Assembly (NCBI GenBank): GCA_959604355.1
Contig: CAUHAO010000003.1
Location: forward strand, 210 to 64,209
Reading direction: 5' to 3'
Source of the DNA: an uncultured Eubacteriales bacterium
GTDB lineage: Bacteria; Bacillota; Clostridia; Oscillospirales; UBA644
Length of the DNA: 64,000 bases
Shown: piece by piece, positions 1 to 64,000 of the stretch
How the letters are laid out: the number at the start of each line of letters is the position of its first letter
Position numbering within the stretch: position 1 is the first letter of the stretch
The notes under the pieces: generated by a model
What the model was told of the DNA's origin: nothing
The model's database searches: none
What the model saw: the letters and a program-made list of their open reading frames with translations, nothing else
Made by a program: the position numbers and the translations under genes

Positions 1-368
1 AAATACTCATCCACGATCTTCTGAAGTCCAGCCCAGATAGGAAGTGTTGCACACTCTGCACGGCGCGGGCAGGTGTTGACGCTGCCTTCCAGACACGAAA
101 CCGGAGCCATGCTGCCTTCGGTGGCACGCAGAATTTCACCGACAGTGTATTCATCCGGCTTTTTTATCAGACGGTAGCCGCCGCCGGAACCGCGTGATGT
201 TTGCAGAAATCCGGAACGGTTCAGCACAGGGATAATCTGCTCCAAATATTTCTTGGAAATATCCTGCCGTTCGGCAATATCTTTAAGAGCAACAAAATCC
301 TCGTTTTTATGTTCGGCAAGATCTATCATCATTCGGAGTGCATAGCGTCCTCGTGTAGAAATCATCAT
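1..368 (-). CDS. Rrf2 family transcriptional regulator (3' end runs off the window)
   Basis: Hand translation of the minus strand from ATG at 368 gives MMISTRGRYALRMMIDLAEHKNEDFVALKDIAERQDISKKYLEQIIPVLNRSGFLQTSRGSGGGYRL..., a typical Rrf2 winged-helix N-terminus. There is a purine-rich RBS upstream and no stop before position 1. Confidence 0.8.
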   Translation of the reverse strand, partial: MMISTRGRYALRMMIDLAEHKNEDFVALKDIAERQDISKKYLEQIIPVLNRSGFLQTSRGSGGGYRLIKKPDEYTVGEILRATEGSMAPVSCLEGSVNTCPRRAECATLPIWAGLQKIVDEY

Positions 369-761
369 ATATACACCATCCTTTCAATAATACTATTATA
401 CCATAGGTTTTGTAAGTTTTCAAGGGGGGACACATTAGTTTAACATTTTTTTGTTGAGGCATTTTGAATGCGGGACAATCATTGTCTTCTCTTGATAGTA
501 TGATATATGTAATAATCCGTACTGCTTTCATTATATCAATAGATTGTTAATCCGTGCCGGTTTTACAGGGCAAAAATTGTGTTTTCTTATAGTCTTTTTT
601 ATAATGACAGAACATAAAAACGCAAAAAGCAGATAGCCGCCAAAATACATTGGTTTCTACCTGCTCTTTACTTGCTTCATACCTTAAAAAGGTTTTTCAA
701 AATACCGTCTTATGCGGCTGTGTCATTGGGAAGTTGGTTATATATCTGGATATATCCGGTT

Positions 762-1589
762 TCAGTTTTCTTTTTTCTTTGAATACGATACGGCAAAAGC
801 ATATGATACTGCGAGCAAAGCAGCTGCCGATGCCGCAAGGAGAATGTTACCGTCGGAAGTTTCGGGGTTTTTAACCTCGGGTTCGCAAGAGACCCAATGC
901 CACTCACCGTCGGCTCCTTTTTCGTACGTCTGGATATATACTGTGAACGCAGACGCGTATTTTTCGCCGAGAGTCCTGTCTGTCGAGGCAGAGAAATAAT
1001 TGCGCTCGATGTAAAGCTCTCCGGCAAATCCGGCGCCCGGTTCTGTTTCGGCGGTTGTTTTGTAGTTGTATTCCGGAAGATTCAGTTCATCTGTTTTTTC
1101 AGCGATGCCTTCACGGACAGTCAGCGTGTTTCCTTTGAATTTATAATCAAACAAAAATCTGACGTCTGCTTTGCCTCCGGAAACAGGGTCGCATGAGAAC
1201 GCCACACCGTCGGCGGAGAACACGAGTTTGTATTGCGGGTCGAAATCAAGCTCTTTGCCGTTGACATCGGGCATTTCTTTGTTGAACATTTTCTTGTATT
1301 GCGCTCGGAATTCTTCTGTTTTGACGCTTACCCCGTCAAAGACGGCGGTGTCGAGAATGGGGAGAAATTTTTTGGCGGTGTAGATGAGCTTTTCGTCGAC
1401 GGAAAGCGATTCTGCGCAGACAAGTTTGTTTTCATGGACGTCCGGCGTCAAACTGTCATAAATTTTGCTTACAGAAAGCCCTTCATCGGCTGTGTCTGAT
1501 TCTGCCTGCGCGTAAACAACGGCGCAGCAGGTGAACATTAACGAAATCGCCATAACAATCGCCGCGGTGCAAATAATGAATTTTTTCAT
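762..1589 (-). CDS. Secreted/cell-surface hypothetical protein (signal peptide + C-terminal hydrophobic anchor)
   Basis: 275-aa ORF with RBS aaaggaga. Signal peptide is MKKFIICTAAIVMAISLMFTCCAVVYAQA. The C-terminus NPETSDGNILLAASAAALLAVSYAFAVSYSKKKEN reads as short motif + helix + KKK. No family recognised. Confidence 0.6.
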   Translation of the reverse strand: MKKFIICTAAIVMAISLMFTCCAVVYAQAESDTADEGLSVSKIYDSLTPDVHENKLVCAESLSVDEKLIYTAKKFLPILDTAVFDGVSVKTEEFRAQYKKMFNKEMPDVNGKELDFDPQYKLVFSADGVAFSCDPVSGGKADVRFLFDYKFKGNTLTVREGIAEKTDELNLPEYNYKTTAETEPGAGFAGELYIERNYFSASTDRTLGEKYASAFTVYIQTYEKGADGEWHWVSCEPEVKNPETSDGNILLAASAAALLAVSYAFAVSYSKKKEN

Positions 1590-2100
1590 GTGGTAAGTCT
1601 CCTTTAAAATATATAGTTTTATATGACTTCATTTACGAAAGGGTATAATAATTAAACAAAAGCTGTTCCCTCAAACATCTCTAATATATTTTTTCTCTCG
1701 AAATTAAACCTATATAGTTTGACGACTTTTTATTCTGTTATGCATGGTAAAAAGTCTTAGCCGGATTTTTGATTTTACACAGATTTTGATTCTGAATACC
1801 CGTAAAAGCTTCGCATTCTGTTCCCGTCCGTATCTCATATTCCTCTTTATTCGATAAGTACCAACGCTCTCTTTATCCCCAAATACTTGTAACATTTGTA
1901 AGTTGCCGTAAATTTGCTCTGCTATATTAACTTTATCATATAAAGCTCTGTTTGTCAAGAGATATCGAGAAAAAATGTAGAGCAGAAGATGTTTTTTAGT
2001 GTGGGTTTTCGCAAAAACACATTCTTCCACTTGAAATCTATTTCAAAATATGGTAATATATCCGCAGGAAATAAAACGAAAATCGCAAGGAGATGGCATA

Positions 2101-4272
2101 ATGCATAAAGAATTTTACGAGTCGATGAGAAAGGCGAAGGCGCTTGTCGGACAAATGACGCTTACAGAGAAGGTTGCCCAGCTTTCTATGTACGCGCCCG
2201 GAACGGCGGGAAACAACACATATAACCCGAAAGTCAAGGACGACGGCTCGGACGCGGATTATTACGGCGGCGTCGGCGCGTTTCTTTGTTACAGCGGAAA
2301 AAAGCAGATAAAAGAGATACAGGACAAAGTTTTGCGCGACAATCCGAAGTGCGTCCCCGCGTTTTTCGCAAACGACGTCGTTCACGGTGACCTCACGACG
2401 ATGCCAACTCCGTTGGCGCAGTCCTGCTCATGGGAGCCCGAAATAACACGTGAATGCTGTGAGGTTGCGGCGCGTGAGGCATATAACAACGGTACGCGCT
2501 GGACTTTCGCGCCGATGGTGGATATCGCGCGTGACCCGCGCTGGGGCAGAATAGTCGAGGGCTTCGGCGAAGATCCGTTGCTTTGTTCCGATTTCGCGGC
2601 GGCGTCGGTAAAAGGTTTTCAAGGTGACGAACTCGGAAAACCCGGTCATGTCATGGCGTGCATGAAGCACTTCGCGGGGTACGGCGCGTGCGAGGGCGGA
2701 CGCGATTACGCAGCGGCGGAATTGTCGGAACAGGTGCTGCGCGACGTATATCTGCCGTCGTTCAAGGCAGGTCTCGACGCGGGTGCGGCAACTTTCATGG
2801 CGTCCTTCAATACGATAAACGGTGTGCCGTCGAGCGGCAATAAAAAACTGCTTTCCGATATTCTTCGTGACGAATGGGGCTTTGAGGGCTTCGTCGTCAG
2901 CGATTACAACGGCATAACGGAAATGATAAACCACGGCTTCGCGGAAGATGAGAAAGACGCTGTGTGCAAGGCGTTCAACGCGGGACTTGATATGGTAATG
3001 GTAGGCAACGCGTATAACAACTACTTGCCCGAACTCGTCGAAGAGGGCAAGGTCAGCGAGGAAAAGATAACTCACAGCGCGGAAATAGTCGTCGCGTTCA
3101 AATATTTGCTCGGACTCATGGACGATCCTGAAATAAATGAGGATATGTCGATGTATCTCTGTCCCGAACACAGGGCGGTCGCACTCAAGGCAGCGGAAAA
3201 CTGTATCGTTTTGCTTGAAAATAACGGAATTCTGCCTCTTAAACCCGAAACCTGCAGCGGTAAGACTATTGCGGTTGTCGGGCCTATCGCGGACGACAGG
3301 GAAGAGGTACTCGGCTCATGGGCGGGCAGAGACGATGAACAGTACACGGTCTCCGTTCTCGACGCTATTAAAGAGGTTTACGGTGAATATGCGACGGTAA
3401 ACTACAAGCGCGGCGTTGATTTTGTGAAGGATGAACCGTTTGATCAGAGCGCTGTTGACATGGCGGCGAAAGCGGATATCATCATCGCCGTAATGGGCGA
3501 ACCCAGATGGATCACGGGCGAGGCGGCATCACAGAGCGTAATTGACGTGAAAGGACGACAGAACGATTTTATCAGGGCTCTGCGCGCTACCGGAAAACCC
3601 ATCATCACGCTTTTCTCCGGCGGTAGACCGACGATACTTAATGATATGAAAGAATCATCCGACGCGCTCATGCTTATCTGGCAGGGCGGCACGGAGGCGG
3701 GACACGCGGCGGTCAATGTTCTCACGGGCAAGCATAATCCGTCGGGACGTCTTACGACATCCTTTCCCGCACACTGCGGACAGATACCTGTCAACTACAA
3801 TCATCTGCGAACGGGAAGACCTGCACTCGGAGAGAATCATCAAGGCTATGTCAGCAGATACAGAGATATTCCTCTTTATCCGCTTTACACGTTCGGCTAC
3901 GGACTGTCTTACACGGATTTTGAGTATTCCGACATGTGCCTTTCCGCTGACAGCATGAAAGCCAACGGCAGTATCAAGGTTTCAGTAAAGGTCAGAAACG
4001 CGGGCAAATACGCGGGACACGATGTCGTCCAGCTTTATATCCGCGATATCGCGGCGAGCATCTGCCAGCCTGTCAAGGAACTCAAGGGCTATAAGAAGAT
4101 TTATCTCGAGGCGGGCGAAGTCCGCACCGTAACGTTCGATCTTTCGGCACAGAGCCTTGCGTTCACGAACGCGGAAATGAAAAAAGTCGTCGAGCCCGGT
4201 AAATTCTACGTCTGGGTTGCGCACAATTCTCTTGATGATGCGCTTCAGGCGGAATTTACCGTTGAAGAATAA
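2101..4272 (+). CDS. Glycoside hydrolase family 3 (beta-glucosidase/beta-xylosidase-like)
   Basis: ATG at 2101 is preceded by aaggaga; the track ORF starts earlier at 2050. GH3 hallmarks are present: DPRWGR, KHFAGYG, the nucleophile region GFVVSDY, and a C-terminal FnIII-like domain. Confidence 0.9.
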   Translation: MHKEFYESMRKAKALVGQMTLTEKVAQLSMYAPGTAGNNTYNPKVKDDGSDADYYGGVGAFLCYSGKKQIKEIQDKVLRDNPKCVPAFFANDVVHGDLTTMPTPLAQSCSWEPEITRECCEVAAREAYNNGTRWTFAPMVDIARDPRWGRIVEGFGEDPLLCSDFAAASVKGFQGDELGKPGHVMACMKHFAGYGACEGGRDYAAAELSEQVLRDVYLPSFKAGLDAGAATFMASFNTINGVPSSGNKKLLSDILRDEWGFEGFVVSDYNGITEMINHGFAEDEKDAVCKAFNAGLDMVMVGNAYNNYLPELVEEGKVSEEKITHSAEIVVAFKYLLGLMDDPEINEDMSMYLCPEHRAVALKAAENCIVLLENNGILPLKPETCSGKTIAVVGPIADDREEVLGSWAGRDDEQYTVSVLDAIKEVYGEYATVNYKRGVDFVKDEPFDQSAVDMAAKADIIIAVMGEPRWITGEAASQSVIDVKGRQNDFIRALRATGKPIITLFSGGRPTILNDMKESSDALMLIWQGGTEAGHAAVNVLTGKHNPSGRLTTSFPAHCGQIPVNYNHLRTGRPALGENHQGYVSRYRDIPLYPLYTFGYGLSYTDFEYSDMCLSADSMKANGSIKVSVKVRNAGKYAGHDVVQLYIRDIAASICQPVKELKGYKKIYLEAGEVRTVTFDLSAQSLAFTNAEMKKVVEPGKFYVWVAHNSLDDALQAEFTVEE

Positions 4273-4334
4273 ACCAGATATGTGAAAAACATATAAAAAT
4301 CGAGATGAATTCCGATTCATGGAGGTGAAATCAC

Positions 4335-4715
4335 ATGTGGTTTTGGTGGTTTATGTTTGTTTGCAATATGTTATATTCTGTTGCAATGATTGTTGGCGGC
4401 CGGTTTATGTGGAAGCACTGCTCGAAAAAAATCAATTATATAGCCGGCTACAGATCAAAGCGTTCTATGATAAATAAGGATACATGGAAATTTGCAAATG
4501 AGGATTGCGGGAAACGGTGGTGGAAAACAGGTTGGATCATGCTTGTTCCGACAGTTCTGATACAAATTCCGTTCTATGGAAAAAGCGACGATGCTATTGG
4601 ATGGATTGGGTTGGCAATATGCATAGTGGAGAGTACTGTTTTGCTAGTGTCAATTATTCCAACCGAAAGGGCCTTAAAAGCATCATTTACGGATGAAGGG
4701 GTCAGAAAGCAGTGA
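4335..4715 (+). CDS. SdpI/YhfL-family small membrane protein
   Basis: 126 aa with 3-4 hydrophobic helices. INYIAGYRSKRSMINKDTWKFANEDCGKRWWKTGW matches the SdpI-family N..GYR...S.....W..A core as I remember it. Confidence 0.55.
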   Translation: MWFWWFMFVCNMLYSVAMIVGGRFMWKHCSKKINYIAGYRSKRSMINKDTWKFANEDCGKRWWKTGWIMLVPTVLIQIPFYGKSDDAIGWIGLAICIVESTVLLVSIIPTERALKASFTDEGVRKQ

Positions 4716-4996
4716 ACGAGACGTCTTTCGGTTTGTAGGACTGCCATTGTAAATACCTTTAGGAGCTGAATGGCGAACTTTTATACTCTCCTGTCGGGAG
4801 TATCTTGCGTTCTTCGGAGCTTCATTTTCTGTCAGCAGAATGAACTGACAGCCTTCGAATGTTTCGTCACTCAGTTTCGTCATGGTAACCGCCACTTGCG
4901 CCGCTGATACGGCTATCTACTGCGGATATGCCGTCTGCAAACGATTCTGACAAACAGGCCACCTCCGGCAGGTTTGAAATATTAAACATAAATACA

Positions 4997-5028
4997 AGCA
5001 TCCGTATGACAATAATCATACGGATGCT
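4997..5028. terminator. Hairpin terminator between convergent sdpI-like and cwlD genes
   Basis: 13-bp perfect stem AGCATCCGTATGA / TCATACGGATGCT with a 6-nt loop. There are T-rich tracts on the minus-strand side. Confidence 0.5.
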
Positions 5029-5090
5029 CAGTTGCTTTTCGGACTCCGCCCGATAGCAGGGGGTATTCGTTTGCTCCTGTCCGCCGTTCA

Positions 5091-5786
5091 TTATTCCGCA
5101 CACGTTACACCGCAGAATACCGTCGCGGCAAACGCGGTGCGGTAGTCGGGCTGAGACAGCAGTGCGCAGTCGTCGGGGTTCGTCATGAAACCGAATTCGA
5201 CGAGGACGGAGGTGTTGGGTATGGTTTTGAAAATATATACCGTGTCGGGCGACATCTTCACGTCGCGCAGACGTGTTGTTAGTCCCGATTTGCCGACTGC
5301 GGCAGATATTGAGTCTGCAAGCGCCTTGCTTCGTTCCGATTTTCTGCCGTAGAACGCGGTGAAGCCCTGGTCGCGCGCCGCGCCGGAGGCGTTCATATGT
5401 ACGCCGAGAAATATTGCATCTGGATTTTGCTGGCCGACCGCCGCACGTGCGACGATATCGTCATGTTTGTGAAAGCCGTCCTGGCCGTCTGTATCCGTGT
5501 CTTCGGTTCGCGTCATTATCACGTCATAACCTCCGAAGAGGAAAATATCGCGCATGCAAAGTGCCATGGCGAGGTTGATGTCTTTCTCGTTTGAGCCGTT
5601 TACCCCCGTCGCGCCGCCGTCCTGCCCGCCGTGACCCGCGTCAATGATGACTGCCGGGCGCAGCGGTGTGATATTGTTGTTTATTACCTGCGCGGACTTT
5701 CCGCTTCTTATAAAAACCGCCCATATTCCCGTTAATAAGAGAGCGAACATCAGTGCATAAGCCGCGTAAAACCGTAAAATCTTCAT
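5091..5786 (-). CDS. cwlD: N-acetylmuramoyl-L-alanine amidase, CwlD-like (spore cortex)
   Basis: Amidase_3 motifs are present: VIIDAGHGGQDGGATG, EKDINL, GVHMNA, LVEFGFMTN. There is a single N-terminal TM helix. ATG at 5786 has RBS aagggg 8 nt upstream; the track ORF begins at a GTG at 5795. Confidence 0.75.
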   Translation of the reverse strand: MKILRFYAAYALMFALLLTGIWAVFIRSGKSAQVINNNITPLRPAVIIDAGHGGQDGGATGVNGSNEKDINLAMALCMRDIFLFGGYDVIMTRTEDTDTDGQDGFHKHDDIVARAAVGQQNPDAIFLGVHMNASGAARDQGFTAFYGRKSERSKALADSISAAVGKSGLTTRLRDVKMSPDTVYIFKTIPNTSVLVEFGFMTNPDDCALLSQPDYRTAFAATVFCGVTCAE

Positions 5787-5916
5787 AGGAGACACCCCTT
5801 ATATAAAAAAATCGTACATAATATCAAAAAAATACGGAACACCCCTTGAAATTTGCGCGGAAATGTAGTATAATGACAAAGTAATTAAAATGTTACTTAT
5901 TTTTGGAGGTACTACA

Positions 5917-6474
5917 ATGTATTCCGCAGGCGATTTCAGAAACGGACTTACCTTCGATCTTGACGGAACAGTTTATTCCGTAGTCGAATTTCAGCACGTT
6001 AAACCCGGCAAAGGAGCTGCTTTTGTCAGAACAAAGCTCAAGAACGTTGTTACCGGCGGCGTAGTCGAAAAGACTTTCTCTCCCACAGAGAAATTCCCCG
6101 CTGCTTTTGTTGAAAGAAAAGATATGGAATATCTTTACAACGACGGCGATCTTTATTATTTCATGGATCAGGAGACCTACGAACAGGTTCCGCTTAACTC
6201 AGACGTTCTTCCCGACAACTTCAAGTTCGTCAAGGAAAACACCATCGTCAAGATCCTTTCCATAAAAGGCAAGGTGTTCAGCGTTGAGCCTCCGTTCTTT
6301 ATGGATCTCGTTGTCACCGAGACCGAGCCTGCCGTCAGAGGCGATACTTCCACCAATGCGCTTAAGAGCGCTACTCTTGAAACCGGAGCGGAGATCAAAG
6401 TCCCCATGTTCATTCAGGAAGGCGAAAAGATCCGCATAGATACCAGAACCGGCGAATATATGGAACGTGCGTAA
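5917..6474 (+). CDS. efp: Elongation factor P
   Basis: [43 protein letters not shown]... is a textbook EF-P sequence. ATG at 5917 follows ggagg. Confidence 0.95.
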
Positions 6475-6576
6475 GCTTCGCGATTAATTGAATTAAAAAA
6501 GAAAATCCGGTTTTATGTTAAGAGTGAAAGCTTTTATGATGAAGCCGGATTTTTTGGTTGAAAAGAGGTTTTTTGT

Positions 6577-6999
6577 ATGAGATATACCGATGAGGCGAGA
6601 TTCCTTCTTGAACGTATCGAAGCAATCGACGCGGACAAGCCTGAAAAGGAACTGCTGGGTGTCCAGAAAAGTCTTGCACAGCTGGTTTGCAAACTTGCAG
6701 AGGAATTTGATCTGATTTGCGAGCGCATAGAAACATTAGACGAGGCTGCGGACACGATCAGCGAAGCGATACTCGATCTTCGCGATAAAGTTGATGTGAA
6801 ACAGACTCAAAACAATGACAACGGAGCGGAAAAAGACGCGAAATCACTACTCGGTATCGACGATGATGACGACGATTTCGAGAATTATGTCCATTGCCCG
6901 CATTGCAATACTCTGATATTTGTTACCGATACCGATACTAAGGAACTTTCTTGCCCGTTCTGCAATGAAAAATTTACTAAAGAGGACGTAGGGCTGTGA
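6577..6999 (+). CDS. Acidic hypothetical protein with C-terminal zinc ribbon
   Basis: 140 aa with RBS aagagg. It has a D/E-rich centre (IDDDDDDFE) and a CPHC...(17 aa)...CPFC motif at the C-terminus. Confidence 0.55.
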   Translation: MRYTDEARFLLERIEAIDADKPEKELLGVQKSLAQLVCKLAEEFDLICERIETLDEAADTISEAILDLRDKVDVKQTQNNDNGAEKDAKSLLGIDDDDDDFENYVHCPHCNTLIFVTDTDTKELSCPFCNEKFTKEDVGL

Positions 7000-7679
7000 A
7001 GGGCAATGCAGGCGGAAGAATTTCCGAAGTGAAATTACGGAAGCGTATGGCGGTCATGCTTTCGGGAATATTTATAATGGGTATAGCTGTCGCGCTGGCG
7101 CGCATTGCGGATTTCGGAACGGATCCGTGCACAACGATGAATCTCGGCGTTTCGGGGTTTATTTCGTCGCACGGCGTATACTGGCTGACATTCGGAACGT
7201 ACCAGTTGTTTTTCAACATCGCTCTGCTTGCCGTGATATTCTTTTTTGACAGGACGCTCATAGGTGCGGCAACGCTTGTGAACATGGTCTGTGTAGGCTA
7301 CCTCTCCGATTTCTTTGTATATCTTTATTCCATCTTTACGTCAGGTATTCCGACACCCTTATGGCTCAGGTCGATCTTCCTTATTGTATTTGTACCGTTG
7401 GGCAGCCTTGCCTGTTCAATGTATATGTCCGCGGATCTCGGAGCCGCGCCGTATGACGGTGTGGCGCCAATGCTTGTGAAACTTTTTCACGGAAGGCTTT
7501 CTTTTCGTGCCGCAAGACTTGCAACTGATATTTTTGCAGTCGCCGTCGGGTTCCTTTTCGGTGCGACCGTGGGGATAGGAACTCTGCTGATGGCGCTTAC
7601 ATCAGGACCTCTGATGCAGTTTTTTAACAAGAAGATCGAGAAGGTTTTCGTTTTAAAGTCCGATGAGAGGAGTTCGTGA
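6996..7679 (+). CDS. Integral membrane protein, YczE/YitT-like (tentative)
   Basis: Multi-helix hydrophobic ORF with a GTG start overlapping the upstream stop. The N-terminal KLRKR + GIFIMGIAVALARIADFGTDP pattern resembles YczE-type proteins. An alternative ATG lies at 7047. Confidence 0.5.
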   Translation: MKGNAGGRISEVKLRKRMAVMLSGIFIMGIAVALARIADFGTDPCTTMNLGVSGFISSHGVYWLTFGTYQLFFNIALLAVIFFFDRTLIGAATLVNMVCVGYLSDFFVYLYSIFTSGIPTPLWLRSIFLIVFVPLGSLACSMYMSADLGAAPYDGVAPMLVKLFHGRLSFRAARLATDIFAVAVGFLFGATVGIGTLLMALTSGPLMQFFNKKIEKVFVLKSDERSS

Positions 7680-9070
7680 TGACTCAGAAGATGAATGTGT
7701 GTCTGCTCAATGATTCTTTTCCGCCTATGATAGACGGAGTCGTGAATACCGTTGTCAATTACGCGACGATAATACAGGAAAAGTACGGCGATGTCCTTGT
7801 TGCCACGCCCGATTTCCCCGATGCGGTGGATAATTATTCGTTTCAAGTCTGCCGTTACAGAAGTTTTGACACAATGAAAAAGATGGGATACCGTACAGGG
7901 TATCCGTTCAGTGCGCAGGCTGTGAAGTCTGTCAATGATTTCAAGCCGGAAATATTCCACAGCCATTGCCCGGTAATGTCAAACCTTTTTGTACGCACTT
8001 TGCGCGAAAGCATCGACGCACCGCTGGTAATGACTTATCATTCTAAATTTGATGTTGACATTAAACGGGTCATTGATTCAAAACTTCTCCAGGCAGCGGC
8101 GGTAAAAGCAATCGCCAATAATATATCCGCCAGCGATGAGGTCTGGGTGGTCAGCCGCGGGGCTGGCGAAAATCTTCGTCAGTTGGGCTATCAGGGGGAT
8201 TATCGCGTGATGCACAACGGCGTCGATTTTCCGAAGGGGCGCGTGGGAGATGCTGAATGTGCCTCGCTGCGTAAAAAGCACGGAATTTCCGAGGATGAGA
8301 CCGTTTTTCTTTTTGTCGGCAGAATGTACTGGTATAAAAACCAGAAAATATCGATCGACGGGCTTGCAAAGACGAAAGCCGACGGGGGAAAATTCAAGAT
8401 GATATTTATCGGCGACGGCGGAGATTTCGAAGATATAAAGAAATACGCGCAGGATGCCGGAATAGGTGAAGACTGTATATTTACCGGGGCAATCCGTGAC
8501 CGCGATCTTTTGCGTGCGTATTTCTGCATAAGCGATTTGTTCCTTTTCCCCTCGCTTTATGATACAAACGGTATCGTCGTGCGCGAAGCCGCGGCGTGCT
8601 CCGTTCCGAGCGTGACTATCAAAGGCTCATGCGCGGCGGAAGATATCGTTGATATGGAAACGGGCCTCGTAATAGACGAAAACGCCGACGCAATGGCTGC
8701 GGCGACGCTCTGGGCGTGTCGCAACCGTGAAGAGGTCAAGGCTCTCGGGGACAGAGCACTCAAAGGGCTGTATATGTCGTGGGATGACGCTGTCGGACTT
8801 GCGTATGAAAGATACGGTGAAATCCTCGATGATTATAAGAGCGGAAAGATAAAACGCCATTCCGTGCCTTTTGACGACGTGTTTGTGATTATGTCGGACG
8901 TTTGCTCTGCGATAACCAAAACGCGCGATTTCGGAAGCGGGTTCGTCGAAAAGACGAAAAAGATTATTACTTCTTCCGAAGAGAAGCTTTCCGTTCGCAA
9001 GGAACAGAAACTTGAAAGACGCGATGTGAAAAAGAAACGCCGTAAGTCTGTGACCAAAGAAGAAAAATAA
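7676..9070 (+). CDS. Glycosyltransferase family 4 (GT-B fold) with Lys/Glu-rich C-terminal extension
   Basis: The N-terminus NDSFPPMIDGVVNTV and the C-terminal half GDG...FPSLYDTNGIVVREAAACSVP are typical GT4. The start forms an ATGA overlap with the upstream gene. The last ~60 aa are a highly charged K/E/R tail. Confidence 0.8.
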   Translation: MMTQKMNVCLLNDSFPPMIDGVVNTVVNYATIIQEKYGDVLVATPDFPDAVDNYSFQVCRYRSFDTMKKMGYRTGYPFSAQAVKSVNDFKPEIFHSHCPVMSNLFVRTLRESIDAPLVMTYHSKFDVDIKRVIDSKLLQAAAVKAIANNISASDEVWVVSRGAGENLRQLGYQGDYRVMHNGVDFPKGRVGDAECASLRKKHGISEDETVFLFVGRMYWYKNQKISIDGLAKTKADGGKFKMIFIGDGGDFEDIKKYAQDAGIGEDCIFTGAIRDRDLLRAYFCISDLFLFPSLYDTNGIVVREAAACSVPSVTIKGSCAAEDIVDMETGLVIDENADAMAAATLWACRNREEVKALGDRALKGLYMSWDDAVGLAYERYGEILDDYKSGKIKRHSVPFDDVFVIMSDVCSAITKTRDFGSGFVEKTKKIITSSEEKLSVRKEQKLERRDVKKKRRKSVTKEEK

Positions 9071-9088
9071 GTTGACGAAAAATAAGTT

Positions 9089-9115
9089 GACGGGGGCCTT
9101 GTGTCCCCGTCTTTT
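9089..9115 (+). terminator. Rho-independent terminator after GT4 gene
   Basis: GACGGGG-gccttgtgt-CCCCGTC followed by TTTT. Confidence 0.6.
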
Positions 9116-9220
9116 AATAAGATCGCAGGAATAATTTCACAGTATTTTAATAAATAATTTGTGAACTTTTATGCTATTTAACAAAAAATACAGCAAATCG
9201 AAGTGATTACGATTTTTTTA

Positions 9221-9249
9221 TTGACAAAAAACGTAAGATACTGTATAAT
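9221..9249 (+). promoter_or_regulatory. Sigma-A type promoter for first CBM9-like gene
   Basis: TTGACA (9221-9226), a 17-nt spacer, then TATAAT (9244-9249) with TG at -15/-14. Confidence 0.5.
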
Positions 9250-9299
9250 ATTATTAAAGATCAAAGCAAATAATAACTGAAAATACGGAGGAGTATTTT

Positions 9300-10502
9300 A
9301 TGAAAAAAACATTGCTTGCGATTTTATTGACCGCAGCGATGGTCGTCGCGTTTGCTGCCGGCGCTTTCGCTGAGGTGGAGATCCCAGAGGATGATTTACC
9401 GTATATGCCGACTATTACCTGCGATAAGATTAACTACGGTACCCCGAAGGTCGACGGTAAGGTCGATGATCTGTACGCTACGACGTTCCAATCCAGGACT
9501 TCCACTCTCGCCAACGTTTATAACTATCAGGAGGCCGCAGAGGAATCCAACGCTCAGGGTGTTACATATATTCTTTGGGACGAGGATTTCATTTACATCT
9601 GCACTGAAGTTTCCGACAGCACGATCCTTTCTCAGGGCGAAGACTGGATATGGGAAAATGTTACTAAGTCCGGAGGACCCTGGTCTAATGACTGCGTTGA
9701 AATGCATATAGCATGGTACGGAGAAGACGATGACTCAACCACCGCTCAGAAGTGGGGTGTCGATGCTTACGGTTATCTTCTCTACACCAACTACGGTGAC
9801 GTTTACTATGAAGGTTACGAAGATGCTTACGCAAAGACTTCCGTTGATAAGAAAAACGGCAAATATGTAGTTGAAGTTGCCATTCCTAATGCCGAAGGTC
9901 TCGGCGAAGGCGACCACCTCGGTTTCTGCCAGCAGCTCAACGATATCGTTGACTTCGGCGGTGATGAAGGTCAGGCCCGTTACGCATGCTATTTCGGTAT
10001 GCAGGCTCCCTGGATGTTCGTGTATGAATTGGTAGACACCACCGGAGGATCCCACGGCGGAGAAGAGCAGACAGACGCTCCTACGGAAGAACCCACACAG
10101 GCTCCTACCGATGCGCCCACACAGGCTCCTACCGATGCACCCACCCAGGCTCCCACGGAAGAACCTACACAGGCTCCTACCGAGGCACCCACCCAGACCC
10201 CCACGGAAGGACCTACACAGGCTCCCACCGATGAACCCACCCAGACCCCCACGGTAGAACCCACGCAGGCTCCCACAGGTGAAGAACCCACAGCAGATCC
10301 TTCCGGAGAACCTACCGAAGAGCCTACGCAAGAGCCTACCAATGCTCCCACAGACGCACCCACCAATCCACCTACTGCTGCACCCACACAGGAGGCTACG
10401 GAATCCCCTGCTAAAAAAGGTTGCGGATCCGCAGTCATCAGCGGTGCGGCGGTTGTAATGCTCGCCTGCGCGGCAGCTGTCGTTCTTAAGAAAAAAGACT
10501 GA
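9300..10502 (+). CDS. Secreted CBM9/DOMON-like carbohydrate-binding protein with Pro/Thr linker and Cys-containing C-terminal sorting-type tail (paralog 1)
   Basis: Strong RBS ggagga. Signal peptide ends AFAAGAFA|E. CBM9-like strings are present: KVDGKVDDLY, YILWDEDFIYICTEVSD, NDCVEMHI, YVVEVAIP, LGFCQQLNDI. A long (PTxAPTx)n linker follows. The tail is KKGCGSAVISGAAVVMLACAAAVVLKKKD. Confidence 0.85.
   Translation: MKKTLLAILLTAAMVVAFAAGAFAEVEIPEDDLPYMPTITCDKINYGTPKVDGKVDDLYATTFQSRTSTLANVYNYQEAAEESNAQGVTYILWDEDFIYICTEVSDSTILSQGEDWIWENVTKSGGPWSNDCVEMHIAWYGEDDDSTTAQKWGVDAYGYLLYTNYGDVYYEGYEDAYAKTSVDKKNGKYVVEVAIPNAEGLGEGDHLGFCQQLNDIVDFGGDEGQARYACYFGMQAPWMFVYELVDTTGGSHGGEEQTDAPTEEPTQAPTDAPTQAPTDAPTQAPTEEPTQAPTEAPTQTPTEGPTQAPTDEPTQTPTVEPTQAPTGEEPTADPSGEPTEEPTQEPTNAPTDAPTNPPTAAPTQEATESPAKKGCGSAVISGAAVVMLACAAAVVLKKKD
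10071..10405 (+). repeat. Coding Pro/Thr-rich tandem repeat (linker) of paralog 1
   Basis: Iterated 24-nt units encode PTQAPTDA / PTEEPTQA variants. Confidence 0.8.
10413..10499 (+). other. C-terminal tripartite sorting-signal-like tail (K-K-G-C-G-S / hydrophobic helix / KKKD)
   Basis: 29 codons with the Cys codon TGC at 10422-10424. The sequence is identical to the paralog 2 tail. Confidence 0.6.
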
Positions 10503-10647
10503 TTGAAAGTTGAATGAAATGTGAAAGAGGACTTGTAAAAGCCCTCTTTCACGTTCAAAAAGTGTCAATTTCACCTAACGACCTATATAAACACGTAGAC
10601 AAAATAAACACGCAGACAAATCAAACATTTACCGCAAGGAGGTCATC

Positions 10648-11913
10648 ATGAAAAGGATAACCGCGGTCATAATTTTTGCGGCGATTCTCATTTCTTTGCT
10701 CGCCGTAAGCTCTTTTGCTTCTTTTGAAGTGCCCGAAGAAGAGCTCCCGTATATGCCGACTATTCCAAACGACAAGATCAATTACGGTACACCGAAAATC
10801 GACGGCGTCGTCGATGATATATATGCCAACACTTTTCAATGCACATCATCCACTGTTGCTAACTGGGATAACGGAAACGGCGTTGTGAGTGATTCCGATG
10901 CTCAGGGCACGACCTATATACTCTGGGATGAATATTGGGTCTATTTCTGCACGGAAGTATATGACAGTACAATCCTTTCTCAGGGCGAGGACTGGATATT
11001 CAACGGCACGCATTGGGGCGGCCCGTGGATGAATGACGCAGTCCAGATATTCCTTGCATGGCACGGCGAAGACGACGACGCGACAACATATCAGAAATGG
11101 GGTATGGACGCCTACGGAATACTCCTATATACCGTCAACGACTCTTTGTATTACGAGGGCTATGAAGAGGCCTACGCCGTAGCGAAGATGGATAAAAAGA
11201 ACAGGAAATATGTTATTGAAATGGCTATTCCGAATGCGGAAGGGCTGACGGAGGGCGATTTCCTCGGTTTTTGTCAGCAGATCAACGATATTGTTGACTT
11301 TGCGGGAACCAACGAACAGGATGGCTGTGCCCGTTGTGCATGTTATTTCGGATATCAGCAGCCGTGGCTGTTCCCGTATGAGCTTGTAGACGACGGCTCA
11401 AATCCTCACGTGTACGAAACGGGCGACGCTCCTACGGAAGATCCTACACAGGCTCCTACCGATGCCCCCACACAGACCCCCACGGAAGAACCCACGCAGG
11501 CTCCCACGGAAGAACCCACACAGGCTCCCACAGATGCACCCACCCAGGCTCCCACGGAAGAACCTACACAGGCTCCTACCGATGCACCCACCCAGACCCC
11601 CACGGAAGGACCCACACAGGCTCCCACCGATGAACCCACCCAGACCCCCACGGTAGAACCCACGCAGGCTCCCACAGGTGAAGAACCCACAGCAGATCCT
11701 TCCGGAGAACCTACCGAAGAGCCTACGCAAGAGCCTACCAATGCTCCCACAGACGCACCCACCAATCCACCTACTGCTGCACCCACACAGCCTTCCACAC
11801 AGGAGGCTACTGAATCCCCTGCTAAAAAAGGTTGCGGATCCGCAGTCATCAGCGGTGCGGCGGTCGTAATGCTCGCCTGCGCGGCAGCTGTCGTTCTTAA
11901 GAAAAAAGACTGA
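10648..11913 (+). CDS. Secreted CBM9/DOMON-like protein with Pro/Thr linker and Cys-containing C-terminal tail (paralog 2)
   Basis: RBS aaggagg. The architecture matches 9300-10502. The N-terminal domain is clearly diverged by eye, but the last ~110 aa are near-identical. Confidence 0.85.
   Translation: MKRITAVIIFAAILISLLAVSSFASFEVPEEELPYMPTIPNDKINYGTPKIDGVVDDIYANTFQCTSSTVANWDNGNGVVSDSDAQGTTYILWDEYWVYFCTEVYDSTILSQGEDWIFNGTHWGGPWMNDAVQIFLAWHGEDDDATTYQKWGMDAYGILLYTVNDSLYYEGYEEAYAVAKMDKKNRKYVIEMAIPNAEGLTEGDFLGFCQQINDIVDFAGTNEQDGCARCACYFGYQQPWLFPYELVDDGSNPHVYETGDAPTEDPTQAPTDAPTQTPTEEPTQAPTEEPTQAPTDAPTQAPTEEPTQAPTDAPTQTPTEGPTQAPTDEPTQTPTVEPTQAPTGEEPTADPSGEPTEEPTQEPTNAPTDAPTNPPTAAPTQPSTQEATESPAKKGCGSAVISGAAVVMLACAAAVVLKKKD
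11425..11820 (+). repeat. Coding Pro/Thr-rich tandem repeat (linker) of paralog 2
   Basis: Same PTxAPTx unit family as 10071-10405. The 3' ~300 nt is almost identical to paralog 1. Confidence 0.8.
11824..11910 (+). other. C-terminal tripartite sorting-signal-like tail
   Basis: KKGCGSAVISGAAVVMLACAAAVVLKKKD, with the Cys codon at 11833-11835. Confidence 0.6.
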
Positions 11914-11959
11914 TTGATAAAACGGGATTTATCCGAAAAAATTAAGTCATAAATCGAAA

Positions 11960-11994
11960 AAAGACGCCGATGGCTTGACTGTCGGCGTCTTTTG
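11960..11994 (+). terminator. Rho-independent terminator after paralog 2
   Basis: AGACGCCGA-tggcttgactg-TCGGCGTCT followed by TTTT. Confidence 0.6.
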
Positions 11995-12003
11995 TTGTAA
12001 AAT
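11975..12003 (+). promoter_or_regulatory. Possible promoter for lgt-like/CPBP pair, embedded in the terminator
   Basis: TTGACT (11975-11980), a 17-nt spacer, then TAAAAT (11998-12003). Confidence 0.4.
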
Positions 12004-12036
12004 ATACGCAGAAGGATCATGAAAAGAGGCAGCACG

Positions 12037-12813
12037 ATGTATCCCTACAAAGTTTTCTTCGGAATGACGCTGTACGAATTGTTTATCGTCGTCGGTATCA
12101 TTTGCGCGCTCATTATATTCAGGCTGTTGTCGGACCGCGAAGGCGTGCGGGCGAAGCTTTATAATTTTGTCGTTTTTGACGGCGTCGCCGGTGTCGCCGT
12201 AGGATTTTGCTGTGCAATTTTCGCGCAGGCTGTATATAATTATATAGAAAACGGCATCTTTACAATTGATAAGGGCACGGGAATGACGTTTTACGGCGGA
12301 TTTATCGGCGGCGCGGCGATGTTTTTTGCGATATACTTTGCAGTCGGCGGAGTGATATTCCGTGATGGATATCATAAAGAAAAACTGCCGCGCATCCTCG
12401 ATATGCTCGCGGCGGGCATCGTGGCGGCGCATGGGTTCGGGCGGATAGGCTGTCTTATGGCAGGATGCTGCTACGGCAGACCGACCGAGGCATGGTACGG
12501 TGTGTGGAATGAATATCTTGCATGCAGGACCGTGCCCGTTCAGCTTTTCGAGGCGCTGTTTTTGTTTGCCCTCAGCGCATTTCTTGTCCGTCGCTTCGTA
12601 AAAGGAAGAAGATGCGGTATCGCCGTCTACATGGTTCTCTACGGCGTATGGCGTTTCTTCATAGAATTTTTCCGCAGCGATGACCGCGGCGAGACTGTTC
12701 TGTCGGTCTTTTCACCATCCCAGCTTACCGCGATAATCCTTGTCGCCGTCGGCGCGGTGATACTCATATCATTCCGTATGAAGTCGCGAAAAAGAAGGTT
12801 GACTAATGATTAG
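12037..12813 (+). CDS. Prolipoprotein diacylglyceryl transferase (Lgt) family protein, divergent paralog-type
   Basis: Polytopic membrane protein with Lgt-like blocks: GMTFYGGFIGG, HGFGRIGCLMAGCCYG, VPVQLFEALF, YGVWRFFIEFFRSDDRG. ATG 12037 (RBS aaagagg) is preferred over ATG 12019 because the putative promoter ends at 12003. Confidence 0.8.
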   Translation: MYPYKVFFGMTLYELFIVVGIICALIIFRLLSDREGVRAKLYNFVVFDGVAGVAVGFCCAIFAQAVYNYIENGIFTIDKGTGMTFYGGFIGGAAMFFAIYFAVGGVIFRDGYHKEKLPRILDMLAAGIVAAHGFGRIGCLMAGCCYGRPTEAWYGVWNEYLACRTVPVQLFEALFLFALSAFLVRRFVKGRRCGIAVYMVLYGVWRFFIEFFRSDDRGETVLSVFSPSQLTAIILVAVGAVILISFRMKSRKRRLTND

Positions 12814-13606
12814 AAATAAGAAGCGTACAATATATTATATTATAATGGCTGTATTCGCACTGCTTCTCATCGTTGTTGAGAGAATCGGCGGGCCATTTGC
12901 ATCCGACGCAGGTCTCGACGCTATGATCCGAAAGGCTGTCAGCTGCGCCTGCGGAAGTGTCGTTTTTATTATCGCTGCGGCAATGTTCGGCTACCGTATT
13001 TTCGGCCGAGGAGCAGAGCCTCTCGGCAAAGCGCTGCTGTTTTCTCTGCCGTGTTTTTGCGCAGCCATAAACAATTTTCCGATAATCTCGGTGCTCAACG
13101 GCGACTGCAGGCTCGCCAAACCGTGGTATTTCGTCGCGGCGCTCGCAGCGGAGTGCCTTATGATAGGACTTTTTGAAGAGGTTACTTTCCGCGGCGTCAT
13201 ATTTCTCATGGTTCTTGAAAAACGGCGAAAAACCGTATGGGATATTTTCATTTCCGTCGTTATCACGTCCGCGGTGTTCGGAGTGATACATCTGACGAAC
13301 ATCCTCATGGGTGCGGGCGTCGGTGGAGTAATAATGCAGATAGGATATTCGTTCCTCATCGGCGGAATGTGCTCTGTCGTGCTTATAAAAACAAGAAACA
13401 TATGGCTGTGCGCCCTTATTCACGGTATTTTCGATTTCGGAGGATATTTCCTTTCGTCTGTCGGAGAAGGAACGATGTGGGATACTGCGACAGTCGTTCT
13501 GACCGTTTTTTTGTCCGTTGCCGTAGCTGTTTATGTGGTATACGCGCTCATTCATACCGATCCTGCTGCGCTCGGCAAATTGTATGCTTCCGACGAAAAC
13601 GACTGA
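12806..13606 (+). CDS. CPBP family (CAAX-type, Abi/PF02517-like) intramembrane glutamic endopeptidase
   Basis: All three CPBP motifs are present: EExxFR (LFEEVTFRG), FxxxH (FGVIH) and HxxxD (IHGIFD). It is multi-TM. The start overlaps the lgt-like stop by 8 nt, which suggests translational coupling. Confidence 0.85.
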   Translation: MIRNKKRTIYYIIMAVFALLLIVVERIGGPFASDAGLDAMIRKAVSCACGSVVFIIAAAMFGYRIFGRGAEPLGKALLFSLPCFCAAINNFPIISVLNGDCRLAKPWYFVAALAAECLMIGLFEEVTFRGVIFLMVLEKRRKTVWDIFISVVITSAVFGVIHLTNILMGAGVGGVIMQIGYSFLIGGMCSVVLIKTRNIWLCALIHGIFDFGGYFLSSVGEGTMWDTATVVLTVFLSVAVAVYVVYALIHTDPAALGKLYASDEND

Positions 13607-13654
13607 AAATAGAAGGGAATTTTCGTTAAATCGTTGCAAATATGGAAATAGGAC

Positions 13655-13683
13655 TTGACAAAACGGTAAAAAAATATTATAAT
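13655..13683 (+). promoter_or_regulatory. Sigma-A type promoter for paralog 3
   Basis: TTGACA (13655-13660), a 17-nt spacer, then TATAAT (13678-13683). Confidence 0.5.
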
Positions 13684-13731
13684 ACAGTCAGCAAGCTATA
13701 AGCTAGAAAGTTATTATTTCAGGAGGAAATT

Positions 13732-14727
13732 ATGAAAAAGACTTTTCTTGCACTTGTCCTTGCGGTTGCTCTGATGGCGGCTCTCGCTGTCGGTTCTCTT
13801 GCAGGGTATGTGGCAGAGATTCCCGAGGAAGATCTTCCTTATGCGCCCACCGTTCTTTTCGATAAGATCAATTACGGTTCTCCGAAGGTTGACGGTGTTC
13901 TCGATGAGATCTACGCTACATCTTTCCAGGTAAGAACTTCTTCCCTTACTAATTACGGTGAAGAATCCGCTACCGCATCCGCTGTTACCTACATTCTTTG
14001 GGACGACGCTTACTTCTATTTCTGCACTGTCGTCAACGACAGCACCATCCTTTCTCAGGGTGAAGAATGGGTAGAAGAATGGCTCGGCAAAAACGGCGGT
14101 CCTTGGGCAAATGACTGCGTCGAACTTCACATTGCATGGAACGGTGAAGACGATGACTCTACCACATCTCAGAAGTGGGGTATGGACGCGTTTGGTCATG
14201 CTCTTTACACCAACTACGGTCTGACCTATTACGAAGGCTACGAAGATGCTTTCGGCGTTGCTGTTAAAGATACCGCTGCAAACACTTATACTGTCGAGAT
14301 CGCTATCCCGAACGCTGAGGGCCTTACCGAAGGCGACGCTATAGGTTTTGAGATGCAGCTCAACGACCTCATTGACTTTGGCGGAAACGGCGGCTCTGCT
14401 CGTATAGGTTGCTTCTTCCTGTGGCAGCAGCCTTGGAACTTCGTTTATGACCTCATCGATGACGGAACCAATCCTCACGATGTGGTAGTCGTTCGTCCTA
14501 CCGATGAACCCACCGAACCTGCTACGAATCCTCCCACAAGCGAACCCACGAGCGAACCCACAGATGCTCCTACAAACGAACCCACAGACGCTCCTACCAA
14601 TGCACCCACTAATGAGCCCACACAGCCCTCCGAACCCAAATCCGGATGCGGTTCTGCGGTCATCAGCGGTGTAGCAGTAGTAATGCTCGCGTGTGCAGCA
14701 GTTGTTGTTCTTAAGAAGAAAGACTAA
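13732..14727 (+). CDS. Secreted CBM9/DOMON-like protein with short Pro/Thr linker and Cys-containing C-terminal tail (paralog 3)
   Basis: RBS aggagga and signal peptide ...AVGSLAG. The same CBM9-like strings occur: KVDGVLDEIY, YILWDDAYFYFCTVVND, NDCVELHI, YTVEIAIP. The tail is KSGCGSAVISGVAVVMLACAAVVVLKKKD. Confidence 0.85.
   Translation: MKKTFLALVLAVALMAALAVGSLAGYVAEIPEEDLPYAPTVLFDKINYGSPKVDGVLDEIYATSFQVRTSSLTNYGEESATASAVTYILWDDAYFYFCTVVNDSTILSQGEEWVEEWLGKNGGPWANDCVELHIAWNGEDDDSTTSQKWGMDAFGHALYTNYGLTYYEGYEDAFGVAVKDTAANTYTVEIAIPNAEGLTEGDAIGFEMQLNDLIDFGGNGGSARIGCFFLWQQPWNFVYDLIDDGTNPHDVVVVRPTDEPTEPATNPPTSEPTSEPTDAPTNEPTDAPTNAPTNEPTQPSEPKSGCGSAVISGVAVVMLACAAVVVLKKKD
14496..14640 (+). repeat. 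Coding Pro/Thr-rich repeat (linker) of paralog 3
   Basis: PTDEPTEPATNPPTSEPTSEPTDAPTNEPTDAPTNAPTNEPTQ. Confidence 0.7.
14638..14724 (+). other. C-terminal tripartite sorting-signal-like tail
   Basis: K-S-G-C-G-S + 19-aa hydrophobic helix + KKKD, with the Cys codon at 14647-14649. Confidence 0.6.
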
Positions 14728-14739
14728 TAACCGAATAAA

Positions 14740-14779
14740 ATATCAGGCAGGCCTTTTTCGGGTCTGCCTGATATTTTTA
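14740..14779. terminator. Bidirectional terminator between convergent genes
   Basis: 11-bp stem ATATCAGGCAG / CTGCCTGATAT followed by TTTTT. Confidence 0.7.
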
Positions 14780-14793
14780 TTATGTCATGATAA

Positions 14794-16518
14794 TCATTCT
14801 GTCTGTTCGTCACGGAACTGCAATTTATAAAGTTCTGAATACAGTCCTCCGCGTTCCATAAGAGCCTCATGTGTTCCCTGTTCAAGCACTTTACCGTCGG
14901 ATATGACCGCTATTTCGTCTGCGTTCTTTATCGTAGAAAGCCGGTGTGCGACGACTAATGTTGTCCTGCCTTCACATAGCTCGTCAAGCGCCTGCTGAAT
15001 GAGTATTTCGGTTGTGTTGTCGAGCGCGCTCGTCGCTTCGTCGAGAATTAGTATCGGCGGGTTTTTGAGGAACACTCTCGCTATGCTGAGTCTTTGCTTC
15101 TGTCCTCCTGAGAGACGAATACCGCGTTCGCCGATCTGCGTGTCGTAGCCGTGTTCGAGCGTCATTATATAGTCGTGGATGTTTGCGCGTTTTGCTGCTT
15201 CAATCACTTCTTCATCCGTTGCGTCAAGCCTTCCGTAGAGAATGTTGTCCTTTATGCTTGCATTAAAGAGATAAATGTCTTGCTGTACGATGCCGATATT
15301 CCTTCTCAGCGACTCCATCGTGACGGAATGGAGTTCCTTTCCGTCTATAAGAATCTCGCCCGATGTCACGTCATAGAAATGCGGAATGAGGTGGCATATC
15401 GTCGTCTTGCCTCCGCCGGATGGGCCGACAAGGGCAAACTTTTTGCCTTTTGCAATATCGAGATTTATGTGATCGAGTACCTCTTTTTCTCCGTCATAGG
15501 CGTACGTCACGTCTCTGAATTCTATATGACCTTCGACTTTACCGATATCCTGCGCGCCTTCCGCATCTTTTTCGGGTTCTGCGTCGATTATTTCAATAAA
15601 TCTTTCAAAACCCGTGACGCCATTCTGGTATTGTTCCATAAAATTGATGAGCGTCATGACGGGGGAGATGAATATGTTGACAGAGACGATGAATGTCGAG
15701 TAGTCCGCGAAGGTTATTTTGCCGCTGTAAAGAAATAATCCTCCGGCTATAAGTATGACGACGTTGAATATGTCCGTGATGAAGGTCGTGCTGGAATGGA
15801 ATTGTCCCATCGCCTGATACGCCTCAGACCGCGCTTTGATGAAGTCTGAGTTGCCGACTTCGAATTTTTCCCGCTCTTTTTCGGAATTGTTGAATGCTTT
15901 TGTCGTACGTATGCCCGAAATACTGCTTTCGAGCGAGGCATTTATCTGCGCTATCGACTGTCGGCTCTTTGCAAAGGCGTTTCTCATGCGTTTGCGCAAA
16001 GTCGCCGATATTATAATAAGGAAAGGAACACATGCGAAGATAATGAGCGTCAGCATTATGTTTATGCTGCCGAGATAGATGAATGATGCGGCGATTGAGA
16101 TTACGGAGATTATCAGATTCTCGGGCCCATGGTGCGCAAGTTCACTTATATCCATAAGGTCATTTGTCATTCGCGACATTATTTTACCCGTCTCGTGGTC
16201 GTCATAAAAACTGTACGGCAGTTTTTCCAGATGATTGAACATATCACTGCGCATCTGTGCCTGCATTTTTACGCCCATTATGTGACCGTAATACTGTATG
16301 AAGTAATTCAGCATCATTTTCATAATGTAAAGCGCAAGTACGATGAGGCCTGCCGCGACTATCATTTTGTAATTGCGGTCGGGAATCAGCGTGTTCAGCA
16401 TTTTCCGCGTTATGATCGGATAGACTATGCCTATAAGTGACACGAGCAGTGACGCGAGCATATCAAGTATGAAAATTTTCTGATGAGGCCTGTAATAGGC
16501 GATAAACCGTTTCAGCAT
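14794..16518 (-). CDS. ABC exporter, fused permease/ATP-binding protein (MsbA/type I exporter-like)
   Basis: 574 aa with 6 N-terminal TM helices. It carries Walker A GPSGGGKTT, signature LSGGQKQR and Walker B ILILDEATSALD. Confidence 0.9.
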   Translation of the reverse strand: MLKRFIAYYRPHQKIFILDMLASLLVSLIGIVYPIITRKMLNTLIPDRNYKMIVAAGLIVLALYIMKMMLNYFIQYYGHIMGVKMQAQMRSDMFNHLEKLPYSFYDDHETGKIMSRMTNDLMDISELAHHGPENLIISVISIAASFIYLGSINIMLTLIIFACVPFLIIISATLRKRMRNAFAKSRQSIAQINASLESSISGIRTTKAFNNSEKEREKFEVGNSDFIKARSEAYQAMGQFHSSTTFITDIFNVVILIAGGLFLYSGKITFADYSTFIVSVNIFISPVMTLINFMEQYQNGVTGFERFIEIIDAEPEKDAEGAQDIGKVEGHIEFRDVTYAYDGEKEVLDHINLDIAKGKKFALVGPSGGGKTTICHLIPHFYDVTSGEILIDGKELHSVTMESLRRNIGIVQQDIYLFNASIKDNILYGRLDATDEEVIEAAKRANIHDYIMTLEHGYDTQIGERGIRLSGGQKQRLSIARVFLKNPPILILDEATSALDNTTEILIQQALDELCEGRTTLVVAHRLSTIKNADEIAVISDGKVLEQGTHEALMERGGLYSELYKLQFRDEQTE

Positions 16519-16766
16519 TTTTCAACCTCCGAGCATTCTGTATCTATAATTATATCATATAATTATGACTTAAGAATTTCCGTTTTATTACAAATATTAT
16601 TTATTATTGTTTATATAATTATGGACAAAAAAAGTATATCTGTTTCTGCCTCAGTGCACGTCGTAATTAAAGAAAAAAGCCCGGCGAGCGTAAAGCGTTT
16701 TGCCACAGTTTGGTAAATAAGTTCAAGAAAATTTACAAATTATATGATGTTTTAGTCGAATTACTC

Positions 16767-16795
16767 TTGACATGGTGACAAAATTATGCTATAAT
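16767..16795 (+). promoter_or_regulatory. Sigma-A type promoter for Opp-like operon
   Basis: TTGACA, a 17-nt spacer, then TATAAT. A ~140-nt leader precedes ATG 16939. Confidence 0.5.
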
Positions 16796-16938
16796 TTAAT
16801 ATAACTAAGGAAAGGTGCGCCCTTGTTCGCGAACCAAACTCCCGTCGCCGTATCGTCGTTTGCGGCTTCGGTTTTGCGCAACGGAGGGGAGGCCGCCTCC
16901 TTAAATATGATTTTAATTTTAATAGGGGAGAAGTAAAG

Positions 16939-19416
16939 ATGAAAAAACTTCTTACTGCTTCCGTCGCCTTTGTACTTGTCGCAGCAATGGTGTTTGCTTT
17001 CGCGGCTTGCACGAAGACTCCGACGGTCGTAACGTTTACCGGAGACTATACCTTTGAAGATTCTGTCTCCACTCTGTCCGCTAACTGGAACAGACATACT
17101 TATCAGACTGAAGATGAATCCTATCCTTTGGACTTCATTATGAGTGGTCTTTACACCTTTGTGTTCAACGACGAACTCCACCCTGTTGAAGGTAAAGACG
17201 CTTATAAGGGCTACAAAATCATTCCCGACATGGCTGAAAGTGATCCTGTTGATGTCACCGAAGCTATCAAGGCTGCACATCCCGAATTCGGTATTCCCGA
17301 ATCCGCAAAGAAGGGCTATGCTTACACCATCGATCTTAACAAAGAATGCGTATGGCAGGACGGCACTCCCATCAATGCTGAAACCTACGTTTACTCCATG
17401 CAGCAGATGCTCGACCCCGCTCTGAAGAACTACAGAGCTACCGACTATTTTGAAGGCGACTTCTGCATCGCTAATGCAAAGAACTACTACTATCAGGGCC
17501 AGACTGCTTACAATGTTATCGGCGTAACTACTTCCGATTATCTTAAATCCGGCAAACTTGAAGACCTCTATATTGATTGCTGGAACTTCTGGAATGCTGA
17601 AGGTTATGTTGATGCCCAAGGCAATACCTGCCCCCAGTGGGTTTCCGTTCTTGACGAAACCGTTTACGGCGAAAACGTTAACGACGCTTTCTCCGGTAAA
17701 GATCTCTATGATACTTATTTCGCTCCCGGCGCACCTTACGAAAGCTTTGCTGCCGAGTATGTAGCATATAAGGTATCTTATCCCGCTGACTATGCTTGGA
17801 GCAACGTCGGTATCTACGCTTCCGGCGACTATCAGATTACACTTGTTCTCGGTAAGTCTCTCGCAGGCTTCAACCTCCTTTACAACCTCTCCGGTAACTG
17901 GCTGGTTTACAAGGATCTTTATGAAGCATGCAAAAAGCAGATCGGTGATACCGATGCTTGGGCTAGCACCTACTGCACCAGCGTTGAGACCACAATGTCC
18001 TACGGTCCTTACAAGCTGGTTGAGTATCAGGCAGACAAATCCATGCGTTTCGAAAGAAATGAGAATTGGTTTGGTTATAAAGACGGCAAACATGTCTATG
18101 TAGACCCCGAAGACGGCAAGACCTATCCTATGTATCAGACCACTGCCATCAACTGCCAGGTTGTTGCAGATGCTGCTACAAGAAAGCTCATGTTCCTCAA
18201 AGGTCAGCTCATGTCTTACGGACTCCAGGCTGAAGACTTTGCTACATACAGAGATTCCGAATACTGCTATGTAACTCCCGATGAAACCATCTATTTCTTC
18301 ATCTTCAACGGTTACATGGATGCTATCAAGAATCGTGAAGCAAATGAAGCTTTTGACCAGACAAAATACGATCTCGAGACCCTGACCCTCAAGACATTCA
18401 GAAAAGCAGTTGCTGTTACCTATGATAAGGAACTCCTCTGCGCTACGATTTCTCCCTCCAGATCCGGCGGCTACGGTCTTATCGGCTCCAGCTACATTTA
18501 CGATCCCGAGACCGGCGCTAAATACCGTGATACCAAACAGGCTAAACAGGCTCTCTGTGACTTCTACAGCGTTGATGTAAGCAAGTTCGACAGCCTTGAT
18601 GAAGCGGTTGCTTCCATCACCGGTTACGATCCGGAAGCTGCTAAGGCTCTCTATACTCAGGCATTCAACGAAGCTTTGGAACTCGGTTATATAACCGATG
18701 CCGATAACGACGGCAAGTCCGACCAGACCATCAGAATCGAATATGCATCCTCCGCTACAAGCGACTTCATCCAGAAGACTCTCGCTTACCTCAACGAGAA
18801 GATGCTCGAAGTTCTTGTCGGCACACCTTTCGAAGGCAAAGTCGAATTCTATGAATCCGCTCCTCTCGGAAACAACTGGTCCAACAACATCCGTAACGGT
18901 TTGTCCGATACCGTTCTCGGCGGTTGGGGCGGCTCTGCTCTTAACCCCTTCAGCGTCACCGACTGCTACACCAATCCCAACAGACAGTATGACGCTAAGT
19001 GGTTCGATGCTTCCAAGGTTTCCTTCACTCTCAACGTTGATGTTGCAGGTGTCGAAGCGGCTGCTCCTGTTAGAGAAGATGTCACCATGACTCTCGAACA
19101 GTGGTCTCTTGCCCTTAACGGCGAAACTGTTACTGTCGGCGATAAGAGCTATTGCTTCGGCGACGGCATCGCTGATGTCGAGACCAGACTTGATATCCTT
19201 GCAAAGATTGAAACAACCGTTCTCCAGACATACGACTACATCCCGATGCTCCAGAACGCCGGTATGTCTCTGCTTTCTCAGCAGGTATACTATATCGTCG
19301 AAGAGTACAATCCGATTATGGGTCGCGGCGGCATTCAGTACATGAAGTACAACTACAATGACGCTGATTGGGCAGCATATGTTGCAACCCAGCCCGACGG
19401 TCAGCTCAGCTACTAA
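16939..19416 (+). CDS. ABC transporter substrate-binding lipoprotein, peptide/nickel (family 5) type, unusually large (825 aa)
   Basis: Lipobox VFAFAAC at the N-terminus. Its position ahead of OppB/C/D/F-like genes and its general family-5 SBP character support the call; the family was judged by eye only. Confidence 0.8.
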   Translation: MKKLLTASVAFVLVAAMVFAFAACTKTPTVVTFTGDYTFEDSVSTLSANWNRHTYQTEDESYPLDFIMSGLYTFVFNDELHPVEGKDAYKGYKIIPDMAESDPVDVTEAIKAAHPEFGIPESAKKGYAYTIDLNKECVWQDGTPINAETYVYSMQQMLDPALKNYRATDYFEGDFCIANAKNYYYQGQTAYNVIGVTTSDYLKSGKLEDLYIDCWNFWNAEGYVDAQGNTCPQWVSVLDETVYGENVNDAFSGKDLYDTYFAPGAPYESFAAEYVAYKVSYPADYAWSNVGIYASGDYQITLVLGKSLAGFNLLYNLSGNWLVYKDLYEACKKQIGDTDAWASTYCTSVETTMSYGPYKLVEYQADKSMRFERNENWFGYKDGKHVYVDPEDGKTYPMYQTTAINCQVVADAATRKLMFLKGQLMSYGLQAEDFATYRDSEYCYVTPDETIYFFIFNGYMDAIKNREANEAFDQTKYDLETLTLKTFRKAVAVTYDKELLCATISPSRSGGYGLIGSSYIYDPETGAKYRDTKQAKQALCDFYSVDVSKFDSLDEAVASITGYDPEAAKALYTQAFNEALELGYITDADNDGKSDQTIRIEYASSATSDFIQKTLAYLNEKMLEVLVGTPFEGKVEFYESAPLGNNWSNNIRNGLSDTVLGGWGGSALNPFSVTDCYTNPNRQYDAKWFDASKVSFTLNVDVAGVEAAAPVREDVTMTLEQWSLALNGETVTVGDKSYCFGDGIADVETRLDILAKIETTVLQTYDYIPMLQNAGMSLLSQQVYYIVEEYNPIMGRGGIQYMKYNYNDADWAAYVATQPDGQLSY

Positions 19417-19625
19417 TATTTAGCTCGGCTAAATTGAAATTGTTTTTCCTGCGGGGCTATAAACCCCGCAGGAAAGCGCACATATACAGTATTTCTATTA
19501 CTGTACAACGTTATAGAGCAACAGTAGAAAAGGAAATTTGACACCGGCGTATAATTTAGACTTTCAAGCACTGTAAGGTTATAAGCATTGCTGTGTTTCG
19601 GAGAGTTTGGAATCGGAGGATACAT

Positions 19626-20579
19626 ATGGCTAAATACATAACACAAAGAATTCTGCTTATGTTGATGACGCTGCTCATCATCACTTGCATGTGCTTTATT
19701 CTTATAAGGATGCTCCCCCCTGTGGAATTGCCGATAGGCGACCCGCACACAGAAGTCCTTCTTGCGCGCAGAGAACAGATGGGTTACAATAAACCTTATC
19801 TTGTCCAGTTCGGTATCTTTTTGAGGGATATCTTTACCAAATGGGACTGGGGTCTGAGCGACAAGCTCTATTTCGGTCAGCCTGTTATGGATATTTTCGT
19901 GTCCAAACTTCCCGCTACGATGCTCGTTAACCTTTATTCGATTCTCTTGAGTATACCGATAGGCATCATTCTCGGTATATGGGCGGCGCTCAAGAAAAAC
20001 ACATGGATCGACCACACGATATCAACCTTGACGATGGTGGTCATTTCTGTCCCGAGTTTCGTTTACGCGTTTTTGATACAATATTTCTTATCATACCGAC
20101 TGGGTATTTTCCCGTTCCTCATGAAGGGCGGCACCGACTACTTCTCATGGAGTATGTTTGTCAGTATGCTGCCCGCAGTGCTGTCGCTTTCCTTCGGCGT
20201 TATAGCAGGTTTTACACGTGTTACCCGTGCGGAACTTACGGAAGTGCTTACGAGCGAATTCATGCTCCTTGCCCGTACAAAGGGACTTACCAGACGTCAG
20301 GCGACCGTCCGCCATGCCATGAAGAACTGCATGGTTGTCGTTCTCCCGTCTATTTTTGGTGAATTCATCGGTATAATGTCAGGTTCTCTTATAATCGAGC
20401 AGATATTCTCAGTTCCCGGCGTCGGCAGCCTTTATCTGAATTCGATAAACGGCCGGGATTACCCGATGTTTATGCTGCTTACTGTCTTCTATACGGTCGT
20501 CGGTCTTCTTGCGAGTATTGTTGTCGATATAAGCTATGGATTTATCGATCCCCGTATCAGAATGGGTTCAAGAAAATAA
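19626..20579 (+). CDS. ABC transporter permease (OppB/DppB-like)
   Basis: MAKYITQRILLMLMTLLIIT... is a typical OppB N-terminus. ATG 19626 follows ggagga. Confidence 0.85.
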   Translation: MAKYITQRILLMLMTLLIITCMCFILIRMLPPVELPIGDPHTEVLLARREQMGYNKPYLVQFGIFLRDIFTKWDWGLSDKLYFGQPVMDIFVSKLPATMLVNLYSILLSIPIGIILGIWAALKKNTWIDHTISTLTMVVISVPSFVYAFLIQYFLSYRLGIFPFLMKGGTDYFSWSMFVSMLPAVLSLSFGVIAGFTRVTRAELTEVLTSEFMLLARTKGLTRRQATVRHAMKNCMVVVLPSIFGEFIGIMSGSLIIEQIFSVPGVGSLYLNSINGRDYPMFMLLTVFYTVVGLLASIVVDISYGFIDPRIRMGSRK

Positions 20580-20600
20580 TGCGGAAAGGATGCAATAAAG

Positions 20601-22190
20601 ATGGATAATAATTATGAGCATATTCCGCAGGAAAAATTTGCTTTTGCGCAGCTTGATGCGGTAATTCACGATAAAAAATTCGACACAAAATCCCGCGGCT
20701 ATTTTGCAGATGCGTTTATTCGCTTCAAGAAAAACAAATCCTCCGTTGTCGCCGCGTGCATCATCGCGTTTCTCATTCTTTTTGCTATCGTTTCGCCTAT
20801 AATTTCTCCGTATACTATCAACGATAAGGACGATCGGTACGCAAACTTTGCACCTTACGTTGAGTCCGTTGCCAATAAAAAGCTCGGTATACTTGACGGT
20901 GGTCAGATTTTTGAAAGTCAGAGTGAACTTCAGCTTTCAAATCTCCATGCAATCGGAACCGAAACAGGTCTTGATCCTGTTATCGGAATAGTCGGTACTG
21001 TTGTAAAAACAATTATCCAGCGCGGTCAGGAAAAGACCACTACCTATTACAGAGTAAAAGTAAACAGATATTTTGAAACGGGCGTTATCTACCGTACATT
21101 CTCCATTGCAGATTTCAACAAAATCCAGGATTGGCAGAATGAAACAGGCATCCAGGTAATATTCCCGTATGTAGAAAAAGCCGATATTTATTCCCAAGTC
21201 GAAAACCTTTCCGCGGATGATATCAAAAATCTTCCGGACAACTCCAAAATCTGGTATAAATGCTCCGACTCGAAAAGCGCTCCCCTTCTTGATGCGGGCG
21301 GAAACAGAATTCCCGCTTATTCCACAAATTCAGCCAAAGAAGGCGCTCCGTATTACAGCCAGCGTATAGCAGGCGATAACGGCGACTATATATACAGCAT
21401 CGGTAAGGCAAAGAACGCGGAGGGTGCTTTCACTTCCGTTACATGCCGTATCTGCTACTATAACTATTATAAATATGTAAACGGTCATGCTCCGATGTTC
21501 CTCTTCGGAACCAACAATATGGGACAGGACCTGTTTATGGCCATTGGTGTAGGCGCGAGATTTTCCATGATATTTGCTATCCTCGTCTCTGCCATCAACC
21601 TCACCATAGGCGCTATATACGGCGCTATCCAGGGTTATTACGGCGGCGTTGCGGATCTTGTTATGGACCGTGTTTCCGATATTCTTTCCGGTATCCCGAC
21701 CATAGTTGTCGTCACGCTTTTCCAGTTGCATCTGGCGTCTAAGCTCGGTACAGTCCCGTCGTTTTTGTTTGCATTCGTACTGACGGGGTGGATCGGTATG
21801 GCGGCGCTTACCAGAAAACAGTTTTATCGTTTCAAGAGCCAGGAATATGTCTTCGCCGCAAGAACTCTCGGTGCTTCCGACTGGAGACTCATGTTCAAGC
21901 ATATTTTCCCGAACTCTCTCGGCACTATAATCACGAGCTGCGCGCTGACTATTCCCAGCGTTATCAGCTCCGAGACGAGTCTTACATACCTCGGTATCAT
22001 CAATCTTGCCGATTTCGCCGGTACGAGCATCGGTGTCCTTATGGCTCAGGGCCAGACCGCTATGACGACGTCGCCTCATGCGATGCTGTTCCCATCGCTG
22101 TTCGTTTCGCTTCTGCTTATTTCGTTCAACCTGTTCGGTAACGGTCTGAGAGACGCGTTCAACCCGTCAATGAGAGGAGTGGAGGACTGA
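20601..22190 (+). CDS. ABC transporter permease (OppC/DppC-like) with ~250-aa extracytoplasmic insertion
   Basis: The C-terminal 230 aa is a canonical OppC core. After the first TM helix there is a long soluble segment, about aa 70-300. Confidence 0.8.
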   Translation: MDNNYEHIPQEKFAFAQLDAVIHDKKFDTKSRGYFADAFIRFKKNKSSVVAACIIAFLILFAIVSPIISPYTINDKDDRYANFAPYVESVANKKLGILDGGQIFESQSELQLSNLHAIGTETGLDPVIGIVGTVVKTIIQRGQEKTTTYYRVKVNRYFETGVIYRTFSIADFNKIQDWQNETGIQVIFPYVEKADIYSQVENLSADDIKNLPDNSKIWYKCSDSKSAPLLDAGGNRIPAYSTNSAKEGAPYYSQRIAGDNGDYIYSIGKAKNAEGAFTSVTCRICYYNYYKYVNGHAPMFLFGTNNMGQDLFMAIGVGARFSMIFAILVSAINLTIGAIYGAIQGYYGGVADLVMDRVSDILSGIPTIVVVTLFQLHLASKLGTVPSFLFAFVLTGWIGMAALTRKQFYRFKSQEYVFAARTLGASDWRLMFKHIFPNSLGTIITSCALTIPSVISSETSLTYLGIINLADFAGTSIGVLMAQGQTAMTTSPHAMLFPSLFVSLLLISFNLFGNGLRDAFNPSMRGVED

Positions 22191-22192
22191 TC

Positions 22193-24361
22193 ATGGAAAA
22201 GAAATTACAGGTAAAAGGTCTGACCATATCCTTCCGCACTTCCAACGGTAAGGTCCAGGCGGTCCGTGGAATAGATTTCGACCTTGCCAAGGGCGAAACT
22301 CTCGCGATTGTCGGTGAATCCGGCTCAGGCAAATCCGTTACTTCAAAAGCGATCCTCGGTATTCTTGCCGGCAACTCCATAATTGAAGGCGGCGAGATTA
22401 TATACGACGGCAAAGACCTTCTTAAGATAACAGAGGATGATTTCCATAAGATCCGCGGTGATAAGATCGCGATGATTTTCCAGGATCCAATGTCCAGCCT
22501 TAACCCGATCGTTAAGATAGGACGTCAGCTGACGGAAGCAATGCTGCTCAAAGGCAAGGCGCGCCAGAGAGAATGCCGTGAGACGTTTAACACATACCTC
22601 AAGATCCTTAATGAGAGCATGGTCGAGGCGAGCGCAAAGGATGCTCCGTCAAAGGCTGCCGAATTGACTGCGAAATGCAAGAATTTTGATAAATTCGAAT
22701 ATAAGCATCTTGAACTTGAATCGGCGTACAATGTAGCGCACGAATCAGCCGTTGAGGCGTCCGACGATATCAAAAACCTTGTTTTCGAGATAGAAAAGAA
22801 CGCGGCAAAAGATGTCCCGTATCGTGTCAAGCGCATAACGTCTCTTGCAAAGGCATCCTGTCATGCATATGTTGTTAAAGACAAGGCTGACAGGCTTATC
22901 GAACTTTCAAAAAAGGTCTCCAAAGAGGCTTCTAAAATCGCAAAAGGCGCGGATACTTCCGCGTTTATATCCGATATGAACGAAATGAGCACCATTCTCG
23001 ATGAAGCGGCGGCTTTTACAGTGCCGAACTTCTTTGCTATGGGCTATTATATGACGTTCAGCAAGGATCCTCTGCCGGAATATACGGATGTCAACGAACT
23101 CAACGCGTTCCTGCGCAAGTACCTCGACGATAATTTTATGCTCGACTTTATCGACGATGCGAAAAAGGGCATTGCTTTCTCTGCCGAAAGATCGTACAAG
23201 GAGAAAACCGAAGTTCTCGAAGTACTTAAGAAATACAGACCCGTTTTTGAAAAAGAAGCTCTTGACAGAAAAGAGTGTGAAGAGGCTGTAAAGGTATTCG
23301 ACAAAGAGGTCCTGGAGTCTGTCGATAAGCTTGAACTTGTCAAAGACAGCCTTGCATATACCTTTGCATCAGGTATAAAGACAGACGTTGATAAATACTT
23401 TGCCGCAATAGTCAAAAACGCAAAAGAAAAGAAACGTTACGGAAAGCAGCAGGCTAAGTATGAAAAGCTTGTTGCACGAAACAAGACTCCCGATTGGAAA
23501 GTCGTTCCCGCGTCTTATACAGACCTCGAAATGGTCAAAAAGGGCATTCTTAACCAGATTGATCGTCTTACGGAGCATTATACGGATCTTATTGCCCGTA
23601 AGGACACTCGTGATTATGGCGAAGAGACTGTCGCGGTCATTGACTTTCTGAAAACAAATGCTTCCGGTGTCGTAAACAAAGTCACAAAGCGTATCGCAAA
23701 AGACAAAGCCATAAAACTTATGGAAGAAGTCGGTATTCCCGAGCCCAGAAAGAGATACAATCAGTATCCTTTTGAATTTTCCGGCGGTATGCGTCAGCGT
23801 ATAGTTATAGCTATCGCACTCGCGGCAAATCCCGATATCCTCATCTGCGACGAGCCTACCACAGCGCTCGACGTTACCATTCAGGCGCAGATACTGGAGC
23901 TTATCAACAAACTCAAAAAAGAAAGGCAGCTCTCGATCATTTTTATTACCCACGACCTCGGCGTTGTTGCAAACATGGCAGACCGTATCGCCGTTATGTA
24001 CGCAGGTAAGATCGTTGAATACGGCACTGCGGACGACGTGTTCTATCATTCTGCACATCCGTACACCTGGGCACTGCTTTCGTCTATGCCCGACCTCGAT
24101 ACGAACGAGAAGCTCGAAGCCATCCCCGGTACTCCTCCGAATATGATCTATCCGCCTATCGGCGATGCTTTCGCAGCGAGAAACAAATACGCAATGCAGA
24201 TAGATTTCGAGCGTCAGCCGCCGATGTTCAAGATAACCGATACTCACTATGCGGCTACATGGCTGCTCCATCCCGATGCGCCGAAGGTCGATCCTCCGAA
24301 GACCGTAACGGACCGCATCGCAAGAATGCAGAGCAAGAGAGGTGCAGAAGATGCAGAATAA
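22193..24361 (+). CDS. ABC transporter ATP-binding protein (OppD-like) with ~370-aa insertion
   Basis: Walker A GESGSGKS and Q-loop [11 protein letters not shown] are followed by ~370 aa of K/E-rich helical sequence. Only then come [12 protein letters not shown] and [12 protein letters not shown]. Confidence 0.85.
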
Positions 24362-25568
24362 AAACGAAGAAGTTTTGCTCCGCGTAGAGCACCTTTGTCA
24401 GTATTTTAAAGAAAACAAGGCTGTTGACGATGTAAGCTTTGAGGTCAAAAAAGGGGAAGTTTTCGGCCTTGTCGGCGAGTCCGGCTGCGGCAAGACCACG
24501 ACCGGCAGATCCATAATTAAGCTTTATGATATTACTTCCGGTAATATATACTTTAAAGGTATAAGAATCGGCGCGGGTACACGTTCTTATTATAAAGCCA
24601 TAGAAAAAGCGAAAGATGACTTTAAGAAGAAAGCTTCAGAAACCACAGACACAGCGGTTCTCAAAGCTCTTAAAGACGAACTTAAAGCCTTTGTCAGCGA
24701 TCAGAAGAAGCAGATCAAGGCGGCAAAATACGACCAGAAGAACTGTGATAAGGAATATTCCGATGAGCAGGTTGCAAAAGTCAATGAAAAGTATAAGCCG
24801 CTTATAGCCGCCGCGACAGGCAGCGAGAAGAGTAAGCTTTCCGCTGAGTACAGAAATGAGCTCAGAAAAGCGAAAAAGACTAAGCTTGTCACACAGATCC
24901 AGATGATATTCCAGGATCCGATCGCCTCTCTCGACCCGCGTATGACTGTTCGTGAGATCATTTCCGAAGGCCTTATAATCCAGGGCGAGAAGGATAAGAA
25001 GGTTATTGACGAAAAAGTCTATGAAATGCTCGAAACCGTAGGACTTGTCCGCGAGCATGCGGGGAGATATCCCCATGAATTTTCCGGCGGTCAGCGTCAG
25101 CGTATAGGCGTCGCGCGTTCCATAATCATGCATCCCGACCTTATAATCGCCGATGAACCCGTTTCCGCGCTCGATGTCTCCATTCAGGCGCAGGTCATAA
25201 ATCTTCTTAACGAACTTCGTGAGAGCCTCGGCCTGACGATAATATTTATCGCGCATGACCTTTCTGTTGTCAAGTATTTCTCTGACCGTATCGGCGTTAT
25301 GTATTTCGGAAAAATGGTTGAGCTTGCTACTTCGGACGAACTGTTCGCGCATCCGCTTCATCCGTATACGCGTTCGCTCCTGTCCGCTATACCGCTGCCC
25401 GATCCCCATTCCGAAAAGACCCGTAAAAGAATCGTTTACAATCCTCTTTCGGACCATAACTATACCCCTGAGGATCAGCCGACGATGAGAGAAGTATCGC
25501 CCGGTCACTTCGTTTACTGCAACAACGAAGAAGAGGTTCGCTACAAGAAGGAATTGGGCTGTGAATAA
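24351..25568 (+). CDS. ABC transporter ATP-binding protein (OppF-like) with ~90-aa insertion
   Basis: Contains [17 protein letters not shown] and [15 protein letters not shown] 24351 lies 8 nt after aagagagg; the track ORF begins at GTG 24342. The extra charged segment sits between Walker A and the Q-loop. Confidence 0.85.
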
Positions 25569-25977
25569 AAGAGTTCGCTCCATATTACTCAAATACGGTA
25601 TATCGCTTGCAGCAGGGGCGTTGCTGGTATTCTGGATGCTTTCGGATCACGGCTATGCTGCTGCGGAGACACCGGCGGATAAATACCGCTTGCTCTGCGA
25701 TGCGTTTACAGTTCCAGGTCTTGCATTCCTGTTTGCGGCACTCCTTATATTTCTTTCCAACTGCGGCGCTTTTGTCGGAATACTTTCTTATTCGATAGAA
25801 AGAATCGTAAACTGGTTCAATCCAATGTCGGAACGTAAAAAAGAAACGTATTATCAATACCATGAGCGGAAAATGAGTAAAGAAAAGGTTAAAGGATATT
25901 ATTTTCTTTATGTCATGGCGGGGATTTTTCTCGTGGTGGCGGCCGTTTTCCTCATTTTATTCTATCAAGTGTATTAA
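25561..25977 (+). CDS. Small membrane protein (DUF3899-like, tentative)
   Basis: 138 aa with 3 hydrophobic helices. GTG start with RBS aaggaa, overlapping oppF-like by 8 nt. Confidence 0.5.
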
Positions 25978-25978
25978 A

Positions 25979-26012
25979 GAAGTTCCGGCACGGAGGTGTG
26001 CCGGAACTTCTT
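25979..26012 (+). terminator. Hairpin terminator after Opp-like operon
   Basis: 13-bp perfect stem GAAGTTCCGGCAC / GTGCCGGAACTTC with a 6-nt loop and a short T tail. Confidence 0.5.
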
Positions 26013-26021
26013 CGCTGGTTA

Positions 26022-26050
26022 TTGACAAATTTTGTGATATGATGTATAAT
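26022..26050 (+). promoter_or_regulatory. Consensus sigma-A promoter driving candidate sRNA copy 1
   Basis: TTGACA (26022-26027), a 17-nt spacer, then TATAAT (26045-26050). Confidence 0.55.
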
Positions 26051-26056
26051 ATTCGC

Positions 26057-26163
26057 AGAGATTCTTGTTTCACAAGAATTGCGGGCGCTGCCCGCCGCGC
26101 GCTGCGCGTCTCTGCTCTATTGACGGCGTCGTAAAAATGCCCTTGCGAGCAAGCATTTTTACT
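26057..26163 (+). ncRNA. Candidate small RNA, copy 1 of a tandem pair
   Basis: Begins ~7 nt after the -10. It contains hairpins ATTCTTGTttcACAAGAAT and GCGGGCgctGCCCGC, plus a terminal hairpin AAAAATGC...GCATTTTT with a T-run. There is no RBS or ORF. Confidence 0.4.
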
Positions 26164-26180
26164 CCTGGTATAATCTTCGA

Positions 26181-26288
26181 GAGATTCTTGTTTCACAAGA
26201 ATTGCGGGCCTTGCCCGCCGCGCTGTGCGCGTCTCTGCTCTATTGACGGCGTCGTAAAAATGCCCTTGCGGGCAAGCACTTTTTTCGC
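26181..26288 (+). ncRNA. Candidate small RNA, copy 2 of a tandem pair
   Basis: Near-identical to copy 1 with a period of 123 bp. It is preceded by an extended -10, TGgTATAAT (26166-26174), and ends in a hairpin + TTTTTT. Confidence 0.4.
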
Positions 26289-26641
26289 ATATTTTATAAT
26301 AATATTGAGACAATGATCCCGAATTTCTTCCGTGACCGTGTTCAAAATAAAAAATGAGTCGGTTTTTTACGATTTATTTTGAACTTTTTGTGAAGCGAGG
26401 GTAGATTTGCCTTTCTGCTTTTATATTATATTCAGAAAGACAAAACGTAAGAAAAACGGTCAAAATGGACGAAGGCAGCGGGATCACGGTTTCTGTGTCC
26501 CGCTGTCTGTGGCAGCAATTTCGAAATCCGGATCGGATGACGGATATTCAGATCATAATTCAGTTGCTGTGACTGTCGGAACGGTACGGGTAAAACCGAA
26601 CGATCAGACAATTGTAAATTACGTTTTGCCGGAGATATGTA

Positions 26642-27142
26642 ATGCTTGATAAACAAGAAGAGGAATACATACGCATGATATATGCGGAGTATTCCGATTA
26701 CATAAAAAAACTTTGTTACGTCTGTTGCCGCGGTGAAGATTTTTATCTTGACTGCTTTCAGAATGTTTTTTGCGTATGTATGACCAACGTCGGCAAACTC
26801 ATGCCGATGGAGGATATTCGTCCATGGCTGTGCCGCGTGGTCAAATGGGTATGTTGCGCCTCATACCAAAAGAAGAGAGCGTGCAAAGAGAAAGAGTTTT
26901 TATACGGAGATATTGATTTGACAGTGGGATATGAACCTGAAATGTGTTCAGGACTTGATATTGAAAAAGATATAACTCCGTATCTTACAAAAAAGCAAAA
27001 GAAACTGTTCGACCTTTATTTTTTGGAAGACAAGAGTCCTGCGGAAATAGCCGAAAGACTCGGCCTGAGACCTGATACAGTACATTCGGGCATCGGGAAA
27101 TTGAAAAAGAAATTGCGAACGATGCTTTCAAAGTACCGTTAA
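26642..27142 (+). CDS. RNA polymerase sigma-70 family factor (ECF-like), Cys-rich
   Basis: Region 2-like EDFYLDCFQNVF...IRPWLCRVVKWV and region 4 HTH LTKKQKKLFDLYFLEDKSPAEIAERLGLRPDTVHSGIGKLKKKL. It has 11 Cys in 166 aa. Confidence 0.75.
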   Translation: MLDKQEEEYIRMIYAEYSDYIKKLCYVCCRGEDFYLDCFQNVFCVCMTNVGKLMPMEDIRPWLCRVVKWVCCASYQKKRACKEKEFLYGDIDLTVGYEPEMCSGLDIEKDITPYLTKKQKKLFDLYFLEDKSPAEIAERLGLRPDTVHSGIGKLKKKLRTMLSKYR

Positions 27143-27158
27143 GAAAAGAGGCGCCGTA

Positions 27159-27926
27159 ATGAAATACAATGAAGAATTCGAATCGCTTTTCAAAGAAATT
27201 GACAAAGAGCTTGAAAAAGCACCCGGAGATATGGATTGCGATAAGGTAGACAGTCTTCTGGAGACTGTTAATATCGACAATGAGGCTGTTGCTTCCGGAA
27301 TGGAAGAGATAATACGCTTTTTCGGACAAAAACAACTCCAAAAAGCAAAGCGAAAAAGAAAAGCCGTGGGTTGGAGAAAGTTTATCGCCGTCACCGCGTG
27401 TGTTATCGCGATAGTTTTCGTTGGCACGATAGTTTCTTCTTATGCACTGGGAGTGAATATATTGGACGCTCCTCTCTTCGAATGGCCGAAAAGAACGATT
27501 TTGTTCTTGAAGGAGAAGGTGTTTTATAAAGAGGGAAACAGAGAAGTCTACAACGACGGAAAAAAGACACGGGAATACTCTTCTTATGATGAACTTTGTG
27601 AAAAAGAAAACATAAATATTCTTCGCCTTGAATGTTTACCAGACGGATATAAGCTGGATTCTATAAAAGTCTTTGGCTCGGAGTTTACATATGATATTTT
27701 TATAGAAATATCTAATGAAAACGGAGAATCTATATCTTATTCGATATGGAAAAAAAGCAATGCCGAAGCGCTGCCCGACATTGAAGTTTTTCAAGGTAGG
27801 GAGATTTTTAAAGCAGAGATGGAAGGCTTGTGTCAAGTGTCATGGATTTACAATGACTGGTACTCAACCATTTCCGGAAAAGTTCCTATGGATGTTTTGT
27901 TGCAAATACTTGCAGATGCCGATTAA
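27159..27926 (+). CDS. Putative anti-sigma factor / single-pass membrane protein (DUF4367-like ectodomain, tentative)
   Basis: Lies immediately downstream of the sigma gene. It has a cytoplasmic acidic N-terminus, one TM helix (FIAVTACVIAIVFVGTIVSSYAL) and a ~150-aa extracytoplasmic domain. Confidence 0.5.
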   Translation: MKYNEEFESLFKEIDKELEKAPGDMDCDKVDSLLETVNIDNEAVASGMEEIIRFFGQKQLQKAKRKRKAVGWRKFIAVTACVIAIVFVGTIVSSYALGVNILDAPLFEWPKRTILFLKEKVFYKEGNREVYNDGKKTREYSSYDELCEKENINILRLECLPDGYKLDSIKVFGSEFTYDIFIEISNENGESISYSIWKKSNAEALPDIEVFQGREIFKAEMEGLCQVSWIYNDWYSTISGKVPMDVLLQILADAD

Positions 27927-27953
27927 TATAACTGCAGTTTTACTTAAATAAAT

Positions 27954-27985
27954 AAAGCCTGCGTTTCCGCAGGCTTTATTTATTT
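27954..27985. terminator. Bidirectional terminator
   Basis: AAAGCCTGCG-tttc-CGCAGGCTTT flanked by A/T runs on both sides. Confidence 0.7.
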
Positions 27986-28075
27986 GTGAAAGACTGCTCA
28001 GAGTACAGATGTTTTTATGTGAAAGCCCTAAAAGTGTACCATGGTCAGCCTGACAAACCGGGATTTATTGAGTTT

Positions 28076-28867
28076 TTATTGAATCGGTAACTGAATCTCC
28101 GTAAGCCATTCATCGACGGAATCTTTATTCCAAATGCCATCGATATATCTTTCCCTTGCAATCCCGGCTATCTCATATCCGTTTTCCTCTGCGTACTCCA
28201 TAATATAAGCATACGCCTCGCCAATTTCTTCATATGCACCTTTATGGTATATGCTCAGGACTTTTACAGCAGGGATTTTTCTGAATTTGATTCTGTCGCT
28301 TTCTTTTCCAATCCGATCTACAGCTTCATTATGGCGAATCAGAATATCGTTCTCCTTGTGTTCTTCATCAAGATACTCGCAAAATTCATATCCCGGTTCA
28401 ACGCACTTAATCCCCGGATTGAGCTGCATACATTCTGCTCCAAGCTCCGGAATTATCTGCATCATATCAGAGAAAGAATGCACACGCATCTCCGTGTAAT
28501 ACACAATAGCCTCCGGAACTTCCTTAACGGTTACCTGATACTTCATTTCCTTGTCCTCCAAAATATGATTTATGATGGAAAGACGAACATCAATCTCCTG
28601 TTTCTTCGATTGCAAAGTCATGGCTTTTTCGGCAATTATGCTTTTGGCATCTGCGCCGCCGATTATGGCTTTAATCTCATCGATAGAAAAATCCAGTTGC
28701 CTGTAAGCCTTAATAGTTGCCGCAGTTATTAGTTGGCCGGTTTCATAAAAGCGATACCCCGTCCACTTGTCTGTGGAAGCAGGTATAAGAAGCCCTTCTT
28801 TTTCATAAAAACGAAGAGCCTTGACTGTTATATGTGATAACTTTGAAAAATCGCCGATTTTGAGCAT
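28076..28867 (-). CDS. MerR family transcriptional regulator with GyrI-like effector-binding domain (BmrR-type)
   Basis: MLKIGDFSKLSHITVKALRFYEKEGLL... is a MerR HTH. A coiled coil and a C-terminal GyrI-like half follow. ATG 28867 follows aggagg; the track ORF extends to 28927. Confidence 0.85.
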   Translation of the reverse strand: MLKIGDFSKLSHITVKALRFYEKEGLLIPASTDKWTGYRFYETGQLITAATIKAYRQLDFSIDEIKAIIGGADAKSIIAEKAMTLQSKKQEIDVRLSIINHILEDKEMKYQVTVKEVPEAIVYYTEMRVHSFSDMMQIIPELGAECMQLNPGIKCVEPGYEFCEYLDEEHKENDILIRHNEAVDRIGKESDRIKFRKIPAVKVLSIYHKGAYEEIGEAYAYIMEYAEENGYEIAGIARERYIDGIWNKDSVDEWLTEIQLPIQ

Positions 28868-29494
28868 TTGAAGTTCCTCCTGCCGTTCACAGTCACATTT
28901 TAAGTCATCCCTTAAGGGGAGAGTCAAGAGGGAAAATGAAAAACTTCTGTAAATTTTGATTTATTAATCTTTATTATAGCATATTTTCATGTTTTTTCAA
29001 GTATCTGTCACCGGTTCAATCTCAAAAGCCATCAATATTCGGTCTGATTAATATGCCGAAAAGAAGCTGCAAGAGTGGCTCAAATCCTGCCGCCATTAGA
29101 ACTTACGACATTTTGCAGAGCAAAGAAACCTGAAGAGTACATCACCAGCCGTTTTGACTGTTTTTTGCTTTGCAAAGAAAAAACCGGACTTCGCAAATGC
29201 ACCTGTCCGAATATCCGCGTTTCTGTTCGAAATCAATGTATTTTCGTCTAAAATGAAAGAAAAACCCGCTCTTGCCTCGGTAGACAGAAGGGTTCTATTT
29301 TATGTCGGAGGGTGTGGGGCTTTTGCCACGTGGGATTGCTCTCAAACGGTTCTTAAGATTTTTTGCCGCTTCGGATTTCGCCGCAGAATAACGGAGAATA
29401 AATGACGCTGAAATCTCGGGCGTGACAAGGCTTTTCGGCATTCTTTTGTTCGAGCCGCGAAAAAACCATTTCCGCATAATTCCGCAATAGGCAC

Positions 29495-29523
29495 TTGAAA
29501 CTTGTAAGATTTTATGATATACT
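29495..29523 (+). promoter_or_regulatory. Promoter of amidohydrolase gene (followed by ~250-nt leader)
   Basis: TTGAAA, a 17-nt spacer, then TATACT with TG at -15/-14. Confidence 0.55.
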
Positions 29524-29773
29524 GTATTTTGCAGAGTTATGACTATCGGAGAATCAAAAAATATAGGACAATATGGAAATTTCGGAGCGGTGATTCTCCG
29601 ACAAGGAAATGTGCGTCTATACAAAACTGTCTGATAAGAATCCGAGGAGATGGAAAGAAATGAGCTTTTCTCCGTTCGAGGAAGAACTGAAAACAGAGCA
29701 TCTAATGAGGATTTGATATATTGAATATTTAACAAACATTAAAAAGAAAGCCACAGTAGGGGAGGATTTTGAA

Positions 29774-30985
29774 ATGGAAATCGATGCTAACACGATGTTG
29801 AATGCGGCAGTGGCAATCCGGTCGGAACTCATCGCGGACCGAAGAGAACTGCACCAAAACCCGGAAGTGGGCGCCTGTCTGCCGCAAACCAAAGAATATG
29901 TGAAAAAGCGTCTCACCGAAATGGGATACGAGCCGGTTGAAATCTGTGAAAGCGGCATTGTTGCAACCGTTACCGGCGAAGACACCGGCAGATGCATTCT
30001 GCTCCGTGCAGACATGGACGGACTTTCCTCAGAGGAGAAAACAGGGCTTTCCTTCAGGGCAAATAACGGGAAAATGCATGCCTGCGGTCATGATATGCAT
30101 ACGGCAATGCTGCTCGGTGCCGCCAGGCTTCTGAAAGAATACCAACACGAGTTGAAAGGTACCGTCAAGCTGATATTTCAGCCCGACGAGGAGGGGTTTA
30201 CCGGTGCAAAGGCAATGCTCCGGGCGGGAGCTCTTAAAAATCCGGAGCCCCAAGCGGGACTTGCGCTCCATGTGCATTCCGGCACACCGTCGGGGCTGAT
30301 TATGTGCGGAAGAGGAACCTTCATGGCAGGATGTACACTCTTCCGTGTCACGGTGAATGGTGTGGGATGCCACGGTGCGATGCCCGAAACCGGTATTGAT
30401 CCCATTATGATTGCTGCGCATATTGCGCTTGCAATTGAGGAAATCAAAACAAGAGAAATACCGGCAAAAAGTCCCGCAGTTGTGACGATCGGCAAATTTG
30501 ACGGCGGAACTGCACCGAATATTATTCCGCAGCAGGCCGTGATAGAAGGAACCATTCGCACGTTTGACCGCGCACTCTCGGAAACCATCTTTCAAAGAAT
30601 TGCGGCAATCTCAAGGAGTATTGCTGAAGCATTCCGCGGCTCGGCATCGGTGGAGGAAATGTCATCTGCGCCTCCGCTCCTGAACGATCCCGACCTCGTC
30701 AACCGCATGGCAGGGTATGCGAAAAAACTATTTGGAGAAAATGCTGTTTATCTGACCGATGAAGGAGGTATGGGCTCGGAAGATTTTGCGTCCTATACCT
30801 ATGAATTGCCCTCTGCATACCTTTTAATCGGCGCCGGGACAAAAGCTGAAAATCCGCTCTTCGGTGAACCGATGCACAATGAGCAGGTGGTGTTCAACGA
30901 AGAAATCCTGCATAAAGGTGCCGCACTTCACGCCTACTGCGCACTCCGCTGGCTGAACGACGGGGAGAATCCCGACGGCAGGTGA
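29774..30985 (+). CDS. M20 family metallopeptidase / amidohydrolase (M20D, N-acyl-amino acid amidohydrolase-like)
   Basis: LHQNPE, MHACGHDMH, FQPDEEG and the overall M20D layout. RBS ggagga. Confidence 0.85.
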   Translation: MEIDANTMLNAAVAIRSELIADRRELHQNPEVGACLPQTKEYVKKRLTEMGYEPVEICESGIVATVTGEDTGRCILLRADMDGLSSEEKTGLSFRANNGKMHACGHDMHTAMLLGAARLLKEYQHELKGTVKLIFQPDEEGFTGAKAMLRAGALKNPEPQAGLALHVHSGTPSGLIMCGRGTFMAGCTLFRVTVNGVGCHGAMPETGIDPIMIAAHIALAIEEIKTREIPAKSPAVVTIGKFDGGTAPNIIPQQAVIEGTIRTFDRALSETIFQRIAAISRSIAEAFRGSASVEEMSSAPPLLNDPDLVNRMAGYAKKLFGENAVYLTDEGGMGSEDFASYTYELPSAYLLIGAGTKAENPLFGEPMHNEQVVFNEEILHKGAALHAYCALRWLNDGENPDGR

Positions 30986-31017
30986 GTCTCGTACTCTTGC
31001 TTTTCCGGCAGTCGCGT

Positions 31018-31046
31018 TTGAAATTTTACAATCTTACGGGTATAAT
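31018..31046 (+). promoter_or_regulatory. Orphan consensus promoter (no ORF downstream)
   Basis: TTGAAA, a 17-nt spacer, then TATAAT. Confidence 0.45.
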
Positions 31047-31161
31047 GCAAGACGCCTTATTAAATTATACCCAAAAGGAAGATTGAATTATTAACCTTTT
31101 CTGTTATACCCGGTAGGCTCTTATTTCTTTTTGCTTTTCCGCAAAGTTCCGCCGTAAACGT

Positions 31162-31190
31162 TTGAAATTTGTCAGATTTTATGATATGCT
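31162..31190 (+). promoter_or_regulatory. Orphan promoter, near-duplicate of the 29495 promoter
   Basis: TTGAAAtttgtcagattttatgaTATGCT compares with TTGAAActtgtaagattttatgaTATACT at 29495. A TATAAT also lies at 31192. Confidence 0.45.
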
Positions 31191-31674
31191 TTATAATGAA
31201 AAAGGTTTACCCGACCACAAGGTCGGCAGGGCCGGAGGAATATACCGATTGAAGCTTGCGAGTGGATTAAAAGCGGAAGGATAAATCTACACACCGTTCA
31301 AATTAGAATATAAAAACTAAAAATGTTAACATTGCTGTTGAGACAAACAAATTGCTGCTTTTAGGAGTGTATGCGCGTTATCCTCCAAAAGTATAATAGC
31401 TGCAAGGTTTTTTCTTGCGGCTGATAATGCGGTTATCAGATGCGATTTGGAGGAGCGTGTGGGGGGGCTTGCGGCGCTCGACTCGCCTTGGTCGCTTGCG
31501 GTCACAACTCTCGTTTGCGGTGCAAAAAAATCCCGGTCACGGTGTGCCCTTATTTTTTGACCGCGGCATACTTACCGTCTCGCTTCATCCGCCCCGGCGG
31601 CGCTTTGCTGTTTCTGTCCAGATTGTTGCTCTGTACCGCGCGCCTTCTAATCCCATGCTAAACCTGTTTGTATG

Positions 31675-31706
31675 AAAAAATAAAGTCCACACAAAATGTG
31701 GACTTT
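31675..31706 (-). terminator. Terminator belonging to the displaced tRNA-Ser 3' fragment
   Basis: AAAGTCCACA-caaaa-TGTGGACTTT with a T-run on the minus strand, 8 nt downstream of the tRNA fragment end. Confidence 0.6.
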
Positions 31707-31713
31707 ATCCTTT

Positions 31714-31769
31714 TGGCGGAGAGGAAGGGATTCGAACCCTTGTGGGGTTGCCCCCAAACGGTTTTCAAG
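31714..31769 (-). repeat. attL: 56-nt orphan copy of the tRNA-Ser 3' part (anticodon loop to CCA)
   Basis: Perfect match to 51946-52001. The sequences diverge immediately beyond (G at 31770 versus A at 52002). Confidence 0.9.
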
Positions 31770-31828
31770 GCACAATAACCATGCGGAAATTAAGGGATTT
31801 TAGAAGACGATAACAGAAGATAAAAGAA

Positions 31829-31869
31829 GCTGAAAACCCAGTATTTACAAGGGTTTTCGGCTCTTTTTT
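31829..31869. terminator. Hairpin + T-run just inside the island left end
   Basis: GCTGAAAACCC-agtatttacaa-GGGTTTTCGGC followed by TCTTTTTT. It is flanked by the inverted 10-mers AAGGGATTTT (31792) and AAAATCCCTT (31882). Confidence 0.5.
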
Positions 31870-31909
31870 GGTTCGAACCTAAAAATCCCTTACGCCATAA
31901 GGCATATCG

Positions 31910-31956
31910 ATTTCTAAAAGAATTTCTAAAAAATTTTTAGAAATATTTTTAGAAAT
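31910..31956. repeat. 47-bp palindrome built from four 10-bp ATTTCTAAAA motifs (2 direct + 2 inverted, 12-bp phasing)
   Basis: ATTTCTAAAA occurs at 31910 and 31922, and TTTTAGAAAT at 31935 and 31947. This is a candidate protein-binding array near attL. Confidence 0.7.
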
Positions 31957-32333
31957 GCACCCCCGTTTGTGTGGTTCCTGTAGCCGTGTTTGTCGCGGTC
32001 GTTCCCTGTCACAGCACTTCACGGCGCAAATATTTCACCGCTGTAATCAAAGAGTGCCGCTCCGCCAAAGCCGGATTGATAACTTGGATTTATTATAACT
32101 CAAAACAACGGAGATTGCAAATGAAGAATATTTTATCATTCGTCCAATGTGTTTTTAATTATGTCTGACACGCGTCTTCTCGTGTTCACAAAACTCCCAG
32201 TGCAAAATCTTTTCAAAATCCTATTGACAAAATCAGGAAAATATGTTATCATATGATAAAAGGAGTCGAGACTCCATTTATTTTGGGCAAATATAATCAC
32301 AAATTTACCAGGACAAATATTTTAGGAGAGCAT

Positions 32334-32954
32334 ATGACAATTGGTGAAGTTGCGGTTGTCCGAACAGGCCTTGTTACCGCAAGAAAAAAGAAAGATGCAT
32401 CTTCCTTGCGATCATTTGATTATCGGCTTTTGAATCTAAAATGTATCGCAAATGAAGGTTATATTGAAAAAGCTTATATTGAACCATACGAATTATCGGA
32501 AGAGTTGAAAGAGGGCTACCTGACTCGGATGGGAGATATTCTTATCAGACTAAGCGCCCCCTATACAGTAGTCATGATTGATCAACCGGATTTGTGCGGA
32601 ATTGTCATCCCCTCCCACTTCGCAATCATTCGTGTTGATAAACGTTACGCAGTGCCAGAATATGTGTTTTGGTCGTTGCGACGTGACAAGAACAGAATAA
32701 CGATGATGCAAAACAGTAGCGGAAGTACTGCTTTTGGGACAATCAGTTCGGGGCTGATCGCCTCGCTGTCGATCACACTTTTACCCATACAAGAGCAGAA
32801 GATAGTTGGTGATCTGATGATTCTTTCGGAGCGCGAGCAAGAGTTAATGCAAATGCTTGCCACAGAAAAGAAAAAATATAACACCCTGCTTTTGAACCAA
32901 ATCTACGATAATATGAAAAGAGGTAATATAAATGACAACCAAACAAAACATTGA
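32334..32954 (+). CDS. hsdS: Type I restriction-modification specificity subunit, half-size (single TRD)
   Basis: 206 aa with one target-recognition domain plus the conserved helical region LLPIQEQKIVGDLMILSEREQELMQML. ATG 32334 follows aggaga. It overlaps hsdM by 23 nt. Confidence 0.75.
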   Translation: MTIGEVAVVRTGLVTARKKKDASSLRSFDYRLLNLKCIANEGYIEKAYIEPYELSEELKEGYLTRMGDILIRLSAPYTVVMIDQPDLCGIVIPSHFAIIRVDKRYAVPEYVFWSLRRDKNRITMMQNSSGSTAFGTISSGLIASLSITLLPIQEQKIVGDLMILSEREQELMQMLATEKKKYNTLLLNQIYDNMKRGNINDNQTKH

Positions 32955-34488
32955 AAAAGTACTTTGGAACGCATGCGACAGCTTCCGCGGAAAAATTGAC
33001 AGCTCACGATATAAGGATTATATCCTTTCAATGCTTTTTGTGAAATATCTGAGCGATGTATACGCATACACTCGCAAGAAATACAGTGAACAGTATGACG
33101 GAAACGAGGAACGTATTGCCCGTGCGATGAGCCGTGAGCGTTTTGTCATGGACGAAACCTCAACCTTTGATTACCTCTACAAAAACAGAAACGATACGGC
33201 TATCGGTGAAAAAATCAATATCGCTCTTGCGAATATTGAAAAAAACAACAGCGCTAAGTTACATAACGTGTTCCGGGCCATTGATTTCAACTCTACCGTT
33301 GATTTCGGTGAGGTTAAAGAGAAGAATGCAATTCTCAAAAATCTTCTCGAGGATTTCAAGGACCTTGACCTCTCCCCGGATCAGCTCGACAATGCAGACA
33401 TCATCGGAGATGCCTACGAATACATGATTGCTAACTTTGCATCCGATGCGGGAAAGAAGGGCGGCGAGTTCTACACCCCAAGTATGGTTTCTGAGCTGGT
33501 TGCAAGATTGATTGCACCTAAAGAAAATGATCGTATCTACGATGCAACCTGCGGAAGCGGCGGTCTTCTTCTCAAAGCGTACAAGCAGGTAAAGAGCCGG
33601 AAAGTGGCGCTTTACGGGCAGGAGCAGAATATGCAGACATGGGCGCTCTGCCGCATGAATATGTTTTTGCACAATGTAGACGACGCAACTATTTGGCAAG
33701 GCGATACGCTTTCCAACCCCGGAAACATCAAGGACGATAAGTTGATGAAATTCCAGTGTATTTGTGCGAACCCACCATTCTCGCTTGACAAATGGGACAG
33801 CGGATTTCTCTCGGGTGCGGTGGACGAAAAAGGCAAGCCCAAGGAAAAGATGTCTGCGGAACTTGATCCGTTCAGGCGCTTCGATTGGGGCATCCCGCCC
33901 ACATCCAAAGGCGATTACGCATTCGTCATGCATATGCTGCACAGCCTGGACGATGCCACGGGACGCATGGGCATCATTCTCCCTCACGGTGTACTCTTCC
34001 GCGGTGCAGGCGAAGGAAAAATTCGCCGCACCATTATCGAGAGCTTTAACTTTCTTGATGCTGTCATCGGGCTTCCCGCAAACCTGTTCTACGGTGCAGG
34101 TATTCCCGCCTGTATTCTGATTTTCCGCAAGGATCGCGGAACGAATAACAAGGTTCTCTTTGTGGATGCAAGTGGCGAAGGACACTATGAAAAAGGCAAG
34201 AATCAGAACATTCTGCGTGAGTGCGATGTTAAGAAGATCGTTGACACCTATGTTCAGTATAAAACCGATATTCATTATGCGGACGAGCCCAAGTTCAGCC
34301 ATGTGGCTACCCTTGAGGAGATCGCCGAAAACGATTACAATCTTAATATCCCACGCTATGTCGATACTTTTGAGGAAGAAGAATTGATCGACATCGACGA
34401 GGTGAAACAGAATATCGCCAACATCGAGGCAGAGCTTGCCGAGGTGCAGGCGCAGATGAAGAAGTATATGGAGGAGCTTGGGTTATGA
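32932..34488 (+). CDS. hsdM: Type I restriction-modification DNA methyltransferase subunit M (N6-adenine)
   Basis: HsdM N-terminal domain (LWNACDSFRG), AdoMet motif YDATCGSGGLL and catalytic NPPF (CANPPFSLDKW). Confidence 0.95.
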   Translation: MTTKQNIEKVLWNACDSFRGKIDSSRYKDYILSMLFVKYLSDVYAYTRKKYSEQYDGNEERIARAMSRERFVMDETSTFDYLYKNRNDTAIGEKINIALANIEKNNSAKLHNVFRAIDFNSTVDFGEVKEKNAILKNLLEDFKDLDLSPDQLDNADIIGDAYEYMIANFASDAGKKGGEFYTPSMVSELVARLIAPKENDRIYDATCGSGGLLLKAYKQVKSRKVALYGQEQNMQTWALCRMNMFLHNVDDATIWQGDTLSNPGNIKDDKLMKFQCICANPPFSLDKWDSGFLSGAVDEKGKPKEKMSAELDPFRRFDWGIPPTSKGDYAFVMHMLHSLDDATGRMGIILPHGVLFRGAGEGKIRRTIIESFNFLDAVIGLPANLFYGAGIPACILIFRKDRGTNNKVLFVDASGEGHYEKGKNQNILRECDVKKIVDTYVQYKTDIHYADEPKFSHVATLEEIAENDYNLNIPRYVDTFEEEELIDIDEVKQNIANIEAELAEVQAQMKKYMEELGL

Positions 34489-35513
34489 GCGAAGGAAAAG
34501 ATTTGACTATCCGAAACAGTACAGCTGAATTTTTGATTTTTGAAAAGCAGGCTCACGCCGATTCCATAGAAGTTCGTTACGAAGACGAAACATTGTGGCT
34601 TACACAAAAAATGATGTCGGATCTTTTTGATGTTGAATCCAACACGATAACTTATCATTTACAAGAGATTTTTAAGTCTGGGGAATTGGATAAAGAATCA
34701 ACTGCTCGAAAATTTCGAGTAGTTCAAACCGAAGGCACTCGTCAAGTCAGTCGAGAAGTTGACCACTACAATCTTGATGCCGTAATTTCTGTTGGATATC
34801 GTGTAAATTCTATTCGCGCAACCCAGTTCAGACGCTGGGCGACACAGGTTTTGAAGCAGTATGCGATCACCGGTTACATAATTGACCGCAAACGTATGGA
34901 AAACGGCGCGTTCCTCGGTGAAGACTATTTTGAGCGTTTGCTGGAAGAAATCCGCGAGATTCGTTTGAGTGAGCGTAGATTTTATCAGAAGGTTACCGAC
35001 ATATATGCAACCAGTGTGGATTACGATAAAAATGCACCGACAACCAAGCTCTTCTTTGCTACCGTTCAGAACAAGATGCATTATGCCATCACGGGCAATA
35101 CAGCTCCGGAATTGATTATGGGGCGTGCTGACAGCAGCAAAGAACATATGGGTCTTACTTCGTGGGAGCGTTCCCCCGACGGCAAGATTCTCAAATCCGA
35201 CGTTTCGGTCGCCAAAAACTATCTTACCAAGGATGAACTTGATTCGCTTGGCAGAATCGTCAACTCCTTCCTCGATGCCGCAGAAGATTTCGCAAAGCGT
35301 AAGATCCCGATGACGATGGAAGACTGGGCAAAACGGCTTGATATGTTCTTGGCGTTTACCGGACGCGATATATTGACCGATGCGGGTACAGTTTCAAAAA
35401 TCGCAGCTAAAGCTTACGCCGAAAGCGAATTTGAAAAATACCGTGTGACACAAGACAAGCTCTATCAGAGTGATTTTGACAAGCTGGTGGAGAAGACGAA
35501 AAAGGAGAAGTAA
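34485..35513 (+). CDS. rhuM: RhuM family virulence/Fic-DOC-associated protein (common insert in type I R-M operons)
   Basis: The sequence IEVRYEDETLWLTQKMMSDLFDVESNTITYHLQEIF...VISVGYRVNSIRATQFRRWATQVLKQY is characteristic of RhuM. ATGA overlap with hsdM. Confidence 0.8.
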   Translation: MSEGKDLTIRNSTAEFLIFEKQAHADSIEVRYEDETLWLTQKMMSDLFDVESNTITYHLQEIFKSGELDKESTARKFRVVQTEGTRQVSREVDHYNLDAVISVGYRVNSIRATQFRRWATQVLKQYAITGYIIDRKRMENGAFLGEDYFERLLEEIREIRLSERRFYQKVTDIYATSVDYDKNAPTTKLFFATVQNKMHYAITGNTAPELIMGRADSSKEHMGLTSWERSPDGKILKSDVSVAKNYLTKDELDSLGRIVNSFLDAAEDFAKRKIPMTMEDWAKRLDMFLAFTGRDILTDAGTVSKIAAKAYAESEFEKYRVTQDKLYQSDFDKLVEKTKKEK

Positions 35514-35514
35514 A

Positions 35515-36105
35515 ATGAACGAAGTTATTTTAGTTATTGTTACAGCATTGATTTCTGGCTTACTTGCTACATTAGTAACAATTTGGTGGCAAAAACGCTC
35601 TGCCATACATAAAAGCAAAATGAAAATATTTGAAACACTAATGGCTTATAGATATCGAATTATTGCAGAGCCAAGTGTACATGCGTTGAACTCTATAGAT
35701 GTTGTTTTCTATAAAGATGATAATGTTAGGCGTGCTTATACTGATTTTTTGAACGAAGCTGCGAAAAGGCCAGAAATGAATCCCAATACCGGTGACAAGC
35801 ATTTGAAACTTCTTGAAGAAATGGCAAAAGCTTTGAACTTAAAGAACATCCATTGGGACGATATTAAGCAAGCTTATTGTCCTAACGGACTTCTGGAAAA
35901 AATCCAAGAAGAAGAGATGTTGAGAAAAATGCAACTGCAAACTACCGCAAACGCTATCGAAGCACAAAAGAATCAGCAGAATACTCCTACTCAAGATCAA
36001 ATTAACCAACAACTAATGTTACAGCTTCTTCCTGAACTAATTAGAAATCCTGACGGATTTAAGAATCTTATGGAGTTAGGAGAGAGGTTTGGTACTAAAA
36101 AATGA
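35515..36105 (+). CDS. Hypothetical N-terminally membrane-anchored protein
   Basis: 196 aa. ATG 35515 follows aaggaga. It has one TM helix (VILVIVTALISGLLATLVTIWW) and then a helical soluble domain. ATGA overlap with the downstream hsdS. Confidence 0.5.
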   Translation: MNEVILVIVTALISGLLATLVTIWWQKRSAIHKSKMKIFETLMAYRYRIIAEPSVHALNSIDVVFYKDDNVRRAYTDFLNEAAKRPEMNPNTGDKHLKLLEEMAKALNLKNIHWDDIKQAYCPNGLLEKIQEEEMLRKMQLQTTANAIEAQKNQQNTPTQDQINQQLMLQLLPELIRNPDGFKNLMELGERFGTKK

Positions 36106-37406
36106 CCCTTCAAGTTAAACAACGAATTGAACAAATCCGGCGGGGCGAGGTGCCGGAGGGATATATCATAATAAAAGATGGAGTGTATCCTTCCGATTGG
36201 ACAATCAAGACAATGAAGCAGTGGATTACACTTGAAGAACGTCCGGTCACATTACAAGATGATGAAGAATATGAATTGGTGACAGTTCGCCGTGCATATG
36301 GAGGAGTAGATTCAAGAGGCATCTACAAGGGAAAAGAAGTGTTAGTCAAAACATACTTCTCAGTAAAAAAGAACGACTTTATTATTTCCAAAAGACAGAT
36401 CGCACATGGAGCATGTGGTCTTGTTCCTGATAGATTGAATGGAGCGGTTGTTTCTAATGAGTATAATGTATTCAAGGCAAAAGAAGGGACAAACATCCAA
36501 TTTTTTAACCTTATGATGCAACTCCCTCATTATAAAAGGCTTTTTTATCTTATGAGTGATGGGGTACATATTGAAAAACTCTTATTCAAAACAAGCGATT
36601 GGATGAAACGAAGTTTGGCCATACCCCCTCTCGCCGAGCAAGAGAAGATTGCCGAGATTTTGCAGACGCAGGACAAGCTGATTGAGCTTCAACAGAAGAA
36701 AATTGAAGAGCTGAAACGGCTCAAAAAAGTGTATCTGTCGAAAATGTTCCCGAAAAAAGGCTGCAATGTCCCCGAAATCCGTTTCCCGGGTTTCACTGAC
36801 CCTTGGGAACAGCGCAAGTTGGGGGAAGTTGTTAGTCAGATAACAACAGGACTTAATCCTCGTGATAATTTCAAACTTAACTCAGGTGGTAATAACTATT
36901 ATGTTACTATTAAAAACTTTGAACACGGAGTCCTGCATTTAGATGACAAATGCGACTTTGTTGATGATGAGGCACTGACTCTAATTCAAGCTCGTAGCGA
37001 CCTAAAAAAAGATGATATTTTATTTACAAGCATAGGGCGTGTGGGAGATTGCTATTTGATTGAAAATACGCCGAAAAATTGGAATATCAATGAGTCAGTA
37101 TTCTCATTACGACCAAATAAAAATATTGTAGAACCTGTATACCTTTTCCATACCATTCACAGTGATATCGTGCTAAATCAAATCCTAAATAATATTACGG
37201 GAAGCACATTTAAAAGTATAAAAATTGGTGACTTAAAAAATGTGATTATTCCTATCCCACCAAAGCAAGAACAAGAGCAAATTGCTAAGCTAATTACTGC
37301 TTTGGAGAGCCTTATCACCCTTCATCAGCGTAAGTTGGATGAAGAACAAAAAAAGAAGAAAGCCCTGATGCAGATTCTGCTGACGGGAATTGTGAGAGTA
37401 AAATAA
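36102..37406 (+). CDS. hsdS: Type I restriction-modification specificity subunit, full length (two TRDs)
   Basis: Two TRDs are separated by the conserved helices PPLAEQEKIAEILQTQDKLIELQQKKIEELKRLKKVYLSKMF and PPKQEQEQIAKLITALESLITLHQRKLDEEQKKKKALMQILLTG. Confidence 0.9.
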   Translation: MTLQVKQRIEQIRRGEVPEGYIIIKDGVYPSDWTIKTMKQWITLEERPVTLQDDEEYELVTVRRAYGGVDSRGIYKGKEVLVKTYFSVKKNDFIISKRQIAHGACGLVPDRLNGAVVSNEYNVFKAKEGTNIQFFNLMMQLPHYKRLFYLMSDGVHIEKLLFKTSDWMKRSLAIPPLAEQEKIAEILQTQDKLIELQQKKIEELKRLKKVYLSKMFPKKGCNVPEIRFPGFTDPWEQRKLGEVVSQITTGLNPRDNFKLNSGGNNYYVTIKNFEHGVLHLDDKCDFVDDEALTLIQARSDLKKDDILFTSIGRVGDCYLIENTPKNWNINESVFSLRPNKNIVEPVYLFHTIHSDIVLNQILNNITGSTFKSIKIGDLKNVIIPIPPKQEQEQIAKLITALESLITLHQRKLDEEQKKKKALMQILLTGIVRVK

Positions 37407-37415
37407 GGAGAAAAA

Positions 37416-38822
37416 ATGAAACTAAGCCACGAATACAAAGCCATCGATTCCAAAGACTGTTTTGACCCCATACTCGTTGCAGATACGGAACTTTTTGTAG
37501 ATCCGTTTTCCGTTTTTGATGAAAGCGACGGCGTATTTGCTAATTCTTTTGACAAAATAATTTCTTTCTTCAATGCTGCATTCAAATTAGCAGCTCAAAC
37601 TCCGGAGCGACATGGTGTGTTATATCGAAAACTCGAATCTATGATGACCTTTCCGGAGGTTAACGAAATTGGTTTGGGATATTCTGGGTCAAACGATGGT
37701 GCAGGCGCATCCACGTGGTTTAGAGATCAAATTATTGAATCTCTATATAAATCCATCGAACGAGGAATGGATTGCTATCGTCATTTCGAGGAAATTGCCA
37801 TTTTTGAAAAAGGAATTGGTTGCGACAGAATAAGCGATATAACCTGTAACATCCTCAAAGAAGAAATTATCTCCTACACTCAGTCAATCTGTGCTCAACT
37901 GGATATTCCCATGATCCCCGTACGAATGAGGCATATTCGTTTTGATTTCAAACATTTGCGTTGGGTAGATGGTGTAGTAGAACTTCCCTATAATAAACAC
38001 AAAAAGAGAGGCATTTTGCTTATACCTGAACGTTTTCTTAATGACCTTCCAACAATTAACCCCGATGATTTCAAAGATTATATTTGGGATTGCAAAAACG
38101 AAACATTAAGAAACGATTTGAATTATAGCATAAAATCAGACATTGACAAAGACGCAATTATGGATATTGCTCGGAGATGTCCGGATTGGGTTAAAGAATA
38201 TGAAGAATACAAGGAATCCCAAGGATTTCAACCCTATGATTTGAAGAAGGATAAGAAAGGGGTATATGCTTGGGCAGGAAAAGAACTAATTGAACATGTG
38301 CAGTCGCACCCTTTTTCCTTCTCGGACGCGGAGACGTTCTCTGAATGTGTGTTTAATATTTGCAAATCGTTTCAGAATTATATAGAAACGGAAAAAGGAT
38401 ATACCCTTCTTTGGAATGATGATAATGACAAACCCAAAGCGGAAGCTGCACTCCAAACACTTTTCTTTGGCTTCATAAAAGCGTATGGGGTGTTTCTTAA
38501 CATTGATATCACTCGTGAAAGCAATGCTGGAAGCGGACCTGTAGATTTCAAGTGTTCCCAAGGTTATCATAAGCGCGTTCTAATAGAAACCAAGCTTGTT
38601 AGCAATTCACGATATTGGAATGGTTTGGAACGGCAATTGCCAAAATATATGCTGGCAGAAGAAATCGACAAAGGCATTTTCATGCTTGTTGCTTTTTCAG
38701 TAGATGAATATAACAAGGGCAACAAATACATATCACAAGTTGGCAACCTAAATTTGCCTTATGCTATTGATACGATGCTAATAGATGCATCTAAAGACAA
38801 GCCAAGTGCATCAAAGTTATAA
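37416..38822 (+). CDS. Hypothetical 468-aa protein with C-terminal PD-(D/E)xK nuclease-like motif
   Basis: Strong RBS aaggaga. The C-terminal segment KAEAALQTLFF...ESNAGSGPVDFKCSQGYHKRVLIETKLVSN fits helix-E / P-x-D / E-x-K. The N-terminal ~330 aa is unrecognised. Confidence 0.6.
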   Translation: MKLSHEYKAIDSKDCFDPILVADTELFVDPFSVFDESDGVFANSFDKIISFFNAAFKLAAQTPERHGVLYRKLESMMTFPEVNEIGLGYSGSNDGAGASTWFRDQIIESLYKSIERGMDCYRHFEEIAIFEKGIGCDRISDITCNILKEEIISYTQSICAQLDIPMIPVRMRHIRFDFKHLRWVDGVVELPYNKHKKRGILLIPERFLNDLPTINPDDFKDYIWDCKNETLRNDLNYSIKSDIDKDAIMDIARRCPDWVKEYEEYKESQGFQPYDLKKDKKGVYAWAGKELIEHVQSHPFSFSDAETFSECVFNICKSFQNYIETEKGYTLLWNDDNDKPKAEAALQTLFFGFIKAYGVFLNIDITRESNAGSGPVDFKCSQGYHKRVLIETKLVSNSRYWNGLERQLPKYMLAEEIDKGIFMLVAFSVDEYNKGNKYISQVGNLNLPYAIDTMLIDASKDKPSASKL

Positions 38823-38838
38823 ATGGAGGTGAAATATT

Positions 38839-39012
38839 ATGGCAACCAATCCCCCGAAGGGAGACGGTCACAGAAACGGCGCTGTAAAAGAGCGTTCACA
38901 GACCTACAATCCCAAGACGCAGACATGGACAAAGCGTGACACAAATACCGGCAGGTTCATGGATGGCAAGAAAGACGGGACACCGTTCAAAGGTGTCCGC
39001 AAGGAAAAATAA
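38839..39012 (+). CDS. Small basic hypothetical protein (57 aa; below the ORF-track cutoff)
   Basis: Hand-translated as MATNPPKGDGHRNGAVKERSQTYNPKTQTWTKRDTNTGRFMDGKKDGTPFKGVRKEK. Excellent RBS ggaggtg 7 nt upstream. A hairpin follows at 39017-39053. Confidence 0.5.
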   Translation: MATNPPKGDGHRNGAVKERSQTYNPKTQTWTKRDTNTGRFMDGKKDGTPFKGVRKEK

Positions 39013-39073
39013 ATCCGCAGACAGCGAGGCGTTTTTCGTCTCGCTATGTCTGCTTTAGATAGGAGGTGTCAAT

Positions 39074-40213
39074 ATGTCAAAAATGACAGTAAAAGAGCAA
39101 GAAGCATATTTGAAAAAGCTAATAGAATATGGCGATAAAATCAAATCTGATAAAAGCCTTGTAGACAGTATTTTAAAAGAACATTTATGTAATGTTCCTC
39201 ACAAGAAGCTGTATAAATTCCGCACTTGCTCAAATCAGAACTTCAAAACATTAGAAGAAAATTGCATATGGATGCCTCCGGCTAATACTTTCAAGGACAC
39301 ATTCGATTGTATAATCAATATCGACTTCAAAAAGAATATGCCGCAAATCGGAACATGGTTGTACGATAATCTTTTGGACTTTTATTTTGTATTTGTCAAA
39401 GACTTTTTTGAAAGTCGTGGGATTCCTTTCCCGTATAATCCTGACGATCTACGGAACTATACTAAAGAATGTGTTAGTCCTTCAGGCAAAATCAAATCGA
39501 CGTCAGAATATGAATTTTTAAAAAAATATGCGCCTGATATAGATTCGGAAGAATATGACAAACAGATTTCCGATATGAGAAAAAAACGCTCACAAGTTGA
39601 ACCACTATTAACTGACCGGGTTAAATCCTTGGTGCCGAAGCTTGTAGATGAAATTCAAAAAGCGCAATCGCATTTGCGTGACACAATGTTGGTGTATTGT
39701 ATGACAGAGCGCTTTGACAATCACAATCTTTGGGAAACATATGCAAACAACTATAGCGGTTTTTGCATTGAATACTGCTTTGATAATTTTGAAGAAAAAG
39801 ATTTTGATATTTATAAAAATCTGATATATCTTCTTCCGATGATCTACAAGAAAAACATCCCTCATTTTGATGTGGTTCCTTTTATCGACATTGCTATGAG
39901 AAAGAGCATACTTCACGAAGACGGGTTAGAGCAAAATCCGGATTTGCTTGTGGCTCTCAATATGCAAGTGTTTTATAAAGACAAAGATTACGAGTCAGAA
40001 CACGAGTGGAGATTTTCGATTGCAAACAAGAATAATTGCAAACAACCATTTCCGTTCGTAAGCGGAATATATGCAGGGAAAGATATCAAAACAAGAAATC
40101 TGCAACGATTAAAAAACATCGCTGGAAAACTTGGCGTTCCGATATACTGTCAAGTACAAAACAAGTCCAACAACGGATATAATTATATTCCGGTCCAGGA
40201 GGTAACTAAATGA
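39074..40213 (+). CDS. DUF2971-like protein
   Basis: LYKFRTCSNQNFKTLEENCIWMPPANTFKDTFD, LWETYANNYSGFCIEY and EHEWRF match the DUF2971 pattern as I remember it. RBS aggagg. ATGA overlap with hsdR. Confidence 0.6.
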   Translation: MSKMTVKEQEAYLKKLIEYGDKIKSDKSLVDSILKEHLCNVPHKKLYKFRTCSNQNFKTLEENCIWMPPANTFKDTFDCIINIDFKKNMPQIGTWLYDNLLDFYFVFVKDFFESRGIPFPYNPDDLRNYTKECVSPSGKIKSTSEYEFLKKYAPDIDSEEYDKQISDMRKKRSQVEPLLTDRVKSLVPKLVDEIQKAQSHLRDTMLVYCMTERFDNHNLWETYANNYSGFCIEYCFDNFEEKDFDIYKNLIYLLPMIYKKNIPHFDVVPFIDIAMRKSILHEDGLEQNPDLLVALNMQVFYKDKDYESEHEWRFSIANKNNCKQPFPFVSGIYAGKDIKTRNLQRLKNIAGKLGVPIYCQVQNKSNNGYNYIPVQEVTK

Positions 40214-43200
40214 GCTACAAATATCAATCAGATTTATATCTTGAAGATAACATCAGCAAATACCCTGCCATAGAGCTTTTATGCAAACTGGGCTATCAAT
40301 ATATTTCTCCCGAGGAGTGTATCAATCAGCGCGGCGGGTTTTATGATGTTATACTGAAAGACATTCTGCGAGCACAGCTTCATAAGTTGAACCAATTTTA
40401 TTACAGCGGCATTACATATAAATTTACAGCAGAAAACGTAGAACGCGCCATTTCTGAGTTGGACGAGCCGCTTACCGACGGTCTTGTGCGTACCAGTGAA
40501 AAGATCTATGATGCTCTGATGCTTGGCAAGAGCTATCCTGAAAAGCTTGTGGACGGAACGACCAAGAGTTTTAACCTGAAATATATTGATTGGGAGCATC
40601 CCGAAAATAATGTATTTCATGTCACCGAGGAATTCTCATGTGACAGTTGGGACAAACAGAAAAATGCTCGTCCGGACATTGTTTTGTTTGTCAACGGTAT
40701 TCCGTTTGCGGTAATCGAGTGCAAAGCACCTACTGTTGACGTGGATCAAGCTGTCGAGCAGATGATTCGTAATCAAGGTAAGCCGTATATTCCTCAGCTC
40801 TTCAAATTTGCCCAAGTTGTGGTTGCGACCAACAAAAATGCCGTCAAGTACGCAACCTGCGGCACAGGAAAGAACTTTTGGTGCATATGGCATGAGCAAT
40901 CTACAGAGTGGCAGAACAAACTGCTTGATCAGTATGTTGTGGGGCGTGAAATAACCGAGCAGGACAGAAATATTGTTTCTCTGCTCGATCCGGATCGTTT
41001 ATTGACTCTCACGAAATACTTTATCCTTTACGATGCCAATATCAAAAAGATCTGCCGTTATCAGCAGTTCTTTGCCGTTGAAGAAATCATCAAGACCATT
41101 CAACAGAACGATCCTGCGGGCAACCGTCAAGGCGGTGTTATCTGGCATACACAAGGGAGCGGCAAGTCCCTGACGATGGTTATGGTGGCAAAGTATATTC
41201 TTATGGAAATGAGCCGCTTTAATCCTCGTGTTGTCATTGTGACAGACCGAAAAGAGCTTGATAAACAGATCGCCAAGACCTTTGCTCATACAAGACTGTC
41301 TCCCGCAAGAGCCACCTCTGGAAAGCATTTGATTGAGCTTGTCAACAGCGGGTCGGTGGATGTGATTACATCGATCATCAACAAGTTCAATACGGTGGAG
41401 AGCAGCGGACTCAAAAACAATTCCAGGGATATCTTCGTTCTGGTTGACGAAAGCCACCGCTCCAATTACGGTTCCTTGTCAACCAAAATGCGCACTGTAT
41501 TTCCAAATGCGTGCTACATCGGATTTACAGGAACACCTTTAATGAAGAGCGAAAAGAACACCATGGAGAAGTTCGGCAGGTTAATCCACAAGTACACAAT
41601 CAAAGACGGTGTGGAAGATCATGCCATTGTCCCTTTGATCTACGAAGGAAAATTTGTGGAACAGAGTGTGGATGAAGCCAATATAGACCTTTGGTTCGAT
41701 CAGGTTACAAAAAGGCTGAATGATGCACAGAAGGTCGACCTTAAAAACAAGTGGAGTACCATCAAACGTCTGACTTCCACAGATGCACGGATCAAGCGCA
41801 TTGCGCTGGATGTGAATCTGCACTTTATTGAAGGCTACAAGAACACCGGATTCAAAGCAATGCTGGCGTGCAATTTCAAAAAGGATGCGGTTCGCTATCA
41901 AAAATGCTTTGAAGAGTTCGGAGATCTTACCACTGCGGTAGTTATTTCTGCTCCCGATATGCGTGAAGGTAGTGAAGAAGTAGACGAAAGCACTGACGAT
42001 ATGGTTGTCGCTTTCTGGAACAAAATGATGGCGCAATACGGCAATGCGGATGATTACGAGGATGCGATCAAAAATAAATTTATTGACGGTGAAATTGACA
42101 TTTTGATTGTGTGTAGTAAACTCCTTACCGGATTTGATGCACCTCGCACACAAGTACTTTATATCGATAAAGAGCTCAAAGAGCACGGATTACTTCAGGC
42201 AATTGCGCGCACAAACCGCCTTTATGAGGGTAAAGATTACGGTTTGATTGTAGACTATCGAGGACTGATTCAAAAGCTTGATTCTGCTATGGAAATCTAT
42301 AGTGGGGCGGGACTTGAAGAATTTGACAGCACCGATATTCAAGGTGTGATTGTCGATGTAATGGTATGCGTGAGCCGTTTGCGGGAAGCATATTCTCATC
42401 TGTGTGATATTTTTACCTCAATCAGGAACAAAGAGGATACGGAGGAAATCGAAGTTTTTCTTGCAGATACCGAAATCCGTGCGAAGTTCTATGATGCACT
42501 TTGTTCTTTCGGACGTGCTCTCAACATGGTGCTGAATTCCGAAAAGGCATATTCTGCATTTACAAAGCAGGAAATCGGCATGTATCAATCAGCATTTATC
42601 TTCTATTCAAAAGTGAGAAGAAGTGTAAAAAAACGTTATGCAGATGTGATCGATAATAAAGAGTATGAGAAGCAGATGCAAAATCTTCTTGATACGCATA
42701 TGTCAGTCGCAGGTATTAAACAAATCACAAATCCGGTTGATATTCTTGACCGTGATGAACTTGAAAAAGAACTGCATGACCTGGGAACCATGCGTTCAAA
42801 AGCAGATGCGATTGTATCTCACATGACTAAGAGCATTAAAGCAAACAGAGATGAAAATCCGGCGTATTACGATAGCTTTTCCAAAAGAATAAAGGATGCT
42901 TTGGAGGAATATAAGAATCGGGTCATCACGGAAGCTGAATATCTTTCCAAGTTAAGATCCATTATGGAAGACTACCGTAAGGGTACTACCAACATTTCCT
43001 ATCCGGAAAAAATCAAGGGAAATGTTCATGCACAGGCATTCTACGGTGTGATTACTGCGATTTTAGATGATGTAATGGATATAAGCGCCAATATTGATGT
43101 TATTTCGGATATCTCAATTCGCGTCACAGATATTATTGATGAACACAATATGGTTGATTGGCAGACAAACAAAGATATTCACAACAAGATTGCTCAAGAC

Positions 43201-43314
43201 ATTGACGATATGTTCTATGACATCGAAAAAGAAAAAGGTATTCATGTTGACTTCGATTCTGTTGATAAGATCATTGAGAATGTGATCACAGTTGCCCTTA
43301 GGAGATTCAAATGA
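40210..43314 (+). CDS. hsdR: Type I restriction endonuclease subunit R
   Basis: N-terminal PD-(D/E)xK (RPDIVLFVNGIPFAVIECK). SF2 motifs are present: HTQGSGKSLTMV, VLVDESHRS, FTGTP and QAIARTNR. Length is 1034 aa. Confidence 0.95.
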   Translation: MSYKYQSDLYLEDNISKYPAIELLCKLGYQYISPEECINQRGGFYDVILKDILRAQLHKLNQFYYSGITYKFTAENVERAISELDEPLTDGLVRTSEKIYDALMLGKSYPEKLVDGTTKSFNLKYIDWEHPENNVFHVTEEFSCDSWDKQKNARPDIVLFVNGIPFAVIECKAPTVDVDQAVEQMIRNQGKPYIPQLFKFAQVVVATNKNAVKYATCGTGKNFWCIWHEQSTEWQNKLLDQYVVGREITEQDRNIVSLLDPDRLLTLTKYFILYDANIKKICRYQQFFAVEEIIKTIQQNDPAGNRQGGVIWHTQGSGKSLTMVMVAKYILMEMSRFNPRVVIVTDRKELDKQIAKTFAHTRLSPARATSGKHLIELVNSGSVDVITSIINKFNTVESSGLKNNSRDIFVLVDESHRSNYGSLSTKMRTVFPNACYIGFTGTPLMKSEKNTMEKFGRLIHKYTIKDGVEDHAIVPLIYEGKFVEQSVDEANIDLWFDQVTKRLNDAQKVDLKNKWSTIKRLTSTDARIKRIALDVNLHFIEGYKNTGFKAMLACNFKKDAVRYQKCFEEFGDLTTAVVISAPDMREGSEEVDESTDDMVVAFWNKMMAQYGNADDYEDAIKNKFIDGEIDILIVCSKLLTGFDAPRTQVLYIDKELKEHGLLQAIARTNRLYEGKDYGLIVDYRGLIQKLDSAMEIYSGAGLEEFDSTDIQGVIVDVMVCVSRLREAYSHLCDIFTSIRNKEDTEEIEVFLADTEIRAKFYDALCSFGRALNMVLNSEKAYSAFTKQEIGMYQSAFIFYSKVRRSVKKRYADVIDNKEYEKQMQNLLDTHMSVAGIKQITNPVDILDRDELEKELHDLGTMRSKADAIVSHMTKSIKANRDENPAYYDSFSKRIKDALEEYKNRVITEAEYLSKLRSIMEDYRKGTTNISYPEKIKGNVHAQAFYGVITAILDDVMDISANIDVISDISIRVTDIIDEHNMVDWQTNKDIHNKIAQDIDDMFYDIEKEKGIHVDFDSVDKIIENVITVALRRFK

Positions 43315-44030
43315 TCAAAGAAATAGTTTTGAACGGGAAACGAATTGAGTATGAGTTGCAAAGAAAAAACGTTAAGAATATCAATTTAAGAATTAAATCA
43401 GATAGAACGGTTTTTGTTTCTGCCAATCCTCGTGTTTCCGAAAAGGTAATCGAAGAGTTTATTGAATCCAAGTCGGAGTACATTCTCAAGGCTCTTGCAC
43501 ATTATGAAGAACTTGCCAAATATGCTCCTAAACCGAAACAATTTGTGGATGGAGAAACATTCAGAATACTTGGTCATGATAGAAGATTGAAGGTTGTTGA
43601 GGCAAAGAAAAACAAAGTGGAATGTGATGAATCGTACATTACATTGACCGTTAAAAACCCGGACGATTACGAACTGAAAAAGAAATTGATTGATAAATGG
43701 TTAATGTCGATCTGCAAGGATACAATTCAATCTTTGTGCGATGCTATTTACCCCAAATTTCAGAAATACGGAGTTGAATATCCGATTATTCGGTATAGGA
43801 ATATGGTTTCTCGTTGGGGAAGTTGCCAGCCAAAACGTTGTGTTTTGACTTTCAATTTTGCTTTGGTTGAAGCACCGATATCGTGCATCGAATATGTTGT
43901 AGTGCATGAGTTTACCCACTTCTTGCAACCGAATCATTCAAAGAAGTTCTATCAGCAGCTTGCTATGTTTATGCCCGACTGGGAGGAGAGAAAGAAGATC
44001 CTTGAAAAAGGAAATGCTTTTGTTGAATGA
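43311..44030 (+). CDS. M48/DUF45 (YgjP-like) zinc metallopeptidase
   Basis: HEFTH zinc motif (VVHEFTHFLQPNHSKKFY). ATGA overlap with hsdR, which is the usual R-M-associated position. Confidence 0.8.
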   Translation: MIKEIVLNGKRIEYELQRKNVKNINLRIKSDRTVFVSANPRVSEKVIEEFIESKSEYILKALAHYEELAKYAPKPKQFVDGETFRILGHDRRLKVVEAKKNKVECDESYITLTVKNPDDYELKKKLIDKWLMSICKDTIQSLCDAIYPKFQKYGVEYPIIRYRNMVSRWGSCQPKRCVLTFNFALVEAPISCIEYVVVHEFTHFLQPNHSKKFYQQLAMFMPDWEERKKILEKGNAFVE

Positions 44031-44194
44031 GGTGCATCAATGATTGGTTGAAATACAAAAGAGTGGAGGTATTCCGCAAAACAGCACGGTGCTAACACCA
44101 AAGCTCATCTCAGTTATTTTGATACAGTGAGCATGCAGTGTATCGCACCGAGCGAGAGGAAACACACTACGAAGCCTTCTGTAAGGAGATATGT

Positions 44195-44401
44195 ATGATG
44201 AAAATCATCAAAAACGCCATACAATGTAAACTCTGCGGCGAAATCATTGAATCTACCGACAGGCATCAATATGTCACCTGCAAATGCGGTGCATGTGCCG
44301 TGGATGGCGGTCATGATTATTTGCGCCGATGCTTCAAGGATAAGGGCTGCTATGTTGATCTATCAGAAACCATAGAGATATCGGCAGAAGAAGAGAAATA
44401 A
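44195..44401 (+). CDS. Small Cys-rich (zinc-binding-like) hypothetical protein
   Basis: 68 aa from ATG 44195 (RBS aaggaga): MMKIIKNAIQCKLCGEIIES...VTCKCGACAVDGG. Confidence 0.45.
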   Translation: MMKIIKNAIQCKLCGEIIESTDRHQYVTCKCGACAVDGGHDYLRRCFKDKGCYVDLSETIEISAEEEK

Positions 44402-44419
44402 GAATTAGGAGAGTAGCCG

Positions 44420-44800
44420 ATGACAAAACAATCTTTCCTTTCCTACTGCCTCGATACATACGGCACAGCGCCGGACTATCCGTTTGAAGAAGATTTTGAA
44501 ACGGCGGTGCTCCGGCACGCGGATAATCGCAAGTGGTATGCTCTCGTGATGCGGGTATCCCGTCGCAAGTTCGGATTTGACAGCGACGAGGTCATTGACG
44601 TTGTCAACCTCAAGCTCCCGACCGAGATGTTTGGTTCCTTCGGTGCAGCTGACGGTGTCTACCCGGCGTACCACATGAACAAGCTCCATTGGATTTCGGT
44701 GCTTCTTCCCGACGCGCCCGAGGATGTGGTGCAGTTCCTTGTGAACGTGAGCTTTGAGGCGACGAAGGACAAGCGGAAACGCAGAAAGATTGCAGAATAA
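44420..44800 (+). CDS. MmcQ/YjbR family DNA-binding protein
   Basis: YPFEEDFETAVLRHADNRKWYALVM...VVNLK...YHMNKLHWISVLL is typical of the YjbR/MmcQ family. Confidence 0.75.
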   Translation: MTKQSFLSYCLDTYGTAPDYPFEEDFETAVLRHADNRKWYALVMRVSRRKFGFDSDEVIDVVNLKLPTEMFGSFGAADGVYPAYHMNKLHWISVLLPDAPEDVVQFLVNVSFEATKDKRKRRKIAE

Positions 44801-44991
44801 TGCAAAAGGGTGGTTCTCACGAGCCATCCTTTTTCTTCTGCCGATAAGTCCATCCGCTTTATTGCCGCAACGGTTAGAATAGATCAACTGAAGTAACGAG
44901 ATAAACAACGATTATAGGGTGGGGTTTTTTCCCCCACCCTACTCCGACAAAAAGTAGGATGGGACAGTTCAAAACGCCCGGACCTCTTTTT

Positions 44992-45016
44992 ATGCGCCGA
45001 AAGGCGCATTTTTTGT
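44992..45016 (+). terminator. Rho-independent terminator ending the R-M/cargo transcription unit
   Basis: ATGCGCC-gaaa-GGCGCAT followed by TTTTTTG. Confidence 0.65.
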
Positions 45017-45030
45017 TTTACGGCCGATTT

Positions 45031-45620
45031 TGTAAATAAAAAGTAAACAATGCGGGGAGAGGGGTACATTTTGCCCATTTTTTGTCCTATTAGGTGAGGG
45101 GCAATTTTAAGTCAAGGGGCAAGACCTCATTTTGAGGTCTTGATAGTTATCCACTGAATTCCGGACAGACCCATGGCGCAAATTCCGTTAGAAGGTCAAT
45201 TTCTGTAAATAAATTGTAAATATCGCGCCAAAGACCATCAAAATGGGTGCCTAAACCCCTGTATTTTTTCATATAGGTGAGGAATGTTTTTCAAAAGGGG
45301 GTGCGGTTTTCTTTTTCCTGTGACTATTAAGAGAGAGGACAATTGATGAGATAGGGCTTTTGTAAACAAACGGTAAACATTGTTTGCATCAGGGGGTACA
45401 GAACGTCATTTTTATGGGTATAGGTAGAGGATGTTTTTTCAACGGCACTGATTTGTAAATATGCTGTGAATCTTTTTCAAAACCGCCCCCACAAAACGCC
45501 GTTATTATGGATATAGGTGAGGAATGATTTTCAAAAAGGGGGGGATGCGGTTTTCAAATTCCTGTGGCTATTAGGTGAGAGAACTATTTGCAAAACCGTT
45601 CTTCTGTAAACAAGCAGAGC
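45031..45620 (+). repeat. Iteron field upstream of the AAA-ATPase gene
   Basis: There are five copies of TGTAAAyAnnnnGTrAAyA, at 45031, 45204, 45361, 45454 and 45605. There are four copies of TA(T)TAGGTGAGG-type boxes, at 45087, 45271, 45416 and 45511. Two of these extend to ~75-bp near-identical repeats at 45271-45345 and 45511-45590. Confidence 0.7.
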
Positions 45621-45691
45621 TACATATCGGGAAACGAGGTCACGGGCTCCTTTCCCCAATCAAATATTTTTTCAACGAAAGGAGATTACGA

Positions 45692-46783
45692 ATGCAAAGT
45701 AATCCACACAAGCTCACCGTAATAGACGGTGAAACACTCATGGACAAAAGACTTCCGCCCACGAAGTTTTGCGTCGACACTCTACTGCCCCAAGGGCTCT
45801 GCATCCTTGGCGGTTCACCCAAGGTAGGCAAATCGTGGCTGGTGCTTGACCTATGCGTCCACGTCGCCCAAGGAACGCCTTTGTGGGGGCTTGACGTGAC
45901 GAGGGGAGATGTGCTCTACCTCTGCCTTGAAGACAGCGAGAGGCGGATTCAGGAGCGCCTGAACACCATCACGGATAACGTTCCCGAAGGAATGTATTTC
46001 GCAACCGGATGCACCTCAATTGAGAGCGGAGTCTGCGATTGGCTCCGTCGGTTCAAAGGGCAACACCCGGCACTCTCTCTGGTCGCCATCGACACCTTCC
46101 AGCTCATCCGCACGCCCACTCCCGAGGTTTCCTACGGCGGTGACTACGCCGAACTTCGCGTCCTCAAAGAGCTGGCAGATGAGCTTGGCATCTGCCTTCT
46201 GCTCGTCCACCATCTGCGGAAGATGAACGATAAGGATCCCGTCAACAAGCTCTCGGGTAGCACAGGTATCTCGGGCGCGGTCGATGCCATTTTCGTTCTG
46301 GACAAGAACGAGAGGATAGAACGCCTCGCTACGTTCTACGCCTCGGGGCGTGATATCCGTGACCGAAAGATCCAGCTGGAGCATGACACGGACACCTGCG
46401 TCTGGACACTCATTGCAGACAGCCTGACCATGCCTGAAACATTGCTTCCCGATGAAATGGCATATATGCTCGGTTTCCTTGTGAGATCAACAACTCATGA
46501 ATTCGTCGGTACGAACACCGAACTGGCTCAGCACGTTTCCATCGCGTTAGGGAAAGAGGTCAACCCCAAGGGACTCAAGCAAATGATGAACCGCTACCGT
46601 TATCGGCTGGAAGACCTCGGTGTCTTCTTTGAGAGCAAGCGGAGCAACGGACAGAAGTACGTTGTGGTCAAATACCGTCCTCCCTCTGACGGTGACTCAA
46701 GTGCCTCAAGTGACTCTGTTTCTTCTGCTCTCACAGATTCCGTCCCTTTCGTCCCTTGCGTTCCTGCGGAGGATTTGGGATGA
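45692..46783 (+). CDS. AAA family ATPase (RepA/AAA_25-like, replication or transfer helper)
   Basis: ATG 45692 follows aaggaga; the track ORF starts at GTG 45575 inside the repeats. Walker A is GGSPKVGKSW, with Walker B-like LVAIDTFQ and LLLVHHLRK. Confidence 0.75.
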   Translation: MQSNPHKLTVIDGETLMDKRLPPTKFCVDTLLPQGLCILGGSPKVGKSWLVLDLCVHVAQGTPLWGLDVTRGDVLYLCLEDSERRIQERLNTITDNVPEGMYFATGCTSIESGVCDWLRRFKGQHPALSLVAIDTFQLIRTPTPEVSYGGDYAELRVLKELADELGICLLLVHHLRKMNDKDPVNKLSGSTGISGAVDAIFVLDKNERIERLATFYASGRDIRDRKIQLEHDTDTCVWTLIADSLTMPETLLPDEMAYMLGFLVRSTTHEFVGTNTELAQHVSIALGKEVNPKGLKQMMNRYRYRLEDLGVFFESKRSNGQKYVVVKYRPPSDGDSSASSDSVSSALTDSVPFVPCVPAEDLG

Positions 46784-46803
46784 AGACGCTTTATGACGAG
46801 TTT

Positions 46804-46981
46804 CGCCTTTGTATTACGACCGCCCATTTGGGCGGCCGCAAAGGCGTCGGGCTAAGCCCATACCCCTACGCCGTAGGCGTAACTTCTTTCGCTTTCGAAA
46901 GAAATATCACGACGGTGTTCTCACCGTCATATCACGTTGCCGCAGGGCAACATATCACATCTCGCTCGCGAGATATATCAC
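46804..46981 (+). promoter_or_regulatory. Candidate oriT: array of hairpins punctuated by four ATATCAC heptamers
   Basis: A nested hairpin CGCCTTTG..CCGCCC-attt-GGGCGG..CAAAGGCG comes first. It is followed by palindromes GGGCTaAGCCC, CCTACGcCGTAGG and CTTTCGAAAG. After these, ATATCAC (46904) is followed by the hairpin GACGGTG/CACCGTC, ATATCAC (46929) by GTTGCC/GGCAAC, ATATCAC (46952) by ATCTCGC/GCGAGAT, and a final ATATCAC lies at 46975. The array sits immediately upstream of mobC-relaxase. Confidence 0.5.
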
Positions 46982-47003
46982 TCTTATCAGAAAGGACTTT
47001 AGA

Positions 47004-47321
47004 ATGAATAAACAAAACAAAGATTATTTCATTTCTTTTCGCGTGACTGCTGAAGAAAAGAAGTGGATCGAAGAACATTCCTACGGCAATTACCGCCTCA
47101 TCAGCGACTTCGTTCGGGACTGTGTTTTCAAAAAAGAAATGATCATCATCACAGGTGCGGGCGATGTGGCAACCGAACTTCGCCGTATCGGAAATAACGT
47201 AAACCAGCTCACGCGAGCCGTCAACGCGGGATTTGTTTCGCAGATCAATCTGACAGAGACGAGAAAGGAGCTTGAAAATATATGGCAATCGTTAAATTCG
47301 TTGCTTCGAGTTGCCCGATGA
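47004..47321 (+). CDS. mobC: Plasmid mobilization relaxosome protein MobC
   Basis: DYFISFRVTAEEKKWIEEH...ELRRIGNNVNQLTRAVN is the MobC ribbon-helix-helix + conserved GNNLNQ-type motif. ATG 47004; the track ORF is over-extended to 46809. Confidence 0.7.
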   Translation: MNKQNKDYFISFRVTAEEKKWIEEHSYGNYRLISDFVRDCVFKKEMIIITGAGDVATELRRIGNNVNQLTRAVNAGFVSQINLTETRKELENIWQSLNSLLRVAR

Positions 47322-48259
47322 ACAATATTTTTCCCTACGTGATGAACCGGGAAAAGACCGATGAAAATCTGATTTCGGGCATCAACTGCTCCCCCGATAC
47401 GGTGCTTCAGGAATTCACGTTTGTGAAAAAGCAATTCAAAAAAGAGGACGGAAGGACATACGTTCACATCGTACAAGCCTTCAGTCCCGACGATGATCTA
47501 ACCCCCGAGGTTGCTCACGAGATCGGTCTGCGCTTTGCTGAATACTTCCCCGGCTATCAGATCCTGATCGCCACACACAGAGATCACGCCCACCTCCACA
47601 ACCATCTCATACTCAACTCGGTGAACATGGAAACGGGAAAGAAATTTCATCAGAGTGCCGCCGAGATGCGGCAGGTCAAGGAGTATTCCAACAGGCTCTG
47701 CCGGGAGTACGGACTGTCCGAAACCGAAATGAAATCTGCCTTTGGGGCAATGCCGAAGTGGAAGGATCTGCTTCGCCGAAAGGCATATTCCGTCGCCAAC
47801 AACACCTGCTGCAAGGAAGATTTTATCTACGAAATGGAGATGCACGGCTACAAGGTTGACTGGAAAGATAACCATAAGTATATCACCTTCACCACGCCCG
47901 ACGGTCATAAATGCCGTGACAATAAGCTCTTTGCCGAGCAGCTTCTGCGAAAAAATCTGGAGATTTATTTCGCTCTCGGCGGTTGTGAATCGGGACTTGC
48001 GGATCAATACAAGTCGTATGTGAATGATCTCCGACCCGAACACGCCTACACAGTTGGCGACGGACTTTTCAATCTTTTGAAAAATCTGCTCGAAACCATG
48101 CCCTACGATGGACTCTTCACACCGCCTGTTGAAGAACATCAGCTCGACAAAATGACCGTGATGATGCTGGAAATGATGGGCATCAAGGTCGAACCCAAGG
48201 CGCTTTTACAGTACAGCGCAAACAACGAACGTGAAAACGAATACGGACTTTATATGTAA
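47282..48259 (+). CDS. Relaxase/mobilization nuclease (MobA/VirD2 family)
   Basis: The N-terminus MAIVKFVASS...YV, then YVHIVQAFSP and the histidine triad HRDHAHLHNHLILNSV. Confidence 0.85.
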   Translation: MAIVKFVASSCPMNNIFPYVMNREKTDENLISGINCSPDTVLQEFTFVKKQFKKEDGRTYVHIVQAFSPDDDLTPEVAHEIGLRFAEYFPGYQILIATHRDHAHLHNHLILNSVNMETGKKFHQSAAEMRQVKEYSNRLCREYGLSETEMKSAFGAMPKWKDLLRRKAYSVANNTCCKEDFIYEMEMHGYKVDWKDNHKYITFTTPDGHKCRDNKLFAEQLLRKNLEIYFALGGCESGLADQYKSYVNDLRPEHAYTVGDGLFNLLKNLLETMPYDGLFTPPVEEHQLDKMTVMMLEMMGIKVEPKALLQYSANNERENEYGLYM

Positions 48260-48273
48260 CGAAAGGAAAAGGA

Positions 48274-48576
48274 ATGCTCAATCACAATATCTTTTGTAAT
48301 TACCCCGACGCCATGACACTCGCCCAGTTTGCAGAGTGCTTAAATATCAGCACCAAGCTCGCCTCACGACTCGTGCATGAGAAAAAGGTCTTCGCCAAAA
48401 AAGTAGGACGGGAATACCGTATCTCGAAAAGCTCTGTGGTGGAATTTGTCCGCGGAGAGAAAAAACACAAGAAAAAAAGTTGTGTTGTAAATGTAACTTC
48501 GAACCCACAGGACTGGATAATTGAAGATAAATGTGGTATCTTGTGTGCTGCCGCAAAGCGAAAGGAGGTATGCTGA
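48274..48576 (+). CDS. Excisionase-family helix-turn-helix DNA-binding protein
   Basis: MTLAQFAECLNISTKLASRLVHEKKVFAKKVGREYRISKSSVVEFV is a MerR-like/excisionase wHTH. It lies directly upstream of the integrase. Confidence 0.65.
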   Translation: MLNHNIFCNYPDAMTLAQFAECLNISTKLASRLVHEKKVFAKKVGREYRISKSSVVEFVRGEKKHKKKSCVVNVTSNPQDWIIEDKCGILCAAAKRKEVC

Positions 48577-48577
48577 T

Positions 48578-49789
48578 ATGGCAAATAAACTGAGTAAAGA
48601 CATCTCGGGAAGCGTTCAGGAAAAGAGAGGTATGCTATATCTGGTGGTCAGCTACAAGGATACCGTAACGCAGAAAAACAAAACCAAATGGTTGGGGCTT
48701 GGACTGCCTGCAGGATCCACGAAATCGCTCATCAACAAGGCTGTAAGAGAGGCAAAGAACAAGTTTGAAAGCGAGTACAAGCGCTTCCTTGACGGCTACG
48801 ACGATCCGACCAAATATCCTCTTCTGCAATTCATCAATGACTGGCTCGACAAGGTTCATAAGCATAAGATCCAAGAATCCACATACTACGGCTACAAGAG
48901 AAGAGTGAGCGGTAAGATGGCGAAATACTTTGACGAAAAGATCACGCTCGCCGACTGCAAGCCGAGGCTCATTCATGGCTTCTACGATTACCTGCGCGAG
49001 GACGGCGACAGCGAGCAGACGATCCTGCATTATCACAATCTGCTGCACACCGCCTTCGAATACGCCATCCGCCAGGAGATCCTCGAATACAATCCCATGG
49101 ACAGAGTGGAGCGTCCGCAACCGAAGAAGTTCGTCGGCGACTTCTACTCGGTGGACGAAGTCAAGACACTGCTCGAACACGCGAGAGAGGACGTCATCTA
49201 TATCCCCATCGTCCTTGCCGTCTACTGTGGACTGCGCCGGAGCGAGGCACTTGGGCTGTCGTGGAGCAACATCGACTTTGAGAATGACAAAATCTTTATC
49301 GGGCAGAAGGTGCTGGAGGTCGTCCGCAACGGCAAAATGGAACAGGTGGTCAGCGACGAAATGAAGACCGAAAGCTCACGCCGCAGCTTCCGCATGGTTC
49401 CCGAGGTGAGGGATATCCTGCTCGCCCACAAGGAACGCCAAGAATTATACCGCAAACAATTCCGCCGAGCCTACAGCAAAAAATACCTTGACATGGTCTG
49501 TGTCAACCCCTTGGGGGAGCTGATCAAGCCAAGTTATATCACCTCCCACTTCCCGAAGCTGTTGAAGCAATACGGGATGCGGGATATCCGCTTCCACGAC
49601 CTTCGCCACACCTGCGCCTCGCTCCTCGTGTCGCTCGACGTGAATATGAAGGTCATTCAAAGGTATCTTGGGCACAGTAATATGAGCACCACCGCGGACA
49701 TTTACTCGCACCTTGATGCCAATGCTACAGGCGAGGCGGGGATGAAACTGGGTAAGCTCCTTGCCGATGACGAAAGCGAGGTGAGCTGA
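48578..49789 (+). CDS. int: Tyrosine-type site-specific integrase
   Basis: ATG 48578 follows aaggagg. Catalytic signature: GLRRSEALGL (R), RFHDLRHTCASLL (HxxR), LGHSNMSTTADIYSHL (Y). Confidence 0.9.
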   Translation: MANKLSKDISGSVQEKRGMLYLVVSYKDTVTQKNKTKWLGLGLPAGSTKSLINKAVREAKNKFESEYKRFLDGYDDPTKYPLLQFINDWLDKVHKHKIQESTYYGYKRRVSGKMAKYFDEKITLADCKPRLIHGFYDYLREDGDSEQTILHYHNLLHTAFEYAIRQEILEYNPMDRVERPQPKKFVGDFYSVDEVKTLLEHAREDVIYIPIVLAVYCGLRRSEALGLSWSNIDFENDKIFIGQKVLEVVRNGKMEQVVSDEMKTESSRRSFRMVPEVRDILLAHKERQELYRKQFRRAYSKKYLDMVCVNPLGELIKPSYITSHFPKLLKQYGMRDIRFHDLRHTCASLLVSLDVNMKVIQRYLGHSNMSTTADIYSHLDANATGEAGMKLGKLLADDESEVS

Positions 49790-49790
49790 T

Positions 49791-50372
49791 ATGCTGGGGG
49801 AGGGCGAAATATCCTTGGAACAGCTCTACAAGATGCTTCACGTCAGCAAGAGAAAGGCGGCGTGGATGCTGAACAATGGCATCATTCCGTGCCGCATCCG
49901 TCCGACCGCAACCCACCGATATATCATCCGCCTGGAGGACGTAGAAATTTACCTGCAGAAACAAAGAAAGGCAAGGCGAGAGGAGATCCCCGTGGGAATC
50001 TTCAACGCCAAGCCCCGGAAGCGGGAGGTGTTGCTGAACCGTCAGCCCGTGGACACTGTCACCATCGCAGAATGCTATATCACCCTTGCGGATGAATACA
50101 AGGAAGCGTTCCGAGCGCATGTGGAGAAGCGGCTCCAATACACAGCAGACGCCTTCGTCATTGATACCGCGGCAGAGATCATCGGTTACAGTCGTGGCAT
50201 GGTGCTGTCCCACATTCAGCAAAAGCACATTGACGCCGTCCGCATCAGCGGCAAGTATATCATCTCCAAAGCCGCCATCGTTGACTTCCTCGTCAGTGAC
50301 ATTGCCTTCGGAATTGTCAATAAATCCGCGTGGCATATGAATACGATCCTGATGTTCTCAAATAAGGGATAA
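49791..50372 (+). CDS. Tandem excisionase-like HTH domain protein
   Basis: Two wHTH-like repeats: LEQLYKMLHVSKRKAAWMLNNGIIPC...YIIRLEDVEIYL and IDTAAEIIGYSRGMVLSHIQQKHIDAVRISGKYIISKAAIVDFL. Confidence 0.55.
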   Translation: MLGEGEISLEQLYKMLHVSKRKAAWMLNNGIIPCRIRPTATHRYIIRLEDVEIYLQKQRKARREEIPVGIFNAKPRKREVLLNRQPVDTVTIAECYITLADEYKEAFRAHVEKRLQYTADAFVIDTAAEIIGYSRGMVLSHIQQKHIDAVRISGKYIISKAAIVDFLVSDIAFGIVNKSAWHMNTILMFSNKG

Positions 50373-50378
50373 GAAAAG

Positions 50379-50414
50379 GCACAGCCTCACTATTGCGGTG
50401 GGGCTGTGCTTTTT
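50379..50414 (+). terminator. Rho-independent terminator after the integration module
   Basis: GCACAGCC-15 nt-GGCTGTGC followed by TTTTT. Confidence 0.6.
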
Positions 50415-50511
50415 GGCTGTAAATCACTCAAATTGAGTTGAATTATAAGAAAAAAACACAAACAAAGATATAAAGTTCTTATAACGTAATATTTAAGTAG
50501 AGTAATTGAGT

Positions 50512-51267
50512 TTATTGCTTACGCAAGTCGTTCAAAATGTCGTTGTATTTATTATCTATCCGCATTTCTGTCCCCAAAAGTTGGAAATCCCAAGAATAGT
50601 ACATTAAAACATCTTTAGAAGGGCTGTTTATCAAATGTAGGCTACCAAAAATGACAAAATAGTTATCGTATGCTTTTATCACTCCAAAGTCACCTTGTTG
50701 AGGCTTTTCTTCAAAAATTGAGTCAAGTTCTTCTTTTACACTGTCCTTTAAATTCCCGTTTTCTAAATATGGAACGATTATGCCTTTGTGAACATAGTCT
50801 TCCAAGTATTTGTTGGATTGTGCCGTTTGTTCCGAAAACAACCTTCCGTCAGACCAATTATCTTTGATAAGAACATCAGTATCTACATAGTAAATCCAAT
50901 ATATTGTTCTTTGGGAATTATCTAATCCGTGAGAAACCAAATAAATATCTTTGCTATTTGGCGAAAGCATCATAAGCCATAAAACTTCGTTGTCTGTGTC
51001 CGTTGAGTTCAACCATTTTTTAACTGCCCTATATTTGTTTTCCGGCAAAATAGGGTCAGAACCACCAAAACCCGAAATTGAATCATTATCAACTTTAGTA
51101 CTGAATACAGATGAAGGTTGTGTATTGATAATTGTATTACTTGTATCGCTTGCGTCAGGAGCAAGCGATGGATATTGGTTTTCATTTGTTGCTTGATTGG
51201 TTGAACAACTGGGCAAAAGAAAACACAATAAAACTACACATATTAGACCATTAATATGCTTTCTCAT
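50512..51267 (-). CDS. Hypothetical lipoprotein (island cargo)
   Basis: Lipobox LLPSC after MRKHINGLICVVLLCF. 4-nt overlap with the upstream gene. No family recognised. Confidence 0.6.
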   Translation of the reverse strand: MRKHINGLICVVLLCFLLPSCSTNQATNENQYPSLAPDASDTSNTIINTQPSSVFSTKVDNDSISGFGGSDPILPENKYRAVKKWLNSTDTDNEVLWLMMLSPNSKDIYLVSHGLDNSQRTIYWIYYVDTDVLIKDNWSDGRLFSEQTAQSNKYLEDYVHKGIIVPYLENGNLKDSVKEELDSIFEEKPQQGDFGVIKAYDNYFVIFGSLHLINSPSKDVLMYYSWDFQLLGTEMRIDNKYNDILNDLRKQ

Positions 51268-51872
51268 CTTTCGGTCCTCATTTCGATAAATCTTTTTTCT
51301 TCCTTTGAAAGCAAATAAGCGCGATAATCAAATTTGTCGTAAGTATTCTTTTTATTTTTGTGAGGCGCTCCATTACCTAATACAATAAGAAACTCTTCGT
51401 TGGCGTACAAATCAAATGCATTAATTTGTTTCAAACAATCGTATGCATATCTTAATTTTTCAGCTTCTATTTCATTTCTTTCATCACAATGAACATAACC
51501 GATCACAACTTTGAGAGGGCATCTTATGTGAGCGAGTTTTATAAGTTCATCCGTCCAATCGGATTTATCATTTTCATGCTCTACCGCAATTTTTAAGTCC
51601 CATAAATGCCTTATCATTCCGATACTCTTAGCACGATCTTCAGGAATCTTTTGGTACTTTGCTTTCCATCCAATAGTATCAATTCTGAAGTATTCATTTT
51701 GACACTCTAATCCGTCATTTTTTATAATTTTCGGAACAACGGTCTTGTTAATGATTTTTGTGAAAGTTGGCTCATCGTTTTTGTAGATTTCAAAATAACT
51801 TCTGCCATCATCGTGAATAACAGTTTCCTTTACTGCATCAACAAATTGAGCAAAAAAAGTGCTTGCGTTCAT
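51264..51872 (-). CDS. Hypothetical cytoplasmic protein (island cargo)
   Basis: 202 aa with RBS gagggg. FRIDTIGW...LKIAVEHEN is vaguely nuclease-fold-like but does not support a confident call. Confidence 0.55.
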   Translation of the reverse strand: MNASTFFAQFVDAVKETVIHDDGRSYFEIYKNDEPTFTKIINKTVVPKIIKNDGLECQNEYFRIDTIGWKAKYQKIPEDRAKSIGMIRHLWDLKIAVEHENDKSDWTDELIKLAHIRCPLKVVIGYVHCDERNEIEAEKLRYAYDCLKQINAFDLYANEEFLIVLGNGAPHKNKKNTYDKFDYRAYLLSKEEKRFIEMRTER

Positions 51873-51945
51873 ATAATATACCCCTCAAAAAATTGAAAAG
51901 CCGCAAGAAAACTCCTTGCGGCTTTTGCGGTTATTAGCCGCAGAT

Positions 51946-52001
51946 TGGCGGAGAGGAAGGGATTCGAACCCTTGTGGGGTTGCCCCCAAACGGTTTTCAA
52001 G
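51946..52001 (-). repeat. attR: 56-nt repeat forming the 3' part of the intact tRNA-Ser
   Basis: Perfect match to 31714-31769. Confidence 0.9.
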
Positions 52002-52034
52002 ACCGCCTCGTTATGACCGCTTCGATACCTCTCC
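51946..52034 (-). tRNA. tRNA-Ser (anticodon UGA), CCA-encoded, long variable arm
   Basis: Hand-folded from GGAGAGG-TA-...-GCGGT-CTTGAAA-ACCGT-TTGGGGGCAACCCCAC-AAGGG-TTCGAAT-CCCTT-CCTCTCC-G-CCA. The acceptor stem has 7 bp, the T-stem 5 bp, and there is a GGGG/CCCC variable arm. Confidence 0.9.
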
Positions 52035-52172
52035 ATATATGAAACTGTCTTTCGACAGGAATCATCGGATATTCAATTTTTTAGAAATGCGCTTTTGTAC
52101 TGCTTGCGGAGTGCTGAAAAAGTCAGGTGTCGCAAGGCTTTTCACGATTTTTGCGTCCGCATGGATCGCAAA

Positions 52173-52213
52173 TTTTCAAGCCCACCTCGCTATGATCGCG
52201 TTGATAATTCTGC
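52173..52213 (-). pseudogene. Orphan 5' half of a second tRNA-Ser-like gene (ends in the anticodon loop)
   Basis: GCAGAATTATCAACGCGATCATAGCGAGGTGGGCTTGAAAA aligns with the first 41 nt of the intact tRNA at about 32/41 positions by hand. There is no 3' half downstream. Confidence 0.35.
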
Positions 52214-52405
52214 ATACACTTTGCTTTTGCTGTATTATTTGTTGCTTTTAGTTGGGTCTATTAAGCAACTTAATGTTGCTTGATGCTACTGAAATATTAT
52301 ATATCAAAAAAAATCATTTGTCAAGCCCGGCACGGGATATGTGGCGGGCTTTCACAAAAAATTCGGTTATTATGTCCATCTTAAAAAATAACAGGGGATC
52401 GGCGG

Positions 52406-52639
52406 TCATGTATTAGGAGGTGGGGTCTCTTTTTGCGGGGGTATTATCGCAAGATATTCTTCCCAGCGCTCCTGGCGGATCGGCATGACGGGGTGATGGT
52501 CGTCATCGAAAACGAGTACAAGCGCAGGACTGATGCCGTTATGATTTTCGACATAATAGTAGCTTTTCAGCTTTCCTTCCGCAATAAGCCTGTGTGCGAG
52601 AGCATGATAGCTGAAATAATTTTTCGGTAAGGAACTCAT
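52406..52639 (-). CDS. Small hypothetical protein, fourth gene of the spoIIA operon
   Basis: 77 aa with strong RBS aggagga, starting 9 nt after the sigF stop. No family recognised. Confidence 0.55.
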   Translation of the reverse strand: MSSLPKNYFSYHALAHRLIAEGKLKSYYYVENHNGISPALVLVFDDDHHPVMPIRQERWEEYLAIIPPQKETPPPNT

Positions 52640-52648
52640 ATTCTCCTC

Positions 52649-53380
52649 CTATTGCCCGATACGTTCGCGCAGCTGCTGCATTATCTTTTTCTCTTTGCGA
52701 GAGACCTGCACCTGTGTCATTCCCATTATATTTGCTGTTTCCTGCTGGGTTTTCGCGAGAAAATATCTCAAAGAAAGCAGTTTTCGGTCTTCCGTTCCGA
52801 GGTTTGATATGCCTTCTTTAAGCGCCAGAATGTCGATATACGCTATGGGATCATCTGCCGTGAGTCTGTCGGAAATGGAAATGTCTCCATCTTCCGTAAG
52901 TGTATCGTCGATCGACGCAGGTCTTCCTCCCGCGTCGGACGCAAAAACTATCTCTTCGCGGGTAAATCCTGTTGCTTCGGATATTTCGGAAAGCGTCGGT
53001 TCGCGCAGAAGCGTGTTCTGAAGGCGTTCTTTTTCACGTCGTATCACTGCATATTGTTCTTTTATGCTGCGGCTGACTTTAACCGGTCCGTCGTCACGTA
53101 GAAACCGCCGGATCTCTCCGATTATGACGGGGACGGCGTATGTTGAAAACATCAGCCCGCGTTCCACATCGAAATTCCTCAAAGCTTTGAGAAGTCCGAT
53201 TGAACCTATTTGAACAAGATCCTCGTAATCCGCGCCGCAATACGAGGCGGCACCCGAGCGTGCGAAGCGGTGAGCTGTACTCCTTACAAGGCCCATATTA
53301 AGCTCTACGATCTGCTGTTCGAGTTCCTTTTCGCCTTGCGAATAGCGTTTTATAAGCAATTCATTGTCGGTATGTGTCAT
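52649..53380 (-). CDS. sigF: Sporulation sigma factor SigF
   Basis: FSTYAVPVIIGEIRRFLRDDGPVKVSRSIKE and TQVQVSRKEKKIMQQL closely parallel B. subtilis SigF. It follows spoIIAA-spoIIAB with a 4-nt overlap. Confidence 0.9.
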   Translation of the reverse strand: MTHTDNELLIKRYSQGEKELEQQIVELNMGLVRSTAHRFARSGAASYCGADYEDLVQIGSIGLLKALRNFDVERGLMFSTYAVPVIIGEIRRFLRDDGPVKVSRSIKEQYAVIRREKERLQNTLLREPTLSEISEATGFTREEIVFASDAGGRPASIDDTLTEDGDISISDRLTADDPIAYIDILALKEGISNLGTEDRKLLSLRYFLAKTQQETANIMGMTQVQVSRKEKKIMQQLRERIGQ

Positions 53381-53805
53381 ACTCTTCTGATGATAGTCTT
53401 CTCCATAATAACAGTCGTGCCTTTGCCGGGCTTGGAACGGACAGTGAGCTTGTCCGAGAAAGACTGCATTATCGTAAAGCCCATGCCGGCGCGATCTTCA
53501 GTTCCTGTTGTGAAGCAAGGTTCCATTGCTTTTTCGACGTCCTCCATGCCGACACCGCTGTCCTTTACGGTCAATCGGATCTTATTGCCGAAAAGCTGAA
53601 CTTTAATATGTACCGTGCCTATCCTGTCGCCGTAACCGTGTACGATACAGTTCGTTACGGCTTCCGATACGGCGGTCTTTATTTCGGAGAGTTCTTCAAG
53701 CGTCGGGTCAAGCTGGGACACAAACGACGCAACGCTGACTCTTGCAAATCCCTCATTGATGCTTTTTCCGGGAAATTTAAGTTCTATTTCATTTGTTGGC
53801 TTCAT
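53377..53805 (-). CDS. spoIIAB: Anti-sigma F factor (serine kinase) SpoIIAB
   Basis: NEGFARVSVASFVSQLDPTLEELSEIKTAVSEAVTNCIVHGY...RAGMGFTIM closely parallels B. subtilis SpoIIAB. Confidence 0.9.
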   Translation of the reverse strand: MKPTNEIELKFPGKSINEGFARVSVASFVSQLDPTLEELSEIKTAVSEAVTNCIVHGYGDRIGTVHIKVQLFGNKIRLTVKDSGVGMEDVEKAMEPCFTTGTEDRAGMGFTIMQSFSDKLTVRSKPGKGTTVIMEKTIIRRV

Positions 53806-54124
53806 TTTTATATTTCTCCTGTTTTTCGATTTTTACCATACTGTCAAGCTTTGCGAGTGTGAAAATTTTTTCGGTGGCCTTGTTCAGACCTGTGAGGGTC
53901 ACGCTTCCGCCGAGTCTGTTCATCAGTTTGTACCGCCCGAGGACGATGGCGATACCGCTGCTGTCGCAGAATGTTATTTCTTGGAAATTCATTATGAGAG
54001 ATGTCGGGCGGTATTTGTTTATCAGTTCGTCTATCTCGGTGCGGATGCCCGCCGTAGAGTGATGGTCGATCTCACCTTTGAGCATGACCGTCATTGTGTC
54101 TTCGTTTACAGTATATCCTATCAT
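53789..54124 (-). CDS. spoIIAA: Anti-sigma F factor antagonist SpoIIAA (STAS domain)
   Basis: STAS domain with the phosphorylatable Ser in FCDSSGIAIVLG. It is the first gene of the operon, with RBS ggaggt. Confidence 0.9.
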   Translation of the reverse strand: MIGYTVNEDTMTVMLKGEIDHHSTAGIRTEIDELINKYRPTSLIMNFQEITFCDSSGIAIVLGRYKLMNRLGGSVTLTGLNKATEKIFTLAKLDSMVKIEKQEKYKNEANK

Positions 54125-54235
54125 TTTTGTACCTCCGTTTGCATATATAATACACTAAAAGGCGGAAAAATCGGGTCGAAAGGTGTCGGCGGTGCAGGGG
54201 TTTGAAAAAAGTTCATAATTGTTTTGCGATGATGC

Positions 54236-54290
54236 TTGACATGTCATTTTATTTATGGTATACTGAATTCATACTGAACCAGTATGAATT
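54236..54290 (+). promoter_or_regulatory. Promoter plus 10-5-10 inverted-repeat operator upstream of the Rrf2 gene
   Basis: TTGACA (54236), a 17-nt spacer, then TATACT (54259). This is followed by AATTCATACT-gaacc-AGTATGAATT (54266-54290). Confidence 0.5.
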
Positions 54291-54302
54291 GGCGGTGATG
54301 GG

Positions 54303-54722
54303 ATGCAGCTTACAAAGGAGCAGGATTACGCGATCCGTATAATTTATGAACTCTGCCGGGCAGATGATGTAAGGCTCGATGTCGGCACATTGTCTGAATT
54401 GACGGGTGTTACGCCGCTTTTTACGCAAAAAATCATGCGTAAGCTTTCCGCGGCAAACATCGTTTCCTCTAAAAAAGGTGCCAACGGCGGATATATGCTT
54501 TCTGAGGGGCGTAATGCCGAAAACATATCACTTTATGAAGTGTTCAAGGCTATGAATGGAGACGAATTGTTTATCAATGCGTGTCTTTCCGGCGTATACG
54601 AGTGCAATCATCCCAACGTCATGCGCAAAAACGGCGAATGTTATATAAAGAAAGCCATGAGTATACTCAATGAGAATATCGTCAATTCGCTCAGGAGCGT
54701 AACATTCGATAAATTGATATAA
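54303..54722 (+). CDS. Rrf2 family transcriptional regulator
   Basis: MQLTKEQDYAIRIIYELC...LSELTGVTPLFTQKIMRKLSAANIVSSKKGANGGYML is an Rrf2 wHTH. A C-terminal Cys cluster is present (CLSGVYECNHP...C). Confidence 0.8.
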   Translation: MQLTKEQDYAIRIIYELCRADDVRLDVGTLSELTGVTPLFTQKIMRKLSAANIVSSKKGANGGYMLSEGRNAENISLYEVFKAMNGDELFINACLSGVYECNHPNVMRKNGECYIKKAMSILNENIVNSLRSVTFDKLI

Positions 54723-54926
54723 TGCTTAATAATGATTTTCAGCGCGGGTGATTTTTCATCCGCGTTATTTTACTGAAACGGCGCAGCCTTATTTTGGGCA
54801 ATATTAACTTTTTTCTGACAAAGACATCAAATCCTTGACACTTCAGTATAAATCTGCTATAATGAAATGAATATACAGAGGCGCCCGAAAGGAGATTGGC
54901 CCGTTTTCAGACGGGGAGGAAAATAT

Positions 54927-55976
54927 ATGAAACATAATTTGGTTGTTATCGGTTACGGCGGAATGGGAGGTTGGCATACTCGCGCGGCACTTGCCAGTGA
55001 TGTTGTCAATCTTGCCGGAATTTATGATATAAAACCCGAGCGTGCCGAGGCTGCACGTCATGCGGGCATCAAGGCGTATGACAGCTTTGAGGCTGTTCTT
55101 GCGGACAAGAGCGTAGATCTCGTTACAGTCGCTATTCCCAACGATGAACATGAAAGCGTTTGCGTCGCAGCTATGAACGCCGGCAAAAACGTAATTTGTG
55201 AGAAACCCGTTACTCTTTCTACCGAATCCTTGCAGAGAATGTTCGACGCAGCAGAAAAAAATCACGTCATATTCAGCGTTCATCAGAACAGACGCTGGGA
55301 CGTTGACTTCCTGGCGATGAAACAGATATATCAGAGCGGCGAATTGGGCAAAGTGTTCAACGTCGAGTCCCGTATCCACGGCTCACGTGGTATTCCGAGC
55401 GACTGGCGCGGTATAAAACAGTACGGCGGCGGTATGCTCTATGACTGGGGCATCCACCTCATCGACCAGCTGATGAAGATATATGACGGTATAGCAGTCC
55501 GCTCCGTTTACTGCCGCTTTGACCACATAACGAACAAAGAAGTTGACGACGGTTTCAAGCTTGACATGATCTTTGAAAACGGCTCGAGAGGTTATGCTGA
55601 AGTCGGAACATATAATTTCATTGCGCTCCCGCGTTTTTATCTGCAGGCAGAACACGGCACGGCGCTCATTACCGACTGGCGCGAAAAAACGAAGGTCGTC
55701 AAATGCACGCATTGGCATGAAAGCGAAGTGCTTCCCGTGCAGACCGCGGCGGGTCTGACAAAGACCATGGCACCGCGTGATTCCGTAACGACCGACACTT
55801 ACGAGCTTGATATTCCCGTGTCGGACGTTCACGATTATTACCGCAACTTCTGTGCGGCGATAGAGGGCAGGGAGACTCAGATCGTCACGCACCGGGAAAT
55901 GATGCGTGTGCTCAAAGTCATTGAGGCTTGCTTTGCTTCAGTTGAAAAAGACCAGCGTATAGAAGTTAATATATAA
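54927..55976 (+). CDS. Gfo/Idh/MocA family oxidoreductase
   Basis: Rossmann N-terminus VVIGYGGMGGWH and the EKP motif VICEKPV. ATG 54927 follows ggagga. Confidence 0.85.
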   Translation: MKHNLVVIGYGGMGGWHTRAALASDVVNLAGIYDIKPERAEAARHAGIKAYDSFEAVLADKSVDLVTVAIPNDEHESVCVAAMNAGKNVICEKPVTLSTESLQRMFDAAEKNHVIFSVHQNRRWDVDFLAMKQIYQSGELGKVFNVESRIHGSRGIPSDWRGIKQYGGGMLYDWGIHLIDQLMKIYDGIAVRSVYCRFDHITNKEVDDGFKLDMIFENGSRGYAEVGTYNFIALPRFYLQAEHGTALITDWREKTKVVKCTHWHESEVLPVQTAAGLTKTMAPRDSVTTDTYELDIPVSDVHDYYRNFCAAIEGRETQIVTHREMMRVLKVIEACFASVEKDQRIEVNI

Positions 55977-56035
55977 AAAAACAGGCTGTAAAAATCGTGA
56001 TAACGATGTTTCACAGCCTTTTTAGGAGAAATTCT

Positions 56036-56470
56036 ATGAATTTCAGGCAAATGTTTTCGGCGGATATAGAAAAAGTCGTTCCGATCTATGTTGAATATTA
56101 CAACGTCCACGAGGGACGCGAATGGACGCCGGAGAAAGCGTACAAGCGTATTCATCAGACTTTGTCGCGAGAGGATTCTTTCGCGCTTATGGTTGAAGAC
56201 AAAGGGCAGACTTTAGGTTTCGCCATGGGCTTCAAGCGAATGTACGATGACATAGAGTCGTTCTATCTCGAAGAGATCGTCATAGCGTCTGAGTATCAGA
56301 ATAAGGGTTACGGCTCGGCGTTGCTTCGCGAAATTGAACGCCGGGTGAAAGAAATGGGTGTGGCGATGGTCGAGTTAGACTCCGTAAATGACGAGATGCA
56401 CCATCATTTTTACGGAAAAGCAGGCTACAAAAACACGACGACGCTGCAGGGTAAGTCAAAATGGTTCTAA
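56036..56470 (+). CDS. GNAT family N-acetyltransferase
   Basis: Acetyl-CoA motif QNKGYGSALLREIE. ATG 56036 follows aggaga. Confidence 0.75.
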   Translation: MNFRQMFSADIEKVVPIYVEYYNVHEGREWTPEKAYKRIHQTLSREDSFALMVEDKGQTLGFAMGFKRMYDDIESFYLEEIVIASEYQNKGYGSALLREIERRVKEMGVAMVELDSVNDEMHHHFYGKAGYKNTTTLQGKSKWF

Positions 56471-56582
56471 TAAGACCCCGTGTATGAAAAATACACGGGG
56501 TTTTTGTTACGCCTTGACAAATGATAATAAATGTGATATAATTTATACAACAAATCATACTTTTCATACCTTGGAGGCTTGT

Positions 56583-56801
56583 ATGGAACTTCAGGACAAG
56601 TACGCGTGGACTGTGACGGTGGGCGAAAAAGGGCAATTTGTCATTCCGAAGCAGGCGCGCGAACTTTTCGACATTAAACCGGGCGATACGCTGCTTTTGC
56701 TTGCGGATAAGAAGAAAGGCATTGCGATACCGCCGAAAAGCATGTTTACGGATTTAGCTCAGCGTATATTTGAGGAGAATAAAGATGGAAAAAATTCTTG
56801 A
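56583..56801 (+). CDS. AbrB/MazE/SpoVT-family DNA-binding domain protein
   Basis: 72 aa from ATG 56583 (RBS ggagg). VTVGEKGQFVIPKQARELFDIKPGDTLLLL is a SpoVT-AbrB swapped-hairpin motif. Confidence 0.65.
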   Translation: MELQDKYAWTVTVGEKGQFVIPKQARELFDIKPGDTLLLLADKKKGIAIPPKSMFTDLAQRIFEENKDGKNS

Positions 56802-57528
56802 GGTCAAGGGGCTTTCGAAGCATTACCCGAAATTCGATCTTTCCGACCTTACTTTCAGCGTTCCGAGCGGCTGTATAATGGGCTTTATCGGGCGAAACGG
56901 AGCGGGGAAAACAACGACGTTAAAGTCAATACTCAATCTCGTTCACATTGACGGCGGAGAAATAAAATATTTTGGGTTGTCGCTTGCGGAGCATGAGCAA
57001 CAAATAAAGCAACGCATTGGCTTTGCGGGCGGCGCGGTGGATTATTATAAGAAAAAGAGGATCTCGCAGATCGTCGAGGTCACAAAATCGTTTTATGAAA
57101 AATGGGATAATGCGGCGTATGTGAAATACATGGATATGTTCGGCATAGACGACGAAAAAACACCGTCGGAGCTGTCGGAAGGTATGAAGGTCAAATTCAA
57201 TCTTGCGCTTTCGCTGTCTCATCACGCAGAGTTACTTATACTTGACGAGCCTACGAGCGGACTTGACCCCGTGTCGCGCGAAGAACTGCTGGAAATATTC
57301 CGTTATCTGCGTGACGGCGGCGTGTCAATTCTTTTTTCCACGCATATCACGTCCGACCTCGACAAATGCGCCGACGGGATAACATATATTCGTGACGGGC
57401 ACATTGTTGCGTCGAGAAAAATGAGCGATTACGTTGCCGAATGCTGTGAAAAGGGCTACGGCAATAACCTCGAAGAAATAATGATATATTTTGAGAAGGA
57501 GGCTCTCCGTGAAAAACTTGCTCAATAA
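56785..57528 (+). CDS. ABC transporter ATP-binding protein (ABC-2 type)
   Basis: GRNGAGKTT, LSEGMKVK and LLILDEPTSGLD. ATG 56785 follows gaggaga. Confidence 0.85.
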   Translation: MEKILEVKGLSKHYPKFDLSDLTFSVPSGCIMGFIGRNGAGKTTTLKSILNLVHIDGGEIKYFGLSLAEHEQQIKQRIGFAGGAVDYYKKKRISQIVEVTKSFYEKWDNAAYVKYMDMFGIDDEKTPSELSEGMKVKFNLALSLSHHAELLILDEPTSGLDPVSREELLEIFRYLRDGGVSILFSTHITSDLDKCADGITYIRDGHIVASRKMSDYVAECCEKGYGNNLEEIMIYFEKEALREKLAQ

Positions 57529-58162
57529 GGAGCTTCGTCTTGCGACGTCTCCTTTGACTTTCATTTTTATCGCCTTTGCGGTGATGACGCTTATTCCGGG
57601 CTATCCTATACTCGTGGGCGCGTTTTTTGTGTGCATGGGAATATTTCAGTCATTTCAGCGTGCCCGCGAGGACAATGATATGCTTTATACGGTGCTTTTG
57701 CCGGTGAAAAAGAGCGATGCTGTAAAAGCGAAATATGTTTTGACATGCTTTATTCAGCTTGTCGCGTTTTTAATCATGGCGGCGCTTACCGTGCTTCGAA
57801 TGGCGGCTCTTGCGGACGCCGAGCCCTATGTAAATAATGCGCTCATGAGTGCAAATCCCGTGTTTCTCGCGTTCGTATTGCTGATATTCGCGGCGTTCAA
57901 TGTGATTTTTCTCGGGGGATTTTTCAGAACGGCGTATAAATACGGTAAACCTTTCGTTTGCTTCATAATTGCGGCGTTTGCCGTTATCGCAACAGGTGAG
58001 GCTCTGCATCATATTCCAGGGCTCGCGTTTCTCAATGTGTCATCGGGAGACGGCATGACAGTGCAATATATTATCTTGATCTGCGCGTCTGCCGTCTATT
58101 TCGGTCTTACGCTTTTGTCGTTCGAAATTTCAAAAAAGAATTTTGAAAAAATCGACATTTGA
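57509..58162 (+). CDS. ABC-2 type transporter permease
   Basis: Six hydrophobic helices. GTG 57509 lies 6 nt after gaaggagg and overlaps the ATPase gene. Confidence 0.6.
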   Translation: MKNLLNKELRLATSPLTFIFIAFAVMTLIPGYPILVGAFFVCMGIFQSFQRAREDNDMLYTVLLPVKKSDAVKAKYVLTCFIQLVAFLIMAALTVLRMAALADAEPYVNNALMSANPVFLAFVLLIFAAFNVIFLGGFFRTAYKYGKPFVCFIIAAFAVIATGEALHHIPGLAFLNVSSGDGMTVQYIILICASAVYFGLTLLSFEISKKNFEKIDI

Positions 58163-58199
58163 TTATAAAAACCGCGGAGAGCATCGCTCTCCGCATATT

Positions 58200-59003
58200 T
58201 TATTGCACAAGATCGTAAAGCGAGCCGAACGTGTATCCCTGCGCGCGCCACTCGTCGATGAGGTCGCCGAGGATTTCGGCGTTTGTCGCAGACGTGCTGT
58301 GGAGAAGAATCACCGCGCCGTCATGGATGCGGCTGTTGAGTTTCGCTTTCGCGGACTCTGCCGATGGCTGGGAATTTACGTTCCAGTCGACATAGGCAAG
58401 GCTCCAGAATACCGTTTTATAGCCTAACTGCTTTGCCTGTTCCAGGTTCGAGGTACTGAACTGGCCGCGCGGTGGGCGATAGAATTTCGGCATTTCTTTG
58501 CCCGTACATTCAAAATAGAGCGATTCAACGGGCTCTATCTCCGCACGGAGAGCGTCGAGCGTCTTTAGTGAACTCATATCGGGGTGCGTATTCGTGTGAT
58601 TTGCGACAATGTGGCCCTCATCCGCCATTCTGCGCACAAGATCGGGTTCTGTTTTGATATAATGTGACACAAGAAAGAATGCCGCGGGAACATTTTTTTC
58701 TTTGAGCGTATCGAGGATTTTCGGGGTGTATCCGTTTTCATAGCCTGCGTCAAATGTAAGATATATCATTTTTGTAGCGGGGCCTATGAAATACGCGTCG
58801 TTTTTCGCAAGTTCCTCCGCCGACACATTGCCTCTCGGTCGTGTGTTCGCCGTCCCGAAACCGAGCCCCCAATTGGATATTTTCGCGTTCGCCGTAACGG
58901 GAGCTCCGTATATTGCCGCGAGAACAAAAATTTGAATAACTATTATGGCGATGAGCGTCAGTGCGACGACCAATCTGCCGTATTTTGAGAAAAACTGTTT
59001 CAT
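58200..59003 (-). CDS. pdaA: Delta-lactam-biosynthetic de-N-acetylase PdaA-like polysaccharide deacetylase
   Basis: WGLGF...IYLTFDAGYENGYTPKILDTLKEKNVPAAFF...GHIVANHTNTHPD...LGYKTVFWSLAYVDW closely parallels B. subtilis PdaA. Confidence 0.8.
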   Translation of the reverse strand: MKQFFSKYGRLVVALTLIAIIVIQIFVLAAIYGAPVTANAKISNWGLGFGTANTRPRGNVSAEELAKNDAYFIGPATKMIYLTFDAGYENGYTPKILDTLKEKNVPAAFFLVSHYIKTEPDLVRRMADEGHIVANHTNTHPDMSSLKTLDALRAEIEPVESLYFECTGKEMPKFYRPPRGQFSTSNLEQAKQLGYKTVFWSLAYVDWNVNSQPSAESAKAKLNSRIHDGAVILLHSTSATNAEILGDLIDEWRAQGYTFGSLYDLVQ

Positions 59004-59902
59004 TCCGAACCTCCGAAATATTTGCTGAGTTTGATGCGCTGCCCGAAATATGTTTTACTGTCGACCCCCGCACCTCTCAGCCAACGGTTGAGCGAGTACA
59101 GACTGTCGGGGTCTGACGATACGACGCTTATTCTTCCTTCGCATGAGAATGACGCGATAAAGCCCATATCTTTGACGAGCTGTTCCGCTTCCTTGCACAT
59201 GGCGCCGAAAGGATATGTGAATGCGGTGGGCGTGTAACCTGTTTCAGCAATGACACGCTGTTGCATTTTCATCACGTCGTCTGTGAAAAAATGCGCGTAC
59301 GTTTCAACGCTTTCGCCCTGGTTTATCTGGCTGCCGTGCCTGTCGCTGCCGAATCTGTGCATATCATAGGAATGATTTTGTATTTCGACAAGACCGGAGT
59401 CTATCATCTCGTTTATTTCATCCCATGTACAATGCGAATAATACGCGTTTTCGTCGGGCGTTTTCGTGAATTTATCCGAATATGCCCCGACAACGGAAAG
59501 GACCATCTTGCAGTTGTATTTTTTCATAAGGGGAAATGCATAAAGATAGTTATTGTAGTAGCCGTCGTCGAACGTCAGCATAACGGGCTTTTCCGGCAGC
59601 GGTGTTCCGTTGTTGACATACGCCTGCAGATCCGCGACCGTTACAGTCGTATAGCCGTTTTCCGTGAGATATTTCAGATCTTCTTCGAGAAGGTCGGGAG
59701 AAATGACATATTTGCCCTGTTTGGAAGAATCTTTGAGGATGCTGTGATACATTATTATTGCGACATACCGCTCCCCTTCTTCAAGAGATACCGGCCTGAT
59801 CTTTACGGCGCCTGTGCTTGCCGCAAAAAATACCGCTATCGCCGCAATCACCGGAAAAACGAAGAATCGGATTATTTTTTTGATTTCAAGCGTTACATAC
59901 AT
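59000..59902 (-). CDS. Polysaccharide deacetylase family protein (NodB homology)
   Basis: N-terminal TM helix, IMYHSI and VMLTFDDGYYNNY. 4-nt overlap with pdaA. Confidence 0.8.
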   Translation of the reverse strand: MYVTLEIKKIIRFFVFPVIAAIAVFFAASTGAVKIRPVSLEEGERYVAIIMYHSILKDSSKQGKYVISPDLLEEDLKYLTENGYTTVTVADLQAYVNNGTPLPEKPVMLTFDDGYYNNYLYAFPLMKKYNCKMVLSVVGAYSDKFTKTPDENAYYSHCTWDEINEMIDSGLVEIQNHSYDMHRFGSDRHGSQINQGESVETYAHFFTDDVMKMQQRVIAETGYTPTAFTYPFGAMCKEAEQLVKDMGFIASFSCEGRISVVSSDPDSLYSLNRWLRGAGVDSKTYFGQRIKLSKYFGGSE

Positions 59903-60083
59903 ATTCCTGCCCCCTTATATGAGAATTATATTTGCCGTAAAAAATAATATTCCATCCCGGAACATTTTTCGCGGGACGGAATATCATAATAGTGAGGCTG
60001 AGGCTTCGGAAGTTAAAAAAATGCCGTAAAAGTTTCCCTCTTTTAATATAGATGGGAGCCGTCATTATGACGGCTCCCGGTTT

Positions 60084-61631
60084 TTATTTTTCAAATGCTT
60101 TTTGAGTTATTTCCTCGGGAAGCTTTTTAGTGAACAAGCTTACGATCGGAACGACGGCAAACGAGACTGCCATTGCAACGGTTCCGAACAGCGGAGAATT
60201 TGCGCTCGCGGCAGAGAATGCCGGCATAAATCCGTCTGCAAGGGCGGGGGACGTGAAAATCGAGTATACAGTCATCGCCGCAACAACTACGATACCGCTG
60301 AGCAACCCTGCCCATGCGCCCGCTTTGGTCGTTTTTTTGGAATATAGACCCCAGAAGTAAGGCCCTATGAAGCAGCCCGAGACGACGCCCCATGAGAACG
60401 ACATTATCGAAACAATTATTGAGAATTTGAAAGTCGCAAAGATAAACGATGCTGCAATGAATAGGAAACAAACGATACGTGTGTAGATCATCTGGCGGCG
60501 CTGGTTCCATTTAGCCTTGAATACAGACGCGAGGTCTACGGTTATGGATGAGCTGGATGTGAGAACTACCGAGGTAAGGGTCGATATTGACGCCGAAAGC
60601 ACGCACAGAAGAATGAGGCTGAGCAGTATGTTGCCCCAGAAGGACGAGCCGAAGACTTTTATCAGCATCGTCGGCACGACGTTGTCGTATCCCACAACAG
60701 GAGCGCCTGATGCATCCGCGTCGATGAAGAATCTTCCGAGAGAGCCTGCGAAATATGCGCCGGAGCCGATGACAGCGGCGAAAACGGTTGCGATGATCGC
60801 ACCTATTTTAATGGATTTTTCATCCTTGATCGCGTAGAATTTATGTATCATCTGCGGCAATCCCCATGTACCGAAGCTTGTCAGAGCGATATTCATCAGC
60901 AGGAACGAAATATTTGAGCCTCCGAATACGTTTACAAGAGAGGGATCTGTCTGTTTTAGACCTTCAAACGCTGCGGATATACCGCCGACCTGCGGATTAT
61001 TGACAAGCGCAACACACATTATTGTTACACCGCCGAGCATTATGATGCCCTGGATGAGATTGTTTATTGCTGTTGCGAAGTATCCTCCGAGAATGAGGTA
61101 TATCGCCGCAAGAAGCGCGACGATGAACATGCATACCGTTTCGGGGGAGAAGCCGAGAATGTTGTTGGGGAATATCGAGCCGAAGAGTGAGCCGAGGCCC
61201 TTGTAGACCGATGCGGCATAAGGCACGAGGAATATGAAAATCACGAGAGCGGAGTACGCCTTCATCTTCTTGTCGCCGTAACGTTCGGAGAAGAACTCGG
61301 GCATCGTGCGTGCGTTTATGCGGCGTGTCATGGTGCGTGTGCGGCGTGCGAGCAAAGCCCAAGCAAGAGCACTTCCGAGCAGTGCGTTGCCGATACCTAT
61401 CCATAGTGACGCAAGACCTATATCCCAGCCGTTCTTACCGGCGTATCCGATAAATATAACAGCTGAAAAATACGTTGTGCCGTAAGACAGAGCTGACAGC
61501 CAGGGGCCGATATTACGTCCGCCTAATAAAAAACCGTCCAAGGTTTTGGCTTTCTTGGACGTGAGTACGCCGATCGCAATGAGAATGAATGCGAATATTG
61601 CCAATGCGATGAGGGCGATTGTTTGAGTCAT
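60084..61631 (-). CDS. Sodium:solute symporter (SSS) family transporter
   Basis: 515 aa with ~13 TM helices. The N-terminus ...DGFLLGGRNIGPWLSALSYGTTYFSA is typical of the SSS family. Confidence 0.85.
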   Translation of the reverse strand: MTQTIALIALAIFAFILIAIGVLTSKKAKTLDGFLLGGRNIGPWLSALSYGTTYFSAVIFIGYAGKNGWDIGLASLWIGIGNALLGSALAWALLARRTRTMTRRINARTMPEFFSERYGDKKMKAYSALVIFIFLVPYAASVYKGLGSLFGSIFPNNILGFSPETVCMFIVALLAAIYLILGGYFATAINNLIQGIIMLGGVTIMCVALVNNPQVGGISAAFEGLKQTDPSLVNVFGGSNISFLLMNIALTSFGTWGLPQMIHKFYAIKDEKSIKIGAIIATVFAAVIGSGAYFAGSLGRFFIDADASGAPVVGYDNVVPTMLIKVFGSSFWGNILLSLILLCVLSASISTLTSVVLTSSSSITVDLASVFKAKWNQRRQMIYTRIVCFLFIAASFIFATFKFSIIVSIMSFSWGVVSGCFIGPYFWGLYSKKTTKAGAWAGLLSGIVVVAAMTVYSIFTSPALADGFMPAFSAASANSPLFGTVAMAVSFAVVPIVSLFTKKLPEEITQKAFEK

Positions 61632-61802
61632 GTTGATCCCTACTTTCCTACAAATACTACAAAAAGCTTTTGCTTTTCCGGCAAACCGCCGCCCACTTCC
61701 TTGAAGCAGCAGTCACGGTTCATGCCTTTGAAAAGTCTCTACTATTGTATCATAAAATATAATGTTTGTAAAGAGGTCTATTTGTACTTTTTGTGAAATC
61801 AC

Positions 61803-61835
61803 AAAGAAAAACGCCCCGTGCTTCAGCACGGGGCG
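61803..61835 (-). terminator. Rho-independent terminator after the Ig-like protein gene
   Basis: CGCCCCGTGC-ttca-GCACGGGGCG with a T-run on the minus strand. Confidence 0.7.
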
Positions 61836-61848
61836 AGTGTTTGATCAA

Positions 61849-64000
61849 TTATTGAGCAGCGGGAGTATAAGTCAGAGTTATCTGTTTGGATACACCGTTT
61901 ATGGTTATCGTTGCTCTGACGGATGTTGCCGTTGCGTCGGGCTTCGCGGATACCGTTATAACAAATGAATCAGTACCTGCGCTTACACCGTAGTTTGTGA
62001 TGTCTGCGGTGAAGTCGGAGTTGGACAGAGTTATTGTTGCACTGCCCGCGTTACCCGAGGTCTTATTAACGGTGATCTCGCAGCTGCCGTTTGTTGGAAT
62101 AACACCGTTGTTTGCCGCCGAAACGGTAAATGCCGTTGCTACCACAGAGGATTTCGTTACCGTGACATTGATTTTCTGGGTCGCCGTGCCTGATTTAACG
62201 GTTATAACCGCTGTACCTTCGGAAACGGGGGTTATCTGGCAATCCATACCTGTTGCGGTGACTTTGACGACGTTTGCGTTGCTGGTCTGGAACTCTCTGT
62301 TTTCGATGGGCAGATCGAGAACTACCTTGCTGGACAGATATATAGCCCCTTCGGAGATATCCATCGTCATGGATTTTGTGGGGTATGTTGTATTCTTTTC
62401 TTTAATGGTTACCGAAAGTCTGAGGTATTCCGAGCCGTCATAAGATACCGTGACGGAAACTGCGCCTTTTGTGATAGCCTCAAAACGTCCGTCAGGTGTG
62501 ACACTGAGCACTTCGGGTCTGCTGGACTTGTAGTCAACGATGCTGTCGAATTGATATCCGAACGCACCTTCTATCGTGCCCTTGTCGCCAACATAGAGGA
62601 CGAGATTCTGGACTCTTGTGGGAGGCACCTGAGAGGAGGTCGCTCTTGTGACGACTATGGTGTTCGTGTATGACTGAGGCAGGTTGTTCTTGTCGAGATA
62701 TGTGATGGTGAGGTATGCCATAGAAGATCCTGCGACAGCTTCGGAAGATACGGTTATTCTGCCTGTGGATTTGTTGAGGCTGATATAGCCGTCAGTAGAT
62801 GCAAGATTCCAATCCTTGAATGTACCGAGGTTCTTATCGAAGACGATATTGTATGAGCCGCCGACGGGAATTGAAATTCTGCCGTCTTCAACTTTTACGG
62901 GGTCGTTGACTCTGATCGTGCAGGATGCTTCCACCGTTCTCGCAGAGGAGTTGCCGACTGCTATAACTTTTATCGTCGCGGTACCTGCACCTACGGCTTC
63001 AATCTTACCGGTGGGGGAGACTGTGACAATATTCGCGTTCGAGGTGGAGAATATGAATTCATCGTTGTTGTTTTCGGGGAGCGCTTTGAAGCCGAGATAT
63101 TTTACTTCGCCTACATTGATCGTCATCGAGGACGGAACTATCGTTATAGAGGTCGCGGGTCTTGTTATGGATGAGTCCGCAGTAAGAACATTGATGGCCT
63201 TGCTCTCGTATATGAAGTTGATGTTGTCAAGGCCTGTGATCTTCGGAGTGATTGTCGCGGAGCCTATTTCGGATACGATGTAAAGATCAAATGTGTAGTC
63301 GCCTTTTCTGGGATAAGAAGCGTAGATTACGTCTTCGTTGGACGAAACAATTTCGAAAGTAAGTTTATTGATTTCTTCCTCGGTAAGAGTGGGGTAGAAT
63401 TTCAGCGTAGCTGTCAGATTGGCGTCTTTGTAATAGTCGAGTCTGGAGGATGTGTTGCTCAGGGAGATTGTGACCTTTACGTCTTTCTGCTTTGCGGTCT
63501 TGAGAACCGTGACGGTGCAGGTCGCGGAGCAAACGACCTCGTTTGTTTCGGTGTTCGCGCCTACGAGAGTTATTGTCGCGGTGCCTTCGCTGAGAGCTGT
63601 GACTGCGCCGGAGGAAGCAGCGACAACCGCTACGTTGGGATTGCTGGAGGAGTATTTCCACACAAGTCCGCTTTCCGCGTCGGCGGGATCTACCGTTTTG
63701 TTAAGTGTTACGGTATCGCCGATAACGAGTTCAAGCGCTGTCTTGTCGAGTTTTACCGTAGCTTTTTTCTCTTCGGTGACTTCGACTACGCACATAGCGA
63801 TTTTTCCGGATTCGGTCTCTGCTGTGATAATAGCAGTACCTTTTGCCTTACCTGTGACAATGCCGGTCGCGGAAACTGCCGCAACATCGGGGTTGTTGGT
63901 CGACCAGGTAATGGTGTCTGTGGAATCAGCGGGAGTAAGAGTTGCTTTGATCGTCGCGGTGGAGTTTACGGTTATTACAACCTTGCTTTTGTCGAGGGTT
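61849..64000 (-). CDS. Large surface protein with repeated bacterial Ig-like (BIG2-type) domains, 5' end outside the window
   Basis: The reading frame stays open upstream of the track's Met (63795) to position 64000. Repeated ...TWSTNNPDVAAVSATGIVTGKAKGTAIITA... / ...SSNPNVAVVAASSGAVTALSEGTATITL... modules are BIG2-like. Confidence 0.8.
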   Translation of the reverse strand, partial: TLDKSKVVITVNSTATIKATLTPADSTDTITWSTNNPDVAAVSATGIVTGKAKGTAIITAETESGKIAMCVVEVTEEKKATVKLDKTALELVIGDTVTLNKTVDPADAESGLVWKYSSSNPNVAVVAASSGAVTALSEGTATITLVGANTETNEVVCSATCTVTVLKTAKQKDVKVTISLSNTSSRLDYYKDANLTATLKFYPTLTEEEINKLTFEIVSSNEDVIYASYPRKGDYTFDLYIVSEIGSATITPKITGLDNINFIYESKAINVLTADSSITRPATSITIVPSSMTINVGEVKYLGFKALPENNNDEFIFSTSNANIVTVSPTGKIEAVGAGTATIKVIAVGNSSARTVEASCTIRVNDPVKVEDGRISIPVGGSYNIVFDKNLGTFKDWNLASTDGYISLNKSTGRITVSSEAVAGSSMAYLTITYLDKNNLPQSYTNTIVVTRATSSQVPPTRVQNLVLYVGDKGTIEGAFGYQFDSIVDYKSSRPEVLSVTPDGRFEAITKGAVSVTVSYDGSEYLRLSVTIKEKNTTYPTKSMTMDISEGAIYLSSKVVLDLPIENREFQTSNANVVKVTATGMDCQITPVSEGTAVITVKSGTATQKINVTVTKSSVVATAFTVSAANNGVIPTNGSCEITVNKTSGNAGSATITLSNSDFTADITNYGVSAGTDSFVITVSAKPDATATSVRATITINGVSKQITLTYTPAAQ

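Follow-up and report, generated by a model that had tools for sequence, protein, structure and literature searches.

An Lgt-family protein coupled to a CPBP protease beside proteins with Cys-containing C-terminal tails: a candidate protein-sorting cassette of Clostridia

What would an Lgt-family protein and a CPBP-type intramembrane protease have to do with three secreted proteins that end in Cys-containing hydrophobic tails? The question is raised by a locus in a 64,000-nucleotide stretch of DNA from an uncultured Eubacteriales bacterium, hereafter the window. According to the original prediction the Lgt-like protein lipidates the tail Cys and the protease then removes the helix that follows. 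In our view the locus is probably a complete cassette for C-terminal protein sorting of the myxosortase (CPBP) kind, in which Cys tails would be lipidated and then cleaved.

Architecture of the locus

The locus lies on the + strand throughout and contains five ORFs between a sigma70-like promoter (9221-9249, TTGACA-17-TATAAT, 12/12 matches) and an intrinsic-terminator-like hairpin with an 18-bp stem followed by a T-run (14737-14777). The upstream GT4 gene ends in a terminator-like hairpin (9089-9111). P1 (9300-10502, 400 aa) is a secreted CBM9-like protein with a PT linker and a G-C-G-S tail, P2 (10648-11913, 421 aa) is its paralogue, and P3 (13732-14727, 331 aa), a third CBM9-like paralogue with such a tail, follows another sigma70-like promoter with 12/12 matches (13655-13683, TTGACA-17-TATAAT); all three are putative substrates. 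Between P2 and P3 lie the genes of an Lgt-family paralogue of the CPBP-coupled type (12019-12813, 264 aa, PF01790 at 7.7e-31) and of a CPBP or Rce1-like glutamic intramembrane protease (12806-13606, 266 aa, PF02517 at 1.6e-15). They overlap by 8 nt, the ATG of the CPBP gene being at 12806 and the Lgt stop at 12811-12813. The promoter-like site 5' of the Lgt-like gene (11975-12003, TTGACT-17-TAAAAT, 10/12) is a consensus match only.

Pfam detects CBM9_1 (E values of 3e-11, 2.7e-12 and 6e-15 in P1, P2 and P3, respectively) and a PT repeat in all three paralogues. Their N-termini are of the SPase-I type (AFA-E in P1, SFA-S, and SLA-G in P3), and no lipobox was found at the N-termini of P1-P3. A classical lipobox lipoprotein is also encoded within the window. 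The tails consist of K-[KS]-G-C-G-S, a 19-residue helix and KKKD; by translation they read KKGCGSAVISGAAVVMLACAAAVVLKKKD in P1 (10413-10499, + strand, Cys375 at 10422-10424), where the sequence fits the consensus of 40 tails given below, again KKGCGSAVISGAAVVMLACAAAVVLKKKD in P2 (11824-11910, + strand, Cys396 at 11833-11835) and KSGCGSAVISGVAVVMLACAAVVVLKKKD in P3 (14638-14724, + strand, Cys306 at 14647-14649). P1 and P2 are 64% identical in the N-domain and 91% identical in linker and tail, and their DNA is 94% identical across the last 444 nt. The tails of the window are thus paralogous and are not independent observations. The original prediction had described the three CBM9/PT paralogues, the Lgt and CPBP proteins with their Pfam families, the overlap and the tail sequences, and this anatomy is borne out at every coordinate and letter.

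The Lgt-like protein and the CPBP protease

The AF2 model of the Lgt-like protein (pLDDT 86) has E. coli Lgt, 5AZB, as its sole structural match (probability 1.0, TM 0.60-0.64). Equivalents of Y26, R143, G154, Y235, R239 and E243 are conserved, N146 and E151 are replaced by Cys, and H103 is replaced by Tyr. The Lgt fold is confirmed and the key Arg/Glu/Tyr residues are kept, in keeping with a catalytically competent enzyme.

The original prediction would have a second lgt in the host of this gene. A second Lgt family, only 33% identical to the coupled Lgt, is present in the same taxa; its genes stand alone, without a CPBP in six contexts, with a small TM-protein gene upstream that is of the DUF4190 type in five of the six. 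The stand-alone Lgt and the Lgt-CPBP pair share one contig in L029 and L175, so that in these two species, at least, the coupled Lgt can be called a paralogue. The divergence of the coupled Lgt does not single it out as a dedicated enzyme. The Cys-substituted signature and the sub-threshold scores with Lgt models are common to both families, so neither is a sign of specialisation, and the signature is a lineage trait and not a paralogue-specific one.

The three motifs ascribed to the protease (LFEEVTFRG, FGVIH and IHGIFD) are present and intact: E124, E125, R129, H162 and H206 do not vary among 46 homologues, and D210 hardly does. The AF2 model (pLDDT 91) contains 8 TM helices. The K/R bias (17.1 vs 3.1) indicates an N-in/C-in topology, in which the TM4-5 and TM6-7 loops are predicted to be cytoplasmic. 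The cavity of Rce1 is open to the cytoplasm, as Manolaridis reportedly found in 2013. Because the protease has the Rce1-like N-in topology and the tail Cys would be at the opposite face, cleavage immediately after this Cys is not obviously feasible. Scores of the protease against all Mrt models are far below the cut-offs (e.g. 22 vs 100 bits for Mrt_core), and its model could not be aligned with 4CAD by sequence profile or by Foldseek.

Conservation of the pair

All homologues come from uncultured MAGs or metagenomes, the hosts being gut or rumen Clostridia. A CPBP gene is directly 3' of Lgt in 61 of the 80 species-representative loci retrieved by Lgt alignment, and the junctions are mostly overlaps of 4-11 nt, clustered at 4, 8 and 11 nt. 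In a CPBP-centred metagenome sample, 63 loci had enough upstream sequence to be informative, and the coupled Lgt type is upstream of CPBP in 48 of them and the stand-alone type in none. In one lineage the two proteins are naturally fused: P0423 (557 aa), in which a charged linker joins Lgt (1-256) to CPBP (286-542), was found on three contigs from three samples. A nested subclade of the coupled Lgt type has no adjacent CPBP and carries a DUF4870 gene in that place; therefore this Lgt type can exist without a linked protease. We found no published description of an Lgt-CPBP cassette in the literature.

Tails across species

Forty unique tails adjoin the Lgt-CPBP pair in about 35 loci. Cys and the preceding Gly are present in 100% of them, position +1 holds G in 68% and K in 28%, position +2 holds S in 85%, and the Cys is located 25-32 residues before the C-terminus. 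A signal peptide is found in all complete tail-bearing ORFs (38/38). With the strict motif, 26 tails occur in 18 of 63 CPBP-positive loci vs 0 in 19 CPBP-negative loci; 21 of these tails lie no more than 420 nt from the pair, and 25 share its strand. In 17 further metagenome loci the genes are arranged as tail-protein, Lgt, CPBP. Neither 0.30 Mb of CPBP-less loci nor another 119 kb of control sequence contains the motif. Given the recurrence in about 35 loci of other species and the absence from CPBP-less and control sequence, the association of tails with the pair is far beyond chance, and the adjacency of Lgt and CPBP beside GCGS-type tail genes is conserved in relatives, as the original prediction required.

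The passengers of the tails are unrelated (CBM9, Big_3, F5/8-type-C, GLUG, Flg_new, CBM30 or none), and the tail is the only part that they have in common, as expected for a sorting signal. Curated CTERM models gave no match to the tails above threshold; in keeping with the original prediction, neither these models nor those of the myxosortases place the locus in a characterised system. Two observations need to be discussed. In about two thirds of the loci with the pair, no tail gene lies within 10 kb, which counts against our explanation. In the L029/L175 lineage, three signal-peptide proteins directly 3' of the pair carry tripartite tails that lack the Cys (x-T-G-F-A, TM, KKRH), and if these are CPBP substrates, the thiol is not needed universally.

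Comparison with known systems

The closest parallel is offered by the myxosortases, which were proposed in 2023 (Haft 2023, doi 10.1101/2023.06.07.544157); activity of MrtX was shown experimentally in 2025 (Wall lab, PMC11980579). MrtX cuts MYXO-CTERM, with the generic motif GCGC, in a Cys-dependent manner, while the lipidating enzyme is unknown and an 'Lgt-like' one has been hypothesised (PMC11980579). The described sets are MrtX/MrtC/MrtP with MYXO-CTERM, MrtJ with JDVT-CTERM, MrtS with Synerg-CTERM and MrtA with CGP-CTERM (doi 10.1101/2023.06.07.544157, PMC11980579). The present locus shares with them a CPBP/Rce1-like glutamic intramembrane protease, here the putative sorting enzyme, a tripartite tail with an invariant Cys, where G-C-G-S is close to GCGC, Thr/Pro-rich linkers, the proposed order of Cys lipidation and cleavage and, as in MrtJ/JDVT-CTERM, a conserved neighbourhood of enzyme and target. 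The differences are that the host belongs to a monoderm Clostridial lineage with no T2SS and no outer membrane, that the basic cluster is Lys-rich and, above all, that an Lgt paralogue is translationally coupled or fused to the protease.

The classical Lgt-LspA pathway is also similar: the Lgt fold and key Arg/Glu/Tyr residues are retained, the presumed target Cys follows Gly, has small flanks and would lie by a hydrophobic helix on the outer side of the membrane, and an intramembrane protease would take off this helix after lipidation. However, the helix is here C-terminal to the Cys with N-out/C-in orientation, i.e. the mirror image of a signal peptide, the tail has no [LVI][ASTVI][GAS]C lipobox, and a CPBP takes the place of the aspartyl protease LspA. 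With Rce1 (CAAX processing in eukaryotes; MmRce1, PDB 4CAD) the protease shares PF02517, the EExxxR, FxxxH and HxxxN/D motifs, the N-in 8-TM topology and the concept of a cut on the C-terminal side of a lipidated Cys. Rce1 acts on prenylated proteins of the cytosol that have only three residues after the Cys, whereas the substrates here would be extracytoplasmic with about 25 residues after it, including a whole TM helix. S. aureus LnsAB (PMC7387801, PMC13559823) likewise combines a Firmicute CPBP-fold membrane protein with Lgt-modified proteins, lipidation being presumed in our case, but LnsB has divergent CPBP motifs that it does not need, works with an NlpC/P60 acyltransferase, is unlinked to lgt and acts on N-termini, while the protease of the present locus has invariant catalytic motifs and is linked to genes for proteins with C-terminal tails. 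Finally, sortase/LPXTG, exosortase/PEP-CTERM, archaeosortase/PGF-CTERM and rhombosortase/GlyGly-CTERM have in common with the locus a tripartite signal, a dedicated membrane-embedded enzyme and many unrelated passengers, yet they employ other enzyme families (Cys transpeptidases or a rhomboid Ser protease) and other motifs, and have no Lgt partner.

Alternative explanations

The protease could recognise and cut the G-C-[GK]-S tails alone, with the Cys modified otherwise or serving as a mere recognition element and the adjoining Lgt, co-expressed for regulation, acting on N-terminal lipoproteins or in another membrane-lipid role. MYXO-CTERM is indeed processed by MrtX in E. coli without a dedicated partner (PMC11980579), and the Cys-less tails of L029 and L175, the Lgt subclade without adjacent CPBP and the identical catalytic signature of both Clostridial Lgt families fit this. 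Yet the stop/start overlap in most of the 61 pairs and the natural fusion point to a shared pathway and not to loose co-regulation, the only side chain that never varies among the 40 tails is a thiol between small residues, the target type of Lgt, and the same taxa have a stand-alone Lgt at hand for housekeeping, so we regard this explanation as rather unlikely.

We give still less credence to a role of the pair in classical N-terminal lipoprotein maturation, with the CPBP as an LnsB-like tailoring or scaffold partner or a protease that clears signal peptides, and the tails as ordinary membrane anchors encoded nearby by chance. LnsB, of the CPBP fold, does act on lipoproteins with an S-diacylglyceryl-Cys, on the extracellular side of the membrane (PMC7387801, PMC13559823). 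Operon coupling and fusion would fit equally well, and the window organism makes lipobox proteins. This leaves unexplained why genes for tailed proteins with SPase-I signal peptides and no lipobox lie beside the pair in about 35 loci but in no case beside a CPBP-less or stand-alone Lgt; moreover the motifs that are dispensable and divergent in LnsB are invariant here, and an NlpC/P60 partner is absent near the pair. Rce1-type enzymes cleave on the C-terminal side of the lipidated Cys, whereas an N-terminal lipoprotein would have to be cut on the other side. It is very improbable that the tails are permanent, unprocessed single-pass anchors with the Cys in a disulfide or without a role, next to an unrelated Lgt and a CPBP of, e.g., the Abi or bacteriocin-immunity type. 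Many Firmicutes surface proteins are simply TM-anchored and the many pair loci without a flanking tail gene would be expected, but a motif this strict (G-C 100%, S 85%) at a fixed C-terminal distance across unrelated passengers, its tight same-strand linkage to the pair in many species and a tripartite layout that matches proven sorting signals all speak against it.

Proposed pathway

In the sorting cassette that we favour, the substrates would be exported by Sec through their SPase-I signal peptides and stop in transfer on the tail, in which G-C-[G/K]-S precedes a stretch of about 19 uncharged residues, Gly-rich at its start, and then 2-4 Lys/Arg. The N-out/C-in orientation would bring the invariant Cys to the outer side of the membrane, where the coupled Lgt paralogue may move diacylglycerol from phosphatidylglycerol onto the thiol. 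The CPBP protease, translated from the same message by coupling, would then cut on the C-terminal side of the lipidated Cys and so remove helix and basic cluster, in parallel to Rce1, which cuts after prenyl-Cys, and to MrtX, which processes MYXO-CTERM. From this arrangement we infer that Lgt acts on the tail Cys, and likewise which lipid is attached, in which order the steps run and where the cut falls. The genetic core of the original interpretation stands, and Lgt divergence as the mark of a dedicated enzyme has to be given up.

As a result, carbohydrate-binding or adhesin-like proteins would be held at the cell surface by a C-terminal lipid. The CPBP half of this idea is already an established concept; no coupled or fused Lgt partner has been reported for any myxosortase system. 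The Lgt-CPBP pair thus offers, on genetic grounds, a candidate for the enzyme that attaches the lipid to Cys-type C-terminal sorting signals.

Organisation of the cassette

Five genes on the + strand make up the cassette: P1 (9300-10502, 400 aa), P2 (10648-11913, 421 aa), an Lgt-like gene (12019-12813, 264 aa), a CPBP gene (12806-13606, 266 aa) and P3 (13732-14727, 331 aa). All five ORFs lie at exactly the coordinates of the original prediction, whose observation of the cassette is thus confirmed. P1, P2 and P3 are paralogous surface proteins and putative substrates, each with Pfam matches to CBM9_1 and a PT repeat, and the two genes between P2 and P3, here called the pair, match Pfam LGT (PF01790, 7.7e-31) and the Rce1-like CPBP family (PF02517, 1.6e-15), the start of the CPBP gene overlapping the stop of the Lgt-like gene by 8 nt. 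Perfect matches to a sigma70-like promoter precede P1 (9221-9249) and P3 (13655-13683), a promoter-like site matching at 10/12 positions precedes the Lgt-like gene (11975-12003), and the unit is flanked by two hairpin terminators, at 9089-9111 and 14737-14777.

The N-termini of P1-P3 are signal peptides of the SPase-I type without a lipobox, and their translated tails read KKGCGSAVISGAAVVMLACAAAVVLKKKD in both P1 and P2 and KSGCGSAVISGVAVVMLACAAVVVLKKKD in P3. Identity between P1 and P2 is 64% in the CBM9 domain, as opposed to 91% in the linker plus tail and 94% at the DNA level over the 3' 444 nt, and we therefore conclude that the 3' parts (linker plus tail) were homogenised, by gene conversion or another recent homogenisation event. 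The PT linkers (10047-10418 and 11422-11817) are tandem repeats of 24 nt, i.e. 8 codons encoding PTxAPTxx.

The cassette is surrounded by ordinary chromosomal genes: upstream of it lie those for GH3, an amidase, EF-P and a GT4 glycosyltransferase, and downstream of it those for an ABC exporter and an Opp-type transporter. Further away, at 32253-44030, there is a type I restriction-modification island with HsdM (32932-34488), an inserted RhuM-family protein (34485-35513), HsdS (36102-37406) and a 1034-aa ORF that is probably HsdR (40210-43314); its lower GC content (0.38-0.43) suggests horizontal acquisition.

Cysteine tails next to the Lgt/CPBP pair

The flanks of homologous loci, up to 10 kb, were searched with a strict tail pattern, [GSKED]-C-[GKA]-[SAGT] followed by at least 15 uncharged residues and then at least two K/R at the end. 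Of the 63 CPBP-positive loci (1.01 Mb) 18 contained matches, 26 in all; the 19 CPBP-negative loci (0.30 Mb) had none. Most of these tails (21 of 26) are at most 420 nt from the pair, and 25 share its strand. Control sequences (119 kb, 355 ORFs), consisting of the loci of a second Lgt family and the rest of the window, contained no such tail. In the metagenome sample, a tail protein, Lgt and CPBP follow each other in this order at a further 17 loci, so that about 35 loci provide 40 unique G-C-[GK]-S tails adjoining a CPBP gene. The recurrence of such tails beside the pair in relatives, on which the original prediction depended, is thus borne out.

The consensus of the 40 tails is [K/E/S]-[G/S/K] at positions -3 and -2, Gly at -1 in 100% even though the pattern admitted five residues there, Cys in 100%, G (68%) or K (28%) at +1 and S (85%) at +2. 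Next come a helix start rich in Gly, 17-22 uncharged residues and a Lys-rich basic end of 3-7 residues, and the distance from the Cys to the C-terminus is 25-32 residues (median 26). Signal peptides are present in all 38 complete tail ORFs (38/38). The passenger proteins (349-2150 aa) are unrelated, containing CBM9, Big_3, F5/8-type-C, GLUG, Flg_new, CBM30 or nothing known; they resemble one another solely in the tail and in a linker rich in Thr/Ala/Glu/Pro. A tail common to unrelated passengers beside an enzyme is characteristic of a sorting signal whose cognate enzyme is encoded next door.

Clustering of the substrates with the enzymes is not universal, since in four homologous loci (L001-L004) no tail is encoded up to 10 kb from the pair; the same is true for about two thirds of the pair-bearing loci. 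There are also tails of another kind. In two loci three paralogous signal-peptide proteins, one of them with Laminin_G_3 and sialidase N-terminal domains, are located directly downstream of the pair (L029:7011-10315, + strand; L175:603-4356, - strand), and their tails lack the Cys, having x-T-G-F-A, a transmembrane (TM) segment and KKRH (...APATGFATVAIALAAVGSGAYVVSKKRH in L029, ...AGKTGFATIALAVVAVSSGAYVVSKKRH in L175). We considered the PATGF tails of L029 as sortase signals; the counterparts in L175 (AGKTGF) have no Pro. A variant sortase may act on these proteins, or else they may be a sign that the thiol is not always needed; their tail is either a variant signal recognised by the CPBP protease or a sortase-like one unrelated to it. 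In the window, a 275-aa secreted protein without a Pfam hit (762-1589, - strand) ends in ...EPEVKNPETSDGNILLAASAAALLAVSYAFAVSYSKKKEN, a tripartite tail with an NPETS-DG motif, a TM segment and KKKEN, also without Cys. This may be an NPXTG-like signal of the sortase type. Its difference from the Cys tails shows that C-terminal anchors of more than one type are used by the organism.

Lgt and CPBP as a unit

Homologues of both enzymes are numerous, with more than 1,800 Lgt-like sequences at E <= 1e-10 and, for CPBP, 470 sequences at E <= 1e-5 in a word search and 259 representative clusters at E <= 1e-30 in an exhaustive search. Nearly all are from MAGs of gut or rumen Clostridia and carry only generic names in the databases; no database record is identical in sequence to the window CPBP, and its best relatives are about 60% identical to it.

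In L001-L004 the CPBP gene follows the Lgt gene with overlapping codons in otherwise unrelated neighbourhoods. The scan based on the Lgt alignment of species-representative genomes found a CPBP of the window type directly downstream of Lgt in 61 of 80 loci, and the overlaps at the 61 junctions cluster at 4, 8 and 11 nt. All but two of the 19 CPBP-less members (17/19) form one nested subclade in an NJ tree (Borkfalkia, Scatosoma and relatives); because of this nested placement the Lgt-CPBP linkage looks ancestral. In this subclade a DUF4870 gene is located downstream of Lgt, where CPBP would be. The DUF4870 protein has about 150 aa with the motifs IPxVGxVFGILCG and ELPxxGKxRIIR (L022:10941-11402, L030:10898-11368), and equivalents are found in L024, L032, L034, L047 and L055.

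The reciprocal, CPBP-centred scan of metagenome contigs found the coupled Lgt type upstream in 48 of 63 informative loci, the other 15 belonging to a more distant CPBP subfamily (about 40% identical). Finally, P0423 (557 aa), a representative from the metagenome contigs, is a natural fusion of Lgt (1-256) and CPBP (286-542) through a K/E-rich linker; both Pfam domains were called, and the fusion occurs on three contigs from three samples. The original prediction expected adjacency of the two genes to be kept in relatives, and this is what both scans and the fusion indicate. Translational coupling that is conserved, combined with a Rosetta-stone fusion, strongly indicates that Lgt and CPBP act in one pathway.

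A few neighbouring genes deserve mention. We suspected a Cys-less substrate upstream of the Lgt-less CPBP genes and dropped the idea, as the upstream gene was MraY/WecA-like in three of the four loci that were closely inspected. These loci, from high-GC organisms, have a polyprenyl-phosphate sugar-phosphate transferase of the MraY/WecA type (NAHNMIDGLDGL) before the distant CPBP (L122:4180-5370, L126:7179-8285 and L132:7169-8305) and, after it, a GDPD-like gene recognised by eye from sequence only. The arrangement is another conserved CPBP neighbourhood tied to envelope lipid chemistry. A membrane protein of the TMEM164 family (PF14808) is encoded immediately upstream of the pair in one locus (L175:6070-6834, - strand) and about 5 kb upstream of it in another (L004:4303-5133, + strand). 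Eukaryotic members of this family are acyltransferases, and the neighbour could be a coincidence or another lipid-handling partner.

The coupled Lgt and a second Lgt family

The Lgt-like protein scores 107.7 bits against Pfam LGT (cut-off 24.9), matching positions 10-239 of the 240 of the model. The only structure matched by its AF2 model (pLDDT 86) is E. coli Lgt 5AZB (probability 1.00, E 3.4e-6, TM-score 0.60-0.64), which confirms the Lgt fold. The scores against the NCBIfam equivalogs are below the cut-offs (TIGR00544, 70 vs 118.9 bits; NF000778, 122.6 vs 334), but the stand-alone Lgt of locus L029 also fails, with 73 and 140 bits respectively, so this is a lineage effect and no evidence of a different function.

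The residues said to be important in E. coli Lgt, reportedly from the work of Pailler in 2012 and Mao in 2016, are Y26, H103, R143, N146, E151, G154, Y235, R239 and E243. Six of them are kept according to the alignment to 5AZB and are invariant in our Lgt alignment A1 (Y19, R142, G153, Y208, R212 and E216, equivalent to Y26, R143, G154, Y235, R239 and E243), and three are replaced in the window protein (N146 by Cys145, E151 by Cys150, H103 by Tyr92), where the Lgt signature GRxGNFxNxExxG reads GRIGCLMAGCCYG. The signature site corresponds to 12433-12480 (residues ~139-154), and both Clostridial families have GR[IL]GC[LF]xxGCC[HY]G there. We rejected the Cys-substituted signature (N146C, E151C, H103Y) as the mark of a specialised enzyme, as the stand-alone family has the same substitutions in 107 of its 120 members; it is a trait of the Clostridial lineage. 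The suggestion that a dedicated enzyme would explain the divergence of this Lgt consequently does not stand, since both the signature and the sub-cut-off scores are common to the stand-alone family. N146 is reported to be essential in the E. coli enzyme and is a Cys here, so the Clostridial Lgts may have a somewhat different active-site arrangement.

The second Lgt type was found in L029, 3.4 kb from the pair and 33% identical to the coupled Lgt. It belongs to a large family of its own (2,151 hits; Oscillospiraceae, Ruminococcaceae and other Clostridia) and stands alone, without CPBP, in the six contexts examined, one of which is between ribosomal-protein operons. A small gene is upstream of it in each of the six, with a DUF4190 match, with or without a Zn-ribbon, in five. 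A small membrane-protein gene (117-180 aa) nearly always precedes the stand-alone Lgt (L085-L087, L168-L172 and L175-L178; Lgt at about 10001 or 4001). To our knowledge this conserved two-gene unit of a DUF4190-type gene and a stand-alone Lgt has not been described.

L175 has both Lgt types on one contig, its second-type Lgt being 69% identical to that of L029. The coupled Lgt is a true paralogue in at least these two species and, judging by the distribution, probably in many more; in the window organism it is a putative one. The WGS prefixes of second-type Lgts from NCBI MAGs (JAZPYZ, DXAX, CALWUY) showed no overlap with the list for the pair type, and the pair is not present on the contig of P0251, another representative. 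The window encodes an 825-aa Opp-type solute-binding protein (SBP_bac_5; 16939-19416, + strand) with a classical lipoprotein signal peptide and lipobox (start MKKLLTASVAFVLVAAMVFAFAAC), therefore ordinary Lgt activity is needed in the host organism. N-terminal and putative C-terminal Cys-lipidation substrates are thus encoded within 2.5 kb.

The CPBP protease

The CPBP protein scores 57.6 bits against PF02517 (cut-off 22.4) and contains the EExxxR, FxxxH and HxxxN/D motifs (LFEEVTFRG, FGVIH and IHGIFD). Among 46 homologues there is no variation at E124, E125, R129, H162 and H206, and conservation of D210 is at least 90%. The AF2 model (pLDDT 91) has 8 TM helices. Judged from sequence alone, the catalytic residues seem to be located near the middle of the membrane. 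Searches of the PDB with phmmer and hmmsearch gave no match to MmRce1 (4CAD), and a Foldseek search with the model gave nothing below E 0.3 and no Rce1 match. The family averages 17.1 K/R on the side of the N-terminus, L2, L4, L6 and the C-terminus as opposed to 3.1 on the other side; this bias and the cytoplasmic-type linker of the fusion point to an N-in/C-in orientation, like that of Rce1. The cavity of Rce1 opens to the cytoplasm. Such a topology is unhelpful to the simplest model, in which the tail Cys would be at the outer face; the tension is common to all published myxosortase models.

Comparison with known sorting and lipidation systems

It is instructive to compare the cassette with the myxosortases (Mrt), CPBP proteins proposed to act on four Cys-containing C-terminal signals (Haft 2023, doi 10.1101/2023.06.07.544157). 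One of them, MrtX, cleaves MYXO-CTERM, with the generic motif GCGC, in a Cys-dependent manner (2025 mBio, PMC11980579). The authors of that study stated that the lipidating enzyme was unknown and, because MrtX works in E. coli, named an "Lgt-like acyl-transferase" as the leading candidate. The present cassette is similar in as much as a tripartite C-terminal signal with an invariant Cys is encoded near the enzyme, as in MrtJ/JDVT-CTERM. The CPBP protein is nevertheless far below the cut-offs of all Mrt models (MrtC, 23.1/195; Mrt_core NF040914, 22.4/100; MrtJ, 19.9/75; MrtP, 18.7/250; MrtS, 17.7/130).

The tails themselves gave no meaningful match when eleven of them were scanned, with E up to 10, against curated CTERM models including MYXO-CTERM (TIGR03901), JDVT-, Synerg- and CGP-CTERM. 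Nearly all sub-threshold matches were to generic TM plus basic regions, and one tail grazed LPXTG_anchor (17.9 vs 15.9 bits) with its TM part only, without an LPXTG motif. The published diagnostics are a second Cys (GCGC) in MYXO, DP before a Leu-rich TM in JDVT, an invariant TM Pro in Synerg and C-G-P in CGP (Haft 2023); the G-C-[G/K]-S tails have no diagnostic feature of the four, there being no DP, invariant Pro or C-G-P. Sortase substrates have an LPXTG-like pentapeptide before the TM, and there is none in P1-P3 or the 40 tails. We found no Lgt/CPBP/Cys-tail cassette described in the literature searched. On both points, the lack of a characterised sorting domain and of a described locus uniting an Lgt paralogue, a CPBP protease and their substrates, the initial reading of the sequence has held up. 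We therefore regard the cassette as one of the myxosortase kind that is new in its monoderm Clostridial host, its motif and, above all, its genetically linked Lgt paralogue.

Comparative genomics strongly supports a functional link between the Lgt paralogue, CPBP and the Cys-tailed proteins. The Lgt paralogue would transfer an S-diacylglyceryl group from phosphatidylglycerol to the tail Cys, at the N-terminal, outer-face end of a helix of reverse topology, and the fused or coupled CPBP would then remove the C-terminal helix. The coupling could also reflect acylation of N-terminal lipoproteins, as with S. aureus LnsB, a CPBP-fold protein with such a function (PMC7387801, PMC13559823). A role of this kind would account for the coupling of Lgt and CPBP; it cannot account for the association with the tails. 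In addition, the CPBP motifs are divergent and non-essential in LnsB but invariant in the window-type CPBP, and LnsB has an NlpC/P60 partner, LnsA, whereas the genes with Pfam annotation in the window and in the related loci examined include no NlpC/P60 gene.

We therefore prefer C-terminal processing of the Cys tails, with a different degree of confidence for its parts. The full mechanism, S-diacylglyceryl transfer followed by CPBP cleavage, seems to us reasonably probable, its chemistry being inferred; we have considerably more confidence in the narrower view of a sorting cassette with a protease that processes these tails. More tentatively, and with some doubt, we speculate that it constitutes a "C-terminal lipoprotein" pathway in monoderm Clostridia, Lgt paralogue first and CPBP second, and that by extension the Lgt family provides the lipidation step for MYXO-, JDVT-, Synerg- and CGP-CTERM.

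Implications

The cassette provides independent genetic evidence for the guess that Lgt is involved, as an Lgt paralogue is operon-coupled or, in one lineage, fused to the protease with the substrates adjoining, and a separate, stand-alone Lgt is available for ordinary lipoproteins. The finding matters because three small genes make a compact test system for deciding which enzyme lipidates Cys-type C-terminal signals. It would also broaden the substrate topologies known for Lgt, an antibiotic target, and the tail motif, G-C-[GK]-S followed by a TM segment and K/R, can be used to annotate such proteins. Cys-tail sorting is hereby extended to the Gram-positive Clostridia of the gut and rumen. 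A further suggestion is that, among the surface proteins of the gut microbiota, many carbohydrate-binding and adhesin-like ones are attached through a C-terminal lipid rather than by a sortase or a TM helix.

Follow-up and report, generated by a model that had tools for sequence, protein, structure and literature searches.

A CPBP-linked Lgt paralogue of uncultured gut Clostridia as a candidate enzyme for lipidation of C-terminal cysteine sorting signals

The window analysed here, a stretch of 64,000 nucleotides from the genome of an uncultured Eubacteriales bacterium, contains at 12037..12813 (+ strand) a gene for a 258-aa protein of the Lgt family in which a conserved block is rewritten around cysteines. 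The question raised by this locus is whether the protein is simply another Lgt or an enzyme that serves a different acceptor. The initial annotation had leaned towards the latter, proposing a distinct clade with altered acceptor recognition or chemistry, consistent with action on a C-terminal rather than an N-terminal Cys. Genomic context and phylogenetic profiling support a distinct clade that likely acts on a C-terminal Cys, and the lgt-like gene thereby becomes a candidate for the enzyme that lipidates C-terminal cysteine sorting signals.

We first considered the reading frame and the fold. An alternative start, an ATG upstream at 12019, is available, but the ATG at 12037 is favoured as it is preceded 8 nt upstream by the Shine-Dalgarno sequence AAGAGG and gives the N-terminus MYPY found in the homologues. 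The encoded protein matches the Pfam LGT model (PF01790) with 107.7 bits against a gathering cut-off of 24.9. Its AlphaFold2 model (pLDDT 87.9, pTM 0.83) shows the Lgt fold of seven TM helices and had a single significant match in the PDB (E ≤ 0.001), the E. coli Lgt structure 5AZB (E 9.6e-7, TM 0.63), so that the Lgt-family fold that had been proposed is borne out. The protein nevertheless scores below every NCBIfam Lgt equivalog cut-off, including those of TIGR00544 (70 bits vs 118.9) and NF000778 (122.6 bits vs 334), and it is therefore not filed as "the" Lgt.

Alignment to E. coli Lgt shows that Y26, G99, G104, G142, R143, G145, G154, Y235, R239, E243 and R246 are all kept, with Y13 corresponding to Y26, Y202 to Y235, R206 to R239, E210 to E243 and R213 to R246. 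The signature block G135-G147 (12439..12477, + strand) reads GRIGCLMAGCCYG, where E. coli has GRLGNFINGELWG; residue by residue, G135-R136-I-G138-C139-L-M-A-G143-C144-C145-Y-G147 aligns with G142-R143-L-G145-N146-F-I-N-G150-E151-L152-W-G154, the replacements thus being N146C, E151C and L152C. In the block M-T-F-Y86-G-G (12283..12300, + strand), which corresponds to M-S-F-H103-G-G in E. coli, a Tyr takes the place of H103. The Cys-rich block, this Tyr and the kept equivalents of R143, R239 and E243 are all located where the initial annotation had put them. Among the residues reported as essential in E. coli Lgt (Y26, H103, R143, N146, G154 and R239; PMC13251419, mBio 2026), four are kept, while H103 is changed to Y and N146 to C. 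C139, C144 and C145 do not vary across the 31 clade members that were aligned, although these share only 44-58% identity, and the three cysteines can therefore not be ascribed to chance drift.

How unusual is this signature? A HMMER search of 1.84 billion cluster representatives (clustered at 50% identity) returned 7404 relatives at E ≤ 0.001. The pattern GRxGCxxxGCCxG is present in 135 of the 150 best of these representatives, and the remainder are mostly fragments. Three sampled Clostridia genomes, G185, G230 and G435, each have one LGT-family gene, with the motif GRIGCF[LM]AGCCYG, together with LspA. The G185 genome consists of one contig and is 99% complete, and its sole Lgt passes both NF000778 (411.9 bits, cut-off 334) and TIGR00544 (137.9 bits, cut-off 118.9); the sole Lgt of G230 is above the TIGR00544 cut-off as well, and that of G435 is slightly under it (116.1 vs 118.9 bits). 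Since the G185 gene passes both cut-offs and that of G230 one of them, the curated models already treat Cys-type proteins as lipoprotein transferase. In a further genome, G212, the Cys-type gene is intact and the canonical gene is interrupted by a stop. According to the published comparison, Lgts at greater distance likewise have C, or C/D, in place of N146 and E151, and E. coli Lgt with E151A is functional (PMC13251419).

On the family tree (see below), the Cys motif goes back to the ancestor of the entire Cys-type side. The signature is inherited from the subfamily and taken alone does not point to new chemistry. As N146C is present in sole-copy Lgts, this replacement does not speak against Lgt activity, and because these Lgts carry the complete motif, it cannot be used to support the C-terminal-Cys reading. 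The proposal that the Cys-rich motif signals altered acceptor chemistry is accordingly not supported, and the Cys-for-Asn/Glu signature is no marker of C-terminal-Cys function. The expectation that ordinary single-copy clostridial Lgts lack the motif failed for G185, G230 and G435, even though the clade and the context of the lgt-like gene are still distinctive. For practical purposes, annotators and inhibitor designers should regard GRxGCxxxGCCxG proteins as likely active Lgts, given that sole, presumably housekeeping, Lgts carry the signature. Nor does the replacement of H103 by Tyr, which was also considered, set the protein apart: the genome's canonical Lgt has Tyr at this position too (GGLAIYGG), and H103 to Y is typical of Firmicutes (PMC13251419). 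The residue at this position in other N/E-type clostridial Lgts is H, Y, W, L or I.

With regard to copy number, the genome contains two LGT genes: contig 10 carries a canonical copy (250.9 bits), and the other is the lgt-like gene (107.1 bits in the same comparison). It also has LspA. The canonical protein is of the N/E type, reading GGLAIYGG and GRWGNFMNAEAFG. These observations support that the lgt-like gene is a paralogue and not the housekeeping copy, as had been suggested initially. The same arrangement is common among related genomes, as a separate N/E-type Lgt scoring at least 170 bits (170-270) was found in 45 of 50 genomes that carry the gene. Among the remaining five, four have only Cys-type or degenerate other LGT hits, and G007 has the CPBP-clade gene alone. 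Several of the 50 carriers have a third Lgt copy, again of the Cys type, and G025 and G030 have Cys-type copies only. No N/E-type Lgt is present in G018, whose complete chromosome encodes LspA, and the CPBP-linked copy is its only credible Lgt. Because of this genome, it should be underlined that the CPBP-linked enzyme probably retains ordinary N-terminal lipobox activity and may be unspecialised.

The feature that sets the lgt-like gene apart is its neighbour. A gene for a CPBP/Rce1-like intramembrane protease (12806..13606, + strand; PF02517, 57.6 bits) follows directly, its ATG overlapping the lgt-like stop by 8 nt (ATGATTAG), an overlap that suggests translational coupling of the two genes. 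The protease is assigned to CPBP (PF02517) but falls outside the described Mrt families: the myxosortase models MrtC, Mrt_core, MrtJ and MrtS gave weak sub-threshold matches, the best being MrtC (23.1 bits vs a cut-off of 195) and Mrt_core (22.4 vs 100), and none of the described models (MrtX/C/P/J/S) reached its cut-off. All of 46 CPBP orthologues have E124, E125 and R129 (EExxxR), H162 (FxxxH) and H206, and nearly all have D210 (HxxxD). A Foldseek search of the PDB with the protease model (pLDDT 94.6) gave no significant match, the archaeal Rce1 structure included, so that it is Pfam and the conservation of the catalytic motifs that assign the protein to its family. Fusions of Lgt and CPBP were sought in ten long Lgt homologues (394-649 aa) and none was found; these proteins have the LGT domain alone or unrelated additions (GHMP kinase, phage gp30.3).

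To see how far this linkage extends, genomes were scanned with one genome per species. At least 555 loci encode relatives of the lgt-like protein, and the best 80 of these, all from uncultured gut or rumen Clostridia, were examined. In 69 of the 80 the next gene downstream is a CPBP/Rce1-like orthologue, mostly with an overlap of a few bases. Clustering of the neighbours of these 80 loci revealed no third conserved gene, whether Lnt-like, LspA-like, rhomboid or other. In a maximum-likelihood tree computed from 126 proteins of the Lgt family, the N/E-type separates from the Cys-type, with the sole-copy Lgts near the base of the Cys-type side. The lgt-like protein has GRxGCxxxGCCxG and falls on the Cys-type side, and hence belongs to the Cys-type subfamily. 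Within it, all 38 sampled CPBP-adjacent copies are found in one clade of 58 rows (SH-aLRT 98) that includes the lgt-like protein. This placement supports the distinct clade that the initial annotation had proposed.

Ten "Borkfalkia-type" copies without an adjacent CPBP gene form one nested subclade (SH-aLRT 99). In all 11 genomes that lack CPBP at the locus (the ten Borkfalkia-type and L042, which lies at a contig end), a CPBP orthologue is encoded elsewhere (188-251 bits). The suggestion that a CPBP gene always neighbours the clade thus holds for 69 of the 80 loci as adjacency and for 11 genomes as presence elsewhere. Compared with other Cys-type Lgts, the CPBP-linked subclade has L12, N43, V61, F75, T81, L140, W153 and W205 as fixed residues and a short insertion at approximately residues 100-110 that is peculiar to it; H132, Q64 and P227 are invariant in the clade and are shared with others too. 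Membership of the clade was defined by the tree and not by profile score. The A1 profile score was tried as a proxy and rejected, since six genomes with 200-233 bits (G067, G138, G414, G423, G324 and G272) fall outside the clade; they have no adjacent CPBP gene and no tail hits (see below), and an unlinked CPBP orthologue is found in G272 alone.

The lgt-like/CPBP pair is flanked by three genes whose products could be its clients. Client 1 (9300..10502, + strand) has an SPase-I signal peptide, a CBM9-like domain, a Pro/Thr linker and the tail GCGSAVISGAAVVMLACAAAVVLKKKD (10419-10499; 48.5 bits with the tail profile A2). Client 2 (10648..11913, + strand) has the same architecture and an identical tail (11830-11910; 48.4 bits), and client 3 (13732..14727, + strand), again of this architecture, ends in the tail GCGSAVISGVAVVMLACAAVVVLKKKD (14644-14724; 48.1 bits). 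All three finish with GCGSAVISG(A/V)AVVMLACAA(A/V)VVLKKKD. When profile A2 (34 positions, built from 26 tails) was run over the genome, seven tail hits of at least 30 bits were obtained, two of which are the same sequence at contig ends, and the next hit scored 7.8 bits. In an alignment of 32 tails, Cys is present in 32/32, Gly precedes it in 31/32, and 23-28 residues follow; position +1 after the Cys is K or G, +2 is S (26/32), +3 is A/V/T and +4 is V/L/I. Several secreted proteins of this genome thus share a tripartite C-terminal signal with an invariant Cys. When the tails were compared with the NCBIfam models (E ≤ 10), they gave only sub-threshold noise (LPXTG, NPXTG, GVDTG), showing that the tail is not a catalogued sorting domain. 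Read from the membrane towards the Cys, the tail ([VL]-[AV]-S-x-C) resembles a backwards lipobox with one spacer residue, although this is a resemblance only.

Next we examined whether tail, protease and Lgt subclade occur together. In the genomes with an adjacent pair, 1 to 41 tails were found in 38 of 39, the exception being a 0.9-Mb partial bin; among the 11 genomes with no CPBP gene next to the locus, 4 gave no tail hit. Across 399 evenly sampled Clostridia genomes, with at least 190 bits defining a CPBP orthologue (next best 84) and E ≤ 1e-4 defining a tail, a CPBP orthologue was present in five (G000, G195, G380, G272 and G445). Tails were found in four, G000, G195, G380 and G445, all CPBP-positive, and in none of the 394 CPBP-negative genomes (Fisher p = 5e-9; 4e-7 without the window's own genome); G272 has the orthologue and no tail hit. 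Signal and protease thus share a phylogenetic profile. The Cys-type paralogues of G195, G272 and G445 lie outside the CPBP-linked subclade, and the CPBP orthologue in these genomes adjoins no Lgt gene; as the orthologue is present there without a clade member, the CPBP-linked Lgt clade is not strictly required. The tightest association is therefore that of the tail with the protease, the Lgt subclade being tied to the protease by synteny and co-occurrence.

Taken together with the three Gly-Cys-tailed proteins around the pair, the phylogenetic profile fits the idea that the enzyme may act on a C-terminal Cys, and the reading we consider somewhat probable is that a dedicated Lgt paralogue diacylglycerylates the tail Cys and CPBP then removes the helix. 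The clients, made with an SPase-I signal peptide, would after Sec export and signal removal stay tethered by the C-terminal helix with its Lys cluster in the cytoplasm. This would place the invariant Cys of G-C-[G/K]-S-[A/V]-[V/L] at the outer face of the membrane, at the depth of a lipobox Cys but with the opposite chain direction. The Lgt paralogue, which keeps the phosphate-binding arginines and other essential residues, would move diacylglycerol from phosphatidylglycerol onto the tail thiol, and CPBP would cut immediately behind the lipidated Cys, much as prenylated CAAX proteins are processed by Rce1. With the helix removed, the client would be held at the cell surface by a lipid on its C-terminus, the Pro/Thr linker reaching through the wall. 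We put forward more tentatively, as slightly less likely than not, that CPBP-linked Cys-type Lgts are the first dedicated C-terminal cysteine diacylglyceryl transferase, part of a mirror-image lipoprotein pathway with an Rce1-type partner by which a gut-Clostridia genome could have as many as dozens of its surface proteins anchored, and by extension that Lgt-family enzymes are the missing lipidation step of MYXO-CTERM-type signals.

Other explanations have to be weighed against this dedicated role. The paralogue might be an unspecialised second Lgt that acts on ordinary N-terminal lipoboxes, with any Lgt also lipidating the tail Cys and the link to CPBP being mere co-regulation of two envelope-maturation steps. 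We regard this as rather unlikely, even though several observations agree with it: G018 has LspA and no other credible Lgt; G185, G230 and G435 yielded no LGT-family gene other than a Cys-type one; G195 and G445 hold CPBP and tails without the CPBP-linked subclade; and MrtX handled a MYXO-CTERM tail in E. coli, where the sole Lgt is its own (PMC11980579). That many sampled Clostridia have an N/E-type and a Cys-type Lgt with neither a CPBP orthologue nor tails also counts against a dedicated role. On the other hand, adjacency to CPBP with overlapping reading frames has been retained in 69 of the 80 best loci, and the subclade has its own invariant residues and an insertion at approximately residues 100-110 that are absent from other Cys-type Lgts. 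Moreover, 45 of the 50 carriers keep an N/E-type Lgt and most of the others another Cys-type copy, and this retention of separate Lgts argues for a division of labour.

Cleavage might also proceed without lipidation, CPBP releasing or trimming helix-anchored proteins while the Lgt paralogue has another role, for example on the protease's own substrates elsewhere or with another donor or acceptor of the lipid. Substrates of CPBP proteases also include proteins without a lipid, among them bacteriocin or immunity-related targets, the lipid on the tail Cys is itself a prediction, and a change of donor or chemistry through the loss of N146 and E151 is conceivable. We nevertheless find this improbable, because the sole invariant residue of the tail is a Cys, with Gly before it in 31 of 32, which would be odd for a plain cleavage site, and because the lipid-phosphate-binding R143 and R239 are kept along with Y26, Y235 and E243; the CAAX and myxosortase precedents also have lipidation first and cleavage second (PMC11980579; Haft preprint). 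A duplicate that is decaying or weakly active and serves no particular function, comparable to the minor second Lgt homologue reported for Mycobacterium smegmatis (Y26H, N146C), would agree with a score under the curated Lgt cut-offs and with one N146C homologue being "presumed low activity" (PMC13251419). This reading is already disfavoured and we give it very little credence: approximately 50 positions are invariant in 31 orthologues of 44-58% identity, the essential residues are kept with the exception of N146, the 80 loci are free of stops and frameshifts, relatives occur in at least 555 species genomes, and CPBP synteny is found in 69 of the 80 loci examined.

The dedicated role can also be set beside known systems. 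E. coli Lgt (PDB 5AZB/5AZC, PF01790, TIGR00544) has the seven-helix fold and the eleven kept residues listed above (Y26 to R246) in common with the lgt-like protein. The latter differs by N146C, E151C and L152C, by a very short head domain, and in being encoded by a second copy that has sub-equivalog scores and is CPBP-coupled rather than standing alone. With the Cys-type Lgts (NF000778 / PRK00052.3-4 and relatives) it shares the signature, a length of about 250-270 aa and its half of the tree. However, other members of that group can be the sole Lgt and pass the cut-offs, as in G185, whereas the lgt-like protein has clade-specific residues and a CPBP partner.

The closest parallels to the tail are MYXO-CTERM/MrtX, JDVT-CTERM/MrtJ, Synerg-CTERM/MrtS and CGP-CTERM, which likewise have a tripartite signal (short Cys motif, one helix, basic cluster). 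These systems also have a co-occurring intramembrane protease of the CPBP family and the same proposed order, lipidation and then cleavage. Compared with these myxosortase systems, the present host belongs to the Firmicutes (monoderm, with no type II secretion step), the tail motif is G-C-[G/K]-S with a Lys instead of an Arg cluster, and the protease gene is physically coupled to a gene of the Lgt family. CAAX processing in eukaryotes and archaea, in which a prenyltransferase is followed by Rce1/MmRce1, similarly puts a lipid on a near-C-terminal Cys before a glutamic intramembrane protease of the Rce1 family acts. In contrast to CAAX proteins, the predicted lipid here is diacylglycerol derived from a phospholipid and added outside the cytoplasm, and the part removed would be a tail of 23-28 residues including the membrane helix rather than three residues.

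The published MYXO-CTERM model leaves the lipidating step without an assigned enzyme, Lgt being its leading candidate (PMC11980579, Sah et al., mBio 2025; Haft 2023 preprint). An Lgt-family gene that is coupled to a sorting protease across dozens of species, and that travels with the signal, bears directly on this missing enzyme. No account of such a pairing of an Lgt paralogue with a CPBP protease came to light in the literature searched. If the proposed mechanism is true, uncultured gut Clostridia would have many large enzymes and binding proteins on their surface that are lipid-anchored at their C-termini, a class that current predictors would miss.

Finally, the intergenic region upstream of the pair contains, after client 2, an inverted repeat, GACGCCGA...TCGGCGTC, followed by TTTTGTTG (11963..12003, + strand). 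Its loop is 11 nt, which is why this hairpin is missing from the list of the terminator scan. A promoter-like TTGACT-17-TAAAAT (10/12 match) lies just upstream of the lgt-like gene and overlaps this inverted repeat.

N/E-type Lgt, i.e. that with the canonical GRxGNFxNxExxG signature, was not found in the complete 1.78-Mb chromosome of G018 (CP091718.1, MAG Oscillospiraceae; loci L010, L105 and L126), in which LspA is present. This chromosome carries only two LGT-family genes. One is a CPBP-linked copy of the Cys-type (GRxGCxxxGCCxG); the other sits on a long branch and no longer has the residue equivalent to R143 of E. coli Lgt (VAHWGCLFVGCCHG). In G212, the N/E-type lgt (C1:3151654-3152390) is interrupted by a TAA stop codon within its reading frame, giving two fragments that score 155.9 and 107.6 bits, whereas the Cys-type gene is undamaged; the genome looks as if it has been caught midway in the replacement of one Lgt type by the other. 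Some genomes (G012, G003, G035 and others; L132-L134) contain, in addition to an N/E-type Lgt and the CPBP-linked copy, a third LGT-family gene, which is of the Cys-type with GRIGCFFAGCCYG and has no CPBP linkage. The lgt-like ORFs at L010:10001-11557 and L019:6401-7879 reach about 500 aa when called from the first start codon, and LGT was the sole domain detected in them.

Within the window, perfect promoter-like sequences (TTGACA-17-TATAAT) are located directly 5' of client genes 1 (9221-9249) and 3 (13655-13683), and the promoter-like site of the lgt-like gene (11975-12003) matches at only 10 of 12 positions. Comparison of the translations of clients 1 and 2 revealed nearly identical Pro/Thr linkers and identical tails (10200-10502 and 11600-11913, respectively), whereas their CBM9-like domains are unlike each other, a pattern suggesting that the 3' ends underwent gene conversion recently. 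The signal peptide of a family-5-like solute-binding protein (16939-19416) ends in AFAAC, likely a classical lipobox; an ordinary N-terminal lipoprotein is thus predicted within a few kb of the C-terminal Cys clients.

Beyond the window, on the same contig, three neighbouring ORFs (C3:77295-80137) end in ...SPWTWAALGV(T/S)(S/A)ATVGIAALALKKK(K/E), an architecture consisting of a motif without Cys followed by a helix and a Lys cluster. In a profile search of this genome, these tails scored only 5-7 bits against the Cys-tail profile, built from Gly-Cys, helix and Lys-cluster tails. The Cys-less tails are a putative second C-terminal anchor type within the genome.

Follow-up and report, generated by a model that had tools for sequence, protein, structure and literature searches.

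Among the closest described systems to the locus analysed here are the type I restriction-modification (R-M) systems hsdRSMS of S. xylosus and BlihIA of B. licheniformis, in each of which a single non-palindromic motif was detected (PMC10030836; PMC12429846). Faithful methylation in S. xylosus needed the short specificity (S) subunit, and no motif was added by it (PMC10030836). A second group of precedents consists of genes embedded in R-M operons, with PrrC of EcoprrI and TgvAB of V. cholerae VPI-2 as worked examples, and the PDC families of PADLOC were defined from genes nested in type I R-M, BREX and DISARM loci (Payne et al., bioRxiv 10.1101/2024.01.29.577857). The DUF2971 family includes Aristaios, a validated single-gene anti-phage system of lactococcal plasmids in which the DUF2971 gene alone protects Lactococcus (PMC11381338) and whose product is predicted to be a DarT-like ADP-ribosyltransferase (PMC12522546).

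The operon at positions 32334-44030 of the window (the whole stretch of 64,000 nucleotides that was analysed) is very likely a type I R-M system with both a short and a long S subunit and two slots for exchangeable defence cargo, carried on an integrative mobilisable element. As in hsdRSMS and BlihIA, hsdM is immediately preceded by an S-like gene of roughly 190-200 aa with one domain, conservation spans the full short S while the recognition domains of the long S vary, and the system is carried by a mobile element. Unlike hsdRSMS, where the order is R, S, M, S, the order here is short S, M, slot, long S, slot, R and YgjP, so that hsdR is the last of the hsd genes (compare the related locus L105), and unlike both systems the operon has slots for cargo and YgjP as a constant companion. 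The extra genes resemble those of Payne et al. in being co-directional and nested between hsd genes but differ in that five of them occupy two slots of one operon, with slot-specific families. At present the locus exemplifies published patterns: the embedded layout and the additional short S have been described before, and it is a rich example rather than a new kind of system.

Operon organization and the mobile element

The features to which the text refers are as follows.
31713-31769, no strand: attL, left copy of a perfect 57-nt direct repeat, 100% identical to 51945-52001
32224-32252, + strand: promoter-like site, TTGACA-17-TATCAT, TG-extended, 11/12 matches, directly 5' of the short hsdS ribosome-binding site
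32334-32954, + strand: short hsdS, 206 aa; PADLOC Specificity_I, E 3e-11
32932-34488, + strand: hsdM, type I m6A methyltransferase; HsdM_N and N6_Mtase; TIGR00497, 277 bits
34485-35513, + strand: RhuM family (PDC-S05), slot 1; Pfam E 5e-111, PADLOC E 6e-156
35515-36105, + strand: DUF6680 protein, slot 1; Pfam E 3e-28; N-terminal hydrophobic/transmembrane helix
36102-37406, + strand: long hsdS, specificity subunit; two Methylase_S matches, two variable recognition domains
37416-38822, + strand: 468-aa DUF8370+DUF8371 protein, slot 2; PF28123/PF28130, PDC-M36A on the N-terminal half only
38839-39012, + strand: 57-aa basic protein (PDC-S38, phrog_12550), slot 2; PADLOC full-length, E 5e-35
39017-39053, + strand: stable hairpin 3' of the 57-aa gene, -26.7 kcal/mol, z -4.8
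39074-40213, + strand: DUF2971 protein (PDC-S31, Aristaios-like), slot 2; Pfam 36.7 bits, PADLOC E 2e-29
40210-43314, + strand: hsdR, restriction and translocase subunit; HSDR_N, SWI2_SNF2, T1R_D3-like, T1RH-like_C; TIGR00348, 500 bits
43311-44030, + strand: YgjP-like/DUF45 metal hydrolase; Pfam E 2e-57; HExxH motif intact as HEFTH
44420-50372, + strand: maintenance and mobility module; YjbR, repeats, AAA_25, MobC, relaxase, HTH_17, tyrosine integrase, HTH_17
51945-52034, - strand: attR repeat (51945-52001) in the intact tRNA-Ser(tga) gene (51946-52034), from repeat comparison and the tRNA gene

Ten open reading frames, all on the + strand, were listed within 32334-44030. An earlier note on this DNA had spoken of eleven genes in its title, whereas the sequence and the note's own list give ten; this was the sole error in its description, since the gene order and shared orientation (from the open reading frames and their Pfam and PADLOC families) and the junctions are exactly as it gave them. 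Overlaps of 4 nt were found at hsdM/rhuM, DUF6680/hsdS, DUF2971/hsdR and hsdR/YgjP and one of 23 nt at short hsdS/hsdM, and the remaining junctions are gaps of 1, 9, 16 and 61 nt. The ATG start of short hsdS at 32334 is preceded by an AGGAGAG ribosome-binding site; a longer start at 32253 sits immediately 3' of the -10 box. The promoter scan gave one strong candidate ahead of the first gene (32224-32252), and the terminator scan found, on the + strand inside the operon, weak sites only, with stems of three GC pairs, the first stronger terminator-like site beyond the operon being at 44992-45009. One promoter 5' of short hsdS would drive all ten genes.

The hallmarks of a type I system are present: HsdM has HsdM_N and a gamma-class N6 methyltransferase domain, HsdR combines an N-terminal nuclease with an SF2 motor, and the long HsdS has two variable recognition domains split by conserved helices. 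The hsdM at 32932-34488 is the sole hsdM of the genome, and the single long hsdS is its only Pfam-level hsdS. The two hsdS copies are co-directional, no DNA repeats common to them were found, and similarity between their products is confined to 89 aa with 30% identity. On these grounds a phase-variable hsdS shufflon, which would call for repeats common to the hsdS genes, silent copies in inverted orientation and a neighbouring recombinase that acts on them, was rejected.

A 20.2-kb integrative mobilisable element, whose ends are the two copies of the perfect 57-nt repeat, sits in the 3' half of tRNA-Ser and carries the operon as its cargo module. The element has tRNA direct repeats, an integrase, and a relaxase with its accessory protein, and none of the scanned open reading frames of 44420-51872 matched a conjugative transfer (type IV secretion) family. 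The tyrosine integrase, MobC, relaxase and replication-type AAA_25 protein, and the 57-nt repeat that duplicates the 3' half of the tRNA, are features of tRNA-borne integrative mobilisable elements with defence cargo; unlike in the usual elements of this type, a single R-M/defence operon takes up over half of the 20 kb. The element would carry the whole package from one gut bacterium to another.

Fixed backbone and exchangeable slots

The locus was compared with 80 related loci whose hsdM is 72-98% identical. Their hosts are metagenome-assembled genomes of Clostridia, Bacteroidota, Fibrobacter, Spirochaetes, Desulfovibrionaceae and Holosporaceae, and the same layout was found on an Arcobacter plasmid. 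All 80 loci share a backbone of short hsdS, hsdM, slot 1, long hsdS, slot 2, hsdR and the YgjP hydrolase. The YgjP gene, which the earlier note had regarded as a passenger (DUF45 peptidase), is instead constantly paired with hsdR in the lineage: in 58 of 59 loci it starts between -10 and +20 nt from the hsdR stop. Both the short S and YgjP belong to the fixed backbone, and the five embedded genes are facultative.

A census of 60 related loci found slot 1 occupied in 58 and slot 2 in about 48. Nearly all slot open reading frames of at least 100 aa (170/172) are co-directional, and the cargo families are strictly slot-specific in 22 of 24 clusters. Slot representatives matched PDC-S13, PDC-S34, PDC-S45, AbiN, PDC-M48A/B, PD-T7-4, PDC-M49A and OLD, and others included a CBASS cyclase with a SAVED-HNH effector and PtuA/AriA-like ATPases. 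The two slots are hotspots for exchangeable, co-directional, mostly single-gene defence modules. Loci with hsdM 94-97% identical to that of the window lack most of its cargo, which marks the embedded genes as facultative cargo rather than parts of the R-M mechanism. In their place, backbones that are nearly identical hold other genes, among them CBASS, AbiN-like, OLD-like and further PADLOC candidates. The earlier note had seen candidates for accessory or second-line defence functions in the embedded genes, and its defence-cargo reading is supported.

The cargo genes

The five embedded genes are probably anti-virus cargo. When the PADLOC search proposed in the earlier note was run, four of the five matched "guilt-by-embedding" candidate families: RhuM (PDC-S05), the 57-aa protein (PDC-S38) and DUF2971 (PDC-S31) did so over most of the model, and the 468-aa protein matched PDC-M36A with its N-terminal half. 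These matches, the validated DUF2971 kin and the other defence genes in the same slots support the view that the genes are defence cargo and not random insertions. Among the five families, DUF2971 is the one with experimental anti-phage support.

In slot 1, all 15 RhuM members of related loci lie immediately 3' of hsdM, and all seven DUF6680 members are found in the same slot, immediately 5' of hsdS in most. The DUF6680 family has 60 invariant residues and a conserved N-terminal transmembrane helix; the protein gave no PADLOC match, and its family is absent from PADLOC 2.0.0. Another cargo family, DinD-like, matches the N-terminal 269 positions of the 717-position PADLOC HsdS model, indicating that fusions of DinD-like proteins to S exist.

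The 468-aa protein of slot 2 matches PDC-M36A positions 26-264 of 457 with its residues 18-269, and no match to the PDC-M36 partner model was found by PADLOC among the neighbours of its gene. Unlike in PDC-M36A, a C-terminal PD-(D/E)xK region lies outside that model. Residues E368, P375-V-D377 and E391-x-K393 of this region are invariant in 35 sequences, the AF2 model (pLDDT 84.9) has a C-terminal alpha-beta-beta-beta-alpha-beta order, and local fold matches were to SfsA, NucS and XPF (probability 0.47-0.84). The protein is predicted to consist of an N-terminal domain without assigned function and a C-terminal PD-(D/E)xK nuclease. Elsewhere its gene stands alone in Abi-rich islands, beside AbiH and Abi_2 genes.

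The family of the 57-aa protein comprises 832 representative clusters, nearly all of small proteins. Its gene has a dN/dS of 0.04-0.08 and a dS below that of the backbone, and it is the only slot-2 gene in the related locus L073. An identical 57-aa gene and the 468-aa gene were found with varying neighbours or outside R-M loci. The hairpin at 39017-39053 appears from sequence comparison to travel with the 57-aa gene; it also lies 3' of this gene in L092, L007 and L013, where both arms of the stem carry changes.

All six DUF2971 members of related loci are in slot 2, and the gene here is coupled to hsdR. The protein scored 36.7 bits against a Pfam cut-off of 22, and the family has an invariant R50 and E309-x-E311-W-R, which fits the published motif. 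The likeness to Aristaios lies in the DUF2971 domain and the conserved R...ExE-type motif; unlike Aristaios, the protein here has 379 aa with long helical inserts and is encoded by an embedded gene translationally coupled to hsdR. Its AF2 model has a pLDDT of 84.8, and an ADP-ribosyltransferase fold was not recovered for this model in a Foldseek search of the PDB (nothing below E 0.5).

The cargo would act independently of the R-M enzyme on phages that have escaped restriction, adding further layers of defence that are probably of the abortive-infection or nuclease type. It is unlikely that some of the genes are instead accessory or regulatory R-M parts, with, for example, RhuM or DinD-like proteins working with M and S, and DUF2971 or the 57-aa protein and hairpin tuning HsdR expression or activity. 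The positions speak for this, RhuM always coming right after hsdM, DUF6680 usually next to hsdS and DUF2971 next to hsdR, as do the DinD-like fusions and the 57-aa gene, which fills slot 2 alone in L073, encodes a product too small for an enzyme and has its hairpin 5' of hsdR; strict slot-specificity and the DinD-like/HsdS fusions together hint that part of the cargo may act jointly with the R-M complex rather than independently. Each such gene, however, is lacking in many backbones that are otherwise complete, the 468-aa and identical 57-aa genes change neighbours or occur outside R-M loci, and a DUF2971 gene protects by itself in Lactococcus. A further reading, which we regard as improbable, extends such coupling to the whole lineage: the short-S and YgjP lineage (at least six phyla, gut and rumen) would be a type I R-M chassis whose speciality is to carry defence genes in two slots, and in which slot-1 families (RhuM, DinD-like, DUF6680) act via HsdM/HsdS and slot-2 families (57-aa protein with hairpin, DUF2971) via HsdR, the R-M complex serving as shared sensor or platform. 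If slot position did reflect functional coupling to the R-M complex, the view of how embedded defence genes work would change. It is very improbable that the genes are selfish passengers, such as addiction modules or other element-benefiting functions, that have no anti-phage role and sit in a well-expressed, hard-to-lose operon. Experimental evidence of function is limited to one of the five families, the entire locus is carried by a mobilisable element, and the low dS of the 57-aa gene and its own hairpin suggest that cassettes move alone; against this, the same slots house proven defence systems, CBASS among them, together with AbiN-, OLD- and PD-T7-4-like genes, and the embedded families were selected statistically as defence-associated (bioRxiv 10.1101/2024.01.29.577857). 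As a compact, naturally occurring "defence cassette holder" that rides on a mobilisable element, the operon is a handy source of candidates (DUF6680, DUF8370/8371, PDC-S38 and RhuM).

The short S subunit and methylation specificity

Short hsdS was intact in all 76 related loci examined, with a dN/dS of at most 0.12. Its product consists of one recognition-domain-like part and one helix, and the family profile matched TRD2+CR2 of PDB 1yf2 with an E value of 5.5e-17. Column identity was 0.33-0.60 in the recognition-domain part of the short S (77 sequences) compared with 0.14-0.29 in the recognition domains of the long S (62 sequences); across these 62 sequences the long S has hypervariable recognition domains and conserved helices. 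The alignments indicate that the short-S recognition domain is conserved and non-diversifying, unlike a specificity determinant in an arms race.

The earlier note's proposal that two alternative S subunits could give the system two specificities is unsupported. In its explicit form, which we consider quite unlikely, short S subunits would pair up and, sharing HsdM and HsdR with the long S, make a second enzyme for a palindromic bipartite site. Engineered half-S proteins of EcoR124I and EcoDXXI do yield palindromic sites (PMC3874165), Esub1 is a precedent for a half-S homodimer, and the short S here has a complete recognition domain and helix, homologous to 1yf2 and under purifying selection. 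Opposed to it are the fixed presence of the short S and the conservation of its recognition domain against the hypervariable long S, and the precedents of S. xylosus and BlihIA, each with a lone non-palindromic motif (PMC10030836, PMC12429846), where removal of the short S degraded that motif and no second motif was lost. The long HsdS by itself would set one bipartite m6A site, and the short S would be a non-diversifying accessory subunit that aids assembly of HsdM and the long HsdS or faithful methylation, as was reported in S. xylosus. The locus offers a second, phylogenetically broad lineage in which to study this poorly understood subunit.

The short S here resembles the staphylococcal one in architecture and only distantly in sequence, and the behaviour of the subunit here could therefore differ. 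Comparison with staphylococcal HsdS_short gave 24% identity over 101 aa by BLASTP and an hhalign probability of 91.5% with 17% identity, a match no closer than that to ordinary S subunits. The hsdM product here and that of the staphylococcal system are of equal length (518 aa) and 40% identical.

Organization of the operon and its mobile element

The type I R-M operon was organized as ten open reading frames on the forward strand, not the eleven counted in the earlier note; the rest of that observation was borne out. Pfam, PADLOC and NCBIfam were used to assign the families of the encoded proteins, and the main features of the region are as follows.

32224-32252, + strand: near-consensus promoter-like site, from a sequence scan
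32334 (start), + strand: short hsdS, 206 aa, assigned with Pfam, PADLOC and NCBIfam
32334-44030, + strand: operon in the order short hsdS, hsdM, rhuM, DUF6680 gene, full-length hsdS, 468-aa gene, 57-aa gene, DUF2971 gene, hsdR and YgjP-like gene

The junctions were as the note had described them, with 4-nt overlaps at four and a 23-nt overlap between short hsdS and hsdM; spacings of 1, 9, 16, and 61 nt separate the remaining pairs. A ribosome-binding site (AGGAGAG) precedes the short hsdS start at 32334, and an alternative, longer start at 32253 lies immediately after the -10 box of the promoter-like site. The window's short hsdS has lost the stop after "...KRGN" (32934-32954), which is retained in 20 of 76 relatives; its seven added residues, like the 23 nt that it shares with hsdM, are a local peculiarity. 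Only weak terminator-like sites were detected on the + strand within the operon by the terminator scan. A YjbR-family gene (44420-44800) lies 3' of the YgjP-like gene, as in three related loci (L006, L009, and L084), and may belong to the same transcript because the first stronger + strand terminator-like site was at 44992-45009.

The 3' half of tRNA-Ser(tga) is duplicated as a 57-nt direct repeat whose two copies (31713-31769 and 51945-52001) match perfectly; this tRNA was the sole match in the Rfam search. Between the copies, 3' of the operon, are genes for YjbR, a repeat field, and genes for AAA_25, MobC, a relaxase, two HTH_17 proteins and a tyrosine integrase. The repeat at the tRNA gene, with the integrase, MobC and relaxase genes between its copies, shows that the operon is carried as cargo on an integrative mobilisable element of 20.2 kb, inserted in tRNA-Ser(tga) (31713-52001). 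The host genome is 1.79 Mb and 98.8% complete; of 60 relatives of the host, only one had a homolog of the 468-aa gene. Two overlapping open reading frames of 251 and 202 aa occupy the right end of the element (50512-51872, - strand); no Pfam or PADLOC family matched them.

A shared backbone with exchangeable cargo

Using HsdM as the query, we collected 80 loci with 72-98% identity and mapped the window's proteins onto them. The metagenome-assembled sources of these loci were Clostridia, Bacteroidota, Fibrobacter, Spirochaetes, Desulfovibrionaceae and Holosporaceae, and cultured sources of matching loci were Ruminococcus, Oscillibacter, Faecalibacterium and Lachnotalea. The loci had one backbone in common: short hsdS, hsdM, a first slot, long hsdS, a second slot, hsdR and YgjP. 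Short S was intact, at about 190-206 aa, in all 76 loci that extended far enough. In 58 of 59 loci YgjP began -10 to +20 nt from the end of hsdR, which marks it as a fixed partner of hsdR in the backbone; the HEFTH motif of this DUF45 hydrolase was intact in the window. The same layout (short S, hsdM, RhuM, hsdS, cargo, hsdR) was found on an Arcobacter (Campylobacterota) plasmid (CP146529.1), where the cargo encodes SLATT, DUF87 and RNA-binding-domain proteins. The closest relative (L004, 10001-13871; hsdM 98% identical) has short hsdS, hsdM and YgjP, and neither hsdS nor hsdR was matched between its backbone genes; this locus has the appearance of a degraded copy that lacks the restriction subunit.

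Most of the window's cargo was missing from loci whose hsdM was 94-97% identical. Sixty loci carried all landmarks; of these, 58 had an occupied slot 1 and about 48 an occupied slot 2. Of the 172 slot open reading frames of at least 100 aa, 170 ran in the same direction as the hsd genes. In all, 210 slot open reading frames were grouped into 91 clusters, whose representatives matched PDC-S13 (DinD-like), PDC-S34, PDC-S45, AbiN, PDC-M48A/B, PD-T7-4, PDC-M49A, PtuA/AriA-like ATPases, OLD and a complete CBASS. This occupancy, common direction and family content mark the slots as defense-gene hotspots. The earlier proposal that the embedded genes are defense cargo was supported, with one amendment: this cargo is facultative. 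The published "guilt-by-embedding" approach takes nested genes of type I R-M operons to be defense genes and is the source of the PADLOC candidate (PDC) families matched here; TgvAB of V. cholerae is a worked example. Twenty-four clusters had three or more members, and 22 of them occurred in a single slot (slot-specificity shuffle, p <= 1e-4, a value that overstates independence because the loci are related by descent). The complete CBASS (CD-NTase and SAVED-HNH effector) lies between hsdM and hsdS, in slot 1 of three loci (L041, L045, and L015). The DinD-like family represented in slot 1 of another locus (L060) matched positions 3-269 of the 717-position PADLOC "Specificity_I" model (E 4e-107), so HsdS fusions of this passenger exist.

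The short S subunit

The earlier note proposed that two alternative S subunits could give two specificities, and pointed out that half-size S can dimerise and recognize palindromic sites. Engineered half-S dimers can indeed have palindromic specificity (PMC3874165), which makes the idea possible in principle, but the evidence in this analysis counts against it. Across the family, column identity in long S was 0.14-0.29 in the recognition domains and 0.44-0.85 in the helices; in short S, the recognition-domain part was conserved (0.33-0.60). In the S subunit of M. jannaschii, the short S profile aligned with a complete recognition domain and helix (E 5.5e-17); its match to Esub1, a half-S homodimer, was weaker. 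Short S evolved at about ten times the rate of HsdM and was under purifying selection (dN 0.14-0.19, dS saturated, dN/dS at most 0.12); dN/dS values for backbone genes are upper bounds because synonymous sites were saturated even at 97-98% protein identity. The host genome has one hsdM and one long hsdS. A phase-variable shufflon was ruled out because the two hsdS genes are co-directional, have no DNA repeats in common, and encode proteins with 30% identity over 89 aa only.

In the published precedents a single motif was found. The hsdRSMS system of S. xylosus has a 191-aa hsdS_short, conserved over its whole length and immediately 5' of hsdM; proper methylation of the expected non-palindromic motif required hsdS_short, which was toxic when expressed alone (PMC10030836). 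In B. licheniformis, the ONT methylome of BlihIA, with a full and a half S, gave one recognition site, RTAC(N)5GCT (PMC12429846). As a comparison we used the true hsdRSMS operon of S. equorum pC2014-2, whose HsdM has the same 518-aa length as the window's and is 40% identical, and whose short S is distant (hhalign probability 91.5% at 17% identity). The conservation pattern that defines the hsdRSMS variant, a conserved short S, is also present in the window, although the gene order differs. By this analogy, the window's operon is predicted to work like the hsdRSMS variant rather than with two specificities. A tblastn search of plasmids with short S did not reach the staphylococcal systems; hit H15 was an hsdMS pair of the ordinary type, from S. 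aureus.

Proteins encoded in the two slots

RhuM in slot 1 belongs to PDC-S05; an old proposal casts it in a toxin-like role alongside R-M loci, as their partner (PMC3710099). Its neighbor, the DUF6680 protein, has a hydrophobic helix at the N-terminus; the transmembrane helix is strongly conserved, and the family has 60 invariant residues and no PADLOC model. Kinship with AbiN-like membrane proteins of slot 2 was ruled out (hhalign probability 0.4%).

The 468-aa protein in slot 2 is one of at least 464 family members that carry the annotation DUF8370 and DUF8371. Related backbones had its gene directly 3' of hsdS, with identities of 95% and 72%, and it was also found by itself, either next to AbiH and Abi_2 genes or within a different defense island. 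The C-terminus is a predicted PD-(D/E)xK nuclease because E368, D377, E391 and K393 are invariant and Foldseek with the whole model gave local matches only, to nuclease domains (SfsA, NucS, and XPF). The N-terminal ~340 aa contain many invariant residues and had no fold match in that search, and the family profile matched nothing meaningful among PDB sequences. The DUF2971 protein belongs to PDC-S31; Aristaios, a validated system, is a DUF2971 protein, and the family is DarT-like by prediction. Invariant R50 and E309xE311 are consistent with that prediction, but the claim of an ADP-ribosyltransferase fold rests on the literature because Foldseek with a good model found none.

The 57-aa protein is assigned to PDC-S38 and phrog_12550, and its family spans 832 representative clusters whose members are almost all small. 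Identical copies had varying upstream neighbors, the gene was the sole occupant of slot 2 in one locus (L073), and it was strongly constrained (dN/dS 0.04-0.08). Only spurious kelch-repeat matches were obtained against PDB sequences. A stable hairpin follows the gene:

39017-39053, + strand: hairpin 3' of the 57-aa gene, -26.7 kcal/mol, z -4.8

The hairpin moved with the 57-aa gene between loci (L092, L007, and L013), with both stem arms changed, and could mark the edge of the cassette or act as an attenuator upstream of hsdR. When the 57-aa gene (38839-39012) was compared with those of L005, L007, and L016, dS was 0.4-0.8, and hsdM and hsdR of the same pairs were saturated; the 57-aa cassette seems to have been exchanged later than the backbone.
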